Assembly (NCBI GenBank): GCA_046331505.1 | Contig: JAXLQT010000008.1 | Span: forward strand, 11,567-75,566 | DNA: 64,000 bases | Source of the DNA: Acidobacteriota bacterium | GTDB taxonomy: Bacteria > Acidobacteriota > Vicinamibacteria > JAXLQT01 | Direction of reading: 5' to 3' | Notes under the pieces: model-generated | The model's database searches: none | Seen by the model: only the letters and a program-made list of their open reading frames with translations | Told to the model about the DNA's origin: nothing | Translations under genes and position numbers: made by a program | Shown here: piece after piece, positions 1-64,000 of the stretch | Layout: each line of letters starts with the position of its first letter | Numbering within the stretch: the first letter of the stretch is position 1

Positions 1-790
1 TCTGTTGCGGGCCAAGGCCGAGGGCGCCGACGTCCGCGTCGTCTACTCGCCGCTCGACGCCGTCGCGATCGCGCGCCGGAGCCCCGAGCGTGAGGTGGTG
101 TTCTTCGCGATCGGCTTCGAGACGACGGCCCCCGCGACCGCGATGGCGGTGCTCGCGGCGCACCGGTCCGGCATCCGCAACTTCTCGATACTGGCGGCGC
201 ACGTGCTTGTGCCGCCCGCGCTGGCCGCGATCCTCCAGGCGCCAGGGTGCCGCATCCAGGGCTTCCTCGGCCCCGGCCACGTGTGCACGGTGACCGGAGC
301 GAAGGCCTACGAGGCCATCGCGCGGCGCTTCGGCGTCCCGATCGTGATCGCGGGGTTCGAGCCGGTCGATCTCCTCCAGGGCATCCTCCGGCTGGTGGAG
401 CTCCTCGAGGAGGGTTCGGCGCGCGTCGAGAACGCCTACGCGCGGGTCGTCGCGCCCACGGGGAACCCGGCGGCGCGGTCGGTGGTGGACGAGGTCTACG
501 AGGCCTGCGATCGTCCGTGGCGCGGCATGGGGCTCCTCCAGAAGAGCGGGCTGCGGCTGCGCTACGAGCTGCGGGAGCACGACGCGAGCGCCCGCTTCGA
601 CGTGGCGCCCGGCGAGGCGCATGAGTCGCCGCTCTGCATCAGCGGGCAGATCCTGCGCGGGCTCAAGAAGCCTCCGGAGTGCCCGGCGTTCGGCGGTGCG
701 TGTACTCCCGAGACTCCGCTGGGCGCGACGATGGTCTCGAGCGAGGGCGCGTGCGCGGCCTACCACGCCTTCCGCGGGAGCTCCCGGTGA
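1..790 (+). CDS. hypD: Hydrogenase maturation factor HypD, C-terminal part. The 5' end lies outside the window.
   Basis: Track ORF 5..790. Translation has Fe-S/HypD-type Cys motifs (GFETTAP, CPAFGGAC, the CAAYH tail). Stop at 788-790. Confidence 0.85.
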   Translation, partial: LLRAKAEGADVRVVYSPLDAVAIARRSPEREVVFFAIGFETTAPATAMAVLAAHRSGIRNFSILAAHVLVPPALAAILQAPGCRIQGFLGPGHVCTVTGAKAYEAIARRFGVPIVIAGFEPVDLLQGILRLVELLEEGSARVENAYARVVAPTGNPAARSVVDEVYEACDRPWRGMGLLQKSGLRLRYELREHDASARFDVAPGEAHESPLCISGQILRGLKKPPECPAFGGACTPETPLGATMVSSEGACAAYHAFRGSSR

Positions 791-1383
791 ACGACGCGCT
801 CGTGGCGTCGGTCCTCCGGAAGTCGCGCGAGAGCGCGGAGACGACGGCGCGCTTCTTCGAGGAGAACGGCGCGGCCATCGTCGCGTGCGCCGGCGCGCTC
901 CGCGAGGTCTTCGATCGGGGCGGGCGGCTGCTCGTGGCGGGCAACGGCGGAAGCTCGTGCGATGCGCAGCACCTCGCGCTCGAGCACCTGCATCCCGTCA
1001 TCGCCAAGCGCCCCGCCCTTCCCGCGATCGCCCTGGGCCAGTCCGCGCCGTTCCTGAGCGCGGTCGCCAACGATCGAGACGCCTCGCTCGCGCTCGGAGA
1101 GGAGGTGCGGCTCCTGGCGCGTCCGGGCGATGCGCTCGTCGCCATCTCCACGAGCGGCGCATCCAGCAACGTCGTCCGCGCGCTCGAGATCGCGCGATCC
1201 CTCGGGCTCCTCCGCGTGGGGCTCACGGGCAAGGATGGGGGGAGGCTCGTCGAGCTCTGTGACCACATCTTCGTCGTCGGGAGCTACGGCATCCACAGGA
1301 TCCAGGAGACGCACGCGGTCCTCATCCACGTGCTGTGGGACCTCGTCCACGTGATGCGTGGAGAAGACGACGTGACGGGATGA
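787..1383 (+). CDS. SIS-domain protein (phosphoheptose isomerase GmhA/DiaA-like) embedded in the hyp operon.
   Basis: GTG at 787 overlaps the hypD stop (GTGA). Translation VNDALVAS...LLVAGNGGSSCDAQHLALE...ISTSGASSNV is a typical SIS fold. Its stop overlaps the hypE ATG (ATGA at 1380-1383). Confidence 0.7.
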   Translation: MNDALVASVLRKSRESAETTARFFEENGAAIVACAGALREVFDRGGRLLVAGNGGSSCDAQHLALEHLHPVIAKRPALPAIALGQSAPFLSAVANDRDASLALGEEVRLLARPGDALVAISTSGASSNVVRALEIARSLGLLRVGLTGKDGGRLVELCDHIFVVGSYGIHRIQETHAVLIHVLWDLVHVMRGEDDVTG

Positions 1384-2432
1384 CGACCGACCTCTCTTGC
1401 CCCGTACCGTCCGGAGCCTACGAGCGCGTCGTCCTCGGCCACGGGAGCGGCGGCCGGCTATCGCAGGAGCTCCTGGCACGGCTCTTCCTGCCCCACCTGG
1501 GCAACGAGACGCTCTCCTCGCTCGAGGACGCCGCGACGCTCCCCGTGGAGATCTCCGGCGGAGCGCGCCTCGCCGTGACGACGGATGGCTACGTGGTGAG
1601 GCCCGCCTTCTTCCCGGGCGGTGACATCGGCCGCCTCGCGGTGTGCGGGACGATCAACGATCTCGCGGTCAGCGGTGCGGCACCCATGTGTCTTGCGGGA
1701 GCATTCCTGCTCGAGGAAGGATTCCCGCTCGGCGACCTCGAGCGCATCGTGCGGTCGATGAGCGACACCTGCGCCTCGGTGGGCACCCCGTTCGTGGCCG
1801 GCGACACGAAGGTGCTGGATCGGAAGCGCGGCGACGAGATCTTCATCGTGACGACCGGGATCGGAATCGTCCCGGCAGGGCGGTCGCTGTCGATCCACGC
1901 GGCCCGTCCAGGCGACCGTATCGTCGTGTCCGGCACCCTCGGCGACCACGGCATCGCGGTGATGGCCGCGCGCGAAGGGCTCGAGCTCGAGACGGAGCTC
2001 GCGAGCGACTGCGCGCCGGTCCTGGACCTTGTGAAGGCGGTGCTCGCCGCGTCTCCAGGGGTGCGGTGCATGCGCGATCCGACGCGCGGAGGGCTTGCCG
2101 CGACGCTGCACGAGCTCGCAGGCGCCTCGCGCGTGGGGGTCAGGATCCAAGAGGCGGACATCCCGGTCCGTCCCGAGGTGCGCGGCGCGTGCGAGATCCT
2201 GGGGCTCGATCCGCTCTTCATCGCGAGCGAAGGGCGGATCGTCGCCGTCGTTCCGCCGGAGGATGCCGACGCGGTGGTGGCCGCTCTCCGGTGCCTTCCC
2301 AGTGGCAGCACCGCGGCGGTCGTCGGCGAGGTCGCCTCGGAGGAGCCAGGAGTGGTATCGGCGGCGTCGGCGCTCGGCGTCTGGCGCCTCGTGCCGCTTC
2401 CCGCCGGAGAGCTCCTCCCCAGGATCTGCTGA
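1380..2432 (+). CDS. hypE: Hydrogenase maturation protein HypE (AIR-synthase-related).
   Basis: MTTDLSCPVPSG...VVLGHGSGG...GDTKV... matches the HypE family along its full length. ATG at 1380. Confidence 0.9.
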   Translation: MTTDLSCPVPSGAYERVVLGHGSGGRLSQELLARLFLPHLGNETLSSLEDAATLPVEISGGARLAVTTDGYVVRPAFFPGGDIGRLAVCGTINDLAVSGAAPMCLAGAFLLEEGFPLGDLERIVRSMSDTCASVGTPFVAGDTKVLDRKRGDEIFIVTTGIGIVPAGRSLSIHAARPGDRIVVSGTLGDHGIAVMAAREGLELETELASDCAPVLDLVKAVLAASPGVRCMRDPTRGGLAATLHELAGASRVGVRIQEADIPVRPEVRGACEILGLDPLFIASEGRIVAVVPPEDADAVVAALRCLPSGSTAAVVGEVASEEPGVVSAASALGVWRLVPLPAGELLPRIC

Positions 2433-2452
2433 CGCGCCGGCCGTGCGCCAGC

Positions 2453-2908
2453 TCAGGCCTGAGGGAGTGCGGCGCGGATCAGGAGCACCGGGACCTGTGC
2501 CCCCTGGAGCACGCGCGTTGCGACACTGCCGAAGACCCAGCGAGCGACGCCCGATCGCCCGTGGGTCGCGATCACGACGAGCTTGGCGTCGGACTCGGCG
2601 GCAAAGTCCACGATCGACGTGGCCGGCTCGCCGGTGCGGCAGACGCCCTCGGCGCGCAGTCCCTGGGCGCGAAGCTCCTCCGCCTTGCGAGCGACGTACT
2701 CCTGAGCGGCCCGCGTCTCGGCCTCGAGGAGGCTCTGGTAGGTGTAGGGGTTCGGTCCGTAGGCGAGGTCGCCCGGTCCGATGATCGGCACGACGACCCT
2801 GAGGACGACGAGCCGGGAATCGAACCTGCGGGCCACCGCCGCGGCGTGGGGAATCGCGCGCTCCGACAGCTCGGACCCGTCCAGTGGGAGAAGAATCGCT
2901 TCGTACAT
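2453..2908 (-). CDS. Universal stress protein (UspA family).
   Basis: MYEAILLPLDGSELSERA...VVIATHGRSGVARWVFGSVATRVL, 151 aa, canonical Usp fold motifs. Confidence 0.85.
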   Translation of the reverse strand: MYEAILLPLDGSELSERAIPHAAAVARRFDSRLVVLRVVVPIIGPGDLAYGPNPYTYQSLLEAETRAAQEYVARKAEELRAQGLRAEGVCRTGEPATSIVDFAAESDAKLVVIATHGRSGVARWVFGSVATRVLQGAQVPVLLIRAALPQA

Positions 2909-2967
2909 GGCTCACCTCCCGGATGAGTGTCATGAGCAAGCACCGTTCCAGTGTCACGGCGGCACGG

Positions 2968-2983
2968 TGGCATCGCGGTTGCT
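2968..2983 (+). promoter_or_regulatory. Sigma-54 (-24/-12) promoter upstream of hsp20.
   Basis: TGGCAT-cgcgg-TTGCT at 2968-2983 fits the TGGCAC-N5-TTGCW consensus with exact spacing. It lies about 50 nt upstream of the Hsp20 ATG (3036). Confidence 0.6.
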
Positions 2984-3035
2984 GTCGCATCCGTGTGGAC
3001 GTGCTCTATCGCCCGCACCGAAAGGAGACACGACG

Positions 3036-3503
3036 ATGGCTTCGATGGTCCCGTGGTTCCGGAAGGAAGGCGATGCATTCTCGACCCTCCAGAAGTCGAT
3101 GAACGCGCTCTTCGAGGACTTCTTCCAGGGTGGCGCTCCGGCGGTGATGCCGGCCTTCTCGCGCTCCGGCTGGGTTCCGAGCATGGACGTGGCCGAGGAC
3201 GAGGAGTCGTTCAAGGTGACGGCGGAGCTCCCTGGCATGACCGAGAAGGACATCCAGCTGACGGTGAACGATCACGCGATGCTCCTGCGGGGGGAGAAGA
3301 AGGAGGAAAAGGAGGAGAAGAAGAAGAACTGGTACCGGATGGAGCGGACCTATGGCGCCTTCGAGCGCACGCTTCCTCTTCCGGTCGAAGTCGAGGCGGA
3401 GAAGGCAACGGCGACGTTCAAGAACGGCGTGCTCAACGTGCTGCTGCCCAAGTCGCCGAAGGCGAAGGAGCAGCACAGGAAGATCGAGATCAAGGCACAG
3501 TAG
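3036..3503 (+). CDS. Small heat-shock protein, Hsp20/alpha-crystallin family.
   Basis: MASMVPWFRKEGDAFSTLQKSMNALFEDFF...SFKVTAELPGMTEKDIQLTVNDHAMLLRGEKKEE...GAFERTLPLP...ATFKNGVLNVLLPK. RBS AAGGAGA sits upstream. Confidence 0.9.
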   Translation: MASMVPWFRKEGDAFSTLQKSMNALFEDFFQGGAPAVMPAFSRSGWVPSMDVAEDEESFKVTAELPGMTEKDIQLTVNDHAMLLRGEKKEEKEEKKKNWYRMERTYGAFERTLPLPVEVEAEKATATFKNGVLNVLLPKSPKAKEQHRKIEIKAQ

Positions 3504-3517
3504 CGCCGCGGCCTCGC

Positions 3518-3553
3518 GGGGCCCGGGCAGTGTGGAGGGCGCACCGGGCCCCA
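3518..3553 (+). terminator. GC-rich hairpin after hsp20 (possible terminator or attenuator).
   Basis: Inverted repeat GGGGCCCGG...CCGGGCCCC (9-bp stem, ~17-nt loop) starts 15 nt after the hsp20 stop. There is no U-tract. Confidence 0.3.
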
Positions 3554-3676
3554 CGCCGTCAACCTGGCGAAGATCGTGACAACGCGTCAATGCGCTCGTG
3601 GGCAGTCCGCGGGATCACGGAGCTCGTCGCCTCTTCGGCGAGTCAGGGAAAACGATCGACACACTGTGGGGTGACC

Positions 3677-3898
3677 ATGCAACAGGAACGAAGGGTCAAG
3701 AAGCCCGTGAAGGTGATCGAGCCGACCTTGCTGCGAGATGAGCTGAAGCGGCTCCCCGCTCCGGTGGACGGGCTCGCGTGGCTCATTCGCCGCCGCGCCT
3801 ACGAGCTATGGGAGGCGGCGGGGCGGCCGGACGGACGTGCAGTGGACCACTGGCTTGCCGCCGAGCAGGAGGTGGTGGCGCGGGAGATCAGACACTGA
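3677..3898 (+). CDS. Small DUF2934-like protein.
   Basis: MQQERRVKKPVKVIEPT...RAYELWEAAGRPDGRAVDHWLAAEQEV, 73 aa. The ELWE..GRP.G...DHWL.AE motif matches DUF2934. Confidence 0.55.
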   Translation: MQQERRVKKPVKVIEPTLLRDELKRLPAPVDGLAWLIRRRAYELWEAAGRPDGRAVDHWLAAEQEVVAREIRH

Positions 3899-3949
3899 CG
3901 GGCCTCGTTCTCGCCGGGCGCCGGTCGCCGGGCGGCGCCCTGCTGGCTG

Positions 3950-4483
3950 TCAGGGCGCGAGGTCTGGCCGCAGGACGAGCACCGGGACGGTGGCCCCCTG
4001 GAGGACGCGAGCCGCGACACTTCCGAAGAGCCACCTGGCGGCTCCCGTCCGACCGTGGGTCGCGATGACGATGAGACCGGCGCTCGCCTCGGCGGCACAG
4101 GCGATCACCGCCGCGGCGGGCTCGCCGAGGTGGCAGATCCCCTCGGCGCGAACGCCTCCGAGCGAGATCTCCGCCGCCCGGTCCTTCGCGTAGGTGAGGG
4201 CGTCCCGCTCCTCGTTCTCGAGCGCGCTCTGGTAGATCGGGCTGGATGCGAACGCGAGGTCGCCGGGACCTGCGAGCGGTGCCACTACGCGCAGGACGAG
4301 GAGGCGGGCACCGAACGTCCTGGCGAGCGCGGCCGCGTGCGGGATCGCCCTCTCGGAGAGCTCCGAGCCATCGAGGGGCAGCAGGATCGTCTCGTAGGCC
4401 GCATCGCGAGACGGACGAGGCGCCAGGCGCGTTCCATCGAGCCCGTTCGCCGAGCCGGGGTGAGGCGGCTTTCCTGACGTCAT
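3950..4483 (-). CDS. Universal stress protein (UspA family).
   Basis: C-terminal 150 aa are collinear with the Usp at 2453-2908 (YETILLPLDGSELSERAIPHAA...IATHGRTGAARWLFGSVAARVL). The start was chosen at the ATG at 4483 and is uncertain. Confidence 0.7.
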   Translation of the reverse strand: MTSGKPPHPGSANGLDGTRLAPRPSRDAAYETILLPLDGSELSERAIPHAAALARTFGARLLVLRVVAPLAGPGDLAFASSPIYQSALENEERDALTYAKDRAAEISLGGVRAEGICHLGEPAAAVIACAAEASAGLIVIATHGRTGAARWLFGSVAARVLQGATVPVLVLRPDLAP

Positions 4484-4565
4484 GGCCGTGGGGCCCGCAC
4501 GAGGTGAGATTGCCGCGGCGCGCTCTTGTCCGGGGTCGGCGCAGCTCCCATGCTCTCTCCGAGGA

Positions 4566-4580
4566 GCAAGGTGGGTGCCA
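4566..4580 (-). promoter_or_regulatory. Sigma-54 promoter on the minus strand, driving the usp gene at 3950-4483.
   Basis: The plus strand reads GCAA-ggtgg-GTGCCA, which is TGGCAC-N5-TTGC on the minus strand with perfect consensus and spacing. It is divergent from the plus-strand sigma-54 promoter at 4623. Confidence 0.6.
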
Positions 4581-4622
4581 CTGGACGCCGCGGCAACCAC
4601 TCGTCCCGCTTCCCGCTTCTCG

Positions 4623-4638
4623 TGGCACCTCGCTTGCT
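4623..4638 (+). promoter_or_regulatory. Sigma-54 promoter for the tandem-Usp gene.
   Basis: TGGCAC-ctcgc-TTGCT at 4623-4638 is a perfect -24/-12 consensus. It lies about 70 nt upstream of the ATG at 4706, which has a GAGAGGAGG RBS. Confidence 0.65.
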
Positions 4639-4705
4639 GGATCGAGAGAGCGAGCCACGGCTCCGGGGGCGCCCGGGGGCTCCGAGACCCTGAGAGGAGG
4701 ATGCC

Positions 4706-5989
4706 ATGTCCATCATCTTCGGTACGGACTTCTCGAACGAGGCCATGAAGACCGGCCACTGCGCGGCCGCGATCGCCGCGAGGCTCGGCGAGCGCATCGT
4801 CCTCGTCCACGTCGTGGATCCGATGAGGCCCGGGACAGTCGTCGAGGAGCCCGTACTGGGCCGCGCCGCGGACTGCCTGCGAAACGAGGCGGATGGCTTG
4901 CGCGCCCTCGGCGCGGAGGTGGAGGAGGACCTGCTGATCGGCGCTCCCGACGAGGCCATCCTGGAGGCGGCGCGAGCGCGGCGGGCGCGGTTCGTCATGC
5001 TGGGCGCCCTGGGGCGTCGTGCCGCCCCGCGGTGGTCGGTCGGAAGCGTCGCCGAGCGAACCGTCCAGGACTGTCCGGTCCCGGTCATCGTCGTGCGCGA
5101 CGCGATGCGAATGGTGGGATGGGCGCGCGAGCAGCGTCCCCTCAGGGTGATCGTCGGCGGCGAGCGTTCCGCGACGTTCGACGCGGCGGTCCACTTCCTG
5201 CGCGAGCTGGAGCGCGTCGGCCCGCTCGAGCCCACGGTCGCGCACGTCTTCCACCCGTCCCTCGAGGCCGATCGCCTGGGCCTCCGGGGCCATGGCGACG
5301 ACGAGAGAGTGCGCGCCGTGATCGCACGCGATCTCTCCGCGCGGCTACGGGAGATGGGGGAGTCCTTCCGGATCGTGACCCGCGCGAGCTACGAGACGAC
5401 CGGGCGGGAGCTCGTCGATCTCGCCGCGGAGGAGCGGGCCGACCTCCTCGTGGTCGGCACGCACCAGCGCCACGGTCTCGCCAAGCTCTGGTATGGCTCC
5501 GTGTCGCAGGCGGCCCTGCAGCTTGCGTCCATGTCGGTGGCCTGCGTTCCTCCGCAGTCGGACGCATCCCACGTCGAGGAGCGTCTGCCCCGCTACCGCG
5601 CGGTCCTCGCAGCGACCGATCTGTCGACACTCGGAGACCTCGCCGTGCGTCATGCCTGCACGGTGGCGGGGGCCGAGGGCGAGGTCCATGTGTGCACCGC
5701 CGTTTCCGCGGCGGACCGCCGGGACAGCGAGAAGATCGCCAAGGAGATGAAGGAACGCGTTCCACGGAGCCGGGCGGCTGGCGCGCGGACGTTCTTCCAT
5801 GTCGAGCGCGGCGACGATCCCGCACGCGCCATCTGCCAGGTGGCGGAGCGCATTGGCGCGGATCTCGTCTGCGTCGCATCCCACGGCCGTTCCGGAGTGG
5901 AGCGCGCCGTTCTGGGATCGGTGGCACAGGAGCTGCTGCGCCTGACCGAACGTCCGGTCCTGGTGGTGCGCGAGGCCACAGACGTCTGA
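4706..5989 (+). CDS. Tandem universal stress protein (three Usp-like domains).
   Basis: 427 aa. Usp motifs repeat three times (IVLVHVVD..., MLGALGRRAAPRWSVGSVAERTV; LLVVGTHQRHGLAKLWYGSVSQ; LVCVASHGRSGVERAVLGSVAQEL). Confidence 0.85.
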   Translation: MSIIFGTDFSNEAMKTGHCAAAIAARLGERIVLVHVVDPMRPGTVVEEPVLGRAADCLRNEADGLRALGAEVEEDLLIGAPDEAILEAARARRARFVMLGALGRRAAPRWSVGSVAERTVQDCPVPVIVVRDAMRMVGWAREQRPLRVIVGGERSATFDAAVHFLRELERVGPLEPTVAHVFHPSLEADRLGLRGHGDDERVRAVIARDLSARLREMGESFRIVTRASYETTGRELVDLAAEERADLLVVGTHQRHGLAKLWYGSVSQAALQLASMSVACVPPQSDASHVEERLPRYRAVLAATDLSTLGDLAVRHACTVAGAEGEVHVCTAVSAADRRDSEKIAKEMKERVPRSRAAGARTFFHVERGDDPARAICQVAERIGADLVCVASHGRSGVERAVLGSVAQELLRLTERPVLVVREATDV

Positions 5990-6078
5990 AGGGGCCTCGC
6001 ACTCCGCTCCCCGTCGCATCACGACCTTCTGGAGCGAACGAGAACGGCCGGATCGATCGGCTTTCGCGGGATCGGTGG

Positions 6079-6714
6079 TCAGCGACGCAGCGCAGGCCCC
6101 TCTCGTTCCCAGGTGGCGACCAGGCCACCGTCACTGTCCGACCAGGAGTACGTCGCGCGGCCGGCGAAGGCCTTCTCGAGCTCCCGTGCGATGCGGTGCG
6201 CGAGCTTCTGCGACGTCGTCGCCACCTCGACCCCGCCCTCGTCCCGGCGGACCTCGACGATGCGGTGCTCGGGCTGAGTGAAGGCCGCGCGGGATGCGAC
6301 GTTCGCGATGCGTCGCAGGATCTCGAGCTCGTTGCCCGGGGGCAGCGGGCCGCGTAGCACGACTCTGCCGAGAGCCAGCTTCGTTTCGAGCTGCCGGCAC
6401 GCAGGGCACAGTGCGGGCGCTGCGTGCGCGAGCCGCGAGGCATCCGCCCGTCCGCGCCTCCAGGTCTTCTTCGTGTAGACGGCGCCGCAGCCCACGCACA
6501 GCGTCGGGTCGGCGTAGGGTCCCGCCTTCCGAACGACGGTGGGGCTCCGGTCGGCCCTCGTGGCGACGCGCACGGTCGCGCGGATGGCCGCCTTCCGGGT
6601 CCTCTTCGGCAAGGACGGCTCGCACCTTCGTGCGGTCCGCCGACTTGCGGGCCGCGGTGCGGTACGGGACGACGCCGCCTTGCCCGTGCTCCTCGTCGGG
6701 ATGGTGTTGCTCAT
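6079..6714 (-). CDS. Hypothetical Zn-ribbon protein (CxxC...CxxC), possibly NMD3-like.
   Basis: Basic N-terminus, CVGCG...CPAC pair, conserved-looking C-terminal domain (LEILRRIANVASRAAF...VEVRRDEGGVEVATTSQKLAHRIARELEKAF). ATG at 6714. No family was recognised with confidence. Confidence 0.4.
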   Translation of the reverse strand: MSNTIPTRSTGKAASSRTAPRPASRRTARRCEPSLPKRTRKAAIRATVRVATRADRSPTVVRKAGPYADPTLCVGCGAVYTKKTWRRGRADASRLAHAAPALCPACRQLETKLALGRVVLRGPLPPGNELEILRRIANVASRAAFTQPEHRIVEVRRDEGGVEVATTSQKLAHRIARELEKAFAGRATYSWSDSDGGLVATWEREGPALRR

Positions 6715-6882
6715 GGCTCGCTCCTGGCGGCCGGAGAGCACACGGTAGGCGTGTCGCTTCACGTGCCTTTCTGCTCCCCGCCGGATCTCCGATCCGGAGC
6801 AATGCCTGGGCCAGGCGCCGTCGTACGCCTCCGGTCCTGCCGAGCCAAGGCGATCGACGTCCCGGGAGGTGAGGCGCGACAG

Positions 6883-7971
6883 TTGCACGCTCGAGAACGC
6901 GGGGAACGACCGCTGGTGCACGAGACGACGACCGGACCGATCGGACATGGCGCGCGCTTCTGGGAGAAGGACGAGGCGGGGCGAGTGCTCTGCACGCTCT
7001 GCCCGCGCCTGTGCCGGCCGGGTGAAGGGCAGGCGGGCTTCTGCTTCGTGCGGCAGAACCACAGGGGCGAGCTCCGGAGCATGGGATACGGGCACCTGGT
7101 GGGGATGTCCGTCGACCCCATGGAGAAGAAGCCGCTCTATCACTTCCTGCCCGGGAGCCGGATCCTCTCGTTTGGAACGGTCGGCTGCAACCTCGGGTGC
7201 AAGTTCTGCCAGAACTGGGACATCTCCAGGGCGCGGGCCGAGTCGTTCCGCACCGCCGCGCTGGCGCCCGCCGAGGTCGTGAACCTGGCGCGCCACGCGG
7301 ACTGCCCCGCCATCGCGTTCACCTACAACGACCCCGTGATCTGGGCCGAGTATGCGATGGACGTTGCGGCGCTCGCCCGCCCGTGCGGGATCGACTGCGT
7401 GGCCGTGACGGCGGGCTACGTCTCGGCGGAGGCCCGCGGCGCGTTCTTCCGCGACGTGGCCGCCGCCAACGTCGATCTGAAGGCCTTCAGCGAACGCTTC
7501 TACTCGAAGCTCTGTCTCGGCCACATCGAGCCCGTGCTCGACACGCTGCGCTACCTCGTGCGAGAGACGCGCGTCTGGGTCGAGATCACCAACCTGGTCA
7601 TCCCCGGCTGGAACGACGACTCTAGCGAGATCGCCCTCATGTGCGACTGGATCCTCCGCGAGCTCGGGCCCGGCGTGCCGCTCCACTTCACGGCGTTCCA
7701 TCCCGCCTACCGGCTCACCGACGTCCCGCCAACGTCGCTGCAGACGCTCCGCAGCGCGCGGAAGCTCGCCATGGAGATGGGACTACGGTTCGTCTACACA
7801 GGCAATGCGTGGGATCCGGAAGGCTCGGCGACCTCGTGCCCGGACTGTTCACGCGTGGTCGTCGCGCGAGACGGGATGCGAGTACGGCGGATGGACCTCG
7901 TCGGCGGATGCTGTCCGGAGTGCGGGCACCGCGTTCCGGGCAAGTGGGCGGCGGCGGCACATCCGAGCTGA
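6883..7971 (+). CDS. Radical SAM enzyme, PflA-like / AmmeMemoRadiSam-system type.
   Basis: ...ARFWEKDEAGRVLCTLCPRLCRPGEGQAGFCFVRQN...GCNLGCKFCQNWDISRA... is a CxxxCxxC cluster with the FCQNW signature, and the C-terminus is Cys-rich. TTG at 6883 is preceded by GGGAGGTGAGG. Start assignment is inference. Confidence 0.7.
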   Translation: MHARERGERPLVHETTTGPIGHGARFWEKDEAGRVLCTLCPRLCRPGEGQAGFCFVRQNHRGELRSMGYGHLVGMSVDPMEKKPLYHFLPGSRILSFGTVGCNLGCKFCQNWDISRARAESFRTAALAPAEVVNLARHADCPAIAFTYNDPVIWAEYAMDVAALARPCGIDCVAVTAGYVSAEARGAFFRDVAAANVDLKAFSERFYSKLCLGHIEPVLDTLRYLVRETRVWVEITNLVIPGWNDDSSEIALMCDWILRELGPGVPLHFTAFHPAYRLTDVPPTSLQTLRSARKLAMEMGLRFVYTGNAWDPEGSATSCPDCSRVVVARDGMRVRRMDLVGGCCPECGHRVPGKWAAAAHPS

Positions 7972-8166
7972 CCCCTCACGGGACGCGGCGCACTGTCAGT
8001 GCGGCCATGACGTGCCTTACTGTCGAAACACTCGCCATTCTGTCAGCCGCGGAACGGTCGCCATTGTTCCGCAATTGCACACCGCGGTTCGAACGTTGCG
8101 ATCGCTCCGTCGCGCGAGTCCCTGTCGGGTGGCACGAGCGATGCTGGATCCTCTTGCGGTGCAGCC

Positions 8167-9348
8167 ATGACGGGGACACGGAACCCGGCAACATTGGATC
8201 TCGGGGGCGGATTCGCTGGATCCGGGTGGTCCTTCCGGGCCGGAGCCATCGCGGGAATTCCCGTCTACGTTCACGCCACGATCGGTCTCCTGGCTTGCTG
8301 GGTGATCCTCCTCGCCGCGTCCTCGGGGCGCGGAGCCGAGGGCGCGCTGCGGGACGTCGTGCTGCTGGCCGCGGTGTTCGGGTGTCTCGTGCTGCACGAG
8401 CTCGGGCACGCCCTGGCGGCGCGGCGCTTCGGGATCTCGACCGTCGACATCACGCTCCTGCCGATCGGTGGTGTCGCGCGCCTCGAGCGGATGCCCAGGC
8501 GCCCCGTGGAGGAGCTCCTGGTGGCAGTGGCGGGTCCGGCAGTCAACTTCGCCGTCGCCGGGCTGCTGCTCGCGTGGATTTGGGCCACGGGGTCGGTCGC
8601 TGCTCCGGAGCTCTGGGGAACCGCCCTGGCGCGAAGGCTCGGGACGACGAACCTCGTGATCGGCGTGTTCAACCTCGTCCCGGCGTTCCCGCTGGACGGT
8701 GGCCGCGTGCTCCGCGCGGTTCTCGCTTGGAGGTTCGGCCACTTGGCCGCCACACGGATTGCCGCGAGGGTGGCGCGGGGGCTTTCGGTCCTCCTCGGCG
8801 TCGCCGGCGTCATCGGAAGCCCCGTCCTCGTGGTGATCGCGATCTTCGTGTGGGCCGGGGCGGGCGCCGAGGCGGCCCTGGCAGAGGTGCGCGAGGCGCT
8901 GCGCGGCGTGCGCGTGCGGGACGCGATGCTCACCGAAGTGCACACGCTGCCGACGGCGTCCAGCGTCGCGGAAGCCGTCGCGGTGGCCTCCCTGACTGCG
9001 CAGCCCGACTTTCCGGTGGTCGAGGGTGGGACGGTCGTCGGCCTCCTCACGCGCGCGGATCTCGTCGGGGCCGTCGCGCGCGGAGCGACAGCGGACGGGG
9101 TCGCTTGTGTGATGAGCGGCATCGTCGAGACGGCCGCCGAGGAGGACCCGCTACGCCGCGTGGCGGCCAGGGCATTCCGGGGCGGCACGATCCTGGTGCT
9201 GCGCGGTCCAACGGTGATTGGAATGCTGACGCCCGAGCACGTTCGGGACGTCGTGCGTCTGCGATCCGCGCTACCGCCGCGGGCCACGGCGCGGCCGGAC
9301 CAGGCGCGTCTCGGCGGGCCCGTGACGTGCCACGCCCGTGGTGCTTGA
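8167..9348 (+). CDS. Site-2 protease (M50) family membrane metalloprotease with C-terminal CBS pair.
   Basis: HELGHAL zinc motif, LDGGRVLRA motif, multiple TM segments, then CBS-like repeats. Confidence 0.8.
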   Translation: MTGTRNPATLDLGGGFAGSGWSFRAGAIAGIPVYVHATIGLLACWVILLAASSGRGAEGALRDVVLLAAVFGCLVLHELGHALAARRFGISTVDITLLPIGGVARLERMPRRPVEELLVAVAGPAVNFAVAGLLLAWIWATGSVAAPELWGTALARRLGTTNLVIGVFNLVPAFPLDGGRVLRAVLAWRFGHLAATRIAARVARGLSVLLGVAGVIGSPVLVVIAIFVWAGAGAEAALAEVREALRGVRVRDAMLTEVHTLPTASSVAEAVAVASLTAQPDFPVVEGGTVVGLLTRADLVGAVARGATADGVACVMSGIVETAAEEDPLRRVAARAFRGGTILVLRGPTVIGMLTPEHVRDVVRLRSALPPRATARPDQARLGGPVTCHARGA

Positions 9349-9399
9349 GAAGGGCGACGCGGCACGTCAATCGCACTCGATCGGACCCGGAGGCGATCC

Positions 9400-9867
9400 A
9401 TGAGAAGCATCAAGCGCATCCTGGTTCCGATCGACTTCTCGTCCGGGGCGCGCGCGGCGCTGGAGCTCGCCGCGCTCCTCGGCGAGAAGCTCGACGCCTC
9501 GATCGACGCGATCCACGTCTGGCAACCACCGGCGTCGGCGTCGCCGGGCGCTCTGGTCAGCGTCCCGGGGCTGGCCAACCGTCCGATCACGGAGCTCGCC
9601 CGGGGTGAGGCGGAGCGCGAGCTCGCCTTCTTCATGACCCTCGAGAAGCCCGATGGCCCACCGATCCCGGCGCGGCTCGAGGAGGGAGATCCGGCGCCGG
9701 TCATCCTGCGAGTGGCCAGGGATGGCGACTACCAGCTCATCGTGATGGGCACGACGGGTCGTACGGGCCTCAGGCACGCGGTCCTCGGGAGCGTGGCGGA
9801 GCGAGTGGTGAGGCACGCCCATTGCGGAGTGCTCATGGCCCGGGGACAGGAGGAGGTGGGGCGGTGA
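9400..9867 (+). CDS. Universal stress protein.
   Basis: MRSIKRILVPIDFSSGARAALELAA...IVMGTTGRTGLRHAVLGSVAERVV. Confidence 0.8.
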   Translation: MRSIKRILVPIDFSSGARAALELAALLGEKLDASIDAIHVWQPPASASPGALVSVPGLANRPITELARGEAERELAFFMTLEKPDGPPIPARLEEGDPAPVILRVARDGDYQLIVMGTTGRTGLRHAVLGSVAERVVRHAHCGVLMARGQEEVGR

Positions 9868-9884
9868 GGGCGATCTCAAGGGTG

Positions 9885-10340
9885 ATGCGGCGAGAAGTGA
9901 AAACGTGCGCGCCTTCGGACCCGTTGAGCGCGGCGCTATCGATGATGGACGCGATGCGCTGCGGGTGTGTCGTCGTGGTGGAGCAGGGCAGGCCGGTCGG
10001 GATGCTCACCGATCGCGACGCCTGCCTCTGCCTGGGACGCAAGGCCAAGGCCCCGGCCGACGTGCTCGTCCGTGAAGCCATGAGCCAACCTGTCGTCGCC
10101 GTTGGAGTGGGCGCCACGGTCGATGCCGCTCTCGATGCGATGACGCTCCACCGTGTCCACAGGGTCCCGGTCGTCGACGATCGGGGAGCGCTTGCCGGCC
10201 TGATCTCGCTGCACGACATCGCGAAGGAAGCGCTCGACGAGCTCGCGCTCGTCGAGCGGGGCGAGACGAGGACGCGAGCCGTGCGCTGCCGGGACGTGGG
10301 GCGCGCACTGGGCGAGACCGCCGGGCAGAACGGTCGGTAG
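9885..10340 (+). CDS. CBS-domain pair protein.
   Basis: MRREVKTCAPSDPLSAALSMMDAMRCGCVVVVEQGRPVGMLTDRD...VHRVPVVDDRGALAGLISLHD. An alternative GTG start at 9864 overlaps the usp stop. Confidence 0.7.
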   Translation: MRREVKTCAPSDPLSAALSMMDAMRCGCVVVVEQGRPVGMLTDRDACLCLGRKAKAPADVLVREAMSQPVVAVGVGATVDAALDAMTLHRVHRVPVVDDRGALAGLISLHDIAKEALDELALVERGETRTRAVRCRDVGRALGETAGQNGR

Positions 10341-10424
10341 CGCGCGGCGTGGTCCGCGGGACGCCGCCGCCGCCACTGGCACTCGCATTGCTGTGGAGAG
10401 GAGTGCGCGAAGAGAGGAGGAGTC

Positions 10425-10838
10425 ATGAGCGTACCTAGATTCCTGGTCCTGACCGTCCTGCTCCTCCCATCGCCGGCAACGGCGAATGGCGTGGCGGACC
10501 GCATCCATCTCTGGACGCGGATCCCTGGAAGCGATCTCGTGGTTGCCGAGGGGCAGGCGTTCGGCCTGGCATTCTCGGTCTCGAGGGAGTCCAACGTCAT
10601 GATTCTCGCCCTCGACCGGACGGGCGGCGTTCGCGTCCTCTTCCCGAATCGCATCCATACGTCCGGACGCGTCCAAGCCGGTACGGTCGCGACGATCGAC
10701 GCCATCTACCCGGACGCGGCGCTGGGCGGCGCCCTGCCGCAGCTGTCGTCGAGGCCACCCGCCGCGGCGCTCGTCGCCAAGGCGACGGGCCGGAACGTCG
10801 TCGATACGCCCGTCGCCACGGCGCGGGCGACCGGATGA
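10425..10838 (+). CDS. Secreted hypothetical protein (signal peptide).
   Basis: Strong RBS GAGAGGAGGAG. N-terminal hydrophobic h-region LVLTVLLLPSPATANG. Its stop overlaps the next ORF (ATGA). Confidence 0.5.
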   Translation: MSVPRFLVLTVLLLPSPATANGVADRIHLWTRIPGSDLVVAEGQAFGLAFSVSRESNVMILALDRTGGVRVLFPNRIHTSGRVQAGTVATIDAIYPDAALGGALPQLSSRPPAAALVAKATGRNVVDTPVATARATG

Positions 10839-11095
10839 GGAAAGCGCGCGATCGTCGTGCAACCGGCGGAGCGGCGTGCCGCTCCGCCGTCCTGCGTGGC
10901 GCCTCGCCAGGAGCCGCAGCAGAGAGTGGCGTCCCCACGGGCCGCTCCTCCGAAGCCGGCACCGCTCGTCTCGCCGAGGCCCGCCCCTTACCAGCCGCCG
11001 AGGCTGCCGCAGGTCCCACCGCGAAGGCCCGTGCCGAAGGCACCCGCGACACCCGCGCCCCAGAGGCGATAGAGGCGCTACCGAGGAAGACCACC

Positions 11096-11734
11096 ATGAT
11101 GTTCCACAACCGAAGCCATGCCGCCAACCTTCTCGTGCAGGAGCTTGCGGCGCATCGAGGGCAGGGGCCGCTCGTCCTCGGCATCCCGGGGGGAGGCGTG
11201 CCGATGGCCCGCCACATCGCGGACGCTCTCGGCGCTGATCTCGACGTCGTGCTCGTCAGGAAGATCGGACACCCGTCGTCGAAGGAGGTCGCCATCGGCG
11301 CGATCGGGGAGGACGGCGAGGTCCGGCTGGGGCCGGGCGCGGCCGGCGTCTCCACCGCCTACGTCGATGCCGAGGCCGCCCGGCAGTTCTCGAGGATCGC
11401 CCGGATGCGGGCGCTATTGACCCCGAGCCACGCCGCCGTCGACGTCCGTGGACGTACGTGCATCGTGGTGGACGACGGCGCAGCCACGGGCCACACCATG
11501 CTTGCGGCGGTGCACTCGCTCCACGCGCGGGGAGCGAAGAGGGTCGTTGCGGCGCTCCCGGTGGCTTCGGTCGAAGCCTACTGGCTCCTTGCGTCGGTCG
11601 CCGACGACGTGGTGTGCCTCCACGCCCCGGAGGGGTTTCACTCCGTCGGGCACTTCTACGAAGACTTCAGGCCCGTGCGGGACGACGAGGTGGCGGCGGC
11701 GCTCGGATCCTCGGAGGCGCGCGTCACGGCCTGA
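11096..11734 (+). CDS. Predicted phosphoribosyltransferase (PRTase, type I).
   Basis: MMFHNRSHAANLLVQELAAHRG...LVLGIPGGGVPMARHIADALGADLDVVLVRKIG...CIVVDDGAATGHTMLAAV is a PRTase fold. This family is often Usp-associated. Confidence 0.75.
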   Translation: MMFHNRSHAANLLVQELAAHRGQGPLVLGIPGGGVPMARHIADALGADLDVVLVRKIGHPSSKEVAIGAIGEDGEVRLGPGAAGVSTAYVDAEAARQFSRIARMRALLTPSHAAVDVRGRTCIVVDDGAATGHTMLAAVHSLHARGAKRVVAALPVASVEAYWLLASVADDVVCLHAPEGFHSVGHFYEDFRPVRDDEVAAALGSSEARVTA

Positions 11735-13087
11735 CGCGCGGCGGCGCGCGCACCCGCGGCTTCCCGCGCCTCGCGGCCGGCTTCTACCGTCAGGTCCCGG
11801 GCGCCGAAGGCGACGCCGATCGCCTTCAGGAACCCGTTGGGAGGAACGCCGCCGGCGAAGATCCAGGCGAAGTCGTTCGGCAGCTCCTGCCGGGCCCCGT
11901 CGACCTCGAGGATCGCCGCGTCCGGCGTGAAGCACACGGGATGCGAGCGGAGCAGGACGCGGAGCTTCCCGGCTCTCCGGCACGCCTCGAGACGGTGGGC
12001 GTTGCGCTCCTTGATGCGTGAGAAACGGTCCTGGCGGTAGGACAGTGTGACGTCGTTGCCGGGCTGCGATGCGAGCCCCATCGCCGCCTCGACCGCGCTG
12101 TCGCCTCCGCCCACCACGAGAAGGCGCTTTCCCGTGTAGTGATCCGCCTCGATCAGACGGTACATGACCTTGGGAAGCTCCTCACCCGGGATGCCGAGCT
12201 TGCGCGGCGTACCTGCGCGTCCGAGAGCGAGGACAACGGCGCGCGCACGGTAGGCGCTCCTCTCGGTGACGACCTCGAAGAGCCCGTCCCTGCCCTCGAT
12301 GGACTGGACGGGCTCGCCCGTGCGTATGCTCACGTCCTCGCGCGCCAGGAGGCGCCGCCAGATGGCCAGGAGCTCCTCCTTCGAGAGCTCGGTCTTCCGG
12401 AAGCGGCCGTAGAGGGGGAGCTCCACGGGTGAGGTCATCACGAGCTTCTGTCGTGGGTACTTCGACACCGTACCGCCGATCTCGTCGCGCTCCAGCGTGA
12501 CGTAGCGGAGGCCCCGCTCGATCGCGCGCAGCGTGGCGCTGATCCCCGCCGGCCCGGCTCCCACGATCACGACGTCGAGGGGACCGGCCTCGGCGCGCGG
12601 GGCGGTGCGGCGGGCGGCGATGATGTCGATGCAGTCGCGGCCCTGGTTGACGGCATTCTTGATGAGGGCGAGGCCTCCGAGCTCGCCGGCGATGAACTGG
12701 TTCGGCAGGTTCGTCTCGTTTTCCCTCGTGAGGAACGGGAGGTCCGCGGCATACCCGGGCTTGCCATCGTCATCTCGATGGCACCGACGGGGGCAGGCGT
12801 CGGCGCACAGGCCGTGGCCGATGCAGCGATGGCCTCCCGATCCGCGCCTTGCCGCCGAGGAGCGCGAGCACTTCGCCCTCGGGACAGACGCTCGTGCATC
12901 CCCCGCAGCCGATGCAGCGGGACGTGTCGATGTGAGGGGTGCTGGCGGCGCGGGCCCTCGGATGACGCCTTCCCGCGCTCCGACGCGCGGCGCGCTCGGT
13001 GCTCCCGCGCGGCGGCCGCCTTCTGGTAGCGAAGGACGAAGACGGCGGTCAGGAGGCTCGCGAGGGCGAACGCGACGGCGGTGTCCA
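11656..13087 (-). CDS. TM-anchored ferredoxin (2x[4Fe-4S]) fused to an FAD/NAD(P)-binding oxidoreductase. The frame is disrupted near 12940-12990.
   Basis: The C-terminal 304 aa (track ORF 11656..12570) have GxGxxG VVIVGAGPAGIS...LLVVGGGDSAVE. The same frame stays open upstream and encodes RCIGCGGCTSVCP...RCIGHGLCADACP ferredoxin motifs with no in-frame start. An N-terminal TM helix (VDTAVAFALASLLTAVFVL) sits in another frame, from the GTG at about 13087. Confidence 0.55.
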
Positions 13088-13089
13088 CG

Positions 13090-14034
13090 TCAGAAGTAGC
13101 CCATCGTGATGACGACGCCCACATGGATCGCGACCAGGATGGCGAGCGTGTAGCTGAAGGGCCGGTGGACGACGTGCCACAGGCGGAAGACCTGCTGGGC
13201 GCGGCCGAGGAAGATCACCTTCTTGGCGGTGGATGCCTCGCGCCTCGCGGTGGCGATGGCGTGCTCGAGATCGGCTCGCGAGGTGGAGAGAAACCCGCCG
13301 AGAGCGCGCACGCGCTCCGGGAACGGCACGGCGCGCCGCCGAAGGCGCGCGACGCCGACCGCCTGCCGCACGTCGACGGCCACCATCGTCCCCAGCGCCG
13401 CGAGGGTGGACATCTCCTCCACGCGCGCGGGGCTTGGAAGACACAGGAGCAGGCCGAGATGCTCCTCCGGGACGAGCCGCTCGTCGGCGAGCGCGGCGGA
13501 TGCGCGCGCCAGTGTCTCCTGGATCTCCTTGAGGGAGAGCTCCGCCCGCGCCAGGCGGCGCGGGATCTGGGCGTAGAGATAGCGCCCGATCACGCCGCTC
13601 AGCGCAACCGCGACCATGATCCAGAACGCCATTCCCGCGAAGCCGCGCGACTTGAAGGACGCGTGAAATGCAACCACGACAGGCGTGAAGAGGCCGAGGA
13701 GCACGTGGTAGTCGAGCCAGCGCCGGGAGCTTCCCCTCCGGGAGAGCCAGCTCCAGCGCTTCCGGAGCGGGTAGAGGAAGATGCCGAGAAGCATGGCGAG
13801 GGCCGCGAACCCGAGCCGCAGTCCGAGCGTACCGGTGGGGCGCAGGAGGGCGTGCCTCTCGGAGAAGGGGCGCTCCGCGAAGGGCAGCATGTAGTAGCGG
13901 GCTCCAAAGGCCGCGAGGCCGAGGAGCGACGCGATGGCCACCGAATAGGATGCGGCGAGCCGCCGGCGATGGCCGCGTTCGGGATCGGCAAGACGCGGCG
14001 CCGCGATCGGGCGGGGGAGCGTCGCGGTGCTCAC
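13090..14034 (-). CDS. His-rich 4-TM membrane protein (candidate b-type heme / ferric-reductase-like transmembrane component).
   Basis: The GTG start overlaps the stop of the upstream gene (GTGA). TM helices carry paired His (DYHVLL...AFHASF; RLWHVVHRPF...AIHVG) and YPLRKR motifs. The first 260 codons of track ORF 13090..14814 were judged spurious. Confidence 0.5.
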   Translation of the reverse strand: MSTATLPRPIAAPRLADPERGHRRRLAASYSVAIASLLGLAAFGARYYMLPFAERPFSERHALLRPTGTLGLRLGFAALAMLLGIFLYPLRKRWSWLSRRGSSRRWLDYHVLLGLFTPVVVAFHASFKSRGFAGMAFWIMVAVALSGVIGRYLYAQIPRRLARAELSLKEIQETLARASAALADERLVPEEHLGLLLCLPSPARVEEMSTLAALGTMVAVDVRQAVGVARLRRRAVPFPERVRALGGFLSTSRADLEHAIATARREASTAKKVIFLGRAQQVFRLWHVVHRPFSYTLAILVAIHVGVVITMGYF

Positions 14035-14852
14035 CGTGTGGGTTCCGGCTCGGCACTCGCCGAGATCCGCTCGTCCGTGGAGACCGAGAAGCGCCGGTAG
14101 TCCGTGAATCGATGTGTGTTTCGCCAGTGCTGCCTCGGCGTCGCGACCTCGATGCTGGCGACAGAGGGGAACCAGTGCCGCTCGGCGACGTCCGGAAACA
14201 CCGGTGCGAACTGCTCGTCCGCGCGGAGCACGTCGAGGCCCACGTCGGTCATGCTGTCCTCGACCGAGGCAAGGATGCGTGCGATCACGCCCGTGCGGAC
14301 GTCGATCCACGCCGTCCCCGAGAGGTCGAGCGGATACTCCCGCCCGCGGAGCGTGAGGGCCGCGGGAGATCGCGTCCCTCGCAGATGGTGGAACGCGATC
14401 TTCTCGAGGGAGCGGCCGCCGACGACCTCCCGGCCCGTCGCGGAGAACTGGAAGGACGACGCATAGGCCGGGTGGAAGATGAGGAACAGCATCGCGAAGC
14501 CGTTGCTGACCAGCATCGATGGCGTGTCCGCGTGGGTTGCCGCCTCGGCCACCGGGTGGCGCGATTCGTCGACGGTGAGATCGCCTCCCGAATCGCCGAG
14601 GAGGACGAGGTAGTGGTACCTGGAGGCCAGCTCTTCCTTGACGCTCTGGTCCGGGCCGAGCTTCTCCTGGCGCACCTCCTCGACACACTGGACGTCGGAG
14701 AGCTGGTCCAGGAATCCGGCCACCTGCTTGCCGGTGCGGTCCAGCACGACGCCAAGGTCGACCGCGTCCGGCGTCCCGCCGAGCGCCAAGGGCGATCGCG
14801 CGGGGTCGAGACACGCAACAATGCCAATGGCGATGCGGGCCGCGGGCCTCAT
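14031..14852 (-). CDS. Periplasmic or lipoprotein-like hypothetical protein.
   Basis: MRPAARIAIGIVAC signal with a lipobox-like Cys. Its stop overlaps the downstream start and its start overlaps the upstream stop (ATGA). No recognisable domain. Confidence 0.5.
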   Translation of the reverse strand: MRPAARIAIGIVACLDPARSPLALGGTPDAVDLGVVLDRTGKQVAGFLDQLSDVQCVEEVRQEKLGPDQSVKEELASRYHYLVLLGDSGGDLTVDESRHPVAEAATHADTPSMLVSNGFAMLFLIFHPAYASSFQFSATGREVVGGRSLEKIAFHHLRGTRSPAALTLRGREYPLDLSGTAWIDVRTGVIARILASVEDSMTDVGLDVLRADEQFAPVFPDVAERHWFPSVASIEVATPRQHWRNTHRFTDYRRFSVSTDERISASAEPEPTR

Positions 14853-16588
14853 CGGCTCGACCGCCTCGTGTCGAAGATGTACCCGACCGATGCCATCCAC
14901 TGGTCGTAGCTGAACTGTCCGCGGCTCATCGTGTAGCCTCCCTGGAGGAAGTAGTGGGTGCCGAGGACCACGTCCAGGTTCGCGGTGACGAAGGCCGCGC
15001 GATCCGCCGTGGCGAGCGGCGAGCTGAAGGACTGGACGCCGGCGAGGACCTCGACGCGGAGCGCCTCGGTCATGCTACGCGAGAGCGAGAGCGAGGCGTA
15101 GGAGCCGTCGCCGAGCGAGCTGTTGAACCTCGCCCAGTGGGCGTCCGCGCGAGCGCCGAGCCACGGGACGCGGGCCCACGTGACGCCGTAGGTCTGGTTC
15201 CACGACGTGCGGGCGTCACCCGTGCGATCGCTCTGGCCCACCGCGCCGTAGATCCAGACGCCGCGCACGGCCTCGACGCGGGCTCCCAGGTTGATCCCCT
15301 GGAAGAGGTAGCGGTCGAGCAACCCGGTGCCCACGAGCTTGGGATCGAACGCTGGAAGGTCGCGGAAGTAGTTGTGCTGGAGCGAGAGCTCGAGCCTCGG
15401 CACCGGCTGGAGGCGGACCGTCAGGAAGTGGCGGGAGAGACCGGCACCGGCGGAAGGGTCCTGGCCGCGCGCCCCGTCGATCTGCAGTGAGTCGTAGATC
15501 GAGAGCACGCTCTTGAAGAAGAGACCGTTCTCGAAGAAGACGAACGGGCGATCGACGGTCCATCCGAGTGTGCTGACGCCGAGCCCCGACGTGGTCGTGT
15601 AGCGGAACCCTTCGTAGCTACCGCCCTCGAGGTTGACGAACCCTCCGGCGATGCGCCGGTCGGGAGCATAGCTCCAGGACGTCGGATCCGGAGTCGTGCC
15701 GGCGAACACGCCGACCGTGCCGCCCCGGCCGAAACGGCGGCCGCCGTAGCCGCCGTCGATGGTGTCGAGGCTGGGCGCCCAGGGGAGGTAGATGCGCCCG
15801 ATGCCGGCGACCCACCGAGCATTCGGGTTGTCGTAGGTCAATCCGATGTGGTAGGTCCGGTTGACGATGTCCTGCAGCGTCTGCGAGCCCGTCGACGAGC
15901 CCGATCCCTCCCGGCCGCGGAAGTACCCCGAGAGGTTCCAGTAGCTGCCGCCGATGCGGGTGAGGTCCGGACGCATCACGATGCCGAACGTGGAAGCGCT
16001 CGATCCGGCATCGCCGTGCTCCGACGTCGAACCGACGTCCAGCCCCAGGCGCATGCGGAAGCGGTTGACGGACGGCAGTGGCGGGCAGGGCACCTCGTCG
16101 CGCACCTCCTCGTCGAGGGGATCTCCCTCGGTGAAGGTGACGACGGCCGGGTAGCGCCGGCTCGGGCTCAGGGTCCGCTGCTCCACGAGCGCGCGCGCGT
16201 CGAGCGTCGACAGTATCGCGACGTCGCCGACGGCGAGGGCACGCGACGTCGATGGCACGTCGGCGACCGCCGAGACCTCGGCGACGCCGGAGATCGTGAG
16301 CCGCGCGACGATCCGCGGATCGGATGGGTCGACGGTGGCGCCCGGGAGGTCGGGAGGGCCTCCGTCCCGGATGAACAGGGTCATCCCGATCGAGAGGCCG
16401 GCGCTGCTGCCCCCGTCGAGGTACAGCACGCCCTGCGCGACGTACTTCACACGGAACGTCGTGCGAACGTCGGGCGCCGCGGCGCCCGGATCCGGCTCCT
16501 GGGCGATGGCGGCCATCGCGGCGCGGAGAAGGACCGCGCCGGAGATCGCGGCCCGCCGTCGCGCGCGGGAATGCGGCTGGTGCGCCAT
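14849..16588 (-). CDS. Secreted large protein, outer-membrane beta-barrel-like (hypothetical).
   Basis: Signal-like N-terminus (AISGAVLLRAAMAAIAQE). Gly/Tyr/Ser-rich alternating segments are typical of OM barrels. It is the first gene of a 4-gene coupled operon. Confidence 0.5.
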   Translation of the reverse strand: MAHQPHSRARRRAAISGAVLLRAAMAAIAQEPDPGAAAPDVRTTFRVKYVAQGVLYLDGGSSAGLSIGMTLFIRDGGPPDLPGATVDPSDPRIVARLTISGVAEVSAVADVPSTSRALAVGDVAILSTLDARALVEQRTLSPSRRYPAVVTFTEGDPLDEEVRDEVPCPPLPSVNRFRMRLGLDVGSTSEHGDAGSSASTFGIVMRPDLTRIGGSYWNLSGYFRGREGSGSSTGSQTLQDIVNRTYHIGLTYDNPNARWVAGIGRIYLPWAPSLDTIDGGYGGRRFGRGGTVGVFAGTTPDPTSWSYAPDRRIAGGFVNLEGGSYEGFRYTTTSGLGVSTLGWTVDRPFVFFENGLFFKSVLSIYDSLQIDGARGQDPSAGAGLSRHFLTVRLQPVPRLELSLQHNYFRDLPAFDPKLVGTGLLDRYLFQGINLGARVEAVRGVWIYGAVGQSDRTGDARTSWNQTYGVTWARVPWLGARADAHWARFNSSLGDGSYASLSLSRSMTEALRVEVLAGVQSFSSPLATADRAAFVTANLDVVLGTHYFLQGGYTMSRGQFSYDQWMASVGYIFDTRRSSR

Positions 16589-16703
16589 GCGGCGAAAGGA
16601 TGGCCGGCAGATGGGCGGCGCGCTACTGTACGACGCGCCAGATCTGGTACAGGCGCGGAGCTGACCTCGAAGACAGGCTCGGAGAAGAGCTCGAACGGTG
16701 GCC

Positions 16704-17468
16704 TCAGGATGCCTTGCTCTCTCCCTGCCACCAGCGCGCGATGAGATCGCTGCGGCGCTTCACTCCGACCTTGCGCAGGAGGTTTCCCACGTGGAACTTC
16801 GCCGTGCGCTCGGAGATGTGGAGCCGGGATCCGATCTCCTTGTTGGAGAGGTTGTCGAGCAGCGCGCGCAGCACCTCCTGCTCCCGCCGGCTCAGCTCGC
16901 CGAGGTACGACGAGACGGGATGGCGCGCGGGCGTCACGAGGGAGTCGACGAAGACGGAGACCACCTCTCGCGACGCCCAGAGCTTCCCGCGGGCGACCTG
17001 GTCCACCGCTTCGCGAAACCGCCTGGGAGCGTCTCGGTAGGAGAGCAGTCCCTTCACGCCGAGCCGGAGGAACGGGATCGCGTTCGCAGCGCCGAACGTC
17101 TCGCTGAGGACGAGCACCGAGGCCGAGGGCATGCGCTCGCGGATCGCGCGGACCAGCGCCAGGTCGTGATGGAGCGACACGCAGGCGTCGATGGCGTAGA
17201 CCCGGCATCGGGGCAGTGTGGCGCAGAAGGCCTCGGTGTCGGCGCCGAGGGACATGCGCGCCGCCGCGACCGGGCGATGGCTCTTTCCGAGGAGCCGCGC
17301 GAGCTCGGCGGCCACCATCGGGTGGATCGCGACGACACAGGCGCCGTCAGTCTCCGCGCGTCGCTTGGACACGGGAAGAACGTAGCCGAACCGCGGCCCA
17401 GGGTCAATCGTGCGGCTGGGCCGGACCGGCCGGAAGGACAGGTGGGCTGCCTGTACCAGGACTGTCAT
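16704..17468 (-). CDS. LuxR/NarL-family transcriptional regulator (atypical receiver plus HTH).
   Basis: C-terminal HTH LSRREQEVLRALLDNLSNKEIGSRLHISERTAKFHVGNLLRKVGV. Start at ATG 17468 is uncertain. Confidence 0.65.
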   Translation of the reverse strand: MTVLVQAAHLSFRPVRPSRTIDPGPRFGYVLPVSKRRAETDGACVVAIHPMVAAELARLLGKSHRPVAAARMSLGADTEAFCATLPRCRVYAIDACVSLHHDLALVRAIRERMPSASVLVLSETFGAANAIPFLRLGVKGLLSYRDAPRRFREAVDQVARGKLWASREVVSVFVDSLVTPARHPVSSYLGELSRREQEVLRALLDNLSNKEIGSRLHISERTAKFHVGNLLRKVGVKRRSDLIARWWQGESKAS

Positions 17469-17494
17469 GGCGGACAGTGGCGCCCGCGGCAGGG

Positions 17495-17522
17495 TTCGTG
17501 CATTCTGTTTTCGAGGCACGAA
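17495..17522 (+). promoter_or_regulatory. Inverted-repeat candidate operator in a divergent promoter region.
   Basis: TTCGTGC-N14-GCACGAA (7-bp arms, locally AT-rich spacer) lies between the LuxR-type gene and the multiheme cytochrome operon. Confidence 0.3.
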
Positions 17523-17642
17523 TGACCGCCCGCCCGGGACGACATGAACAGGCGCTCCCCGCGGGCACACTCTCCGGCGACTGCACCGCGCGGGGGCGGC
17601 CACCGCGAGCGCGGCCCGGAAGCACGAGCAGAGGAGTCGAGA

Positions 17643-26102: not shown

Positions 26103-27314
26103 ATGCAGGGGATGGGCTTCATGAGATCCACGCTGCGCGCGGCCGTCCTGGCGCTCGCGATCGTGGTCGCACACGCCGGCGACGAGGATCTCGCGTCGAT
26201 GCCCAAGGGCGTGCGGACGGGCGCGCGGCTCTATCAGGAGCATTGCGGGTCTTGCCACGCCCTGTGGGGCGAGGGCTCGGGGACGGGGCTCGATCTGAGC
26301 CTCGCTCCGGCGCCGACGGGAGCGTCGCTGTGCCGGACCATCTGGCGTCACACCCCGTTGCTTGCTCCCACGCGCGGTTCCGGGGACGAGCTCTCGCTCG
26401 CGGACATGGAGGCCCTGTACGCATTCCTCTATTACGTGGCGATCGTGGACGAGCCGGGCGACGCCGCGGCCGGCCGGAAGGCCATCGAGGACAAGGGGTG
26501 CCTCTCGTGCCACAGCGTCGCGGGACGGGGCGGGACCGTCGGTCCGGACCTGGCGCGCTGGGCCGCCTTCGGCCACCCGGTGGTGTGGGCCCAGATGATG
26601 TGGAACCACGCCCCCAAGATGGCGGAGCGGGCGAAGGAGCTTGATCGGAAGTGGCCGCGCCTGGAGGGACGCGACATGGTCGACATCATTGCCTACGTGA
26701 GGAGCACGGCCACCGAGCTCGAGGCGGCCGCGCTCTCGCCTGGAGATCCCGGGGCGGGGCGCAAGGTGTTCGAAGGCAAGGGGTGCGCGGGATGCCATCG
26801 CGCCGATGCCGCGGGAAAGGCGGTCGGACCCGACCTCGCCCGTCCCTCTCCGGAGGTCCGGACAGTGTCGCAGCTCGCCGGCGAGATGTGGAACCACGCG
26901 CCGGAGATGCTCCAGGAGATGACTGCGCGGGGGATCCCCTACCCGATGCTCTCGCCGCAGGAGATGGCGGATCTCACCGCCTATCTCTTCACGCTGCGCT
27001 ACTTCGATCCCCCGGGCAACGCGGAGAGGGGGCGGCTGGTCTTCGAGCGCAAGCACTGTGTCCTGTGTCACGAGGCCTCGGACGGCAGTCCCGCCCGCGC
27101 CCCTGCGCTCCGCGCGGGAGCCGTCTCGCCCATGGACCTTGCCCGCGAGCTCTGGAATCACGGGCGGGCCATGATGGACCGCATGGAGGGCGCGAAAGTC
27201 CCGTGGCCGCCCCTCGAGCAGGCAGAGGTGATCGACCTGCTCGAGTACCTGAGCTCACCCCGGGTCGCTTCACAGTCCCCCGGTCCCGGAGGGAAAGAGC
27301 CGAGCTCGCCCTAG
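26103..27314 (+). CDS. Periplasmic cytochrome c with four CXXCH haem-binding motifs.
   Basis: Signal MRSTLRAAVLALAIVVAHA. Four CxxCH motifs (CGSCH, CLSCH, CAGCH, CVLCH), each followed by a WNH/Met-containing segment. An alternative ATG at 26121 is possible. Confidence 0.75.
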   Translation: MQGMGFMRSTLRAAVLALAIVVAHAGDEDLASMPKGVRTGARLYQEHCGSCHALWGEGSGTGLDLSLAPAPTGASLCRTIWRHTPLLAPTRGSGDELSLADMEALYAFLYYVAIVDEPGDAAAGRKAIEDKGCLSCHSVAGRGGTVGPDLARWAAFGHPVVWAQMMWNHAPKMAERAKELDRKWPRLEGRDMVDIIAYVRSTATELEAAALSPGDPGAGRKVFEGKGCAGCHRADAAGKAVGPDLARPSPEVRTVSQLAGEMWNHAPEMLQEMTARGIPYPMLSPQEMADLTAYLFTLRYFDPPGNAERGRLVFERKHCVLCHEASDGSPARAPALRAGAVSPMDLARELWNHGRAMMDRMEGAKVPWPPLEQAEVIDLLEYLSSPRVASQSPGPGGKEPSSP

Positions 27315-27335
27315 AGACACACCCAGGAGAGTCCC

Positions 27336-28631
27336 ATGTCCCTGTTCGCGCAGCGCGCCAGTCTCATCGACACGGAGAACGCCTTCAAGCTCGGCCCGCA
27401 GATCCGGAAGCTCGAGGACGCCGGCCACCGCGTGATCAAGTGCAATCTCGGGGAGCCGGACTTCCCGCTGCCGTCCCACGTCCGGGAAGAGATCAAGCGG
27501 CAGCTCGATCGCGACAACACGCACTACACCGATCCCCAGGGTCTGCCGTCGCTGCGTCGCGCGATCGCCCGCCAGGTATCGGAGACGCGCGGCATCGCGG
27601 TGGACGCGGAGCGGGTCGTCGTGTTCGCGGGAGCGAAGCCCCCGATCGGGTTCTGCCAGCAGACCTACTGCGATCCCGGGGACGAGGTGATCTACCCGTC
27701 GCCGGGGTTCCCGATCTACGAGTCGTTCACGCGCTACGTGGGCGCCGTGCCCCGTCCTCTGCACCTGTCGGAGGAGCGGGGCTTCGCGTTCGGCGCGCAG
27801 GACCTCGAGCCGCTCCTCTCGGCGCGCACGAAGCTCGTCATCCTGAACTTCCCCAGCAATCCCACCGGAGGCGTCGCCGCGCGGGACCAGCTCGAAGAGA
27901 TCGCGGAACTGCTGAAGCGCCGCGCGGCGGACGGAGCGCGGGTGTACTCCGACGAGGTCTACGAGCACATCGTCTACGACGGGGAGGAGCACCGCTCCAT
28001 CGCGACCCTGCCCGGAATGGCGTCGCGCACCATCATCGTGTCCGGCGTCTCGAAGAGCTACTCGTGGACAGGCGGACGGATCGGATGGGCCGTCTTCCCC
28101 TCGAGTGCCGAGGCCCAGGTGTTCAAGAACCTGAACATCAACTACGTGTCGTGCCTTCCGGGCTACAACCAGGAGGGAGCGCGTGAGGCGATCGAGTCGC
28201 GCGAGAGCGCCGCGGCGATCGAGGGCATGGTCGCCGCCTTCGAGAAGCGGCGCAACTGGCTCGTGCCCGCGCTGAACGCCATTCCCGGCTTCCATTGCCA
28301 GATGCCGCGAGGCGCGTTCTATGCCTTCCCCAACGTTGCGGGGGCGTGCGAGCACCTCGGGGCGATCGGCGCCTGGGAGAGCCTGGGAGATGCGGTCCGG
28401 CGCGCGACGAGCCCGTCGACGTTGCTCCAGCGGTTCCTGCTGTCGCGCTACCAGGTGGCGACGATGGATCGACCGTCCTTCGGGCGCGTCGGATCGGAGG
28501 GACGGCACCATCTCCGCATCTCCTTCGCGACCGGCCTCGACGACTTGCGGGAGGGCGTCGCGCGCATCGCGCGCGCCGTGGAGGACCGCGCCGGGTTCGA
28601 AGCGTTCGTGCGGGAGGAGGCATTCTCGTGA
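27336..28631 (+). CDS. Class I/II PLP-dependent aminotransferase (aspartate aminotransferase family).
   Basis: Full-length fold similarity (NLGEPDFP, LNFPSNPTGG, SGVSKSYSWTGGRIGW with the PLP lysine). RBS CAGGAGAG. Confidence 0.85.
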   Translation: MSLFAQRASLIDTENAFKLGPQIRKLEDAGHRVIKCNLGEPDFPLPSHVREEIKRQLDRDNTHYTDPQGLPSLRRAIARQVSETRGIAVDAERVVVFAGAKPPIGFCQQTYCDPGDEVIYPSPGFPIYESFTRYVGAVPRPLHLSEERGFAFGAQDLEPLLSARTKLVILNFPSNPTGGVAARDQLEEIAELLKRRAADGARVYSDEVYEHIVYDGEEHRSIATLPGMASRTIIVSGVSKSYSWTGGRIGWAVFPSSAEAQVFKNLNINYVSCLPGYNQEGAREAIESRESAAAIEGMVAAFEKRRNWLVPALNAIPGFHCQMPRGAFYAFPNVAGACEHLGAIGAWESLGDAVRRATSPSTLLQRFLLSRYQVATMDRPSFGRVGSEGRHHLRISFATGLDDLREGVARIARAVEDRAGFEAFVREEAFS

Positions 28632-30973
28632 GCGCGCCCCCAGCCGCGACCGCCGACGTGCGCGCTCCGAGGCGCGGCGTCTTGATCGACGCCGGGAGAG
28701 GACCGTCCGCCGCCGAGCGCGAGGCGGCGGCGGATCTCGAGGAGCTCGATCTCCTCTATCGGTCCCTGTGTGCCGTGCTCTACAACTACGTTCCTCTGTC
28801 CGGCCACCCCGGCGGGTCGATCTCGTCGGGCCGGATCGTGGGAGCGCTGTGCTTCGAGACGATGGCCTACGACATGTCCGACCCCGACCGCGAGGATGCC
28901 GACGTTCTGTCCTACGCGGCCGGGCACAAGGCGCTCGGCCTGTATGCGATGGGCGCTCCGCAACGAGATCGCCCGGATCGGCGCGCCCCGTCTCCTGCCC
29001 GTCGACGAATCACGCCAGCTTCGCCTGGAGGACCTCCTTGGGTTTCGCCGCAATCCGGCCGCACGCGCGCCGCTCGCCAGCCGCTTCTCGGCGAAGGCGC
29101 TGGACGGCCATCCCACCCCCGCGACGCCCTTCGTCCGCCTCGCGACGGGAGCCTCGGGCGTGGGACTCTGCGCGTCGGTGGGCCTCGCGCTCGGCGCGCT
29201 CGACGTCATGGAGACGCCGCCCCGCGCATCCACGTCCTCGAGGGCGAGGCAGGGCTGACGCCGGGCCGCGTGGCGGAGGCGCTCGCCGCCGCCTCGACCG
29301 CCGGCCTCTCGAATGTGGTGCTCCACGTCGACTGGAACCAGGCCTCGATCGACTCGAACCACGTCTGCGGCGACGGCGATGGGCCGGGGGACTACGTCGC
29401 CTGGTCGCCGGTGGAGCTTCTCCATCTCCACGGCTGGAACGTCGTCGTCGCCGGTGACGGCCTGGACCTCGGCCAGGTGCTCGTCGCGCAGCGCGACGCG
29501 GCGGCGCTCCGTACCACGCAGCCGACCGCGATCGTCTACCGGACCGTCAAGGGCTTCCGCTACGGCATCGAGGGACGCGCGTCGCACGGTGCGGGCCACA
29601 AGCTGTGCTCCGCCGGCTTCTACGAGGCGATGGCGCCGTTCACGCGCGACGCCGCGTTCGATCTGCCGTCCTGCGGCGTGGTGAAGCGGTGCGTCGGGGA
29701 ATCCGGGGGCGCGGTGATGGAGGAGTGCTTCTGGGAGGCGCTCATGCTGGTGCGCGCGAGGCTCGAGGCGGAGCGGCCGCTCGTGGATCGCCTCGCCGCG
29801 CGCCTGTGTGCGGCGCGCGATCGTCTCGACGACCTGCACCGCTGCTCCCGCCCGGGTGCTCCGCGCGCTTCGGTCGTCTTCGACATGGCCAGGGGCGCGG
29901 GAGAGGCTCCTCCGGCGCTCGCGCTCGCGCCGGGAACGATGACGACGCTGCGCGGCGAGCTCGGCCGCGTGCTCGGCTACCTGAACCGATCGAGCGGAGG
30001 CGCACTGTTCGCCGCCGCCGCGGACCTCCTCGGCTCCACGAGCATCGAGGTCGTCGCGGAGGGGTTCGATCCCGGCTACTTCCATTCCGCGCGCAATCCC
30101 GCGTCGCGCCTCCTGTCGGCGGGCGGGATCTGCGAGGACGCGATGAGCGGGATCCTGTGCGGGCTCTCGAGCTTCGGCCATCACATCGGCGCCGGCGCGT
30201 CGTATGCGGCGTTCCTCGCACCTCTCGGACACGTTGCGATGAGGCTTCACGCGATCGGCGCCCAGGCGCTCCGTGATCGGACGGGCGCGCCGCTGCGGAC
30301 GTGCATCCTCGTGTGCGCGCACGCCGGCCTCAAGACGGGGGAGGACGGGCCCACGCACGCCGACCCCCAGGCGCTGCAGCTTCTCCAGGACAACTTCCCC
30401 CGCGGCGCCTCGATCACGCTCACGCCATGGGAGCCCTCCGAGATCTGGACCCTGGTTGCGGCCGCGATGGCGCGCCGCCCCGCGATCCTCGCTCCGTTCG
30501 TCACGCGTCCCGCGGAGGTGGTGATCGACCGCCCCGTGCTCGGGCTCGCGCCCGCGAGTGCGGCGGCCCGCGGCGTCTACGTGCTGCGGGACGGCGACGA
30601 CGGGACGATCGTGCTGCAAGGCAGTGGCGTCGGATATGCGTTCGTCCAGGAGACGTTGCCGAGGCTCGAATGGGCGGGCATCCGCCCGCGTGTCTACTAC
30701 ATCGCGAGCGCCGAGCTCTTCGATCTCCTGCCTGAGGAGGAGCAGCGCGCGATCTATCCGGAGGAGCGTGCGCGGGAGGCGCTCGGCATCACCGACTTCA
30801 CGCTCGGGACGATGCTGCGCTGGGTCTCGTCGGAGCGCGGGCGCAAGGCGACGCTGCACCCCTTCGCCCACGGTCGCTACCTCGGTAGCGGCCCAGGGGC
30901 TCGGGTCATGGCCGAAGCCGGGCTCGACGGCGAGAGCCAGTTCCGCGCCATCGCGAGCTACCTCCGGCCCTGA
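28628..30973 (+). CDS. Transketolase-like TPP-dependent enzyme. The reading frame is broken twice (about 28950 and about 29220).
   Basis: GTG overlaps the aminotransferase stop (GTGA). The GHPGGSISSG TPP motif and HKALGLYAM are in frame A. ...TGASGVGLCASVGLALGA is in frame C (track ORF 28770-29258). Frame A resumes with RIHVLEGEAGLTPG...VVLHVDWN...GEDGPTHADPQA... to the stop at 30973. Confidence 0.6.
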   Translation: MSAPPAATADVRAPRRGVLIDAGRGPSAAEREAAADLEELDLLYRSLCAVLYNYVPLSGHPGGSISSGRIVGALCFETMAYDMSDPDREDADVLSYAAGHKALGLYAMGAPQRDRPDRRAPSPARRRITPASPGGPPWVSPQSGRTRAARQPLLGEGAGRPSHPRDALRPPRDGSLGRGTLRVGGPRARRARRHGDAAPRIHVLEGEAGLTPGRVAEALAAASTAGLSNVVLHVDWNQASIDSNHVCGDGDGPGDYVAWSPVELLHLHGWNVVVAGDGLDLGQVLVAQRDAAALRTTQPTAIVYRTVKGFRYGIEGRASHGAGHKLCSAGFYEAMAPFTRDAAFDLPSCGVVKRCVGESGGAVMEECFWEALMLVRARLEAERPLVDRLAARLCAARDRLDDLHRCSRPGAPRASVVFDMARGAGEAPPALALAPGTMTTLRGELGRVLGYLNRSSGGALFAAAADLLGSTSIEVVAEGFDPGYFHSARNPASRLLSAGGICEDAMSGILCGLSSFGHHIGAGASYAAFLAPLGHVAMRLHAIGAQALRDRTGAPLRTCILVCAHAGLKTGEDGPTHADPQALQLLQDNFPRGASITLTPWEPSEIWTLVAAAMARRPAILAPFVTRPAEVVIDRPVLGLAPASAAARGVYVLRDGDDGTIVLQGSGVGYAFVQETLPRLEWAGIRPRVYYIASAELFDLLPEEEQRAIYPEERAREALGITDFTLGTMLRWVSSERGRKATLHPFAHGRYLGSGPGARVMAEAGLDGESQFRAIASYLRP

Positions 30974-31000
30974 TCGCCTGCGAAGGCGCGCGTCGGCTCG

Positions 31001-32305
31001 TCACGGCGTCTTCGGCAGGTTCTCGGTCTGGCAGGGGGTGAGCGAGACGCCCTGGAAGCCGTCCGCGCGCGGATCGCTCCACGTGGCGAGGAGGAAGCGC
31101 GCCACCTGTCGCGCGGCGCCGCCACGCCCGGTGTCCGCGCCGATGGCCGCGAGCGCGTCGCGCACCGCGGGCGTGTCCCGCGTCAGGAGGCCCGCCGCCG
31201 CGACGAGCGGAAAGCTCGGCGGATAGCCCGTGTACGAGGCGGTCCAGCTCGGGCCGGGGGCCTCGCATCCCGTGTACGCCGGGGCGTCCGACCAGCGAAG
31301 CGCGGCGAGCCGCGCGCCCGTCGCGGCGCCCGGATCGAGGAGATCGACGGCGCCGGCAATCCGGGCCCAGGCGGCGAGCAGCTCGTCGTCGAAGTCCGGC
31401 GGACCCGGCTCGGGCAGCACCAATCGCGCGGCGAGAGCGGGGGCAAGCTCCTTGACGCCGAGCTCCATCGCAAGCTCCGCCAGGGTGGCGTCGGTGGCGT
31501 CTCCGGGCCCCTGGCGGGGCGCGAGGTCCGCGGCGATCAGATCCCGGACGGTGTCCTGGCCCGCGGCGGCGAGCGCGGCGCGCTGCGGCGCGCAGCTCTC
31601 CCGGAGCGCGCCCTCGTAGACCGCGGAGATCGTGGAGGCGTCTGCCGCGATGAGCGCCCGGGCGATGGGCTCGTCGAGCTTGCAGGACCTGGCGAGCGCC
31701 GCGAGCGGCGCGACGTGGCGCCTGGCGATCGCGGGGTCGGCGAGGAGCGCCCACAACCCGTCGTCGCGCGGGAGGCCGCCGGTCAGCACCAGCTCGCGCG
31801 CGAGCTTGGCGTCGAGGGCGGCGTCGAGATCGGGCACCTTCGCGAGCGTCGCGGCGGGCACGGCCCCGTCGCCGCGATCGACGCGGACCCAGCGGCCCTC
31901 CGGCTCGATCAAGAGCAGCGCCGCCCATCCGCTCGCCGGTCCGCGGAACGAGGCGACCACGCGGTGGATCGTGCCGTCGGAGCGGACCTCGATCTCGCCG
32001 CTGGTGGCATCGGCTCTCGCGCGTGCCTCGCGGCACGGGACGCCGGTGTCCGGCGTGGCGAGCGCGATCGGCGGCGCGTTTCCCCAGGAGAGCTCCACGG
32101 TTCGCGAGCAGCCCGACGGAAGCGGATTGCCGGGGTACCTCGTCTCGCGCACCTCGCACTCGAGGCGTACCGTCTGTGTGCCGGCGGGCTTCTCGGCGAG
32201 CGGTGCCCTCGGGGGCGCCGGACCGCCGCACGCGACGGACAGGGCGGCGATCGCGACGATGCCGCGCGGCGCTCGCGGTGCGGAGTCCACGGCCCAACGT
32301 AGCAC
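31001..32305 (-). CDS. Lipoprotein, hypothetical (Ala/Leu-rich).
   Basis: MLRWAVDSAPRAPRGIVAIAALSVACGG has a lipobox LSVAC. No recognisable domain. Confidence 0.5.
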   Translation of the reverse strand: MLRWAVDSAPRAPRGIVAIAALSVACGGPAPPRAPLAEKPAGTQTVRLECEVRETRYPGNPLPSGCSRTVELSWGNAPPIALATPDTGVPCREARARADATSGEIEVRSDGTIHRVVASFRGPASGWAALLLIEPEGRWVRVDRGDGAVPAATLAKVPDLDAALDAKLARELVLTGGLPRDDGLWALLADPAIARRHVAPLAALARSCKLDEPIARALIAADASTISAVYEGALRESCAPQRAALAAAGQDTVRDLIAADLAPRQGPGDATDATLAELAMELGVKELAPALAARLVLPEPGPPDFDDELLAAWARIAGAVDLLDPGAATGARLAALRWSDAPAYTGCEAPGPSWTASYTGYPPSFPLVAAAGLLTRDTPAVRDALAAIGADTGRGGAARQVARFLLATWSDPRADGFQGVSLTPCQTENLPKTP

Positions 32306-32339
32306 GAACCTCGCCCTCGACGTCCCCGCGGGTGGCGTC

Positions 32340-33014
32340 CTACGCCCGCGCCCGCTTGACGTAGACGTCGCGCGCGACCTCTTCGTCCATCGCGACCGTG
32401 GTCTCGCCGACCTCGAGCACGACGGCGGGGCGCGTCTGGCGCAGGCGGATTCCCGTGCCCGGCACCAGCCCGAGCACGGCGAGCTGATCGAGGCGCCCCG
32501 GGCGGCTCGAGTGCAGGTAGACGATCCGCGCGGGGGCTCCGAGCGGAAGAGACGTCAACGGGAAGACCGCCGCGGCGGCTTCGCGCTGCATCCGGGAGCA
32601 GCAGCCTCCGCGCGGGATCGGGCGGCCGTCGGGGGAGGCGGGAGGATGGCCGAGAAGCGTGCAGAGGCTGTCGGCGAGCTCCGGCGCGATGGCGTGCTCC
32701 AGACGGCACGCATGGCCCTCGATCGCCCCCGCCGGGATCTCGAGGACATCCGTGAGGAACCGTGCGGCGAGACGATGGGCTCGCACGACGTGCCGCGCGG
32801 TATCGCGGCCGGCTGCGGTCAACGTCAGCCGCCCGTGATCGCGCGCGATCAGGCCATCGGTGGCCAGGTGCTCGATCTGGAGGAGGACCTTCTCGCGGGC
32901 AGCGATCGCGCCGATCTGCTCGACGATCGCCTCGGCGGACGCGGGCTCCGACTCGGCGACGTTCCAGATCCGCTCGAGCACCTCTTCGCGCAGATCGTGG
33001 AATCGCTCGCTCAT
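32340..33014 (-). CDS. DtxR/MntR-family metal-dependent transcriptional regulator with C-terminal FeoA (SH3-like) domain.
   Basis: N-terminal wHTH and metal-binding dimerisation region (MSERFHDLREEVLERIWN...ARDHGRLTLTAAGRDTARHVVRAHRLAARFLTDVLEIP...EGHACRLEHA). C-terminal FeoA-like LPLGAPARIVYLHS...GLVPGTGIRL. Confidence 0.75.
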   Translation of the reverse strand: MSERFHDLREEVLERIWNVAESEPASAEAIVEQIGAIAAREKVLLQIEHLATDGLIARDHGRLTLTAAGRDTARHVVRAHRLAARFLTDVLEIPAGAIEGHACRLEHAIAPELADSLCTLLGHPPASPDGRPIPRGGCCSRMQREAAAAVFPLTSLPLGAPARIVYLHSSRPGRLDQLAVLGLVPGTGIRLRQTRPAVVLEVGETTVAMDEEVARDVYVKRARA

Positions 33015-33225
33015 GCCCCGGGCTCCGGGCGGCGCGGTGCATCTGGGCCGATCCGCGCGAGCCAGCTCGCGAGCCACGCGCGCGTGGGATGGGGGAACTC
33101 GTGGCCGCAGGAGGGGCAGCGGAGCATGGCGCACCCCCCGGCCATCGGGCAGCCTCCGCAACCGCTGCGGGGGGAAAACGGCTCGCGGCACGACGGGCAG
33201 CGGACGGGGTCGTCCGCGCACGCGT

Positions 33226-34764
33226 TCACAGCATCACCGCGCGAAGCGCCGCGTTGAGCGCCGCTCCGATCCCGATGGCGAACGGGAAGATGAAGGCGGC
33301 CATCGCGACCGCCGCGCGCGCGCCGCGCTCCTTGACGACGACCATGAAGTTCGCGACGCACGGCACGAAGAGCGTGATCGTGACCATCGCGACCACGATC
33401 TGGATCTCCGTCTCGGGCGCGACGTGGCCGGAGCGCAGCGCCGGTCCGAAGAGATCGTAGAGCCCCGCCGCTCCGTAGTCGCGGCGCAGGAACCCGAGCA
33501 CGAGCGCGCTGGTCGCCGCGGTGGGAAGGCCGAGGGCGCCGGTGACGATCGGCCTTGCCAGGCGTTCGATCCCACCGAGCAGCCCGATGCGATCCGCGAT
33601 CCAGAGGATGAGCGTCCCGAGGAGGAAGAGCGGCACCGCCTCGCGCAGGTACCACTCGATGCGCGCGACCGTCTTGATCACGATGTTCCGCAGGACGGGC
33701 CGGCGCATCGGAGGGATCTCCAGGACGAAGTCGCCGGCGTCTCCCGGAAGGAGCCGCGCGGCCACGTGGCCGACCACCAGGATCACGCCGCACACGGTCC
33801 CTCCCCACACGAGCGTGGCAAGCGGGGAGAGCGCCGAGAGCATCGCCATCACCACGCCGAGCTGCGCCGAGCACGGCACGCCCAGCGCGAGCAGGAGCGT
33901 GACCAGCATCCGTTCCTTGCGCGTCGGGAGGATGCGCGCGGTCAAGGTCGCCATCGTGTCGCATCCGAGACCGAGCACCATGGGGAGCACAGCCTTGCCG
34001 TTGAGCCCCATCACCTTGAACGCGCGGTTGAGCAGGATCGCGAGGCGCGGCAGGTATCCCGAGTCCTCGAGCACCGCGAAGGCGAGGAAGAAGAAGCCGA
34101 CGATGGGGAGCACGATCGCGACCGCGTAGGAGAGGCCCATCGAGATGACGCCGTAGGAGCCGAAGAGGAGCCCGGGGCCAGCGCCTGGCGCCGTGCCCGC
34201 CGGACCCGCGGCCCACGTCTCGAAGGGTTCGGGGAGGACGAAGCGGATCGCGGCGTCCGCCGCGGGCGTGACGTAGGCCGCGAACACGACGTTCTCGAGG
34301 AAGTCGACGGCGCGGCCGGCGCCGAGAACGCCGACGAAGAGGTACATGGCGTAGAGGACGGCGGCGGCGACGGGGACGCCCCAGAGGGGGTGCATCGCAA
34401 GATCGCCGAGCCGCGCCAGCCAGCCGGGCGAAGGGGGACGGCCGCGCCTCGCGACCCGCGCGACGATCCGATCGGAGGCGTCGATGCGCGACCGCGCGAT
34501 GACCAGCGCGGGCGGCTCGCCGAGGCGTTGCTCGAGGTCGCGGGCTGCGGCCGCGATGCCGGCGAGCTTCTCGGGGGCGAGGCTCGCGGCAAGCACGCGG
34601 GGCGGCTCGCCAGCGATCGCCATCAGGGCGAGCCCGCGCGCGCCCGGCGTCCGCGCTGGGAGGAGGGTCTCGACGCTTGCCACGGCCGTCTCGATCGCTT
34701 CGGGATAGGCGACCCGAACGGTGGGGACGCGGAACCTCACGCGATCGTCGAGCAGCGGCGCCAT
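33226..34764 (-). CDS. feoB: Ferrous iron transporter FeoB, membrane (permease) portion.
   Basis: MAPLLDDRV... then a polytopic membrane domain with strong FeoB similarity. It starts at an ATG embedded in the last codons of the G-domain ORF, which is in a different frame. Confidence 0.8.
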   Translation of the reverse strand: MAPLLDDRVRFRVPTVRVAYPEAIETAVASVETLLPARTPGARGLALMAIAGEPPRVLAASLAPEKLAGIAAAARDLEQRLGEPPALVIARSRIDASDRIVARVARRGRPPSPGWLARLGDLAMHPLWGVPVAAAVLYAMYLFVGVLGAGRAVDFLENVVFAAYVTPAADAAIRFVLPEPFETWAAGPAGTAPGAGPGLLFGSYGVISMGLSYAVAIVLPIVGFFFLAFAVLEDSGYLPRLAILLNRAFKVMGLNGKAVLPMVLGLGCDTMATLTARILPTRKERMLVTLLLALGVPCSAQLGVVMAMLSALSPLATLVWGGTVCGVILVVGHVAARLLPGDAGDFVLEIPPMRRPVLRNIVIKTVARIEWYLREAVPLFLLGTLILWIADRIGLLGGIERLARPIVTGALGLPTAATSALVLGFLRRDYGAAGLYDLFGPALRSGHVAPETEIQIVVAMVTITLFVPCVANFMVVVKERGARAAVAMAAFIFPFAIGIGAALNAALRAVML

Positions 34765-35249
34765 CCCGGCCCCTCGGTCGCGACCGTGTCGAGGACGTCG
34801 ACGGAGAGCTCGGTGGCGAGCTCCCGCGTGGAGAGATCGATGCCGCGCGCCCGGCACTCGTCCATCATGTTGGCGAGGATCGCCACCGGTACCTGGAGCT
34901 CCGCGAGCTGGATCGTGATCGGAAGGGCCCGGCGGAGGTTCTTCGCGTCGCACACCTGGACCACGCGCGCGTGGCCCGCCGCGGCGCGTTCGAGGAGCAC
35001 GTCGCGCGTCACCTGCTCGTCCTCGGACGAGGGCTGGAGGCTGTTGGCCCCCGGAAGATCGAGGACGACCTCGGCCGCGCCGCGCCTCTGCCCGCAGGCG
35101 ATCTCGACGGTCGTCCCGGGATAGTTGGACACCGTGGCGTACCGCCCGGTGAGGTGGCCGAAGACGACGCTCTTGCCGACGTTGGGGTTGCCTACGAGGA
35201 GGAGCGCTTCTGCCGCGTCGGTCGCGAGGGCGGCGCTATGGCCGTGCAT
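34737..35249 (-). CDS. feoB: FeoB N-terminal GTPase domain, as a separate frame (split or frameshifted feoB).
   Basis: MHGHSAALATDAAEALLLVGNPNVGKSVVFGHLTG...NYPGTTVE has the G1-G4 motifs. It stops 7 codons after the frame change near 34771. Confidence 0.75.
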   Translation of the reverse strand: MHGHSAALATDAAEALLLVGNPNVGKSVVFGHLTGRYATVSNYPGTTVEIACGQRRGAAEVVLDLPGANSLQPSSEDEQVTRDVLLERAAAGHARVVQVCDAKNLRRALPITIQLAELQVPVAILANMMDECRARGIDLSTRELATELSVDVLDTVATEGPGWRRCSTIA

Positions 35250-37650
35250 GCCGGGGCCCGGGAGGCGAGCCTGCGGGACCGTCCGTCCTCGAGGCGCGTG
35301 GGGCGTTCGCGAGGATGGCGCCGAGGCGATCGAGGAGCCCATCCGCGCCGAGCGGCTTCGGGAGGATGTCCGTCGCGAGCTCGCCGGCACGGGCCACCAC
35401 GGAGTCGTCGCCGTGACCCGACACGAGGAGCACCGGGATCCCGGGTCGCTGCCTCCGGAGCCGCTCGATCATCTCGAGGCAGGGAAGCCCGGGCATGACG
35501 ATGTCCGACACGACCGCGTCGATCGCGCCCCGGTGTACGGAGGAGGCGTCCACCGCCTCGGAGCCGTTCGACGCCTCGAGGACGCGATACCCGCCGCGGG
35601 TCAGGATGCGCGATGCGAGGCCGCGGACCTCCGGGTCGTCCTCGACGAGCAGGATCGTCGCTCCGTCTGCGACACGCGACGTGACCGGGCGGTCCGCGCT
35701 GGAGGCGGGCTGCGCGGGCAGCGCAGTGGCGGGGGGAAGGTAGATGTCGAAGCGCGTGCCATCTCCCGGGCTGCTCTCCACGGTGATCGCGCCGCTGCTC
35801 TGCTTCACGATGCCGTAGACCGTCGACAGGCCGAGGCCGGTGCCCTTTCCCTTCGGCTTGGTCGTGAAGAACGGCTCGAAGATGCGCGCCATCGTGGCGT
35901 CGTCCATGCCGGTGCCGGTGTCGCTCATCATGATCTTCACGTAGCGGCCCGGCGGAAGCTCGCCGCGCTGCTCGCCGTTGTCGACGACGCTCGTGCTGAT
36001 GGCGAGGGTTCCACCGGTGGGCATCGCGTCCCGCGCGTTCACGGCCAGGTTGACGAGCACCTGCTCGATCGCTCCGCGATCCACGTGGATGTCCGGGAGG
36101 CCCTCGCCGAGCACGATCGACAGATCGATGTCCTCCTCGAGCAGGCGGCGCATCCATCGTCCGACCTCCGAGACGACCTCGTTGACGGGGAGCCGCGCCG
36201 GCCGCATCACCTGCTTCCTGCTGTAGGCGAGGAGCTGGCGCGTAAGATCGGCGGCGCGTTGCGCTGCGTCGCGGATGCTCTCCATGTCTTGCCGGGCGGT
36301 GTCGCTCGCGACCTCGGGCAGCACGAACTCCACCCCGTTCAGGATGATGGTGAGGAGGTTGTTGAAGTCGTGCGCGACTCCGGCGGCGAGCCTGCCGACC
36401 GCCTCCATCTTCTGCGCCTGGAGGAACTCCTCCTTCAGCTTGCGCACCTCGGTCAGGTCTCTCAGGCCCACCACGCGCGTGTGGCGGCCCGCGTGCGCGT
36501 AGGAACGCGCGACCACCTCGCACGGGACACTGGTCCCGTCGCGGCGGACCAGCTCCGTCTCGTAGCGCGCACTGTCGCGCGCGCGGATGCGGTCTGCCAC
36601 CGTCGTCCGGTGCTTCTCGGCGATGAGGTCGAGGGCGGCGCGCCCCTTGAGCTCCTCCAGTCCGAATCCGAGCATGCGAGCGAGGCCGGGGCTCGCGTCG
36701 ACGACCACGCCGTCCTCGTGGACGAGGATGCCGTCGAAGGACGCCTCCACGACGCTGCGGTACCGGAGCTCGTTCTCGCGCAGCATCTCCTCCGCGCGGG
36801 AGCGCTCGGTCACGTCCCGCGACACGGCGATGACCACCGTCTCGCCGTGGAGCTCTGCGAGGGAGCCCGTGGCGTCCACCCTTCTTTGCTCCCCCCCGGG
36901 AACGTCGATCAGGAGGCCCAGGGCCGTGCCCTGTCCTCTGGCGAGGATCTCCTGGAAGATGCTCTGGGCCTCGGCGCGCGCCGAGGGGGCGACGAGCGCC
37001 GTGAAGGGTCGTCCGACGATGTCGGATCTGGGGCGGCCCGCGAGCGCCTCGGCACGGCGGTTCACGTCTCGCACGAGACCGTGGGTGTCGAGCACGGTGA
37101 TGGCATCGCTCGATCCGTCCATCAGGGTGGCGCGCGCGGCTTCCGAGGCCCGGAGCCGCTCGGCGGCTTTCTCGTGCAGGCTTGCTCGTTCGAGCGCGAT
37201 GCCGACCTGATGGCCGAACGCATCCAGGAGCTCGATCGTCTCGTCGTCCCACGCGCTGCACGCCAGGTTCAGGATCCCGACGCGTGCCTGGCGCGTCCAG
37301 AGGGGGACCGTCAGATGGTGGCGCGGACCGGGGATCGCGGGGTCCATCGCGGCGAGGCGCTCGCACTCGACGATCGACGTGGTCATCGAGGGATGGCCTT
37401 CGAACAGCCTGCGACACGTGCAGCCGGTCTGGAGCGCCCCGGGCTCGAGGAGGCTCGGAGGGAGGTTGCGTGTGGCTGCGACCCGGAATCCACCGTCAAT
37501 GCGCACGATGACCATGCCGAAGGCGGCCCGCGAGAGCGTCATCGCTTCGTCGAGCGCGGCATCGGCGACGTCCTCGATGGTCACCGAGCGATTGAGCTTG
37601 CGCGCCAGGCGCAGCATTGCGGACGGTCCCGCGCCGTCCTCGCGGGTCAT
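35236..37650 (-). CDS. Hybrid sensor histidine kinase (GAF-PAS-PAS-HisKA-HATPase-REC).
   Basis: H-box AAGVAHDFNNLL. N, G1 and G2 boxes (NLAVNARDA, DTGTGMD, GLGLS). Receiver TILLVEDDPEVR...VVSDIVMPG. Start is uncertain (37650 or 37674). Confidence 0.85.
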   Translation of the reverse strand: MTREDGAGPSAMLRLARKLNRSVTIEDVADAALDEAMTLSRAAFGMVIVRIDGGFRVAATRNLPPSLLEPGALQTGCTCRRLFEGHPSMTTSIVECERLAAMDPAIPGPRHHLTVPLWTRQARVGILNLACSAWDDETIELLDAFGHQVGIALERASLHEKAAERLRASEAARATLMDGSSDAITVLDTHGLVRDVNRRAEALAGRPRSDIVGRPFTALVAPSARAEAQSIFQEILARGQGTALGLLIDVPGGEQRRVDATGSLAELHGETVVIAVSRDVTERSRAEEMLRENELRYRSVVEASFDGILVHEDGVVVDASPGLARMLGFGLEELKGRAALDLIAEKHRTTVADRIRARDSARYETELVRRDGTSVPCEVVARSYAHAGRHTRVVGLRDLTEVRKLKEEFLQAQKMEAVGRLAAGVAHDFNNLLTIILNGVEFVLPEVASDTARQDMESIRDAAQRAADLTRQLLAYSRKQVMRPARLPVNEVVSEVGRWMRRLLEEDIDLSIVLGEGLPDIHVDRGAIEQVLVNLAVNARDAMPTGGTLAISTSVVDNGEQRGELPPGRYVKIMMSDTGTGMDDATMARIFEPFFTTKPKGKGTGLGLSTVYGIVKQSSGAITVESSPGDGTRFDIYLPPATALPAQPASSADRPVTSRVADGATILLVEDDPEVRGLASRILTRGGYRVLEASNGSEAVDASSVHRGAIDAVVSDIVMPGLPCLEMIERLRRQRPGIPVLLVSGHGDDSVVARAGELATDILPKPLGADGLLDRLGAILANAPRASRTDGPAGSPPGPRHARP

Positions 37651-37873
37651 GCTCGCTTGTGGCGTCGGGACCATGCTCCCGCCGGGTGCAATCGGCGCGC
37701 CCGTCGCTGAACAGGCTCGAATGCGCGCTCCGCCCGGTTTCGCGGACACGAATGCCCGGACAGTGTGACGCACGTCGTGACAGGTTGTCGGGTGGGACGG
37801 TAGACCAGCTACGGACGAACCCCGTTGCGGGTGGCAGGAACGGAGCCGGAGGAGCCCCGACGACCGAGGCTGC

Positions 37874-38260
37874 TCAGGCGACCGCCGTCACCTTCACCTC
37901 TTCGCCGTACCACTCCTTGTGGAAGCGGACGAGATCCTCGTCGCTGAACCCGTCCCAGCCGAAGCAGGTGTCCCGGTCGATCATCTGGGCGTCGCACGGG
38001 AGGTCACACCCCAGTGCTTCGGTTCGTCCGAGCTTGTACCGATTGATCACGTCCTCGAGCTCCTCGCGCGAAATGCCGGGGCGCGCGTCCGCGATCCAGG
38101 CGAACTTCTTGCGGAGCTCGTCGTCGCTCCACTGGGCGAAGCCCTTGCAGAAGATCCCCTTGCGCGCCGCGACGAGGCAGAGGGAATGCTCGTCATCAAC
38201 CAGCTTCTTGAGGTAGTCGCGCAACCTGTAGATGAGGTTGGCTCTTGTCAGGTGTCGCAT
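37874..38260 (-). CDS. Small Cys-containing hypothetical protein, locally lower GC.
   Basis: MRHLTRANLIYRLRDYLKKLVDDEHSLCLVAARKGIFCKGF...CDLPCDAQMIDRDTCFGWDGF. Strong RBS GAGGGGGA. Codon usage is lower in GC than its neighbours. Confidence 0.55.
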   Translation of the reverse strand: MRHLTRANLIYRLRDYLKKLVDDEHSLCLVAARKGIFCKGFAQWSDDELRKKFAWIADARPGISREELEDVINRYKLGRTEALGCDLPCDAQMIDRDTCFGWDGFSDEDLVRFHKEWYGEEVKVTAVA

Positions 38261-38647
38261 TGGCTCGTCCCCCTCGACGGACGATTCGTGCAATTCACCT
38301 GCCGGACGTCTCAGCAACCGATCTCGACCTGGAGGTCGCGCAGGCCCGGCAAGAACTCCAGCGCCTGGCGAACGCGTGCCTCGATGTGGCCGTCGTGGGA
38401 GCAGTGGTGCGGCGTGCAGAGCCGGATCGCCACGCGGCCGTTCGGCGCCACCTCGACCGAGGCGACGAGCCCGAGGGCCACCAGGTCCTGTCCGAGGACG
38501 GGGTCCTCCACGGTGGCAAGGACACGGAGCACGGTCGGAGCGTCGATCGAAGGCTCTGGCCTCGCGGCAGCCGGGCGAGCAGGAGCTCGGGCCGTAGGCG
38601 CCGGCCGGCCTCCGCCCATGAAGCGAACCAGACGGTCGAAGAGAAGG

Positions 38648-39874
38648 TCAGGCCGCACCTTCCACCCTCCTGAGCTTGTCGTAGAGACGGTGACGGGAGA
38701 TCCGTAGCATGCGCGCCGCCTGGACCTTGTTGTTGCCGGTCGCCTGCAGGGCGCGGCGGATGAGGTCGACCTCGGCCTCGGCGAGGGTGGGGAGCGCCGC
38801 GTCCGCCGGAGCCGGGCGAAGCGGTGCGGGGAGATCGAGAGCCCGTAGCGAGGGATGGTTCCCCACGGAGACGGCGGCGGCCACCACATCTTCGAGCTCG
38901 CGGACGTTGCCCGGCCACCGGTGGTGGGAGAGCGCGAAGAGCGCCTCGGGCTCGATGGTCTCGACACGCCGCTGGCCTCTGCGCGCCATCGCGTCCACGA
39001 AGTGCGACACCAGGGCGGGGATGTCCTCGGCGCGGTCGCGAAGCGGCGGCAGATCGATCCGGTGGATGGCGATCCTGTCGGCGAGCGCTCGCGCGACCTT
39101 GCCCGATGCGACGGCCTCGGCGGGATCGGTCCGGGTCGTGGCGAGGAGACGGCCGCGGCGATCCGACCCTGCCGTCCCTGGGAGCGCCATCGAGGCCGCG
39201 AGACGCTCCTGGGCATCGCGCGGCAGGTCGGCGATCTCGTCGAGGAGCACCGTCGCCTCGCTGCCACCCGCCAGAGCTCCCACGCCCTCCGATCGCAGCG
39301 ACCGGCAGTCGATGACGGCGAACGTCGACCCGTCGCCGCGATGCTCGTGAAGCACCCGCGCGGCGAGCCGCTTGCCGGTCCCCGGCTCTCCGACGAACAG
39401 GACGGGGGCGCGGCCGGCGGCCGCCGCGGCGATGCGCTCCCAGACACCGCGCATGGGTCCGCTCGCACCGACCAGGCCGTGGAAAGCCGTGGGGGCGAGA
39501 CCGCCGTCCGTCGCGAAGTAGGTGGCGGCGAAGATCATGAGCCGCGCGTGGCAGAGCTTGTCGATGCCGGGGTCCGGGACGTCCGCCGCGCTCGCCGCGG
39601 CGACGATCGGGGCGGCGGCCTCCTCGAAGAGGTGGATCGTGGCGATCACGTCGACGAGCGGGATCCCGCGGGAGAGAAGCGCCCGGCCGGTCGCCGCGGC
39701 GCTCGCCTCGAAGCGCACGAAGTCGCGGTGCAGGACGCTCCCCGCCAGCTCCTCGAAGTCGCGCCCGAACGTCTCGGCGAAGGCCGGTGCCGGCAGCGCA
39801 TGGCCGCGAACGAAGCGCGCGGAGTACGAGGCGTACCACGATGCGACGAGGCGATCTCGTTCCCGCAGCAGCAT
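38648..39874 (-). CDS. Sigma-54-dependent transcriptional activator (sensor domain, AAA+ domain, Fis-type HTH).
   Basis: GEPGTGKRLAARVLH (Walker A) and [13 protein letters not shown]-terminal HTH QAARMLRISRHRLYDKL. Start is uncertain. The track ORF start at 40063 would overlap the hemA 3' end by 65 nt. No canonical start lies between 39998 and 39874. Confidence 0.75.
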   Translation of the reverse strand: MLLRERDRLVASWYASYSARFVRGHALPAPAFAETFGRDFEELAGSVLHRDFVRFEASAAATGRALLSRGIPLVDVIATIHLFEEAAAPIVAAASAADVPDPGIDKLCHARLMIFAATYFATDGGLAPTAFHGLVGASGPMRGVWERIAAAAAGRAPVLFVGEPGTGKRLAARVLHEHRGDGSTFAVIDCRSLRSEGVGALAGGSEATVLLDEIADLPRDAQERLAASMALPGTAGSDRRGRLLATTRTDPAEAVASGKVARALADRIAIHRIDLPPLRDRAEDIPALVSHFVDAMARRGQRRVETIEPEALFALSHHRWPGNVRELEDVVAAAVSVGNHPSLRALDLPAPLRPAPADAALPTLAEAEVDLIRRALQATGNNKVQAARMLRISRHRLYDKLRRVEGAA

Positions 39875-39998
39875 GCCGAGCGCCGGGTCGAGGAGCGCTA
39901 CCTGGCGATCGCTCAGCAGATGGAAGTAGAGGCTCGGGTCCCGGGATGGAACGGGAGAACCCTGCGGCCCCCGAGGTCCCCGCGGCGGCGCAGACCTC

Positions 39999-41213
39999 TC
40001 AGGCCCGTCCGAGGCCGAAGAGGATCTCTGTGGCGTCGGCAAGCTCGTCCGCCCGGCCGGCACGCGCGGCCTCCTTGAGTGAGGTGAAGAGCTCGTGGAG
40101 AATCTTGCCCGTCAGCCCTCGCGTCACCCGCTCGAGCTCTTCGGCGGGCAGGCGCGACGCGAACCGCTTGACCTCCGCGGCGCGCAGCGCGTCGAGCTTG
40201 TTCTGGAGAGCGACGACCAAGGGCGTCACGTCGCGCTCCCGTTCCCTGGCGGCGACCTTCTCGGCCTCGCACGCGACGGCGGCTTCCGCGCGCTCCACCA
40301 CCTCGCGGCACTCTTCCCGGCGCTGTGCGAGGACGCGCCGGAGGTCGTCGAGGTCGTAGAGGAACGCGCCTGCGGCCGATGCGATCGCCGGATCGACGTT
40401 CCGTGGCACCGCCAGGTCCAGGAGAAGGATAGGACGGCCGAGCCGCTCGCGGCGCGCTGCCAGGAGCATCTCGGAAGAGATGATGGAAGGGGTGTCCTTC
40501 AGTGCTGTCACGACGATGTCGGCCTCGGGCAGCGCGGTGCCGAGCTCGTCGAGCGTTCCCGGGGTCGCGAGCTCCGAGAGCCCCTGCGCGGACTCGAGCG
40601 TGCGCGAGAGGACCTTGATGCAACGTACCTCCGGCCGGAGCTTGCGCGCCATCCGCATCCCGATCTCGCCCGCGCCGAGGATGAGCACGCGAACCGCGCC
40701 CAGGTCCTCGAAGATGCCTCGCGCGATGTCGACCGAGGTGCCGGTGAGGGACTGCGCCACGCCAGTGAGCCCCGACTCGACGCGGACCTTGCGGGCCACG
40801 TGCAGCGCGCGCTCGACGGTGCGGCCCAGGCGTCCGGATGCCAGGCCGCGCCCGCGGGCGGTGCGCAGCGCCCCGGCGACCTGGCCCTGGATCTGGGGCT
40901 CGCCGACGGCCGCCGAATCGAGACCGGACGCGACGCGGAAGAGATGGTGGACCGCGTCGTCGTCGAACCGCAGCGCGTGGGGGGCGATCCTTCCCGCTTC
41001 GCCGAACAGCTCCACGAATGGATCGAGGGTGGGATCCCCGGTCAGGACCGTCACTTCGGTGCGCTGACACGTGGCGAGGATGAAGGCCTCTTCCACCCCA
41101 CGCTCTGCGAGCTTCTCGAGGGCTCTCTCGACCGCATCGTCGGCCAGTGCGAACCGTTCTCTGGCTGCCACGTCCGTCTGCTGATGGCTGATGCCGGCCT
41201 GGATGAGCCTCAT
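39999..41213 (-). CDS. hemA: Glutamyl-tRNA reductase.
   Basis: MRLIQAGISHQQTDVAARERFAL... and LATCQRTEV, with an NAD-binding GAGEIGMRMARKL. Full-length HemA similarity. Confidence 0.85.
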   Translation of the reverse strand: MRLIQAGISHQQTDVAARERFALADDAVERALEKLAERGVEEAFILATCQRTEVTVLTGDPTLDPFVELFGEAGRIAPHALRFDDDAVHHLFRVASGLDSAAVGEPQIQGQVAGALRTARGRGLASGRLGRTVERALHVARKVRVESGLTGVAQSLTGTSVDIARGIFEDLGAVRVLILGAGEIGMRMARKLRPEVRCIKVLSRTLESAQGLSELATPGTLDELGTALPEADIVVTALKDTPSIISSEMLLAARRERLGRPILLLDLAVPRNVDPAIASAAGAFLYDLDDLRRVLAQRREECREVVERAEAAVACEAEKVAARERERDVTPLVVALQNKLDALRAAEVKRFASRLPAEELERVTRGLTGKILHELFTSLKEAARAGRADELADATEILFGLGRA

Positions 41214-41427
41214 GATTTCGTTCGCCACCCCACGACGAAGCAATCGCCGGGCCACGCCGTCACGGGCGCCAGGCCGGGCGCTTCCGCCCGCGGGCGGCGC
41301 GCTTTCCTCGTCAACCTGTCATGCGCCGCTGCCAGGGTGTCCGGAGCCGGGCGTCAATCGCGGATGCTTCGAGGTGGAATGCCCGGTGGCGCGCCCCTTG
41401 CTCAGCAGTTGGGTGCGAGGTGCTCCC

Positions 41428-41832
41428 ATGAAGCCCACCCAGATCAAGATCGTCGTTCTCTCGATGGCCATCGTGACGGGCATCATGCTGCTGGCAGCCG
41501 ACGGGTCCCGATCCAGCACGGTCTACTACCAGACGATCCCAGAGCTCATGGCCTCGCCCTCGGGCGGCGGCGGAACCGTGCGCGTCACCGGCCACGTCGT
41601 GGCGGGGTCGATCCAGCGCCCGGCGGGTGCGCCGCTCTCGTTCCTGATGCAGGATGCCTCCGGGGCACAGCGCCTCGCCGTCCGTTACGGAGACGTGGTG
41701 CCCGACACGTTCAAGGACGGCGCCGAGGTCGTGGTGGAGGGGGCGCTCTCCGCGGACGCGACCTTCGAGGCATCGACGCTCCTGGCGAAGTGTCCGTCCA
41801 AGTACGAAGCGTCGAAGACCGCTCGAAGCTGA
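41428..41832 (+). CDS. ccmE: Cytochrome c maturation heme chaperone CcmE, CxxxY variant.
   Basis: [24 protein letters not shown] anchor, OB-fold region, heme-binding region [10 protein letters not shown]. The motif is CPSKY where the canonical motif is HxxxY. Confidence 0.8.
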
Positions 41833-41881
41833 TCCCGGACCCGCGCCCGGCCGTCCACCGTGCACGGGCTCGGCGCGTCCC

Positions 41882-43268
41882 TCAGCTCGGTTCGCTCGGA
41901 CTCTCCGTCGTCTCGGCGGCGTTGTCGCGTTCGCGCCGGTAGAGGGTGCGCGCGCTGACCCCCAGGATCTCCGCGGCGCGCGTCTTGTCCGAACCGGTCT
42001 GCTTGAGCACGTACTGCGTGTACTCCCGCTCGATGGTCTGCAGCGTGATCCGGTGGGCGTAGAGCTTGTCGAGCCCGGGCACCGTGGGCTTTGCCGGCGC
42101 GAGATCGAGGTCCGACACGCCGATGCTCTCGCCCGCCGACATGAGGCATGCGCGCTTGATCGTGTTCTCGAGCTCCCGCACGTTGCCGGGCCACGAGTGC
42201 TTGGCCAGCGCCGAGCGCCGCCTCGGGCGACAGGTCCTTCGGGCGTCCGGCGACTTCCCCCTGGATGCGCTCGAGGAAGTGGTCGATGAGCAGGGGGATG
42301 TCCTCGACGCGCCGCCGTAGCGGAGGGATGCGTAGCCGGATGACGTTGAGCCGGTAGTAGAGGTCCTCGCGGAAGTTGCCGCGCTCGACCTCTTCCTTCA
42401 GGTCCCGGTGCGTCGCGGTCACCACGCGCACGTCGACGGTCTTCTCCTCGGTCGCGCCGACGGGGCGGATCCCCTTGTTCTCCAGGACGCGCAGGAGCTT
42501 GGCCTGGAGCGCCTTCTCCATCTCGCCGATCTCGTCGAGGAAGAGCGTGCCTCCGGATGCGGCCTCGAACAGCCCGCGCTTGCTCGTGGCCGCGCCGGTG
42601 AAGGCGCCGCGCACGTGGCCGAAGAGCTCGCTCTCGAGGAGCTCACCGGGGAGCGACGAGCAGTTCACCGCCAGGAAAGGCTTGTCCCGCCGCGGGCTGT
42701 TGTAGTGGATGGCGCGGGCGACGAGCTCCTTGCCCGTCCCGCTCTCGCCCAGGATCAGCACGTGGTCGTTCGACGGCGCGACCCGTTCGATGAGGGCGAA
42801 CAGGTCCTGCATCTCCTTGCTACGACCGACGAGGTTGCCGAAGCTGTAGCGACCCTCGACCTCGCGCTGCAACCGCACGTTTTCCGCCTTGAGCCGGCTC
42901 ACCTCGACGGCCTTCTCGACCGTGGCGAGGAACTCGGACATCTTGAACGGCTTGGTCACGAAGTGGAACGCCCCGCGGCGCATCGCCTCGACGGCGGCGT
43001 CGATCGTGCCGAACGCGGTGATGACCAGGGTCACCAGTCCGGGATGGAGCTTCGTGGCGTGATCGAGAAGCTCCATGCCGTCGATGCCCTTCATCCGGAG
43101 GTCCGTGATGAGGAGGTCGGGTCGGGTCCTCCGCAGGGAGGCGAGCGCCTCCTCTCCCGAGGATGCCTGCTCGACCACGAGGCCGCGCTCGGAGAGGACG
43201 TCGACGAGAAGCGAGCGCATCTCGCCATCGTCGTCGACGCACAGGACGGTTGCGGCATCGCTTCCCAC
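41882..43268 (-). CDS. NtrC-family sigma-54-dependent response regulator (REC, AAA+, HTH). Frame disrupted near 42205.
   Basis: REC domain ([10 protein letters not shown]...[14 protein letters not shown]). AAA+ domain ([15 protein letters not shown]...GAFTGA...). The [15 protein letters not shown] and HTH ([15 protein letters not shown]) lie in another frame (track ORF 41882-42181). Start is uncertain. Confidence 0.7.
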
Positions 43269-43324
43269 GGGGCGTTCGATTATAGCGGCGCCCGGCCCCC
43301 CATCTTCCTCGTGTCCCGGTCCGG

Positions 43325-43468
43325 TCAACCGCGCGGCCCCCGACCTCGGAGGCTCTCGATCTCGCCGCGTAGCCTTCGCTCGCGCGATCCGAGGAGGATC
43401 GCGTAGAGCGCGATCGCGGCGTAGACGACGGCGTAGGCGATGCAGACGGCGGTGAAATCGTTCTTCAT
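43325..43468 (-). CDS. ccmD: Heme exporter protein CcmD (small single-TM).
   Basis: [33 protein letters not shown]..., 47 aa. ATGA overlap with the ccmC stop. Confidence 0.6.
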
Positions 43469-44190
43469 GACTCCCTCGAGGCGGCCTTCATCTCCTGGAT
43501 CTCGTCCTCGCAGCGAAGCAGGCGCGCGCGGCGCGCGACGAGGCCGGCGAAGAGGAGGAGGAACGCCGCGCCGCACGTGAAGAGGGCGCCCCTCATCTCG
43601 GGGGCGAGGCCGCCCCCTCGGGCGCCGATGACCGGCGCCGGGTGCTGGGTACGGAACCACTGGATGGAGTAGTAGACGAAGGGCACGTCGAGGAAGGCGA
43701 CGATGCCGTAGATCGCGAGGACGCGCCGGATCCTCCCGGGGTCGAGCGCGTTGATGCGGATCATGAGGTAGCCGACGTAGGTCAGCCAGAGGACGAAGGT
43801 CGAGGTGAGGCGTGCATCCCAGGTCCAGTAGACGCCCCAGTCGTTCTTGGCCCAGATCGGGCCCGTGACGAGCACGAGGGTCGTGAAGAGCACGCCCACC
43901 TCGCAGGCGGCCTGCGCGGCGCGATCGAAGGCCTCTCGTCCCGTGGCGAGGTAGAGCGCGCCCGCCCCGCCGACGATGAGGAACCCGAGGAACCCGGCCC
44001 AGGCGCACGGGACGTGGACGTAGAAGATGCGCTGGCTGTCGCCGAGCGTTGCCTCGGTCGGGGCGACCACCAGAGCACGGTAAAGCCCCCAGGCCATCAG
44101 CGGAACGGAGAGGAGAAGCGCCGCATCGGCGATCGACCACGCGAAGGCTCGGGTCGCTGCTCGGGGTCGCGGGAGGACGGTCGCGGTCAT
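43465..44190 (-). CDS. ccmC: Heme exporter protein CcmC.
   Basis: Trp-rich signature [13 protein letters not shown], conserved His residues, about 6 TM helices. Confidence 0.85.
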
Positions 44191-44252
44191 GTTCTTACGA
44201 CGCTTCAAGAAAGGGGCCAAGCAGGGTCCGCGAAATGCATCGTGCAAAGGAC

Positions 44253-44525
44253 ATGGACTGGAAACTCTTCGGAATCACGTTCGCCACCGTGTTCCTCGCG
44301 GAGCTCGGGGACAAGACGCAGATCGCCACGCTGACGTTCGCCGCCACGGAGCAGAAGCCGTGGACGGTTCTGCTCGGAGCCGCCCTGGCGCTCGTGTGCA
44401 CGAGCGCCGCCGGCGTGCTCGCGGGAACGTTACTCGGACACGCGGCCTCGGGTCCGTGGATCAAGCGCGCCGCGGGCGTGCTCTTCGTCGTCATGGGAGT
44501 GCTCTACCTGATCGGTCGAGCCTGA
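44253..44525 (+). CDS. UPF0016 (GDT1/TMEM165-like) half-size membrane protein.
   Basis: MDWKLFGITFATVFLAELGDKTQIATL... has the E-x-G-D-K-T signature. 90 aa, 3 TM. Confidence 0.7.
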   Translation: MDWKLFGITFATVFLAELGDKTQIATLTFAATEQKPWTVLLGAALALVCTSAAGVLAGTLLGHAASGPWIKRAAGVLFVVMGVLYLIGRA

Positions 44526-44664
44526 GCGTCTCGCTCCTCGTTCGTCAGCATGGCAAAGGGCGTGACAGCTTGTCGGGACACAGGATCTGGCGTCGGCATG
44601 TCCTGAGAGATGCCATCGTCGTTGGCCCGGAGGTTGCTCGACACACACCGCCGAGGAGACATTC

Positions 44665-45489
44665 ATGGTCGATTCCGGTCGGAAAACCGAGGGGACCCTG
44701 CTCGCCCTCCTGTTCCTCGCCGTTGCCGCCATCACCGTGGTCGCGTTCAAGTGGAAGACCTGGCTGCCTCCGGTGGCTTCGGTCCATGGCCACGGCGTCG
44801 ATCGCGTCATCGATTACCTGCTCGTTGCGACCGGCATCATGTTCGTCGCCGGGCACCTCGTGCTGGCCTTCTTCGTGTGGGCGGGCGCGCGGCGGACCGC
44901 CGACGTGGAGGGAAGCGTGAGCACGCGCATGGAGTGGCTCACGGCGCTTGCTCCCGTGCTGATCCTCGCCGGCGTGTCCGAGGTCGGTGTGATGGTGATG
45001 GGGCTTCCTGTGTGGGCGCAGGTCTACGGCGAGCCTCCGGCCGACGCGCTCCGCGTCGAGATGGTGGGACGCCAGTTCAACTGGACGGCGCGTTATCCCG
45101 GCAAGGACGGTGTCTTCGGACGAACCGATCCGCACCTGGTCGACGACGAGAACATGCTGGGTCTCGATGGAAAGGACCCAGCGGCGCGGGACGACATCGT
45201 CACGCTGGGACCGCTGACGATCCCTGCGAACCGTCCGATCTTCGTTCAGCTCCGATCCCACGACGTCATCCACAGCTTCTCCGTCGTTCACCTGCGCGTG
45301 AAGCAGGACGTGGTTCCGGGCCTCGTGAATCACACGCGGTTCGTGGCCGACACCGAGGGAACGTACGAGATCGGCTGCGCGCAGGTGTGCGGGCTCGGCC
45401 ACTACCGCATGCGCGGCTTCGTCCATGTGGTGAGCCCGGCGGACTTCGAGACGTGGCTCTCCGGCCAGTCGCCGGCGCTCGATCAATAG
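44665..45489 (+). CDS. coxB: Cytochrome c oxidase subunit II (CuA cupredoxin).
   Basis: Two N-terminal TM helices. CuA site H...CAQVCGLGHYRM. RBS GAGGAG. Confidence 0.9.
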   Translation: MVDSGRKTEGTLLALLFLAVAAITVVAFKWKTWLPPVASVHGHGVDRVIDYLLVATGIMFVAGHLVLAFFVWAGARRTADVEGSVSTRMEWLTALAPVLILAGVSEVGVMVMGLPVWAQVYGEPPADALRVEMVGRQFNWTARYPGKDGVFGRTDPHLVDDENMLGLDGKDPAARDDIVTLGPLTIPANRPIFVQLRSHDVIHSFSVVHLRVKQDVVPGLVNHTRFVADTEGTYEIGCAQVCGLGHYRMRGFVHVVSPADFETWLSGQSPALDQ

Positions 45490-45497
45490 GAGGCGCA

Positions 45498-47201
45498 TTG
45501 TCCCACTCGCACCACCCGCAAGGATTCCTCGGGAAGTACGTCTTCAGCTTCGACCACAAGGTGATCGGAATCCAGTACATCGTGACGGCGATGATGATGG
45601 CCCTGGTGGGCGGGGCGCTGGCCCTGATGATCCGCATGCAGATCACCTGGCCAGGGAAGGCGATCGTCTCCCCCGAGACCTACCTGAGCCTCGTCACCAT
45701 GCACGGGACGATCATGATCTTCTTCGTGGTGTCGCTCGCGCTCGTGAGCGGGCTGGGCAACTTCGTGATCCCGCTTCAGGTCGGAGCGAAGGACATGGCT
45801 TACCCGCTCCTGAACATGCTCTCCTACTGGGTCATCGTCCCCGCGTGCGCGCTGATGGTGGGCTCCTTCTTCGTCGAAGGCGGTGCGGCGTCGGCCGGAT
45901 GGACATCCTACCCGCCGCTCTCCGCCGTCAAGGGCGCGGTGCCCGGCTCGCAGATGGGGCAGACGCTCTGGCTCCTCGCGATGGCGCTCTTCATCGTCTC
46001 CTTCACCATGGGCGGGCTGAACTACCTGACCACGATCCTCTGTTGCCGCGCCCCCGGGCTGTCGATGATGCGCCTGCCGCTGGTCATCTGGCACTTCCTG
46101 CTCGCGACGATCCTCGGGCTGCTGTCGTTCCCGGCGCTGACGGCGGCCGCGGTGCTGCTGCTGTTCGATCGCCATCTCGGCACGAGCTTCTACCTGCCGA
46201 GCGGCCTCATCATCGGCGACACGGTGCTCAAGAACGGCGGCGGGACCCCGCTCCTGTTCCAGCACCTCTTCTGGTTCCTGGGGCACCCCGAGGTGTACGT
46301 CCTGGTGTTGCCGGCAGTGGGGGTCGCCTTCGACGTGATCCCGACCTTCACCCGGCGGCCGCCGTTCGGCTATCGCGTCACGGTGACCGCGCTCATGGTC
46401 ATCGGGGTGCTGTCGATGATCGTCTGGGGTCACCACATGTTCCTGACCGGGATGAACCCGTACGTCGGGGAGTACTTCTCGGTCGCGACGGTGCTCATCA
46501 CGGTTCCCTTCGCGGTGCTCGGGGTCAACCTCCTCGCGAGCCTCTGGCGCGGCCGCATCCGCCTCGCGGCACCGATGCTGTTCGCGCTCGGCCTCATCTC
46601 CACCATCGGAGCCGGCGGCTTCGGAGGACTGTACCTCGGCACGGCAACCTCGGACATCTACCTGCACGACACCTACTTCGTCGTGGGCCACTTCCACCTG
46701 ATGATCGGCGTGACGACGCTTCTCGCGACCTTCGCCGGGATCTACTACTGGTTCCCGAAGATGTTCGGCCGGCACATGAACGAGACGTTCGGGAAGATCC
46801 ACTTCTGGCTGACCTACGCGCCGATGCTGCTCCTGTTCGTCTCGATGCACCTCCAGGGGCTCGGAGGCGCGCTCCGCCGTCAGTACGACCCGACGAGCTA
46901 CGAATACGCCCGCTCCGTGCGCGAGATCGATCCGATCTTGACGGCGCTGGCGATCGTCGTCGTGTCCTCCCAGTCGATCTTCGTGGTGAACTTCGTCTGG
47001 AGCGCGTTCAAGGGCAAGAAGGCGGCCGAGAACCCGTGGGAGGCGACGACGCTCGAATGGACCACGCCCTCGCCGGCGCCGCACGGCAACTGGGATGCGA
47101 CCCCCGTCGTCACGCACATGCCCTACGTCTTCGGGAAGAACGGCGCCAAGAAGGACTACGTGATGCAGGGCCAGGTGCCCGAGCGGGAGAAGGTCGCGTG
47201 A
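45498..47201 (+). CDS. coxA: Cytochrome c oxidase subunit I.
   Basis: [31 protein letters not shown] and VGHFHLM signatures. TTG start after AGGAGG. The upstream part of track ORF 44610..47201 overlaps coxB and is not part of the gene. Confidence 0.9.
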   Translation: [567 protein letters not shown]

Positions 47202-47707
47202 GCGCCGAGGCGCTCCGTTCGCGGACGAACGACGTCGCGCTGCTCGCGGTCCTTTCGATCGCGACGATGCTCTTCACCTCGTTCACGGCGGCCTATGTCA
47301 TCCGCCGCACCAGCGTCGACTGGGATGGGCTCGCCCTTCCCGGCATCGTCTGGCTGAACACGGCCCTGCTCCTGGGAAGCAGCGCGACCATCGAGGCGGC
47401 GAGGCGGAGGGATGCCGGCCGGTGGCTCGCCGTCACAGCGGTCCTCGCCGCAGGCTTCGCCTGCGGGCAGGTCGTGGCGTGGCGGATGCTGACGGCCGCG
47501 GGCACGCCGCTCGGCGCTGGGCCGCACGCCGCGTTCTTCTATGTCCTCACCGGCGTCCACGCGGCGCACTTGGCCGGCGGGCTCGGCGCCCTGTGGCGCG
47601 TGATGTCACGAGGCGCGCGCGCCGAGGCCGTGCGGCTGCTCTCGATCTACTGGCACTTTCTCGCGGCAGTGTGGCTCTACGTCCTGCTGCTCTTGACCGC
47701 GCTGTAG
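47198..47707 (+). CDS. Short cytochrome oxidase subunit III-family protein.
   Basis: GTG overlaps the coxA stop (GTGA). TM protein with YWHFLAAVWLYVLL (subunit III signature YWHFVD..W). Only the last 170 codons of track ORF 45845..47707 are real. Confidence 0.65.
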   Translation: MSAEALRSRTNDVALLAVLSIATMLFTSFTAAYVIRRTSVDWDGLALPGIVWLNTALLLGSSATIEAARRRDAGRWLAVTAVLAAGFACGQVVAWRMLTAAGTPLGAGPHAAFFYVLTGVHAAHLAGGLGALWRVMSRGARAEAVRLLSIYWHFLAAVWLYVLLLLTAL

Positions 47708-47716
47708 GAGGCGATA

Positions 47717-48343
47717 ATGGCTTCGGCGTACGAGCTCGGCCACGACACATACTCCGACCGCTCGGACTGGCGGGGCGGGGTCTCGCCATTCGGCACGTCC
47801 TGGCAGAAGACGATGATGTGGTTCTTCATCGTGTCGGACGCCCTCCTCTTCGGCGCGTTCCTCGCGGCCTACGGATTCAAGAGGCTGGCCGCCGGGACGT
47901 GGCCGGACCGGACGCACGTCTTCCACATGTCCTACATCACGGTGATGACGTTCGTGCTCATCACGTCGAGCGCCACCATGGCGTCTGCGGTCGCGGCTGC
48001 CAGCGCGAGCAGGAAGCAGGCAGCCTCGCGGTTCCTCCTGTTGACGATGCTCGGAGGCGCGGGGTTCCTCGGGATGCAAGCCTACGAGTGGTCGAGCGTG
48101 ATCCGCGAGGGCGCGCGGCTCCACGCCAATCCGTGGGGCGTCCCCGACTTCTCGAGCTTCTTCTTCGTCATCACGGGCTTTCACGGAACACACGTCCTCA
48201 TCGGAGTGATCGTGCTCGCGGCCACGCTCTTTAGGAACGCGACGGGCCGCGTGTCGCGCGAGGGCGTGGAGCTATGCGGGCTCTACTGGCACTTTGTCGA
48301 TCTGGTCTGGGTGTTCATCTTCGGGTTGTTCTATCTCGTGTAG
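47717..48343 (+). CDS. coxC: Cytochrome c oxidase subunit III.
   Basis: MASAYELGHDTYS... HGTHVLIG...GLYWHFVDLVWVFIFGLFYLV. Confidence 0.9.
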   Translation: MASAYELGHDTYSDRSDWRGGVSPFGTSWQKTMMWFFIVSDALLFGAFLAAYGFKRLAAGTWPDRTHVFHMSYITVMTFVLITSSATMASAVAAASASRKQAASRFLLLTMLGGAGFLGMQAYEWSSVIREGARLHANPWGVPDFSSFFFVITGFHGTHVLIGVIVLAATLFRNATGRVSREGVELCGLYWHFVDLVWVFIFGLFYLV

Positions 48344-48346
48344 GGA

Positions 48347-48800
48347 GCGAACCGGCGGGGGACAAGCCCCCGCCCTACGGACGGATCACGGAACCGGCGG
48401 GGGACAAGCCCCCGCCCTACGGACGGATCACGGAACCGGCGGGGGACAAGCCCCCGCCCTACGGACGGATCGCGGAACCGGCGGGGGACAAGCCCCCGCC
48501 CTACGGACGGATCGCGGAACCGGCGGGGGACAAGCCCCCGCCCTACGGACGGATCACGGAACCGGCGGGGGACAAGCCCCGCCCTACGGACGGATCACGG
48601 AACCGGCGGGGGACAAGCCCCGCCCTACGGACGGAACACGGAACCGGCGGGGGACAAGCCCCCGCCCTACGAACGGATCGCGGAACCGGCGGGGGACAAG
48701 CCCCCGCCCTACGAACGGATCGCGGAACCGGCGGGGGACAAGCCCCCGCCCTACGAACGGATCACGGAACCGGCGGGGGCAATCCCCGCCCTACGGACAT
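48347..48800. repeat. Tandem array of about 11 x 42 bp, containing the same palindromic core as the 23.6-24.2 kb array in the opposite orientation.
   Basis: Unit GAACCGGCGGGGGACAAGCCCCCGCCCTACGGACGGATCACG with minor variants. It starts 4 nt after the coxC stop and ends about 70 nt before the coxIV ATG. Confidence 0.95.
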
Positions 48801-48870
48801 CGAGGTACCGGCGGCAATGAGCCCGCCTTCGGAAGTCGAGCTGCGGGCACACGCCCCGGAGAGGTTGGTC

Positions 48871-49119
48871 ATGGCACCTTCGTACAAGAGCTACTGGATC
48901 GCTTGGTCGATCCTCCTCGCCATCACCGTGGTGATGGTGTCCATCGCCACGCCCGCGGTCCTCCTCGCGGGGATCGCCGTGAAGGCGAGCATCATCGCGC
49001 TCTGGTTCATGCACCTGCGCCACGAGCGCCTCGCGCTCACGGCGACGGTGATTGCGGCGAGCCTCCTGACCTGCCTCCTGCTGTTTGGCCTGATCGCGAC
49101 CGACGGGCTGGCGTCGTGA
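48871..49119 (+). CDS. Prokaryotic cytochrome c oxidase subunit IV (two-TM small subunit).
   Basis: MAPSYKSYWIAWSILLAITVVMV...WFMHLRHERLALTATVIAASLLTCLLLF. RBS GGAGAGG. Confidence 0.75.
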   Translation: MAPSYKSYWIAWSILLAITVVMVSIATPAVLLAGIAVKASIIALWFMHLRHERLALTATVIAASLLTCLLLFGLIATDGLAS

Positions 49120-49366
49120 TCGTCGCGGTCGCGCCGTGCTGTCTATCGGGGGGCGCGACGGCCCGCCTCGCTTCCGGGATCAACGCGGCGACCGTGTTGA
49201 TGCTCCTGGTGCCTTTCGTCCTGATCGGTCTCTCCGCGCTCCGGCTCGCTCGGTGGGCGGCGAAGGATCCGTCCGCCGCCGCCTCGACGGCCGAGGAGGC
49301 GCCAGGAGCCGTCTGATCCTGGCACATGCGGTGCAAATGGATCGGGGAGAGGGGGCGAATCCGATG

Positions 49367-50398
49367 GCAACCGCGGCGGCCGAGAATCCAGATGCCTGGA
49401 GGTTGAGAAAACGCGGGTTCCCCGCGAACGGCACACCGTCCCAGAAGCTCCGGTACCTCGTACACTACGCGACCCTGGCTCCGTCGAGCCATAACAGCCA
49501 GCCCTGGCTGTTCCTCGTGAGCGACGACGAGCTGTCGCTCCTCGCCGACCGGAGCCGGGCGCTACCCGTCGTGGATCCGACCGATCGCGAGCTGACGATG
49601 AGCTGCGGGGCGTCGCTCCATCACCTGCGGGTGGCGATGAGGCGCTTCGGCATGACTCCCGAGCTCCTGCTGTTTCCGGACGCCGCGAGCCCGGATGTCC
49701 TCGCCCGCGTCCGTATCGGCGCCCGCGTGGAGCCCACGTGCGAGGACCGCGAGCTCTTCCGCGCCATACGCAAGCGCCACACGAACCGCCATCGCTTCGA
49801 GGAGCGTGTCGTGCCCGGCGACGTCGTCGCGACGCTCGAGCACGCCGCGCGCCTCGAGTCCGCATGGCTCGTCCCGCTCGACGCGGCGGCCCGCGAGGTG
49901 GCGGCGTCGCTGGTGATGGAAGGCGATCGCGCACAGGCGAGCGACCCGCGCCACCGGCGGGAGCTCGCGTCGTGGATCCACCCGAACAGGACGGCGAGCC
50001 GGGACGGGATGCCTGGGTCGGCCATCGGGCTCCCCGATCTGATGTCCTACGTCGGTCCGTTCTACCTGCGGACCTTCGACTGGGGCGACCGGCAGGCGGC
50101 CCAGGACTGGCAGCTCGCGCTGGGATCGCCGGTACTCGCCGTTCTCGGCACCGCGCGGGACGACGCGCGAGGCTGGGTCGAGGCGGGCCAGGCGCTCTCG
50201 CACGTGCTGCTCGCCGCGGCGGCGCGGGGGCTGTCGGCGTCCTTCCTCAACCAGCCGATCGAGCTTCCCGATCTGCGCCTCCGGATGGCAGTGCTCATCG
50301 AGGGGCGCGGGCATCCGCAGGCCCTGCTGCGCATGGGGTACGGACCTCCCGCCGAGCCCACGCCGAGGCGCTCGTGCGCCGACGTGCTGGTGAGCTAG
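49367..50398 (+). CDS. Nitroreductase-family (Acg-like) FMN-binding protein.
   Basis: ...LRYLVHYATLAPSSHNSQPWLF... is a nitroreductase fold repeated twice. ATG at 49367 follows GGAGAGGGGG. The track ORF begins earlier, at 49136. Confidence 0.65.
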   Translation, partial: ATAAAENPDAWRLRKRGFPANGTPSQKLRYLVHYATLAPSSHNSQPWLFLVSDDELSLLADRSRALPVVDPTDRELTMSCGASLHHLRVAMRRFGMTPELLLFPDAASPDVLARVRIGARVEPTCEDRELFRAIRKRHTNRHRFEERVVPGDVVATLEHAARLESAWLVPLDAAAREVAASLVMEGDRAQASDPRHRRELASWIHPNRTASRDGMPGSAIGLPDLMSYVGPFYLRTFDWGDRQAAQDWQLALGSPVLAVLGTARDDARGWVEAGQALSHVLLAAAARGLSASFLNQPIELPDLRLRMAVLIEGRGHPQALLRMGYGPPAEPTPRRSCADVLVS

Positions 50399-50405
50399 GA
50401 CGAGC

Positions 50406-51662
50406 ATGGACCAGAGAGAGCGCCGCCCCAGGGTCCGGATCCGGCACCATCCCGAGACGGCCGCGATCGCCGACGGTTTCGACCCGGCGCTCTCGGTCAT
50501 GGCGGCACGGCCCCCGATCTATCCCGTTTCCACCTATTGCTTCCACTCGGCTGCCGAGGCGAAGGCCTACTTCGACTCGGCGATGGGCCGCGGCAACGGC
50601 GACACGGGCCACGGGCTCATCTACGCCCGGCTGAACAACCCGAACGCGGAGATCTTCGAGGACCAGCTCGTCCCGCTGGAGAAGGGAGCGATGGGCGCAG
50701 TCAGCTTCACCTCGGGGATGGCCGCCATCACGGGAGCGTTCCTCGCGTTCCTCCGCCCAGGCGACGTCGTGCTCGCTCCGCGGCCGGTGTATGGCGGCAC
50801 CGAGCACGTGCTCCACGAGCTCCTGCCGCCGTTCGGAATCACGGCGCACTTCGTTCCGGCCGGCGATACGGCGGCCATGGAGAGAGCTGCCTCGGAGCTC
50901 GGGTCGCGGCTCGCAATGGTCTACGTCGAGAGCCCGGCGAACCCCACGCTGGTGATGACCGATATCGCCGCCGCCGCGGTGATCGCCCACCGGGAGCGCG
51001 GCCACCGCCGCGCGATGGTGGTCGTCGACAACACGTTCCTCGGACCGGTGTTCCAGTCGCCGCTCATCCACGGCGCGGACCTCGTGCTCTATTCCGCGAC
51101 GAAGTACATCGGCGGCCACTCCGATCTGGTGGCCGGGGTCGCGCTGGCGAGCGACCCCGAACTCCTGGTGGCGCTACGGGGAGTCCGCACGTTCTTCGGC
51201 ACGATCTGCGAGCCCTTCACGGCGTGGCTCCTCACCCGGAGCCTGGCGACCATCTACACGCGCACGATCAAGCAATCGAAGAACGCCTCCCGGATCGTCG
51301 AGCACCTCTCCGGCCATCCGAAGCTCCTGCGGCTCCACTACCCGACACTGATCGAGGGCGAGCAGCGGCGAATCTACAAGTCGCAATGTACGGCTCCCGG
51401 AGGGATGCTGGCCCTCGAGCTCCGCGGTGGCCGTGACGCCGCGTTCCGGTTCCTCGACGCTCTGCGGATCCCGAAGCTCGCGGTGTCGCTCGGCGGTGTC
51501 GAGAGCCTCGCCACCCATCCCCGGACGACGACGTCGTCGGAGATGAGCGCGGACGAGCTCGACAGGAGCGGCATCACGGAGGGGATGGTGCGCTACTCGG
51601 TGGGCGTCGAGTACTGGCGCGACCTCGTGCGCGACATCGAGTCGGCGCTCGAGCAGGCCTGA
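50406..51662 (+). CDS. Cys/Met-metabolism PLP-dependent enzyme (cystathionine gamma-synthase / methionine gamma-lyase family).
   Basis: YARLNNPN, SFTSGMAAI and ATKYIGGHSDLVAG (the PLP-lysine region) place it in this family. Confidence 0.85.
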   Translation: MDQRERRPRVRIRHHPETAAIADGFDPALSVMAARPPIYPVSTYCFHSAAEAKAYFDSAMGRGNGDTGHGLIYARLNNPNAEIFEDQLVPLEKGAMGAVSFTSGMAAITGAFLAFLRPGDVVLAPRPVYGGTEHVLHELLPPFGITAHFVPAGDTAAMERAASELGSRLAMVYVESPANPTLVMTDIAAAAVIAHRERGHRRAMVVVDNTFLGPVFQSPLIHGADLVLYSATKYIGGHSDLVAGVALASDPELLVALRGVRTFFGTICEPFTAWLLTRSLATIYTRTIKQSKNASRIVEHLSGHPKLLRLHYPTLIEGEQRRIYKSQCTAPGGMLALELRGGRDAAFRFLDALRIPKLAVSLGGVESLATHPRTTTSSEMSADELDRSGITEGMVRYSVGVEYWRDLVRDIESALEQA

Positions 51663-52340
51663 GGGCGGGCCGCCGGCCCGAGACCGGCCGCGAGCGCCGC
51701 TGCGGCGGCACGGCTCTTCACACCCAGCTTCGCGTAGAGCTTCTTGACATGGGACCCCACCGTGTGGACGGAGACGCCGAGCTCCACGCCAATGGCGGCG
51801 TTCGACAGGCCCCGGGCGAGGTGCGCGAGCACGTCCGCCTCGCGACGCGTCAGCGGGGGCAAGCGTGCCGGCGTCTCGATCCTCGTGGCGAGCGACGCGA
51901 GGCGGCGCGCGACCTCTGCCGACAGCTCGAGATGGACGCGGCGCTCGTCGGAGATGTCGCGCAGGAGCAGCGCGCGACCGATCACGCCGCCGAGGTGCGA
52001 CACTGCAGGGCGAGACGCTCGCGCGCAGCATCCGCCCGCCGTCGAGCTCGAGCTCGGCGGTCGCTCCCTGGTCCTCGCCCTGGGACTCGCGCCAGAAGCG
52101 CGCCAGGGCGCCGTTGGGAATCAGCGCGCGCAGCGGGACACCCGCCGAGCGCCGGCCCGCCAGGCCGAGGAGTGCCTGCGCCGTGCGGTTGATCTGTACG
52201 ACGCGGCCGGTGGGGTCGACGAGGACCAAGCCGTCGGTCATCCCGGCGATGGCTGCGCCGAGGAGACATTCGGCGCACCGGCCGTCCTGCAGCGGGCTGT
52301 AGCGCTCCCGCGGCCGCCGGATCGGATCGGGGACCTTGCC
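51593..52340 (-). CDS. PAS-domain LuxR-family transcriptional regulator. Frame disrupted near 52005.
   Basis: PAS-like segment MTDGLVLVDPTGRVVQINRTAQALLG in one frame. LuxR HTH LTRREADVLAHLARGLSNAAIGVELGVSVHTVGSHVKKLYAKLGV in track ORF 51593-52003. Both ends are uncertain. Confidence 0.55.
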
Positions 52341-52411
52341 GGGCGGGGGCTGGTCTCCCGCCGGCTCGGTTCGGATACGCGCCGGTGAGCCCGTCCGGTT
52401 CGGATCGGATC

Positions 52412-52618
52412 TCAATGTCGAGGCAACCGCTCGAGGAGCTTGAACACGTGGACGCCGTAGGCAATCAGGCCGATCCCTCCAGCGAGCAGCGCGAGGCCCA
52501 TCGCCAGGCTCGCCAGGTTGCTGTTGAGGAAGTAGTCGTTGATGGCCCAGGCCCCGATGATGTCGGCGCCGGCGATGCAGAGTGTGATGAACGCAAGGTG
52601 GAACGCTTTGAGCGACAT
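52412..52618 (-). CDS. Small two-TM membrane protein, hypothetical.
   Basis: MSLKAFHLAFITLCIAGADIIGAWAINDYFLNSNLASLAMGLALLAGGIGLIAYGV. Strong RBS GGGGAGGTG. Locally lower GC. Confidence 0.55.
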   Translation of the reverse strand: MSLKAFHLAFITLCIAGADIIGAWAINDYFLNSNLASLAMGLALLAGGIGLIAYGVHVFKLLERLPRH

Positions 52619-52672
52619 GGCGCACCTCCCCTTGCCCGGATCGCAAGCAGCTTTCGTGCCTGGAGAGCCCGG

Positions 52673-55311
52673 TCAGGGCTGCGGAGGACCGGTGACCCGG
52701 GCGGCAAGAGCGCGGGCGCGGGCGCGAAGCGGCGCGTAGACGGCGTGGACATCGGACAGGGGAGCCTGGCCGGCCTCGGCGCGTCGAGCGACGTCGGCGG
52801 CCAGATCGCCGAACAGCGTCTTGCCCATCGTCGCCGCCAGTGGCGGGGCCGGGGCAGGCGTTGCGGGGGCAGGCGTGCTTGACTTTCGATCACCTTCGCC
52901 CACGACGCTCGACTTCGCGGGCGCCGCGACCGCCACCGCGGCCCTGTAGAGGGCGGCGGCACCGGCCGCGTCACCCGCCTCGTAGCGCAGGTAGCCGGCG
53001 AGGAGCCGCGCCTCGACGCTCTTGGGATTGGTGCGCACGGCTCCCTCGAGCAGGCGCGCTGCCTCGCCGCGCTCGCCCTTGACGATGAGCAGCTCGCCGA
53101 GCCGCACGATGGGGCCGGTCTCCTCGCCGTTGATGGCGTGCGCGCTCCTGAGGTGCTCCTCGGCCCCCGAGACGTCGATCGGCGTGCCCTCGTCGGGCGA
53201 CGCGAGGAGGGCGGCCAGCGCCAGATGGCCGCGCGCGCTTCTCGGGTTCACCAGCACCAGCCGGTCGAATGCCGCCCGCGCTTCGGGCCTCTGTTCGAGC
53301 TTCTGGCGGCACTGGCCGAGGTAGTAGAGCGCGTCCTCGTGCCGCGGATCGATCGTGAGGGCCTCTTCGTAGGCGCTCGCGGCTCCCGCGAAGTCCTTCC
53401 GCGTGCGCCGTCCCGTCGCCTCGTCGAGCCTCTGCCAGAATAGCCGTATGTCTTCCCGGCGCGCGACGCGTGCGGGGGCGCGGCCCCGGCGACCTCGATC
53501 GCCGGGTTCCCTTCGGTGATCCGCAGTGTGTGATCGACCGGCAGGTTCTCGAAGGACTGGGTGGTGCCGCTCGGCCACGCCACCTCGATGCGATCGATGG
53601 ATGAAGCCCCGGCGAGGCCGAAGTGGACCTCTCCGGGAGACGATTGCGACAGGTAGGACGGTCCGCCTCCGACGGCGCGCACCTGCACGCCGGCGCTCGA
53701 TCGGAGCGTCACGAGCGCGCCATTGGCGAATGTGGTGCTGGCAGGGAAATGGCTGCCCTTCGCGCCCCGCAGCACCAGGCGGGCGAAGTGGTGGCCGGTT
53801 GCCTGCGTGTTCTGGAGGAGCCGGGCGTCGCCGCCGTTGACGGCGATCGCGCAGTCGACGTCGCCGTCACCGTCGTAGTCGGCGCAGGCGGATCCGCGCC
53901 CGACGTGCTCCGTCTGGAAGGGGGCTCCCCCGCGCGTGCCTGCCTCGAAGAACCCCTCGGCCTTTCCCGCGTTCCAGAAGAGGAGGTCCTTCATCGGCAC
54001 GAGCCGCGACGCATCGTCCTCGCGCTGGAAGGTGCTTCCGTTGACGACGAGGAGATCGAGCCGCGCGTCGTTGTCGTAGTCCAGGAACTCGGTTCCCCAG
54101 CCGACGTAGTCGAGGGCGATCTGGCCGAGCCCCACGAGGTCGGCCTCGTCGGTGAAGTGGAGGGGATCGCGTGGCGAGGCGGCGATGTTGCCCTTCTGGT
54201 TCACGTAGAGGGCGTTCTCCTGGGCGATCCAGTGCGTGATGAAGATGTCGAGGTCGAGGTCTCCGTCCCAGTCGCCGATGGCGAGGCCCATCGCGCCACG
54301 GTAGTCTGCCACCCACGCCGAATGGCTCACGTCCTCGAACGTCCCGTCGCCGACGTTCCGGTACATCGCATTGTCCGAGATGTCGTTGGCGACGTAGAGG
54401 TCGGGCCAGAGGTCTCCGTCGAAGTCCGCCCAGGCGGCGGACAGGGATCTCCCCGAGGGGTTGTCGACACCGGCGCGCGCTGCGCTCTCGGCAAAGCGCA
54501 TCCGCCCCTCGTTGTGGAACAGGAGGTTCCGCTCGGGGGTGAAGCTCGAGGGGTTGAGACTGGCGGGGACCGTCGCCTCGTACATGCGAGACGCGCCAGA
54601 CGCGCTCGCGACGTACCGGACGTATCCGCACACGTAGAGATCGAGAGCGCCGTCCCGGTCGTAGTCACCCCAGGAAACGCCGGTCCAGAAGCCCTCGGGC
54701 TCTCCCATTCCACTCTCGCGCGACACGTCGGCGAAGGTGGCGCCGTCGTTCCTGTAGAGGGCGATCGTGCCGAATCGCGAGACGGCGAGATCCAGGTCGC
54801 CGTCGCCGTCGGCATCCCCCCAGGCGGCGCCCATGCCGAGGCCTCTCGCTCCCACGCCGGCCTCCGTGGTCACGTCCGTGAACCGGCCCCCGTCGTTCCT
54901 GTAGAGCGCCGAGCGGGCGGGCGATGCCTCGATCTCCACCGCCGTGGCCGTCAGCGGGCCAGACTCGTTGACCAGGAACAGATCGGGATCGCCGTCGCCG
55001 TCGTAGTCTCCCCACGCCACTCCCGAACCCATGTCCTCGGGGAGCTGCGTCGACCGCTTGCCGTGGAAGTGGTGGAACGCGATGCCGGCGTCGGCCGCCA
55101 CGTCCCGCCACGCAACATCGGGGATCCCGTTCGGCGCCGGCCGTGCGAGGTCGTGCGTGATCTCGTCGCTCGATGCGGCCTCGACGCCCGGGGTGTAACC
55201 GATGACGCGGGGCCCGCGCAGGAGGAGCAGAGCGGCACCGGCCGTCGCCGTGACGCATGCGTAGAGGATGCGGCGCTGGGTGCGGCGGGTGAGGGGACCT
55301 CGTGCGATCAC
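52673..55311 (-). CDS. CRTAC1-family protein (FG-GAP/VCBS repeats plus ASPIC/UnbV domain) with C-terminal TPR domain. The frame changes near 53475.
   Basis: GDYDGDGDPDLF-type FG-GAP/VCBS repeats and the ASPIC-like region are in track ORF 53248-55311. TPR repeats are in track ORF 52673-53578. Start is GTG at 55311. Confidence 0.65.
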
Positions 55312-55312
55312 G

Positions 55313-57442
55313 TCATCTCGGCCGCGGGGGATCCATGGCCAGCGCCAGGTGCCCGGAGGCGATGGGCACCGTCTTCTCGGCCCTGGCCATCTCGGTGACC
55401 GGCGACGTGAGGCCCGCCCCCTCGCCGAACATGAAGTTGAGGAGGTACTGATCGATCTTCCGGTACATGAGGCGCCCCTTCACGTGGAGCGTCGCGACCC
55501 CTCCGGGCACGGCGACGCCGAAGCTCTGGCTCTGGGACTCCGGAACGGTCGCGTTGCTCGCGCCGCCGGGGCAACGGAAGGCGTACTCGGCGGTGTCGGA
55601 GAACCCGGGAAACAGCGAGCGCCGGTAGCGCACGCCCACCATCTCCCAGAGGTTGTGGCGGTCGATGAGGTTCCCGTACTGGTCCACGGGCTCCGCCTTG
55701 AACATGAACGATCCGGGCGCGATGAAGTGGCGATCGTCGACCGAACCCGAGGAGAAGATCTCTCGCCCCCCGTCGTCGGAGACGGTGATCTCGATCCACG
55801 ACTGGATGATGTCGAGGGGACCGGTGGGGAAGTCGTGGCCGACCTTGTTCGAGGTGACGACGGCCTTCACCTTCATCTCCTCGCCTGCGCTCGCCTCCGG
55901 TGGCACGTCGAGCTCGATCGCGACGGCGGGGCCCGTTCGCCACTTGCCGGCGATCTCGGGCACCTCGAGCTGGCCCTTGAGCCAGCTCTCGGTCAGCGCC
56001 ACCTGCTTGTCGGCCCCGGGGATCTTGAGAAGGGCCGGCATGAGCTGGTTCGCCCCGACGAATCGGTGGCTCCGGTGGCGCCCGTCGAGCTCGCTCCGGT
56101 TGTAGTCGGCCCCGTCTCCGGCCGCCGGGTCGCTGGAGGCGACCAGCGGCATGTGGCACTCGCGGCACTCGATGGTCTTGCGTGGATCGCCGGGATGGTT
56201 CCAGCGGCTCTTGCGCCAGTTGTCGTACTGGTTCTGGAGCTGCACCCAGCCGACGTTGTTCACCTCCTGGTCGATGAACTGCTTGTGGCACGCGGCGCAG
56301 TACTCGGGAGTCTTGAAGAGCCGCTTGGAGAGGTCGGCCTGGTGGGCCTTGGGATAGGAACGGATGAGGAAGTCCCGCAGCGCCCGTGCGCCGTTGCCGT
56401 CGTGGAGCTCGAAGAGGTACCGGCGCGGCTGCCCGACGACGTAGTTCGCGTTTCCGAGAACGTCGGTCTTGCGCACCGAGTGGCACACGAGGCACGACAC
56501 GCCCTCGTCGTAACCCGCGAGGCCGCTGAGGTGCTCGGTGAAGATGTTCTTCGTCCCCGAGAAGAGCGAGATGGGATCGTGGCAGCCGCCGCAGTAGCGC
56601 GTCGACTCGGCGCCGTTCTGCTTGGCCATCTCCTCCTGGATCCGCTGGAACCCGGGGTCCATGGACGCCCAGCGGTGCGCGCTCACGCTCCACTCGGCGG
56701 CGATCTGCTCGTGACAGCGCGTCGTGCCGCAGGACGCCGATCCCGAGAACGAGCGTGCGTCGTACGCGCCGCCCGAAGCGGTGTGCGCGAGGCTCGGTGC
56801 AAAGGGGCGGTCACGGCCGAGCTTGTAGGAGTAGTCGTCCGGGAACCGGTCGATCATGCGGTCGCCCGGATAGGCGCGCCAGAGGGCGGCGATGGGCGCC
56901 GCCATGACGAGCGCGAGGACGGAAGCGAGTACGAGCGCCCGCCTCTGGGCGGCGAGCAGGTCGGTCGCCCCGCCGAGGGCGCGCAGGCCGAGGTCTCGCA
57001 GCAGCACGATCCCGACGTGCGGCAACAGGAAGCCGCAGAGTGCGTAGGTGGCGAAGAGGTGCGCCTTGCTCCATCCGTATCCGATGCGCGTACCGAAGAT
57101 CGCCTGGAACGTGAGCACGCTTCCGGTCGCGAGCGCCACCGTCGTCGCCAGCGCCGCGGCGTATCCCATCGCCTTGTTGGCCGAGAGCGGCCGCGACCAG
57201 TACACCCGCAGGTGGCGGATCTGGTAGGCCAGGACCGGGACGAGGAAGAGGAGACCGATCCCGGTATGGACGATCACCGTCCACTGGCTGGCTGCCGAGA
57301 ACGGAAGGAACGTGACGGCGAGCCCGCTGCCGGTCTCGAACATGAGGTAGGCGAGCGTCGCGACGGCGAGGCGTTTCCGCCACTCCGCCGCCCGCGACGA
57401 GATGCCTCGATTCGGGCCGGATTCGCTCGGTGGGACGTTCAT
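55313..57442 (-). CDS. Membrane-anchored multiheme cytochrome c with an N-terminal polytopic (b-type-like) domain.
   Basis: ATG with GGGAGG RBS. 4-5 TM helices carry conserved His. Periplasmic domain has CGGCH, CLVCH, CAACH, CRECH plus CGTTRCH. Large heme-free C-terminal domain. Confidence 0.75.
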   Translation of the reverse strand: MNVPPSESGPNRGISSRAAEWRKRLAVATLAYLMFETGSGLAVTFLPFSAASQWTVIVHTGIGLLFLVPVLAYQIRHLRVYWSRPLSANKAMGYAAALATTVALATGSVLTFQAIFGTRIGYGWSKAHLFATYALCGFLLPHVGIVLLRDLGLRALGGATDLLAAQRRALVLASVLALVMAAPIAALWRAYPGDRMIDRFPDDYSYKLGRDRPFAPSLAHTASGGAYDARSFSGSASCGTTRCHEQIAAEWSVSAHRWASMDPGFQRIQEEMAKQNGAESTRYCGGCHDPISLFSGTKNIFTEHLSGLAGYDEGVSCLVCHSVRKTDVLGNANYVVGQPRRYLFELHDGNGARALRDFLIRSYPKAHQADLSKRLFKTPEYCAACHKQFIDQEVNNVGWVQLQNQYDNWRKSRWNHPGDPRKTIECRECHMPLVASSDPAAGDGADYNRSELDGRHRSHRFVGANQLMPALLKIPGADKQVALTESWLKGQLEVPEIAGKWRTGPAVAIELDVPPEASAGEEMKVKAVVTSNKVGHDFPTGPLDIIQSWIEITVSDDGGREIFSSGSVDDRHFIAPGSFMFKAEPVDQYGNLIDRHNLWEMVGVRYRRSLFPGFSDTAEYAFRCPGGASNATVPESQSQSFGVAVPGGVATLHVKGRLMYRKIDQYLLNFMFGEGAGLTSPVTEMARAEKTVPIASGHLALAMDPPRPR

Positions 57443-58068
57443 GGTACGACCTCCCGCCGTGGAGCGTAGGCGGCGTCCGGGTTGCCCGCAATCCCTCGTT
57501 CGAGGGATCTCCATGCCGCGAATGCGTGATTGCACGCGCGTCGTCCCTACCCGCATCGGCGGATGAGTCGCTCCCTCCCTCGACCGGCTGCCGCCTCCGG
57601 GCTAACTGTTCTGATCCGCAGGATCCATGAGACCGACCCCCTGGGCTGCTCCCGGTGCCAGGGTCAGATCCGCATCATCGCCTTCATCGCCGACCTCGAG
57701 GTCGTCAGGAAGAACCTCGGGCACCTGCGTCGTCCCTCCGGGAACCGTGCTCCTCGCAACGAAGGCGTCGCGGTTCCGATCCAGCGCTGATCCGCCATCC
57801 TCCCGATACCAAGACATCGGACATGGCCGAGGACCGCCACGACGCGCCCGCGCTCTTCGCCGCGGGGACAACATCATGCGCCACCCCGCTCCGGTGCCCT
57901 CACGCGGCACGCCTGTGGACGCCGAATCGCGTCGAATCTTCCCTCGCCGACGCCTAGGAGGGACGGGAGACAACGAAACGCTGCCCAGATGCCTCGCCGC
58001 ACCGGAAGGAAGTCCCTATCCATCCGGAGGTGGAATAGAATCTCGACCGGCGGAGGTGCGATTCGGGC

Positions 58069-60639
58069 ATGAGGGGAGCGGGCCAGGTGAGTGCAGCCAT
58101 GGCGGCATTGATGGCCGCCGCCCCGTCGGCCGCCGCGGTCGTCATGCCCTTCGAGGAGCGCCTGAACGCGCTCGAGCGAATCGAGCGGGTCTACGACGCG
58201 CGGCGCACCTGGCCGGAGGTCAATCGTCGCCCGAAGCCCGCCTTCACACGGAGGCTTTCTCGCGAGGCGCTGGCGCGCAAGGCGGAGCGCGCCCTCCGGG
58301 AGTCCGCCGCGCTGGACGTCTTCTTCGAGGCGCCGATCACCGCCGGCGATCTCCGCGCGGAGTGGTCGCGCATGTCGCGCGACACCCATGACCCCGCGAT
58401 GCTTCGCGAGATCCTCGAGGCCGCCGGGCACGACGAGCTCACAGTGCTCGAGTGCGTCGTCCGTCCAGGCCTCGCGGCGAGACGTTTCCGTGAGCGGTAT
58501 GCGTCGGATCGGCGCACCCACCCGGCCGTGCGAGACGCTGGCTGCCTGGGGCTGGCCATCCCGATCCTCACGACTCCGGGGGAGTCGCCCGACGCATGGC
58601 TGGAGCATCTGCCGATGCCGCAGGACTGGAGGACTCCAGCCATCGATCTCGACGCCGCCGGGCCCCATCGTCCCGAACGCGCTGGCATCCACAGCGACCC
58701 AGATCCGCGAATCGTGGGACAGGCGCTCTGGACGGGATCCGAGATGCTCGTCTTCGGGAAGGGCGCCTGCCGTGGAGGACGCTACGACCCGGCGACCGAC
58801 GAGTGGCACTGGATCCCGTCCGTACCAAGCAGCCTCTACCCGAACGCCACCGTCGTGTGGACGGGCAGCGAGGCGATCCTCTGGGGAGGCTCGGACGGCC
58901 AGTACTACTCGAACTGGGGTGCGAAGTACGACCCCGTTGCCGAGACCTGGACACCCATCGGTGGACTCCCCGCGGCCCGCTACCGCCACTCCGCCGTCTG
59001 GACAGGGACGGAGATGATCGTCTGGGGTGGTCAAGTCGCGAACCACTTTCCGACGAACACGGGAGGCCGGTACGATCCGGTGACCGACTCGTGGACGCCC
59101 ACGGGACTCGGCGCTGGCACCCCTTCGCCGCGAGAGGTCCACACGGCAGTGTGGACCGGTCAGACGATGATCGTCTGGGGCGGCCAGTACTTCGGGACGC
59201 TCGGGGACGGAGCTTCCTACGATCCCGTAGCCGACTCGTGGAACACGTTGCCGTCGTCCCAGGCTCCGTCGGCCCGCGTCGGCCATTGCGCGGTCTGGAC
59301 CGGCTCGACGATGCTCGTGTGGGGAGGAGAGACCTTCTCTCCCTCGCAGGAGCTCGGAGACGGCGCCGCGTTCGATCCCGTCGCGAACGTCTGGCGTCCC
59401 GTGTCCCTGTTGAACGCGCCGTCTCCCCGGCACGGTCACACGATGATCTGCACCGGTTCCGAAGCCATCGTCTGGGGAGGGAGCGGTCCGGCCCAGCTCC
59501 TCGAGGACGGCGGCCGCTACGATGTTGCCTCGGACACGTGGCGCCCGACCGCGGTGAACGGATCGTCGCCAGTCGCGCGGATCGATCACTGCGCCGCATG
59601 GACGGGCACCGAGATGATCGTGACGGGCGGCACTCCCGCGAGCGGGACCGGCGGCCGTTACGACCCGGTCGCCGATTCCTGGACGCCGACGCGCTCAGAA
59701 TGGACCGCCCCGATCTTCGGAAGCGGCGTGGTCTGGGATGGCGCGGAGATGATCGTCTGGGGTGGGAACGATCTTGCCGGGAACGTGACGAACCAAGGAG
59801 GACGCTACGATCCCGCCTTGGACGCCTGGACGCCGACGGCGCTGACCACGGGCGTGCCGCCTCCCGCCATCCTGGGTGCGGCCGTGTGGACGGGAACGGA
59901 GATGATCGTCTGGGGGGGCTCGAACGGGCAGGAGGGTGGCCGCTACGATCCGCTGACCGATTCGTGGGCCGCGACGACCACCGGCGGCGCTCCGGAGCCA
60001 CGCCAGTACCCGACTGGCGTGTGGACAGGAACCGAGATGATCGTCTGGGGTGGGGAGGGGAACGGTGGCGGCCTGGACACCGGGGGCCGATACGATCCCG
60101 TTTCCGATTCGTGGCGGCCCACGTCCACGGGTGCCGGATGTCCGGCTCCTCGCTACTGGCACGCCTGCGTCTTCACGGGCTCGCTCATGATCGTGTGGGG
60201 GGGTGCGAAGTACGGGGTCTACTACGGGGACGGCTCCCTGTACGATCCCGCATCAGACTCGTGGCTTCCCATGACCGGGGCGGGCGCTCCATCGGCTCGA
60301 TGGGGCTCGACGGCCGTCTGGACGGGAGTGGAGCTCATTGTGTGGGGAGGATACGGTGCGGGGGGGCCTCTGAACACCGGAGGCCGCTACGATCCCGTGG
60401 TCGACTCGTGGAACACGATGGGTGTAGGCGCCGGCACTCCGGTGTGGCGCTCTGGACACACGGGCGTCTGGACCGGCCAGGCCCTCATCGTCTGGGGGGG
60501 CGATTCGGGCAATTACAATTATCTCGACAGTGGAGGGCTTTATATCCCCGCGACGGACGCCTTTGGCAACCTACGCCGCTGGCGGACGCGCCGTACAGAC
60601 GTCAGGAGCACGCTGCGGTGCGGAGCGGCACAGAAATGA
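58069..60639 (+). CDS. Giant Kelch-like beta-propeller repeat protein (about 14 units) with a 200-aa N-terminal non-repeat domain. The frame breaks near 60555.
   Basis: Unit AVWTGTEMIVWGG...GGRYDPxxDSWTPT of about 50 aa repeats about 14 times. An alternative start at about 58099 has an AGGTGAG RBS. Confidence 0.7.
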   Translation: MRGAGQVSAAMAALMAAAPSAAAVVMPFEERLNALERIERVYDARRTWPEVNRRPKPAFTRRLSREALARKAERALRESAALDVFFEAPITAGDLRAEWSRMSRDTHDPAMLREILEAAGHDELTVLECVVRPGLAARRFRERYASDRRTHPAVRDAGCLGLAIPILTTPGESPDAWLEHLPMPQDWRTPAIDLDAAGPHRPERAGIHSDPDPRIVGQALWTGSEMLVFGKGACRGGRYDPATDEWHWIPSVPSSLYPNATVVWTGSEAILWGGSDGQYYSNWGAKYDPVAETWTPIGGLPAARYRHSAVWTGTEMIVWGGQVANHFPTNTGGRYDPVTDSWTPTGLGAGTPSPREVHTAVWTGQTMIVWGGQYFGTLGDGASYDPVADSWNTLPSSQAPSARVGHCAVWTGSTMLVWGGETFSPSQELGDGAAFDPVANVWRPVSLLNAPSPRHGHTMICTGSEAIVWGGSGPAQLLEDGGRYDVASDTWRPTAVNGSSPVARIDHCAAWTGTEMIVTGGTPASGTGGRYDPVADSWTPTRSEWTAPIFGSGVVWDGAEMIVWGGNDLAGNVTNQGGRYDPALDAWTPTALTTGVPPPAILGAAVWTGTEMIVWGGSNGQEGGRYDPLTDSWAATTTGGAPEPRQYPTGVWTGTEMIVWGGEGNGGGLDTGGRYDPVSDSWRPTSTGAGCPAPRYWHACVFTGSLMIVWGGAKYGVYYGDGSLYDPASDSWLPMTGAGAPSARWGSTAVWTGVELIVWGGYGAGGPLNTGGRYDPVVDSWNTMGVGAGTPVWRSGHTGVWTGQALIVWGGDSGNYNYLDSGGLYIPATDAFGNLRRWRTRRTDVRSTLRCGAAQK

Positions 60640-61750
60640 TCGTCTGGGGAGGAAGATTCTCGCTGATGGGTGGGCGTTACGACTCCGGTGTCCGACACCT
60701 GGAGTCAGGGACCGACGCCCCTCGGGGACGACGTGCTCGTTGCCAAGGGATCCTCTTCCGGTGCCGGCTACGACTCGACCGTCGCCGGATACCGGCTCGA
60801 TCGCGGCGCCCCCGCCTTCTGGGGATTCCCGATTCCCGACGCTGGTAGGTTATGGAGCCAGCGTCGCCGGCGGGGACGTCATGGCCGGGGCCCTGCCGAG
60901 ATCCTCACCGGGCCCGGTCCTGCCCCCAGCATCTGCCAACGATCCGCGGGTTCGACCGCGCGGCGGCGCGCCGGTCGCGGGCCTCGACTTCCAGGCCTAG
61001 CGGCGCGACTGGCTTCGCGCCAACGGCCTCCGGCGCCATCGACACGGACGGCGAGATCCTCAACGCCCCGGCCCCTCCCCACCTTCGGCCCCCACGTGCG
61101 CGCCCAGGTACTTGGGAGGCGTCGTGTCGGCCATCTCGAAGGTTAGCTTCTACTCGTACGGAACTCCTCAAGTACGGCGTCGGCGTCGCCTCGGGGGATC
61201 TCGAACAGGACGGATATGACGAGATCGTGACGGGGCCGGGACCCGGTCCGGTGTTCGGACCGCACGTTCGTGCGTTCGACTTCGACGGGTCCGTCATCGC
61301 AGCAAAGCAGAAGATCAGCTTCTTCGCCTACGGCACGCCCCGTTACGGAGTCAATGTCTCGGCGGACGACGTGAACGGTGATGGCGCGGCGGACGTCACC
61401 ACCGGCCCCGGCCCGTCTCCGCCTGCGCCGCACCCGCGGCTTCGACGTGACGAACGGCGCTCCGGCTCCCATTCCCGGACTGTCGGCCTTCCCTCCATCC
61501 GCGCACCGGCCTGAACGTCGGCGGTGGAGATCTCGACAGCGACTTCAGGGACGAGATCGTCGCGGGTCCAGGACCCGACCCGACCTACCCATCGCGCTTC
61601 TCCGCCTACGACTTCGACTCGGGCGCACTCTCCGCAATCCCCGCCCTCGATCTCGATCCTTTCCTGCTCTCCTGCGGGACGAACGTCGGTGCCTCGAACC
61701 TGGGCCTCTGAGCGGATCGTTCCTCTCGCCGCCGTGGTCCTGGCGGTCGC
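60640..61750 (+). pseudogene. Degenerate FG-GAP-repeat region broken across at least 4 reading frames.
   Basis: FG-GAP-like peptides (DEIVTGPGPGPVFGPHVRAFDFDGS; SADDVNGDGAADVTTGPGPS; NVGGGDLDSDFRDEIVAGPGPDP) appear in different frames of track ORFs 60670-61146, 60852-61514 and 61378-61797. Confidence 0.5.
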
Positions 61751-64000
61751 GCACCCCTGCGATGGCGCCGCGCGCTTCCACGACGACGCGCCGATGACCG
61801 GCAAGGCCCTCTGGACGGGCACGGAGATGATCTTCTGGGGAGGAACGTCGGGATCGGGCGCACGCTACGACCCCGCCGCGAATGTGTGGCATCGGATGTC
61901 GACCGCCACGAACGCTCCGGGTTGGCGGAGCGGCTTCGGTATGGTGTGGGCGGGATCGGAGCTCCTCGTCTGGGGAGGCCTCCTCGGCGGCGGTTACACG
62001 AACACCGGAGCGCGCTACGAGCCGCGTTCCGACTCGTGGCGTCCTCTCTCGACCGCGGCCGGTTGCCCGACGGCGCGCGGCAGCCACTCCGCCGTCTGGA
62101 CCGGCGCGGAGATGATCGTCTGGGGGGGCTACGACGGCTATTCCTACCTCGACGACGGCGGGCGCTACGACCCTGCGACGAACGTCTGGCTTCCCATCGC
62201 CCCGACGTCGTCCACGCCAAGGCCGCGAAGGGACCATGCGGCGGTCTGGACGGGGAACAGAATGGTCGTCTGGGGAGGCAGGGCGTTCAGTAACTACGTG
62301 ACGGGCGGAACGTACGATCCCGTGACCGACGCCTGGGCCCCGACGTCCACGGGTCCGGGCTGCCCCACGGCACGAACCGACTTCACGACTGTCTGGACGG
62401 GCTCGCAGATGATCGTGTGGGGAGGACAGGACGGTGCCTACGGCAATTCTGGTGCGCGCTACGACATCGGCACGGATACGTGGACTCCAACGTCGATCGG
62501 CGGGCCGAGTCCGCCCACGGGCCGGTGGGCACACACAGCGGTCTGGACCGGAGCCGAGATGATCGTGTGGGGAGGCGAGTCCGCCGGCGGCCAGCTGGGT
62601 GACGCCTACGATCCTGCGACAGACGCCTGGCGGCCCGTTTCGTCCACTGGCGCGCCGAGCGCCCGTTCCCACCATGCTGCCGTCTGGACCGGCAGCGAGA
62701 TGATCGTGTGGGGCCAGTGGATGGAGGAGCCTGCCTCGGACGGAGGAAGTTACGACCCAGCGACGGATGCCTGGGCTCCCGTGCTTGGGGAGGATGGGCC
62801 AGACGTCGACGGCCCCGCGGTGTGGACCGGAACGGAGCTCCTCGTGTTCCCCGTCTATCAGGCCTCGGCGTGGCGCTTCGATCCGGATCGCGAGGCTTGG
62901 AGCGTCACCTCGCCTGGGCCGACACCGACGAGCCCCGAGTCCGTCGTCTGGACCGGGGTCGAGGCCATCACGTGGGGCGGAGCGACAGTGCGTGCCGGCC
63001 GGCGTTACGACCCGTCGCTCGACACATGGGGTTCCGTCAACCCGAACAGTCCGGCGGCGCTGTATCTCACCTCGGCAGTGTGGACAGGGACCGAGATGAT
63101 CACCTGGGGGGGCGCGACGGCGGCAGTCCAGCAGAACACCGGCGGTCGTTACGATCCCGTCTCCGACTCCTGGCTCGCGACCTCGACCAGCCCACCCGTT
63201 CCTTCGCCGCGATGGGGACATGGAGCAGTGTGGACGGGTACGGAGATGGTGATCTGGGGAGCCCGCTACCCGGCGCCGACCGACACCGGTGGCCGCTATG
63301 ATCCCTCGACGGACTCGTGGCGGACCACATCGACGGGGGCGGGCGTCCCGAGCCCTCGCATGGGATTCAGCGCGACATGGTCCGGGACGCGCATGATCAT
63401 CTGGGGTGGCGACGCCCAGTCGATCGGGGGCGCCTACGACCCCGCCGCCGACTCGTGGCAACCAATGGGTACGTCGGGTCAGGTCCCGTCCGCGCGGCGG
63501 TTTCATGGCGCCGACTGGACGGGTACGTCGCTCGTGGTCTGGGGAGGGGAATCTCTCGCTTCGCTAGACCTCGACACCGGCGCCCTCTACGACCCAGTGC
63601 TGGACACGTGGCGCCGCGTCACGACCGAGGATGCTCCCGAGGGTCGATTCGCTCCCCATGTCGTGTGGACCGGACGCGACGTCCTGGTCGAGGGCGGCGG
63701 CAAGCCAGGGGGTGGTCTCTACGATCCCGCACGCGACGTCTGGAACCACGGTCCGAGGACACGCGGCGACGTGGCCCTCGCGGGCAAGGGTCCCGGTGGA
63801 ACGGCCCTCTACGACGCGGCGTTCGACGCTCTCCGCGTCGACGGCGTCCAGCTTCCTTGGACGCTGGATCCCTTCCCCGGCGAGACCGGCGGCGGCGTGA
63901 ACCTCTGCGGCGCGGATGTCGTGGCCGGCGGAGCGGAAGAGATGCTGGCGGCGCACGGACCGTCTGCCCAGTTTTCGCCCCGAGTCCTTGGCTTCGACCG
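61697..64000 (+). CDS. Second Kelch-like beta-propeller repeat protein, partial: it runs off the window end.
   Basis: My own translation gives a continuous open frame from about 61697 (GTG, signal-like VPRTWASERIVPLAAVVLAVAHP) with at least 14 units A(V)WTG.EMI.WGG...YDP..D.W to position 64000. It is absent from the ORF track because there is no in-window stop. Confidence 0.6.

Follow-up and report, generated by a model that had tools for sequence, protein, structure and literature searches.

PCC3 is a predicted gene cluster of iron-oxidising bacteria (He et al. 2017, PMC5566968; Hoover et al. 2023, PMC10734462). It has been described in Proteobacteria as a set of four genes, modelled as quinone-linked and serving Fe(II) oxidation, and an FRD-like two-heme b role was already proposed for its inner-membrane protein (IMP) by He et al. 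A role in transmembrane electron transfer was also proposed for the DUF4405, FezC, PepSY-like and MsrQ-like cytochromes, and heme b binding was experimentally shown for DUF4405 and FezC, relatives in the structural group of the gene C protein discussed below (PMC11334425).

The window analysed here is a stretch of 64,000 nucleotides from an Acidobacteriota contig (JAXLQT010000008.1). Its genes A, B, C and D form the membrane half of a six-gene PCC3-type porin–multiheme-cytochrome cluster. The original prediction regarded these four genes as the complete unit and their combination as an apparently undescribed system; the unit in fact includes also a 23-heme and a 34-heme cytochrome c, and it matches PCC3 (He et al. 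2017), a system of a described (predicted) kind, since the features of C equal those of the published PCC3 IMP.

Layout and conservation of the cluster

The features of the locus are given below. Two of the gene calls were taken from locus L003 of the Logan assembly of the same run, SRR26348421, which also served for comparison with the window.

11656-13088, minus strand: gene D, about 477 aa when repaired, disrupted in the window
13090-14034, minus strand: gene C, 314 aa, intact ORF
14031-14852, minus strand: gene B, 273 aa, intact ORF
14849-16588, minus strand: gene A, 579 aa, intact ORF
16704-17468, minus strand: LuxR/GerE-family regulator (Pfam GerE, 61.9 bits), 254-aa gene call from L003
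17544-19589, plus strand: multiheme cytochrome 1, 23 CxxCH motifs, 29.6 aa per heme
19657-22242, plus strand: multiheme cytochrome 2, 34 CxxCH motifs, 26 aa per heme, start from the L003 gene call

The ATG of B lies on the TGA of A (ATGA overlap), the GTG of C lies on the TGA of B (GTGA overlap), and the TGA of C (13092-13090) is separated by one base from a GTG at 13088 (TGAcGTG). The predicted coordinates and translational coupling of A, B and C are thus borne out by the ORFs, and so is the TGAcGTG arrangement, with the GTG of D at 13088 rather than at about 13087. The regulator immediately precedes A and shares its strand; it separates A–D from the cytochrome pair, both members of which are divergent to A–D.

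Multiheme cytochrome 1 corresponds to the periplasmic cytochrome of PCC3; its true start is probably internal, because a signal peptide is found near residue 52. Multiheme cytochrome 2 corresponds to the extracellular cytochrome of PCC3; it has a regular repeat of 73 aa with three hemes per unit and a high T, S, A and G content. The pair is adjoined in the window by an NrfD/FeS/tetraheme module. Such a module could provide a quinone link instead, a point against the NAD(P)H-fed conduit proposed below.

A is an exported protein with no TM helix and stands where PCC3 has its outer-membrane porin. It may be a β-barrel (crude amphipathicity z = 1.0, with no match in Pfam or among PDB sequences). 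More than 3000 homologs share about 55–65% identity with it, mostly 800–1000 aa long and many with an N-terminal AMIN domain (PF11741), which is absent from A in the window. Weak matches to the A profile in distant clusters are ORFs of ~370–1200 aa adjoining the cytochromes, and in three contexts with called genes the unannotated neighbour has 538–546 aa.

B is a Sec-exported periplasmic protein with no Pfam match. Its AF2 model (pLDDT 83), compared by Foldseek with the PDB, resembles LolA3 (9tp6), DUF1329 (4z48), NE2245 (3buu), RseB and LprG with probabilities of 0.94–1.0 and E values of 3e-6 to 1e-3, and the modelled fold is that of the LolA superfamily. Residues C56, H127, H156 and H247 are invariant in the homologs; the lipobox Cys is not conserved, and lipoprotein character, as predicted for B, is therefore no conserved trait. 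B was not detected in the distant clusters and is confined to the acidobacterial version.

Genes A–B–C–D are found in the same order and on the same strand in essentially all of ~80 loci from Acidobacteriota genomes, and the synteny is thus shared well beyond the window. Two giant cytochromes are located immediately upstream in 74 of 81 acidobacterial loci; in the remaining loci, the contig ends too close to C for the region upstream to be seen. An ortholog with ~23 hemes precedes A in nearly all acidobacterial loci, and the orthologs of the second cytochrome have 25–58 hemes.

A distant clade of C, 35–56% identical to the query P0285, itself ~30% identical to C of the window, spans a GC content of 31–72%. 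It retains C, D, a 20-heme cytochrome, a 16–47-heme cytochrome and an A-like protein, in the order C–D–MHC–MHC–A or C–MHC–MHC–A–D. In all seven long contexts examined individually, which come from several phyla and include plasmid pEMTOL02 of Emticicia oligotrophica and a Calditrichota genome, D is found less than 10 kb from C in shuffled gene orders. The membrane protein and flavoprotein paired in the original prediction are coupled across phyla, and D, retained despite the shuffling, is unlikely to be a chance neighbour of C.

The reading frame of gene D

D was predicted to be a single ORF of 11656-13087, but in the window its pieces are spread over three frames. The TM helix is in the first, CIGCGGCTSVCP in the second and CIGHGLCADACP in the third, the next segment, VGAIEMTM, is again in the first, and the flavoprotein part is in the third, where the earliest start codon is at 12570. 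The span 11656-13088 has 1433 nt, which is no multiple of 3, and the frame changes four times between 12751 and 12939. In L003, D is uninterrupted across 338 codons, up to the contig end, and this version aligns without gaps to 64 homologs and matches the family consensus. The two assemblies differ at 10 positions in 8.9 kb, nine of which fall in one cluster:

12698-12947, minus strand: difference cluster, five substitutions and four indels relative to L003

The indels of the window are at 12939 (+1), 12839/40 (-2), 12793 (+1) and 12751 (-1). The tenth difference, at 16087 within A, gives the window a Cys at a position that is Arg or Lys in all 31 homologs compared.

With four indels that break its frame and five substitutions, D might be a true pseudogene; A might be damaged by its R168C substitution, and the operon might be non-functional in the population of the MAG. 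In line with such decay, at the sites inspected (the D region and residue 168 of A) it is the window that leaves the consensus and L003 that keeps it. Decay is nevertheless improbable, as reads of the same run contain an intact version of D, three of the four indels are inside or beside short C or G runs, and the other 1.1 kb of D and 7 kb of neighbouring DNA are otherwise identical. The clustering of differences within 250 bp suggests a local assembly or polishing error, and an assembly error is the more likely cause of the broken D in the window contig.

Proteins C and D and the proposed electron path

C is predicted to contain five TM helices, not four as originally proposed, with TM4 and TM5 separated by some 110 aa that form a helical insert in the cytoplasm; its AF2 model has a pLDDT of 74. 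The motifs W106-x3-H110-x13-H124 on TM3, S146-G-x-x-G150 on TM4 and W286-x3-H290-x13-H304 on TM5 are those of the published PCC3 IMP. Among 37 representatives with 27–53% identity, H110, H290 and H304 are invariant, while H124 and H287 are kept in 90% or more, and 13 residues intervene in both His pairs. The four His of the two motifs persist in homologs with as little as 28% identity. No Pfam family matches C above the gathering thresholds. Weak matches are to DUF4405 (the commonest), Ferric_reduct, Ni_hydr_CYTB and PepSY_TM; di-heme b families match 18, 14 and 10 of the 37 members and are the only families to recur in more than three of them, so that the recurrent matches point to redox proteins. 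The conservation of the four His, their spacing and these matches support the predicted bis-His two-heme b protein, where the ligand pairs would be H110 with H290 on the cytoplasmic side and H124 with H304 on the periplasmic side.

D comprises an N-terminal TM anchor, a ferredoxin-like FeS domain with the two motifs given above and a TrxR/YpdA-like FAD- and NAD(P)-binding flavoprotein. The repaired protein matches Fer4_10 (42.9 bits) and Pyr_redox_3 (136.6 bits) above the Pfam thresholds and TIGR04018 YpdA with 151 bits, under the cutoff of 340. The hydrophobic helix and two dinucleotide-binding motifs expected from the first reading are present in the DNA, as are both ferredoxin motifs, although His replaces the second Cys in the second motif. 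The anchor, FeS motifs and GxGxxG are conserved in 64 loci and 35 distant homologs; of the latter, 34 keep the anchor and 33 the His-containing motif CxxHxxCxxxCP. A K/R-rich linker after the anchor places the bulk of D in the cytoplasm. By these Pfam and TIGRFAM matches, the dehydrogenase is of the TrxR/YpdA kind and differs from the FNR-type module found in NOX. The split-NOX-like character first proposed for the pair therefore holds as a functional resemblance with only partial homology.

The constant pairing of C with the anchored D suggests that NAD(P)H, not the quinones, is the source of the electrons. The six genes are accordingly best read, with a probability of roughly 0.55, as a PCC3-type conduit spanning the envelope, where D feeds NAD(P)H electrons via C to an outside acceptor. 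This reading builds on the observed gene content, coupling, conservation of His and FeS motifs and topology signals, and on the finding that C, D, two giant cytochromes and an A-like protein occur together in different phyla. Tethered by its single N-terminal TM helix at the cytoplasmic face, D would accept electrons from NAD(P)H in its TrxR-like FAD domain and pass them to two FeS clusters, one with the conserved non-Cys (His) position. Provided that C and D bind these cofactors and touch each other, the cytoplasmic-side heme b of C (H110/H290) would be reduced next, and the electrons would cross the membrane to the periplasmic-side heme (H124/H304). From C they would continue to the periplasmic cytochrome with 23 hemes, pass the outer membrane by way of A and reach the 34-heme extracellular cytochrome, the end acceptor being external, e.g. 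Fe(III) or humic/particulate organic matter. B may be a LolA-fold periplasmic accessory of the acidobacterial version. Outward flow from NAD(P)H, the direction favored here, is downhill and is helped by the inside-negative membrane potential.

Other points also speak against this conduit. Every Pfam match of C falls short of its gathering threshold, and the frame of D is broken in the window. Electron export from NAD(P)H conserves no energy, and PCC3 was published for Fe(II) oxidation with a quinone-linked IMP, that is, with the reverse direction and another partner.

In the published PCC3 model, C would be a quinone-reactive cytochrome b connecting the quinone pool with the periplasmic cytochrome in either direction, possibly for Fe(II) or extracellular electron uptake, and D would be an unrelated or merely regulatory neighbour. 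The model was proposed by He et al. (2017) for the same kind of IMP, PCC3 is present and expressed in Fe(II) oxidisers, and cytochromes b of the Ni_hydr_CYTB type, weakly matched by C, are quinone-reactive. It is unlikely to apply here, as D accompanies C through at least three gene orders, has a membrane anchor of its own and starts one base from the stop of C, and no quinone-site motif was identified.

The C–D pair might also supply reducing power to the periplasm without being a respiratory entry point, either so that heme iron stays reduced while heme is attached or so that the giant cytochromes stay poised; or it might be a ferric reductase of the FoxB/PepSY type, providing iron for a very heme-rich system. 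Proteins of 23–58 hemes are a heavy maturation load, the cytochrome c synthase gene ccsA comes first in the Emticicia cluster, directly upstream of C, and the PepSY_TM/FoxB relatives, to which C has weak similarity, are siderophore reductases. Both variants are very unlikely: ccsA is absent from the acidobacterial and other clusters examined, and a conduit better explains why the pair strictly accompanies a porin-like protein and two wire-like cytochromes. Moreover, the known reductant pathways of cytochrome maturation are thiol-based (CcdA/DsbD) and not heme-b based.

Comparison with known systems

MsrQ-Fre, the 'two-component NOX-like' system, and the NOX/FRE ferric-reductase-domain proteins (PMC12525009, PMC5676040) share with the proposed conduit a membrane protein of the di-heme b type, whose two His pairs lie on TM3 and TM5, and a path from a cytoplasmic NAD(P)H flavoprotein through the hemes to a periplasmic or external acceptor. 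However, C has five TM helices instead of six and fails the PF01794 threshold. D resembles TrxR/YpdA, has two FeS clusters and brings an anchor of its own, in contrast to an FNR-type domain or the soluble Fre, and instead of MsrP or O2 a giant multiheme cytochrome would accept the electrons.

In formate dehydrogenase-N (FdnH/FdnI) and [NiFe]-hydrogenase (small subunit/HyaC), a single-TM FeS protein passes electrons to a two-heme b subunit, as proposed for D and C, and in hydrogenases the partner-adjacent cluster is His-ligated. Unlike in D–C, their FeS subunit is located in the periplasm, and the electrons end up on quinone. Tmc and Hmc of sulfate reducers connect periplasmic multiheme cytochromes, a cytochrome b and a cytoplasmic FeS protein, but that partner is HdrD-like and has no flavin/NAD(P) domain.

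The DUF4405, FezC, PepSY-like (FoxB) and MsrQ-like cytochromes are compact TM bundles with four conserved His at their centre (PMC11334425), as is C, which scores below the Pfam thresholds. These families are tied to siderophore reduction, ferrosomes or extracytosolic proteins flavinylated by ApbE, with no cytochrome c wire, porin or FeS-flavoprotein partner reported.

MtrCAB and the Geobacter Pcc/Ext systems also combine periplasmic and extracellular multiheme cytochromes with an outer-membrane protein, but Mtr and Pcc receive electrons from quinol dehydrogenases (CymA, ImcH, CbcL). The peat systems EET1–EET4 (Fiorito et al. 2026, bioRxiv 10.64898/2026.05.27.727921) follow the same conduit logic, and EET1 and EET2 share habitat and phylum with the present locus. 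EET1 is a porin-NHL propeller-cytochrome system and EET2 is Mtr-like with 8–13 hemes; both are devoid of the C/D pair and of 23–58-heme proteins.

The match with PCC3, as judged by its published description, comprises a gene in the porin position, a periplasmic cytochrome of 21–27 hemes (23 in the window), a repeat-rich, T/S/A/G-rich extracellular cytochrome with a median of 34 hemes (34 in the window) and an IMP of ~300 aa, whose five TM helices, SGxxG on TM4 and pair of Wx3Hx13H motifs are all found in C. By the same description, the anchored FeS flavoprotein D would set this locus and its relatives apart from proteobacterial PCC3; the PCC3 papers examined do not list D, which appears to be a new element beside C. 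In Acidobacteriota, the LolA-fold B is a further addition, and the protein in the porin position usually has an AMIN domain.

Gene layout and the interrupted flavoprotein frame

The locus begins with four minus-strand genes, referred to here as A to D:

14849-16588, minus strand: gene A, 579 aa, intact open reading frame
14031-14852, minus strand: gene B, 273 aa, intact open reading frame
13090-14034, minus strand: gene C, 314 aa, intact open reading frame, U0166_09395 of the Acidobacteriota MAG
11656-13088, minus strand: gene D, an iron-sulfur flavoprotein

Genes A, B and C are tightly coupled, as the original prediction had proposed, with an ATGA overlap between A and B and a GTGA overlap between B and C, and a GTG is found at position 13088, one base past the stop of C. 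The same prediction treated D as a single gene, which does not agree with the window sequence. Here the hydrophobic N-terminal helix, iron-sulfur motif 1, iron-sulfur motif 2, the VGAIEMTM segment and the body of the flavoprotein alternate between frames, and because D is broken in this way the predicted four-gene unit is confirmed only for A to C.

In a Logan assembly of the run behind the window, SRR26348421 (locus L003), D is uninterrupted across all 338 codons present up to the contig end, and in this form it can be aligned gap-free with 64 homologs. Over 8.9 kb the window and L003 disagree at ten positions, nine of which fall inside 12698-12947, with indels of +1, -2, +1 and -1 among them. 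The tenth, at 16087 in gene A, is the sole difference outside this 250-bp cluster in D; it affects residue 168 of A, which is Cys in the window, Arg in L003 and Arg or Lys in 31 of 31 homologs. The breakage of D most likely stems from an error of assembly or polishing confined to this stretch, and its reading as a genuine decaying allele is a minority possibility. A single open reading frame or a programmed frameshift was rejected on account of four frame changes within 190 nt, collinearity of all the homologs and the presence of an intact copy in the same run. D and a convergent phosphoribosyltransferase-domain gene on the plus strand (10835-11734) overlap at their 3′ ends by ~80 nt (11656-11734), and D of the window carries a C-terminal tail of ~25 residues beyond the family consensus.

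The membrane protein C and its flavoprotein partner D

The AF2 model of C (pLDDT 74) contains five transmembrane helices (18-48, 69-91, 103-128, 132-156 and 276-310), and TM4 and TM5 are separated by a cytoplasmic insert of ~110 residues that is helical. The motifs W106..H110..H124, S146-G147-x-x-G150 and W286..H290..H304 are either invariant or conserved to 90% or more. Among 37 representatives with 27-53% identity, H110, H290 and H304 never vary, and conservation of H124 and H287 is 90% or higher. Both His pairs, H110/H124 and H290/H304, are separated by 13 intervening residues. Positive-inside counts locate the N-terminus of C inside, which would place H110 and H290 on the cytoplasmic side and H124 and H304 on the periplasmic side.

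No Pfam family scores above threshold for C. The sub-threshold matches are to DUF4405 (PF14358; 21.4 bits vs a cutoff of 26.7, with 18 of 37 relatives matching, best E = 1.6e-5) and to Ferric_reduct (PF01794; 16.3 bits vs a cutoff of 28, sub-threshold in 14 of 37 relatives, best E = 1.5e-4), with further weak matches to Ni_hydr_CYTB (10 of 37) and PepSY_TM (3 of 37), and all four are di-heme b families. A search of PDB sequences with the C profile returned nothing meaningful, and no NCBIfam family was found for A, B or C.

The fusion proteins P0253 and P0281 were dropped as domain-fusion evidence, the contig of P0253 being a fragmented and uninformative assembly. Locus L084 (ENA contig_37192) carries an apparent 742-aa fusion with a C domain, along with a 138-aa Pyr_redox piece and many open reading frames shorter than 100 aa. 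This fusion is probably an artefact, because the genes of the contig are heavily fragmented and it has the look of an indel-rich long-read assembly.

With the frame changes undone, D exceeds the Pfam cutoffs for Fer4_10 (42.9 bits vs a cutoff of 25.5) and for Pyr_redox_3. It falls below the equivalog cutoffs of both YpdA (TIGR04018; 151 vs 340 bits) and TrxR (TIGR01292; 70 vs 343 bits). The two dinucleotide motifs occur as GAGPAG and GGGDSA, and the flavoprotein part contains no redox-active CxxC. D is akin to the YpdA/TrxR-type flavoproteins in fold class and belongs to neither family.

In 64 acidobacterial loci D keeps an N-terminal transmembrane helix followed by a K/R-rich linker, and the bulk of the protein is therefore expected to be cytoplasmic. 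The canonical CxxCxxCxxxCP of motif 1 and two GxGxxG motifs are likewise retained in these loci. Motif 2 reads CxxHxxCxxxCP in the window and in the 64-homolog consensus, and its acidobacterial form CxGHGxCxxxCP is invariant. The distant homologs keep the motif-2 His in 33 of 35 cases and the membrane anchor in 34 of 35, and have lost the second Cys of motif 1 in 27 of 35 (Ser or Thr in 26, Ile in one). The loss of this Cys together with the His in motif 2 suggests that the iron-sulfur domain of D is probably not a textbook 2x[4Fe-4S] domain. The distant clade, represented by metagenome loci L086-L165, mostly has CxxS/TxxCxxxCP as motif 1 and CxGHGxCxxxCP as motif 2. Neither cluster site of the distant-clade D may be a standard four-Cys 4Fe-4S site.

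Genes A and B, the cytochromes and conservation of the cluster

Gene A encodes an exported, Gly-rich protein with aromatic residues and without a transmembrane helix, for which a crude beta-amphipathicity test was not significant (z = 1.0) and which has no match in Pfam or among PDB sequences. Most of its homologs possess an N-terminal AMIN domain, which is periplasmic. Export, the lack of a helix, the composition and the AMIN domain of the homologs speak for A as a candidate outer-membrane beta-barrel porin, and the amphipathicity result and the missing database matches speak against it. In a Pfam search of 30-32 homologs each of A and B, AMIN was the only domain found, in long A homologs, and B returned noise.

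The confident AF2 model of B (pLDDT 83) shows a probable LolA-superfamily fold, an open beta-barrel with a helical lid, with a probability of 0.94-1.0 for 27 matches at E values of 2.7e-6 to 1e-3, the best TM-scores being modest (0.36-0.45). B has no match in Pfam, where LolA, LolB and DUF1329 were looked for, and it is seen in the acidobacterial form of the cluster only. Its assignment as a lipoprotein was rejected, since the lipobox Cys is not conserved in homologs. Residues C56, H127, H156 and H247 (FHPYY, PRQHWRNxHRF) are invariant in this LolA-type cavity protein, a Cys/His set with which a cofactor or ligand might be bound.

By limiting the unit to four genes, the original prediction missed two large multiheme cytochromes nearby, which are followed by three further redox genes:

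17544-19589, plus strand: cytochrome 1, 23 CxxCH motifs, 29.6 aa per heme
19657-22242, plus strand: cytochrome 2, 34 CxxCH motifs; T 10.4%, A 9.8%, G 9.1%, S 7.6%
22273-24375, minus strand: NrfD-like membrane protein, 700 aa
24245-25447, minus strand: Fer4_11 iron-sulfur protein
25155-25895, minus strand: tetraheme c-type cytochrome

The cytochrome pair is divergent from A-D, with a LuxR/GerE regulator in between. Cytochrome 2 is built of very regular 73-residue three-heme units, with a CxxCH spacing of 32/16/25 over nine repeats. Its orthologs contain 25-58 hemes, so that the copy number of the unit seems freely variable. A 76-heme open reading frame in L044 is an apparent fusion of both cytochromes. 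The minus-strand trio (22273-25895) lies directly past the gene of cytochrome 2 and convergent to it, and makes up a module of the NrfCD/ACIII type that interacts with quinone.

Scanning genomes with the profile of C yielded at least 587 relatives, and the best 80 loci, which come from Terriglobia/Acidobacteriota MAGs and one Verrucomicrobiia MAG, were taken. The order A-B-C-D is constant in practically all of these loci. D is inverted 3′ of C in six loci from Acidoferrales and other Terriglobia MAGs (L040, L053, L055, L059, L061 and L065) and is not inside the 10-kb flank in two acidobacterial loci (L050 and L070), and L014 has its A gene shifted ~8 kb upstream. A pair of ~23-heme and 25-58-heme cytochromes is located directly upstream on the same strand in 74 of 81 loci; in the others C is too near the contig end for the upstream region to show.

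A second scan, with a C relative ~30% identical to that of the window (P0285) as query, gave matches with 35-56% identity on metagenome contigs of 31-72% GC. These distant clusters are ordered C-D-MHC(20 hemes)-MHC(16-47 hemes)-A-like or C-MHC-MHC-A-like-D, where MHC is a multiheme cytochrome. The predicted redox pairing of C with D holds up. D is found within 10 kb of C in all seven long contexts inspected singly (L001, Emticicia oligotrophica DSM 17448 pEMTOL02, L167, L168, a Calditrichota genome, L170 and L171). On pEMTOL02 (L166, 78197-90781, including EMTOL_RS21090-21110) the order is ccsA-C-D-cytochrome-cytochrome-538-aa protein-GW-domain protein, and the RefSeq labels are 'hypothetical protein', 'NAD(P)-binding domain-containing protein' and 'cytochrome c3 family protein'. 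The location of the module on this 100-kb plasmid, whose host is a cultured aerobic Bacteroidota, implies horizontal mobility.

Proposed electron route and comparison with known systems

The original prediction held that the combination was not a described system, and in this respect it does not stand, as the cluster is of the PCC3 type, a porin-cytochrome c gene cluster described by He et al. 2017. PCC3 comprises a porin, a repeat-rich and T/S/A/G-rich extracellular cytochrome (median 34 hemes), a periplasmic cytochrome with few amino acids per heme (median 21, 21-27 hemes), and an inner-membrane protein of ~300 aa with five transmembrane helices, SGxxG on TM4 and Wx3Hx13H on TM3 and TM5 (PMC5566968). 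Compared by description, C matches the published inner-membrane protein in its size of 314 aa, five helices, SGxxG and both Wx3Hx13H motifs. Cytochrome 1 with 23 hemes fits the periplasmic cytochrome, and cytochrome 2 with its 34 hemes, repeats and T/S/A/G enrichment fits the extracellular one. A is the candidate for the porin. He et al. interpreted the inner-membrane protein as an FRD-like di-heme b protein that exchanges electrons with quinone, and an iron-sulfur flavoprotein is not mentioned in their main text or supplements (PMC5566968). Later papers still describe PCC3 as functionally unverified and list four genes (PMC10734462).

The best-supported reading is a conduit from NAD(P)H through D, C, cytochrome 1 and A to cytochrome 2. 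Electrons would pass from NAD(P)H to FAD and the iron-sulfur clusters of D, then to heme b(in) and heme b(out) of C, and on through the 23-heme periplasmic cytochrome and A to the 34-heme extracellular cytochrome. The parts of this conduit are present with their motifs and topology signals and are inherited together; from them we infer its cofactors, the contact between C and D, the donor and the direction of flow. Outward flow is thermodynamically favoured and helped by the membrane potential, and inward flow to NAD(P)+ is not, which argues that electrons are disposed of rather than taken up in any cluster with D as partner. By itself, such an NAD(P)H-fed outward route conserves no energy. 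The NrfD/iron-sulfur/tetraheme module could provide an alternative, quinone-linked entry to the cytochromes.

We tentatively propose, with a probability of about 40%, that C and D together form an NAD(P)H:multiheme-cytochrome oxidoreductase that works independently of quinone and is the missing inner-membrane entry of PCC3-type conduits. It would be akin to a split NADPH oxidase, made of a TrxR-like iron-sulfur flavoprotein and a five-helix di-heme b protein. If so, the abundant Acidobacteriota of soil and peat, and also Bacteroidota, Calditrichota and others, would place reducing equivalents directly onto extracellular acceptors, bypassing the quinone pool, and the expected direction and energetics would no longer be those of electron uptake linked to quinone but those of disposal linked to NAD(P)H. 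PCC3 is widespread in iron oxidisers and other bacteria, and a conserved, anchored NAD(P)-type iron-sulfur flavoprotein beside a di-heme b protein offers a concrete, testable hypothesis on how its giant cytochromes are tied to cell metabolism. E. oligotrophica DSM 17448 with pEMTOL02, as a cultured carrier, provides a genetic model. Hundreds of genomes of peat, bog and soil Terriglobia contain the acidobacterial form of the cluster, and in these habitats extracellular electron transfer to organic matter has been invoked for low methane yields (bioRxiv 10.64898/2026.05.27.727921).

As in NOX (PF01794), TM3 and TM5 of C bear two bis-His pairs, the spacing being 13 residues (12 on TM5 in some NOX). 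Unlike NOX, C has five helices rather than six, and its partner D is Pyr_redox_3/TrxR-like with Fer4 and not of the FNR type. Four conserved central His residues are present in C, which scores below threshold for DUF4405 (PF14358), a candidate relative. DUF4405 forms with FezC, PepSY-like and MsrQ-like proteins a structural group of four-His membrane cytochromes, with heme b binding shown for two (PMC11334425). A NOX-like arrangement of two components has a precedent in MsrQ/Fre (PMC12525009, PMC5676040).

The acidobacterial PCC3-type cluster is not among the four peat clusters that Fiorito et al. 2026 describe (EET1-EET4), all of which are different systems, and their text and supplement mention neither FAD nor 4Fe-4S (bioRxiv 10.64898/2026.05.27.727921). 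Identity with EET1 or EET2 was rejected, as EET1 is a porin-NHL-cytochrome cluster and EET2 is Mtr-like (bioRxiv 10.64898/2026.05.27.727921), and so was identity with the verrucomicrobial porin-multiheme cytochrome cluster (He et al. 2017, mSphere), in which the periplasmic cytochrome is 8-heme. D as the constant iron-sulfur flavoprotein partner of C seems to be new, as do the additions of the probable LolA-fold protein B and the AMIN domain in the acidobacterial clusters.

Follow-up and report, generated by a model that had tools for sequence, protein, structure and literature searches.

The question raised by this locus is why two operons for different respiratory membrane complexes carry the same repeated hairpin between two of their cistrons. 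In the 64-kb window, by which we mean the whole stretch of Acidobacteriota DNA that was analysed, one palindromic core recurs in tandem at two places, in a cytochrome oxidase operon (array 2) and in a cytochrome c-NrfC-NrfD operon (array 1). The preliminary description had read this sharing as an argument for function, such as mRNA stability, stoichiometry control or translational coupling, and against random repeat insertion. We consider it very probable that one GTAG-tagged, RAYT-class REP, GTAGGGCGGGGGCTTGTCCCCCGCC, is repeated head to tail in both arrays. What looked like a novel regulatory RNA of respiratory operons is then a selfish repeat of a known sort, in large arrays.

Array 2 lies on an operon read from the + strand in the order coxII, coxI, split coxIII, array 2, coxIV, as assigned by Pfam. 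On its 5' side is the second part of the split coxIII, encoding the C-terminal COX3 part (47717..48343, + strand, Pfam COX3), whose product ends at the same residue as its homologues; on its 3' side, coxIV (48871..49119, + strand, Pfam COX4_pro) has a GGAG Shine-Dalgarno motif of its own, 7 nt 5' of the ATG. The gap between the two genes is 527 nt. Within it, Tandem Repeats Finder reports a repeat at 48349-48798 with a period of 42, 10.8 copies, 96% matches and a score of 809. The tandem array described earlier, about 11 units of 42 bp, is therefore real as an array, but it consists of ten units of 42 or 41 nt, GAACCGGCGGGGGACAAGCCCCCGCCCTACGGACGGATCACG in the mRNA sense (48349..48766, + strand), near-identical and all head-to-tail, and of two degenerate terminal units (48767..48840, + strand) that appear on unit splitting. 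Unit 11 starts at 48767 and has 38 nt; unit 12 starts at 48805 and is more degenerate still (GTACCGGCGGCAATGAGCCCGCCTTCGGAAGTCGAG). These two are probably the oldest copies or array-edge copies. Several variants are common to adjacent units, namely ATCGCG in units 3-4, CCCC in units 6-7 and CGAACGG in units 8-10. The array starts 5 nt past the TAG stop codon of coxIII (48341-48343), not 4 nt past it as first given, and its first REP hairpin (48354..48374, + strand), an 8-bp stem of GGCGGGGG/CCCCCGCC with the loop ACAAG, begins 10 nt 3' of that codon.

Array 1 occupies the same kind of position in an operon on the - strand, where Pfam gives the order tetrahaem cytochrome c, NrfC-like, array 1, NrfD-like. 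The operon opens with the tetrahaem cytochrome c gene (25155..25802, four CXXCH motifs), followed by the gene for the NrfC-like 4Fe-4S subunit (24245..25195, Pfam Fer4) on the 5' side of the array; the gene for the NrfD-like membrane subunit (22273..23559, assigned by Pfam) is on the 3' side, and the gap between the cistrons is 685 nt. Here Tandem Repeats Finder reports 23615-24223 with a period of 69, 8.9 copies and a score of 1132, and unit splitting places nine units of 67-69 nt at 23594..24213 (- strand), each made of the REP (AACCGGCGGGGGACAAGCCCCCGCCCTACAGACCG...) and a 44-nt spacer. Units 7-8 have private variants in common, and the first REP stem begins 38 nt past the stop codon of the NrfC-like gene. 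Both arrays start 5-35 nt past a stop codon, which is where GTAG-type REPs are expected.

What the arrays share is the REP itself. The 23-nt core CCGGCGGGGGACAAGCCCCCGCC occurs ten times on the + strand within 48352-48750 and nine times on the - strand within 23638-24208, whereas dinucleotide shuffles lead one to expect 0.00 matches. Core counts and Pfam assignments thus bear out that both arrays have one palindromic core, sit between cistrons, are co-oriented with transcription and give the same sense hairpin, ...CCGGCGGGGGACAAGCCCCCGCCCUAC..., in both mRNAs. The common sequence is longer than had been stated, extending to AACCGGCGGGGGACAAGCCCCCGCCCTAC[A/G]GAC[C/G]G. Read on the opposite strand, the core is GTAGGGCGGGGGCTTGTCCCCCGCCGGTT, in which a GTAG head precedes a GC stem of 8 bp with a loop of 5 nt. 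The GTAG stands 5' of the stem in 19 copies, eight in array 1 and 11 in array 2; it is on the + strand in array 1 and on the - strand in array 2, so that the mRNA sense is equal in the two transcripts. A GTAG tetranucleotide with an adjoining palindrome is what defines a GTAG-tagged REP (PMC3733652), and the conserved core of about 29 nt with its 8-bp stem falls within the ranges for GTAG-type REPs (stem 6-13 bp, element 20-40 bp). Each unit is predicted to fold into an RNA hairpin of about -19 kcal/mol. The sense strand is only 6% T, a scan of 47600-49400 for promoters and terminators yielded neither a U-tract terminator nor a promoter-like site, and no Rfam family reached its gathering threshold anywhere in the window.

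An exact scan of the bare 21-nt palindrome against 185,579 species-representative genomes returned at least 111 loci in other genomes. Among the matches listed, the full pattern GTAGGGCGGGGG-N4-6-CCCCCGCC is present in 141 copies in 95 loci, in genomes other than the source and mostly of different phyla. The taxa among the loci listed include Anaeromyxobacteraceae and other Myxococcota, Chloroflexota, Methylomirabilia, Planctomycetota, Poribacteria and others. The same matches include many separate loci in single MAGs, for example Anaeromyxobacteraceae SMAG_U11622 and SMAG_U13704. CTAC, although absent from the query, follows the core on its 3' side in the great majority of the listed copies; those that lack it are mainly Firmicutes hairpins, which seem to be unrelated. 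The identical 25-nt REP is spread over at least six phyla (Acidobacteriota, Myxococcota, Chloroflexota, Methylomirabilota, Planctomycetota and Poribacteria).

The position of these copies was determined with a GC3-based suffix-score gene caller, whose approximate calls were checked against the genes called for two of the loci (L113 and L115). Among the matches listed, 131 of 141 REP copies (93%) are intergenic, the median distance from the REP to the 3' end of the upstream gene is 66.5 nt, and many copies are within 20 nt of that end. In the 76 intergenic regions of this set with both neighbours called, the flanking genes are co-directional in 40, convergent in 23 and divergent in 13. This agrees with the published distribution of REPs, which are extragenic and near gene 3' ends (PMC3733652). 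The preliminary description had held that its functional reading would fail if copies proved randomly oriented with respect to genes, and at the level of the family they are: in the 40 co-directional regions among the matches listed, 16 have the CTAC sense, 14 the GTAG sense and 10 are mixed. The family shows no preference for either orientation with respect to transcription.

GTAG-tagged REPs and RAYT transposases form a known class (Nunvar et al. 2010, PMC2817692; Di Nocera et al. 2013, PMC3733652), and the REP of the window keeps such company in other genomes. A search of all loci with an E. coli RayT sequence, which served only as a probe, pointed to two ORFs, and Pfam confirmed Y1_Tnp in both. 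In a Myxococcota MAG (L075), positions 4504-5022 encode a Y1_Tnp protein (Pfam E=8.4e-12) with two REP copies upstream and tandem copies in both orientations downstream; its homologues are labelled 'REP element-mobilizing transposase RayT' and 'REP-associated tyrosine transposase' in JGI and NCBI. At two further loci (L139 and L140), RAYT homologues have the identical 25-mer GTAGGGCGGGGGCTTGTCCCCCGCC beside them, and one from Chloroflexi (L141) is flanked by REP variants with the same CTTGT loop. The RAYTs beside the identical REP are only 55-70% identical. A RAYT-like ORF in a Terriglobales locus (L018) is not flanked by the REP of the arrays, a jackhmmer search from the two Y1_Tnp ORFs brought up no further RAYT among 118 sequences, and neither the RayT probe nor jackhmmer detected a Y1_Tnp ORF within the 64-kb window. 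We also considered whether the inverted REP pairs 2 kb apart at two loci (L074 and L060) enclose a RAYT; they enclose ordinary genes instead, for a short-chain dehydrogenase, a LuxR-type regulator and a superoxide dismutase. Taken together, the element has the structure and distribution of GTAG-type REPs, and the adjoining RAYT genes and the high copy number are found in other genomes.

The resemblance to GTAG REPs covers the GTAG at the end of a GC-rich 8-bp palindrome whose loop is short, the extragenic copies mostly just 3' of genes between co-directional or convergent ORFs, the Y1_Tnp/RAYT genes adjoined by the identical element, and the formation of clusters by reiteration of a singleton with its flanking DNA. 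Unlike GTAG REPs in general, the window holds pure head-to-tail arrays of 9-12 units only; singleton REPs and inverted dimers are absent from its 64 kb. Against the 24 published GTAG families (PMC3733652), the window REP is placed at the level of the class. The nearest published parallels are the GTAG-23 blocks of T. roseum and the GTAG-1 arrays that flank EPS genes in Thauera MZ1T (PMC3733652): in all of these, GTAG REPs of GC-rich genomes form large blocks at few loci or arrays by gene clusters, but the stem sequences and the hosts differ and the arrays of the window sit inside operons, between cistrons. The head-to-tail arrangement is under-represented in most REP families (PMC3733652), and the window arrays are atypically large for head-to-tail REPs.

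We also compared the arrays with better-known intercistronic hairpins. In BIMEs, the orientation of the REPs alternates and linker motifs are defined, and clusters in E. coli rarely exceed about a dozen REPs. All copies in the window are direct, and the absence of alternating orientation within either array rules out a BIME. The likeness to E. coli BIMEs and REPs, some of which stabilise mRNA (malE-malF and others), lies in the intercistronic hairpins within polycistronic mRNAs, which by analogy would be expected to form a barrier to 3'-to-5' exonucleases, and in possible interference with ribosomes by a hairpin near the stop codon. In the Rhodobacter puf operon, intercistronic hairpins give segmental mRNA stability, and GC-rich hairpins between membrane-complex cistrons could by the same analogy give unequal stability to the segments here; the puf hairpins, however, are unique and conserved features of their operon, not dispersed copies of a mobile repeat.

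Head-to-tail arrays of the same REP were sought in the fetched genome loci and by scanning metagenomes for pairs of direct copies separated by 14-44 nt. They exist elsewhere with unrelated spacers, at spacings of 31-83 nt and with up to nine copies: 52-53 nt in nine copies (L119), 31-32 nt in six (L118), 59 nt in 7.5 copies of a unit that is a REP dimer (L126), 59 nt in 4.6 copies (L131), 46 nt in four (L040) and 40 nt in three (L010). Most of these arrays lie between convergent genes of unrelated function, directly past the stop codons, and co-directional neighbours were seen in a single case (L015). The arrays of the window are at the top of the observed size range, probably because a long contig resolved them. 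The preliminary description had given weight to unit lengths that are multiples of 3. The consensus lengths of 42 and 69 hold, but not the meaning attached to them, as the units vary by 1-2 nt and, at the level expected by chance, 10 of the 27 head-to-tail spacings at other loci are multiples of 3.

Both arrays are lineage-specific insertions in otherwise compact operons and not conserved operon parts. In three orthologous cox operons, with CoxIII identities of 64-67%, the coxIII-coxIV gaps are 34, 26 and 63 nt; gaps of 26-63 nt against 527 nt mean that array 2 is such an insertion, which speaks against the earlier view of it as a functional part of the operon. Private variants are shared by neighbouring units and the edge units are degenerate, a pattern that points to growth by recent tandem duplication in place, not by repeated independent insertions, and the near-identity of the units shows that they are young.

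On this basis, we propose the following. In a first step, a single REP would have been deposited just past the 3' end of a gene, the usual landing place of REPs, presumably by a RAYT (a Y1 HUH transposase) acting on a single-stranded DNA hairpin. In a second step, the REP together with some adjoining sequence (17 nt for array 2 and 44 nt for array 1) would have been amplified in place, likely by replication slippage or unequal recombination. The outcome would be what is now seen, very young units that are 96-100% identical, with older degenerate units at the edge.

Other explanations of the arrays have to be weighed against this one. That the arrays are translated, either as an N-terminal repeat-peptide extension of CoxIV or, in array 1, as a stand-alone repeat protein of 230 aa, with EPAGDKPPPYGRIT or TGGGQAPALQTAMPIGPPPRDQQ as the expected peptides, is suggested by the open frames of both arrays, by consensus units of 14 and 23 codons, and by an array 1 ORF that overlaps both neighbours, the upstream stop codon at its GTGATGATG... 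start and the nrfD start through an ATGA at its end. The coxIV frame is indeed open through array 2 (ORF 48274-49119), as first reported, and that of 23556-24248 on the - strand through array 1; this openness loses its significance, as stop triplets are absent from every sense frame of both units, which makes it automatic. In the array 2 unit, ATG, GTG and TTG are likewise missing from all sense frames. The GC content is flat across codon positions (0.77/0.67/0.75 for array 2, 0.74/0.69/0.79 for array 1), unlike that of the flanking genes (about 0.57/0.47/0.92, within 0.55-0.65/0.43-0.48/0.89-0.94), and units of 41, 38, 67 and 68 nt shift the frame, so that the conceptual product would switch its repeat peptide midway. 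Spacings elsewhere in the family show no triplet preference, the end of CoxIII coincides with that of its homologues, and the N-terminus of CoxIV aligns with theirs, which leaves no repeat-derived extension. The arrays are non-coding, and we regard their translation as highly improbable. Still less credible are a CRISPR-like array and a string of intrinsic terminators. Palindromic repeats at regular intervals are indeed seen in CRISPR arrays, but here the would-be spacers do not differ from unit to unit and all units are direct copies, with nothing to suggest spacer acquisition. Terminators would call for a T-run or a terminator-like site, of which there is none in 47600-49400, nor is there any Rfam match. 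An assembly artefact, or a copy number inflated by long-read assembly of a simple repeat, is somewhat easier to imagine and yet improbable. Homopolymer variants (CCCCC/CCCC and GGGGG/GGGG) are typical of long-read errors, and the sole independent contig ends within unit 1. This contig, a 1.6-kb short-read assembly (Logan SRR26348421, L112), was found by an exact-protein look-up with CoxIII, while the same look-up with CoxIV gave no match; the closest other CoxIII is only 74% identical to that of the source. It repeats the junction from the coxIII stop codon to the first REP, and its end inside unit 1 is expected where a repeat breaks k-mer assembly. The junction between coxIII and the first REP is thereby independently confirmed, and the copy number of array 2 rests on one assembly. 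Substitution variants that are ordered and common to neighbouring units, comparable arrays in unrelated metagenome contigs, and two different arrays with different spacers on one contig also count against an artefact, though the copy number and the homopolymer-length variants (CCCCC versus CCCC) could include long-read assembly errors.

The most substantial rival is the one favoured at the outset, a selected intercistronic RNA module for respiratory membrane-complex operons that sets stoichiometry through stability, processing or coupling. Both arrays of the window are indeed within operons for membrane redox complexes and in the same sense, the window has no other copies, the hairpins are predicted to be very stable, and the first stem of array 2 is 10 nt past a stop codon. 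REPs were, moreover, first described as intercistronic stabilisers of upstream mRNA, according to the literature summary in PMC12306157. Against this, two arrays have an even probability of being co-oriented by chance; the orientation of the family is random, with the 16, 14 and 10 mixed regions among the matches listed; most other arrays separate convergent genes of unrelated function; the insert is missing from the three orthologous cox operons; and the young, near-identical units carry no covariation or conservation signal of selection. The argument that sharing between operons speaks for function does not survive the finding that the identical REP is dispersed in many genomes and flanks RAYTs. 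With a dispersed REP, random orientation, orthologues that lack the insert, chance spacing and a trivially open frame, the case for a selected function is unsupported, and we think such a module unlikely.

A selfish origin would still allow the arrays to affect their transcripts. Each mRNA would carry 9-12 GC-rich hairpins of about -19 kcal/mol with no U-tract, and intrinsic termination is not expected because the U-tract is lacking. E. coli REP hairpins impede 3'-to-5' exonucleases, according to the work summarised in PMC12306157; by analogy, the hairpins of the window could block such enzymes and stabilise the upstream segments, coxII-I-III in one operon and cytochrome c-nrfC in the other. 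The untranslated gaps of 527 and 685 nt would abolish translational coupling and, if the E. coli analogy holds, expose the downstream cistron (coxIV or nrfD) to polarity or processing. At 10 nt past the stop codon, the first stem of array 2 may be close enough to disturb terminating ribosomes, as E. coli REPs suggest. A passive hairpin effect on the mRNA, through segment stability and uncoupling of the cistrons, is thus plausible by analogy, and any such effect is most economically seen as a tolerated by-product and not as a designed regulator. A bolder reading is that, in the source Acidobacteriota lineage, the same-sense arrays inside operons have been co-opted as selected 'insulators' that stabilise the upstream mRNA, throttle the downstream cistron and tune the subunit ratios of two respiratory membrane complexes, the copy number of the array serving as a rapidly mutable expression dial. 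We regard this as unlikely; if it were true, the complexes tuned would be the cytochrome oxidase and the cytochrome c-NrfC-NrfD module.

The identification of the repeat matters in several respects. An RNA element that seemed purposeful and common to two respiratory operons proves to be a repeat of the REP/RAYT family, and a false lead is thereby removed. In size, the arrays of the window rank with the largest pure head-to-tail arrays observed in this REP family, and they occupy operons that are normally compact. The identical REP across phyla, beside RAYTs that have diverged, bears on how REPs and RAYTs spread. Such arrays also break short-read assemblies and yield spurious ORFs, which is relevant to the annotation of MAGs.

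Beyond the two arrays, the window holds little of this kind. It has two REP loci, both of them large arrays, and one doubtful relic, a possible degenerate single REP-like hairpin at 52342..52364 on the - strand. This hairpin has two mismatches to the core and no GTAG head; it is perhaps a relic, perhaps a coincidental resemblance. Elsewhere in the 64 kb, a GTAG head followed by such a stem-loop occurs in one hairpin only, at 58194.

The 25-nt REP GTAGGGCGGGGGCTTGTCCCCCGCC, a GTAG-tagged palindrome, is identical in MAGs of at least six groups (palindrome loci L001-L111, the RAYT-bearing contigs L075 and L139-L141, and the window itself); among the matches listed, these are Myxococcota, Chloroflexota, Methylomirabilota, Planctomycetota, Poribacteria and the source Acidobacteriota MAG. 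The RAYT transposases associated with this REP are only about 55-70% identical. Taken together, an identical REP across phyla and RAYTs of such limited identity suggest two possibilities: the REP may have spread horizontally, or its sequence may be held under a strong constraint imposed by the RAYT.

The closest counterparts of the two arrays in the window are head-to-tail REP arrays on two metagenome contigs, both lying between convergent neighbours, with nine copies of 52-53 nt on one (L119, 2392-2861) and six copies of 31-32 nt on the other (L118, 676-867). Short-read assemblies are systematically fragmented by this REP family, with contigs ending at the REP: the Logan short-read contig that carries coxIII (L112, SRR26348421) breaks within unit 1 of the array between coxIII and coxIV, and most RAYT homologues are on contigs of about 1-3 kb. 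The coxIII gene upstream of this array consists of two adjoining ORFs, at 47198-47707 (+) and 47717-48343 (+). The same split is present in three related operons (L113, L115 and L116), so it is an ancestral feature and the repeat did not cause it.

At the array between the NrfC-like and NrfD-like genes, the 3' end of the NrfC-like gene carries four TGA stops in a row, in frame (TGATGATGATGA; 24233-24248 (-)). Shifted to a different frame, these nucleotides spell GTG-ATG-ATG-ATG-ATG, the start of a 230-codon ORF through the array, the 3' end of which is overlapped by the nrfD start by ATGA. Despite these tidy-looking ends, this ORF has no coding signal.

Hairpins of similar form also occur without the tag. 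Among the matches listed, five Flavonifractor or Clostridiales loci (L007, L029, L034, L052 and L069) have the same 21-nt palindrome as the REP and no CTAC tail; they lie near apparent gene ends in lower-GC Firmicutes. Rather than REPs, they are probably hairpins of independent origin with no relation to this family. In the window, a REP-like hairpin at 52342-52364 (GGCGGGGGCTGGTCTCCCGCCGG) differs from the core at two positions, lacks the GTAG head and may be a decayed single REP; a weakly called gene has its 3' end close by.

Other repeats in the window lie in proteins. Seven tandem 219-nt coding repeats (20275-21888 (+)), which contain CXXCH haem motifs and correspond to 73 aa apiece, are internal to an 895-aa multihaem cytochrome c, and the adjoining 681-aa cytochrome (18006-19936) has related repeats. 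The stretch at 58700-63750 (+) contains about 24 diverged repeats, each roughly 147-150 nt long. They encode ...VWTGxEMIVWGG... and a second motif, ...GGRYDPxxDxW..., which suggests a large beta-propeller-like, perhaps Kelch-like, repeat protein or proteins. A Pfam search with translated 58596-60848 gave no match, the frame probably being the wrong one. An FG-GAP / ASPIC-UnbV repeat protein is encoded at 53248-55311 (-), and its internal DNA repeats were flagged by the repeat finder.

Follow-up and report, generated by a model that had tools for sequence, protein, structure and literature searches.

The window analysed here, a stretch of 64,000 nucleotides from an Acidobacteriota contig, very probably closes with two distinct genes in the same orientation (+), members of a single, very large family of multi-Kelch proteins secreted by bacteria, the first with a frameshifted tail. 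As assembled, gene 1 is an open reading frame of 856 amino acids (58069–60639, +; TGA at 60637–60639), to which P0001 is 100% identical. Once ∼12 single-base frameshifts are removed, following a frameshift-aware alignment to the paralogue P0166, gene 1 spans 58069–61711 (+), encodes 1,208 amino acids and ends at its original TGA (61709–61711, +), which falls at the family's usual C-terminus. The reconstructed product contains, in order, a signal-like peptide, a helical N-terminal domain, 14 Kelch blades and a C-terminal FG-GAP-type module. Gene 2 (61689–64000, +; GC3 0.80) probably starts at GTG 61689 (MPRTWASERIVPLAAVVLAVAHPC...), overlapping the original stop of gene 1 by 23 nt in a different frame, and runs past the end of the window. 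It has a signal-like start, 14 Kelch blades and an FG-GAP-type module, of which only the beginning lies inside the window (63795–64000, +; in frame to the window end, with a tblastn match to the P0166 C-terminus at 63144–63998). The signal-peptide-like start described for this second block in the first-pass annotation is indeed a hydrophobic leader when translation begins at GTG 61689; the alternative ATG 61794 gives no leader. The gene 2 product has no entry in the protein collection, and a promoter and terminator scan of 57400–62000 gave no signal above chance. The many overlapping ORFs are, as had been suggested, a by-product of high GC, since only one frame has a GC3 of ∼0.80 and the shadow ORFs have 0.61–0.67; the GC content itself is 0.69, rather than the 72 percent first given.

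The signal-peptide-like N-terminus of gene 1 (MRGAGQVSAAMAALMAAAPSAAAVVM; 58069–58146, +), read from the sequence, occupies the position of the homologues' hydrophobic leaders. The conserved all-helical core that follows (residues 27–150; 58147–58518, +) was defined by alignment, AlphaFold2 and profile search; its model has a mean pLDDT of 90–98 per 10-residue block over residues 31–150, and E39, E98, R101, D122 and R132, among others, are invariant in the alignment with homologues. The gene 1 domain is a short variant that lacks the ∼100-aa insert of many of these homologues. An N-terminal domain of 200 aa had been called unique to this block: a non-Kelch domain is present, but a profile search matched 3,454 cluster representatives. 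The domain has no match in Pfam or, by profile search, among PDB sequences, and the best Foldseek hit against the PDB reached only E = 1.5 and TM = 0.2.

Both repeat blocks score well above the cut-offs of Pfam Kelch models, confirming the assignment that the first reading had proposed for HMM search: PF24681 gives 232 bits for the ORF 58069–60639 and 239 bits for the open frame 61647–63998 (cut-off 50), Kelch_3 gives 65 and 77 bits (cut-off 22), and Kelch_1 gives 40 and 68 bits (cut-off 20.1). The units are 42–51 aa long with a WGG/GGRYD/W pattern, compared with a Kelch criterion of 44–56 aa units, a GG doublet, conserved aromatics and rings of 6–7 blades. At least 14 units had been counted in each block. 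Gene 2 has exactly 14 (61806–63794, +), as judged by Pfam Kelch matches, unit alignment and the periodicity of a DNA core, and the block ends there, inside the window, instead of continuing beyond 64000. Gene 1 has 13 in frame (58723–60561, +; 43–51 aa each), while the 14th (approximately 60609–60729, +; core copy 60613–60653) is split between two other frames (AAVRSGTEMIVWGGRFSLMGGRYD / PVSDTWSQGPTPLGD), and the last ∼25 residues of the assembled 856-aa ORF are out of frame. As units 7 and 8 are atypical in both genes, the 14 units probably form two 7-bladed propellers per gene.

Multi-Kelch proteins of 900–1,500 aa, such as P0071 and P0166, resemble gene 1 in their blade consensus (AVWTGxEMIVWGG...GGRYDPxxDxW), helical N-domain and ∼12–14 blades; P0071 and P0166 share its C-terminal FG-GAP-type module as well. 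P0166 (U0166_16465), which is encoded in the same genome assembly as the window, has this architecture intact. Corrected gene 1 aligns over residues 21–1206 with P0071 (41% identity), colinear to the last residues of that protein, and over residues 261–1207 with P0166, reaching residue 1326 of 1327. The homologues differ from the genes described here in being only 41–49% identical (the protein collection holds no relative closer than 49%), in that the gene 1 module is frameshifted and in that gene 2 lacks the N-domain; P0071, unlike gene 1, has no second family member after it. Homologues are often labelled automatically as 'N-acetylneuraminic acid mutarotase'. The source of this label, NanM/YjhT, is a single six-bladed Kelch propeller that shares Kelch-type blades but is quite unlike gene 1 and gene 2 in size and domain architecture, and a mutarotase identity was rejected: TIGR03547 scores 29.5 bits for gene 1, 23.4 for gene 2 and 25.3 for P0166, against a cut-off of 256.

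Between the two Kelch blocks, FG-GAP-type repeats shattered across frames had been noted, and they are found in all three frames of 60640–61711. These repeats make up the C-terminal module of gene 1 (60730–61708, +), ∼330 aa comprising a half repeat, five full repeats and a closing strand. The repeat of ∼57 aa has the signature YG...GD.DGDG..E...G.GPG and DxDxDG-like calcium-loop motifs. This repeat length, signature and motifs, together with a split first and last repeat that suggests ring closure, are shared with integrin-alpha-type FG-GAP propellers (Chouhan et al., 2011, PMC3192720). However, those have seven repeats, whereas the gene 1 module has five full repeats and one split and stays below the Pfam cut-off. 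With membership defined as a score above the gathering threshold of PF01839 or FG-GAP_3 (PF13517), the window ORF 60852–61514 reaches 20.2 bits against a cut-off of 22.1, and the corrected module reaches 13.5 and 17.9 bits, also below threshold; the P0166 module passes (30.6 and 31.1 bits), and related module loci score 39–128 bits. An AlphaFold2 model made from a 5-row alignment had a pLDDT of 29 and did not confirm the fold.

The ∼12 single-base frameshifts that interrupt gene 1 (60562–61495, +) lie at 60562, 60687, 60850, 60893, 60928, 60954, 60998, 61077, 61105, 61166, 61431 and 61495, each placed within ∼10 nt; by their frame changes, 8 are extra and 4 are missing bases. Ten fall in the C-terminal module, which is unbroken at 61167–61430 and 61496–61708, and four are visible as 1-nt gaps in a DNA alignment of gene 1 to gene 2. 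By cutting blade 14 and the module, these indels would leave only the truncated 856-aa product as assembled.

How did the frameshifts arise? We lean toward consensus errors left uncorrected over part of the contig, which is metagenome-assembled; gene 1 would then be intact in the cell. Removal of single bases lets the whole module read through, with no large deletion, and the stop at TAG 60998–61000 arises from an extra G. GC3 in the corrected frame is 0.80, compared with 0.80–0.83 in the intact parts, and the GC content of the frameshifted region (0.686, with flanks at 0.690 and 0.697) shows no AT drift. Eight of the 12 frameshifts are insertions, several lie outside homopolymers, and the upstream 2.5 kb of gene 1 is free of lesions. 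Elsewhere in the window, where frameshifts were judged by Pfam domain continuity because calling frames from codon usage was too noisy, two conserved genes are affected: feoB is split mid-protein by one frameshift and an NtrC-type activator carries one inside its AAA lid, also mid-protein. Against an error origin are the density of frameshifts (12 in 0.93 kb, compared with 2 among the 35 other window ORFs examined), the finding that, in a relative's genome, most other module copies have 0–1 shifts, and the position of the cluster in the stretch that would escape selection after a truncating mutation.

Genuine pseudogenisation is a serious contender, though we hold it somewhat short of probable. 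The first frameshift, near 60562, would have truncated gene 1, and the downstream 1.1 kb would have undergone neutral decay as far as the gene 2 start, with selection still acting on gene 2 itself and on the 5′ portion of gene 1. Such a history would fit the confinement of the lesions to the interval between the first of them and gene 2, their far higher density here than elsewhere in the window and the presence of a copy with 4 shifts (L051) in a relative's genome. It would also fit the divergence of the corrected module, which exceeds that of every other full-length copy (223 bits to P0166, compared with 233–351 for ∼50 others) and the low share of family-conserved columns that this module matches, the smallest of any copy (0.62, compared with 0.70–0.73 in its nearest relatives). 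However, tests for extra substitutions are ambiguous, as mismatches are concentrated where the frameshifts lie, and Kelch-linked modules are a divergent subgroup in any case. In bacteria, spontaneous indels show a bias toward deletions and cluster in homopolymers, so that a pattern of single-base events only, in which insertions outnumber deletions and larger deletions are absent, would be unusual for decay. Decay would also have to accommodate a GC3 that is not lowered and a base composition without AT drift, would require that a ∼12.7-blade product remain functional to account for the lesion-free 2.5 kb, and leaves the scattered frameshifts in feoB and the NtrC-type gene, which suggest sequence errors.

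Disrupted repetitive β-propellers are on record, including Kelch propellers from metagenome-assembled genomes, and this too is consistent with decay (Pereira and Lupas, 2022, PMC9218822). In these cases a gene is interrupted by a frameshift and further blades are readable in the downstream 'non-coding' DNA, as in gene 1; the paper, whose examples include a Kelch-like one from a metagenome-assembled genome, itself cautions that sequencing errors cannot be excluded. The published cases are highly repetitive and recently amplified (76% median identity in the Kelch example), in contrast to the ∼43% of the blades in the window, and most gene 1 lesions, unlike theirs, fall in a module that is not Kelch. 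Given the unchanged GC3, the restriction to single-base events and the frameshifts in feoB and the NtrC-type activator, consensus errors have, in our view, a slight edge over true decay.

Whichever process produced the frameshifts, the first-pass annotation had offered two readings of the whole locus, tandem paralogs with a degenerated linker or one ancestral protein of at least 2000 aa, now broken. The 1.1 kb between the blocks is not a linker; it is the C-terminal domain of gene 1 itself, colinear with the modules of P0166 and P0071. A giant protein running from Kelch through FG-GAP to Kelch and beyond could explain why both arrays are co-oriented and bridged by protein-like sequence, but we regard it as very unlikely: the bridging module has its TGA where P0166, P0071 and most of ∼50 related modules end, the module is the extreme C-terminus in most relatives, homologues are typically 900–1,500 aa long, and gene 2 has a leader of its own and opens in a different frame. 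Since the module stops at the family's C-terminus and gene 2 has its own start, the two genes are, judged by sequence, tandem, diverged paralogues. They are not recent duplicates: the best matches of gene 2 do not include gene 1.

The internal repeats had also been described as near-perfect, recombination-prone and possibly phase-variable. Unit identity averages 60% in DNA (maximum 69%) and 43% in protein (maximum 67%), the longest exact repeat is a single pair of 24 nt, and Tandem Repeats Finder detected neither a tandem array nor a simple-sequence tract in either repeat block; with repeats only ∼60% identical in DNA, phase variation is unsupported. A contingency locus, with recombination or slippage between repeats altering the number of blades or the reading frame, could draw on a conserved 41-nt core present in 26 periodic copies (spacing mostly 129–153 nt), but with core identity of only 63–88% and frameshifts lying mostly in the FG-GAP module rather than at repeat junctions, we regard it as very unlikely.

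What might these proteins do? The products of gene 1 and gene 2 are probably extracytoplasmic, non-catalytic binding proteins; the hydrophobic leaders of homologues support secretion. The Kelch propellers would present ligand-binding faces, and the C-terminal module would serve as a common binding or surface-attachment unit.

In related Acidobacteriota, the module is common to dozens of different secreted proteins per genome. We found it at 52 loci in species-representative genomes, in most of them at the extreme C-terminus and behind varied N-terminal domains; by a crude rule, 34 of 50 module-bearing ORFs have a signal-like leader. Its partners in related genomes include papain-type and gingipain-type peptidases, alpha/beta hydrolases, beta-helix proteins and other propellers, and Kelch arrays are partners in the window's own assembly. 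Our literature search found no described C-terminal FG-GAP sorting module in Acidobacteriota. It is conceivable, if rather unlikely, that this strictly C-terminal, propeller-like stretch of ∼330 aa is an undescribed, lineage-specific domain for surface anchoring or export targeting, joined in each genome of a lineage of Acidobacteriota to dozens of secreted domains that are unrelated to one another. If so, its role would go beyond that of a mere binding domain and be comparable to that of the C-terminal sorting domains of other phyla.

The truncated 856-aa product of gene 1 is already public as 'hypothetical protein U0166_09590', while the real or ancestral protein has 1,208 aa and an extra domain. 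Caution is thus warranted, since patches of frameshifts in metagenome-assembled genomes can pass for pseudogenes or 'decayed linkers'. With these genes, a very large and wholly uncharacterised family of secreted Kelch proteins from environmental bacteria gains two members, and two unannotated modules of the locus, one helical and N-terminal, the other C-terminal and of FG-GAP type, could help to define the secreted proteins of uncultured Acidobacteriota.

P0166 (U0166_16465; 1,327 amino acids), a homolog encoded on a different contig of the same assembly, consists of a leader, an N-terminal domain (N-domain), a Kelch array and a C-terminal domain of ~330 amino acids with repeats of the form YG.NVA.GD.D.DG..EI.TGPGPGP.FGP.VR.F..DG...F.AYG. 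In a purpose-written frameshift-aware alignment of this protein with nucleotides 60250–61760, the DNA was colinear with P0166 up to residue 1326 of 1327, given 13 frame changes. Two of these (60654 and 60671) merge into one extra T near 60687, and ~12 frameshift events remain, all between 60562 and 61495; by the direction of the frame change, eight are extra bases and four are missing bases, and four events are visible as 1-nt gaps when the DNA is aligned with the intact start of the gene 2 module. After correction, gene 1 (58069–61711, plus strand) encodes 1,208 amino acids, of which residues 21–1206 align with P0071, a homolog of 1,310 amino acids (41% identity), and residues 261–1207 align with P0166, reaching its C terminus. 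The frame of the last repeat closes with TGA at 61709–61711, and the predicted end, ...GTNVGASNLGL, resembles those of P0166 (...GVNVTAGALGY) and P0071 and also fits the ...HG.NVAAG.F ending typical of ~50 related modules. This colinearity, together with a stop at the C-terminal ending of the family, argues that the 1.1 kb between the two Kelch arrays consists of Kelch blade 14 and the C-terminal domain, the tail of gene 1 itself, and is neither the degenerated linker envisaged in the first-pass annotation nor the middle of a giant protein.

If this stretch is the tail of gene 1, what broke its reading frame? On balance, we lean toward errors in the consensus sequence. Once single bases are deleted, the module can be read from end to end and shows no large deletion, and the TAG at 60998–61000 is created by an extra G within an otherwise perfect ...FQAYGATGF motif. 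Base composition is unchanged, as GC3 is 0.80 in the corrected frames versus 0.80–0.83 in the intact parts, and the overall GC of the broken stretch is 0.686 versus 0.690 and 0.697 in its flanks. Spontaneous substitutions are roughly tenfold commoner than indels and are AT-biased, so the accumulation of at least 12 indels should have brought a visible fall in GC. The excess of insertions over deletions, the location of several events outside homopolymers, the unbroken 2.5 kb of gene 1 upstream and the presence of two other split genes in the window likewise point to consensus errors.

Genuine decay of the gene 1 tail is a substantial possibility, with a likelihood somewhat short of even. The 12 frameshifts fall within 0.93 kb, versus two among the 35 ORFs examined elsewhere in the window, and the lesions are confined to the stretch from the first truncating shift to gene 2. 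Of the full-length copies, the corrected module has diverged most, scoring 223 bits versus 233–351 for the others and matching 0.62 of conserved columns versus 0.70–0.73, although its mismatches gather at the junctions and may conceal further compensated shifts. Related copies mostly need zero or one shift, and broken copies exist in another assembly too, since in MFD03804.bin.1.167 one decayed copy (L051, 8001–9064) requires four frameshifts to read through and a second (L037, 8920–8963) requires two. Disrupted propellers have precedent, with the same caveat of sequencing error (PMC9218822).

The two split genes that we count in favor of consensus errors are both conserved, and each is interrupted by one frameshift. 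On the minus strand, feoB lies in two frames (ORFs 34737–35468 and 33226–35235; junction near 34707–34757), with the break between the G-domain and the helical domain in a GGGGCCGGG context. FeoB_N (profile positions 3–150 of 156) closes one ORF and the next contains FeoB_Cyto, Gate and FeoB_C; a junction in this run is consistent with a single missing base. The NtrC-type sigma-54 activator (41885–43487, minus strand; junction at about 42200–42235) is broken inside the AAA lid, with REC and Sigma54_activat in one frame and AAA_lid_14 (profile positions 28–71 of 87) and HTH_8 in the other.

A Pfam search bore out the description of both blocks as Kelch arrays, with PF24681 (cut-off 50) scoring 232 bits in block 1 (gene 1) and 239 bits in block 2 (gene 2) and with Kelch_1 and Kelch_3 likewise exceeding their thresholds in both. 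The first count of at least 14 units per block holds for block 2, which has exactly 14 (61806–63794), whereas in block 1 only 13 units, of 43–51 amino acids, are in frame (58723–60561), and a fourteenth, at about 60609–60729, is legible only across two other frames. Nor does the block 2 array extend beyond 64000, as had been proposed, since from 63795 the frame stays open and turns into FG-GAP-type sequence. The idea that the repeats are near-perfect and recombination-prone proved wrong. A 41-nt DNA core occurs in 26 copies, spaced mostly by 129–153 nt, with an identity of only 63–88%. Whole units average 43% identity in protein (maximum 67%) and 60% in DNA (maximum 69%), Tandem Repeats Finder detected no array in the repeat blocks and the longest exact repeat is 24 nt, present as one pair. 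As the repeats are diverged and form no tandem array, we also reject phase variation.

Gene 2 (61689 to beyond 64000, plus strand) would begin at a GTG at 61689, preceded by a weak GGGA, and the encoded N terminus, MPRTWASERIVPLAAVVLAVAHPC..., has a charged stretch and then 12 hydrophobic residues; counted from the sequence, GC3 is already 0.83 in the first 35 codons. This start overlaps the original stop of gene 1 by 23 nt, in an operon-like arrangement. Gene 2 is without the N-domain and is no recent duplicate of gene 1, which is absent from its eight best matches (44–48% identical). The proposal of tandem paralogs therefore stands, for a diverged pair, and its counterpart, one ancestral giant protein, is rejected because the gene 1 tail finishes where P0166, P0071 and most of the ~50 related modules finish. 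The gene 2 product was not found in the protein collection (best match 48% identical), which does contain both P0166 and the truncated ORF of gene 1, and gene 2 may thus have been flagged as disrupted beyond the window.

The ORF at 58069–60639 matches 'MAG: hypothetical protein U0166_09590 [Acidobacteriota bacterium]', from a 237,754-bp contig, at 100% identity. GC is ~70% across the window. GC3 is 0.81 in the gene 1 frame and 0.80 in the open frame from 61689. The long ORFs that overlap these frames, whether on the same strand or the opposite one, have a GC3 of 0.61–0.67 and are therefore by-products of high GC, as first surmised. Upstream of gene 1, on the opposite strand, are a divergent gene for a multihaem-cytochrome-like protein (55313–57556, minus) and one for an FG-GAP_3/UnbV_ASPIC protein (53248–55311, minus). 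Respiratory genes are abundant in the window (17526–22242, plus; 22273–25895, minus; 55313–57556, minus) and encode, among others, a pair of very large multihaem cytochromes (687 and 917 amino acids) with MtrC/MtrF-like domains, an NrfD/4Fe-4S/cytochrome c7 set and the multihaem-like protein just mentioned; cytochrome oxidase genes (44566–48343) and, at the window start, hypD/hypE are also present.

More than 7,000 proteins in the collection match gene 1, and most of the 222 homologs fetched begin with the N-domain, followed by ~12 Kelch units (as detected by motif pattern) and then varied C-terminal domains. The N-domain core (58147–58518, plus strand; gene 1 residues 27–150) contains invariant E39, E98, R101, D122 and R132 in alignment A2 and is confidently predicted to form a helical bundle (block-mean pLDDT 90–98), with no counterpart in Pfam, PDB sequences or, by Foldseek, the PDB. 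Far from being unique to this protein, as initially thought, it defines a large unannotated family: its profile matches 3,454 cluster representatives, 1,720 with E ≤1e-30, and it lies close to the N terminus in nearly all of the 150 matches listed. Gene 1, P0071 and at least 15 others have a short variant, and many members carry an insert of ~100 amino acids closing with a W.K..FD.WW motif. Many family members (including P0002, P0007 and P0008) are automatically labeled 'N-acetylneuraminic acid mutarotase'. This identity is unsupported and probably an over-annotation, since the NCBIfam YjhT model TIGR03547 scored 23–30 bits in the three members tested, about a tenth of its cut-off of 256.

When species-representative genomes were scanned with the C-terminal module alignment, 52 loci were found (for example, L006 6474–9002, L017 5718–8921 and L034 6030–8996). 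One Acidobacteriota MAG (MFD03804.bin.1.167) accounts for 31 of them, a second MAG for 14, a third for six and an Anaerolineaceae MAG for one. At most loci, the module lies at most three residues from the end of an ORF of 430–1,310 amino acids, and Kelch motifs are absent from these ORFs. Among nine run against Pfam, the module exceeded FG-GAP thresholds and the N-terminal parts included Peptidase_C25, Peptidase_C1, a right-handed beta-helix/NosD domain, PETase-like hydrolases, VCBS arrays, WD40/YncE-type propellers and fn3. A crude rule assigns signal-like leaders to 34 of 50 module-bearing ORFs, and no NCBIfam model matches the module in the two proteins tested. Its terminal position, its varied partners and these leaders suggest that secreted proteins in an Acidobacteriota lineage share the ~330-amino-acid module as a C-terminal unit, which fits with gene 1 ending at 61711.

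The family of gene 1 and gene 2 has no characterized member and no catalytic signature was found, and we infer its function from other features. An extracytoplasmic location is suggested by the leaders, by the calcium-loop-like motifs of the module and by the partners of the module in relatives (proteases, hydrolases and adhesin-like beta-helices). The two putative Kelch rings would provide binding surfaces, and the C-terminal module may provide a common means of binding or attachment. Gene 1 and gene 2 are an ordinary pair of tandem paralogs belonging to a known and large class of proteins. The tail of gene 1 is frameshifted, for which assembly error may be responsible, and the only part of mild interest is the two unannotated modules, the helical N-domain and the C-terminal module.
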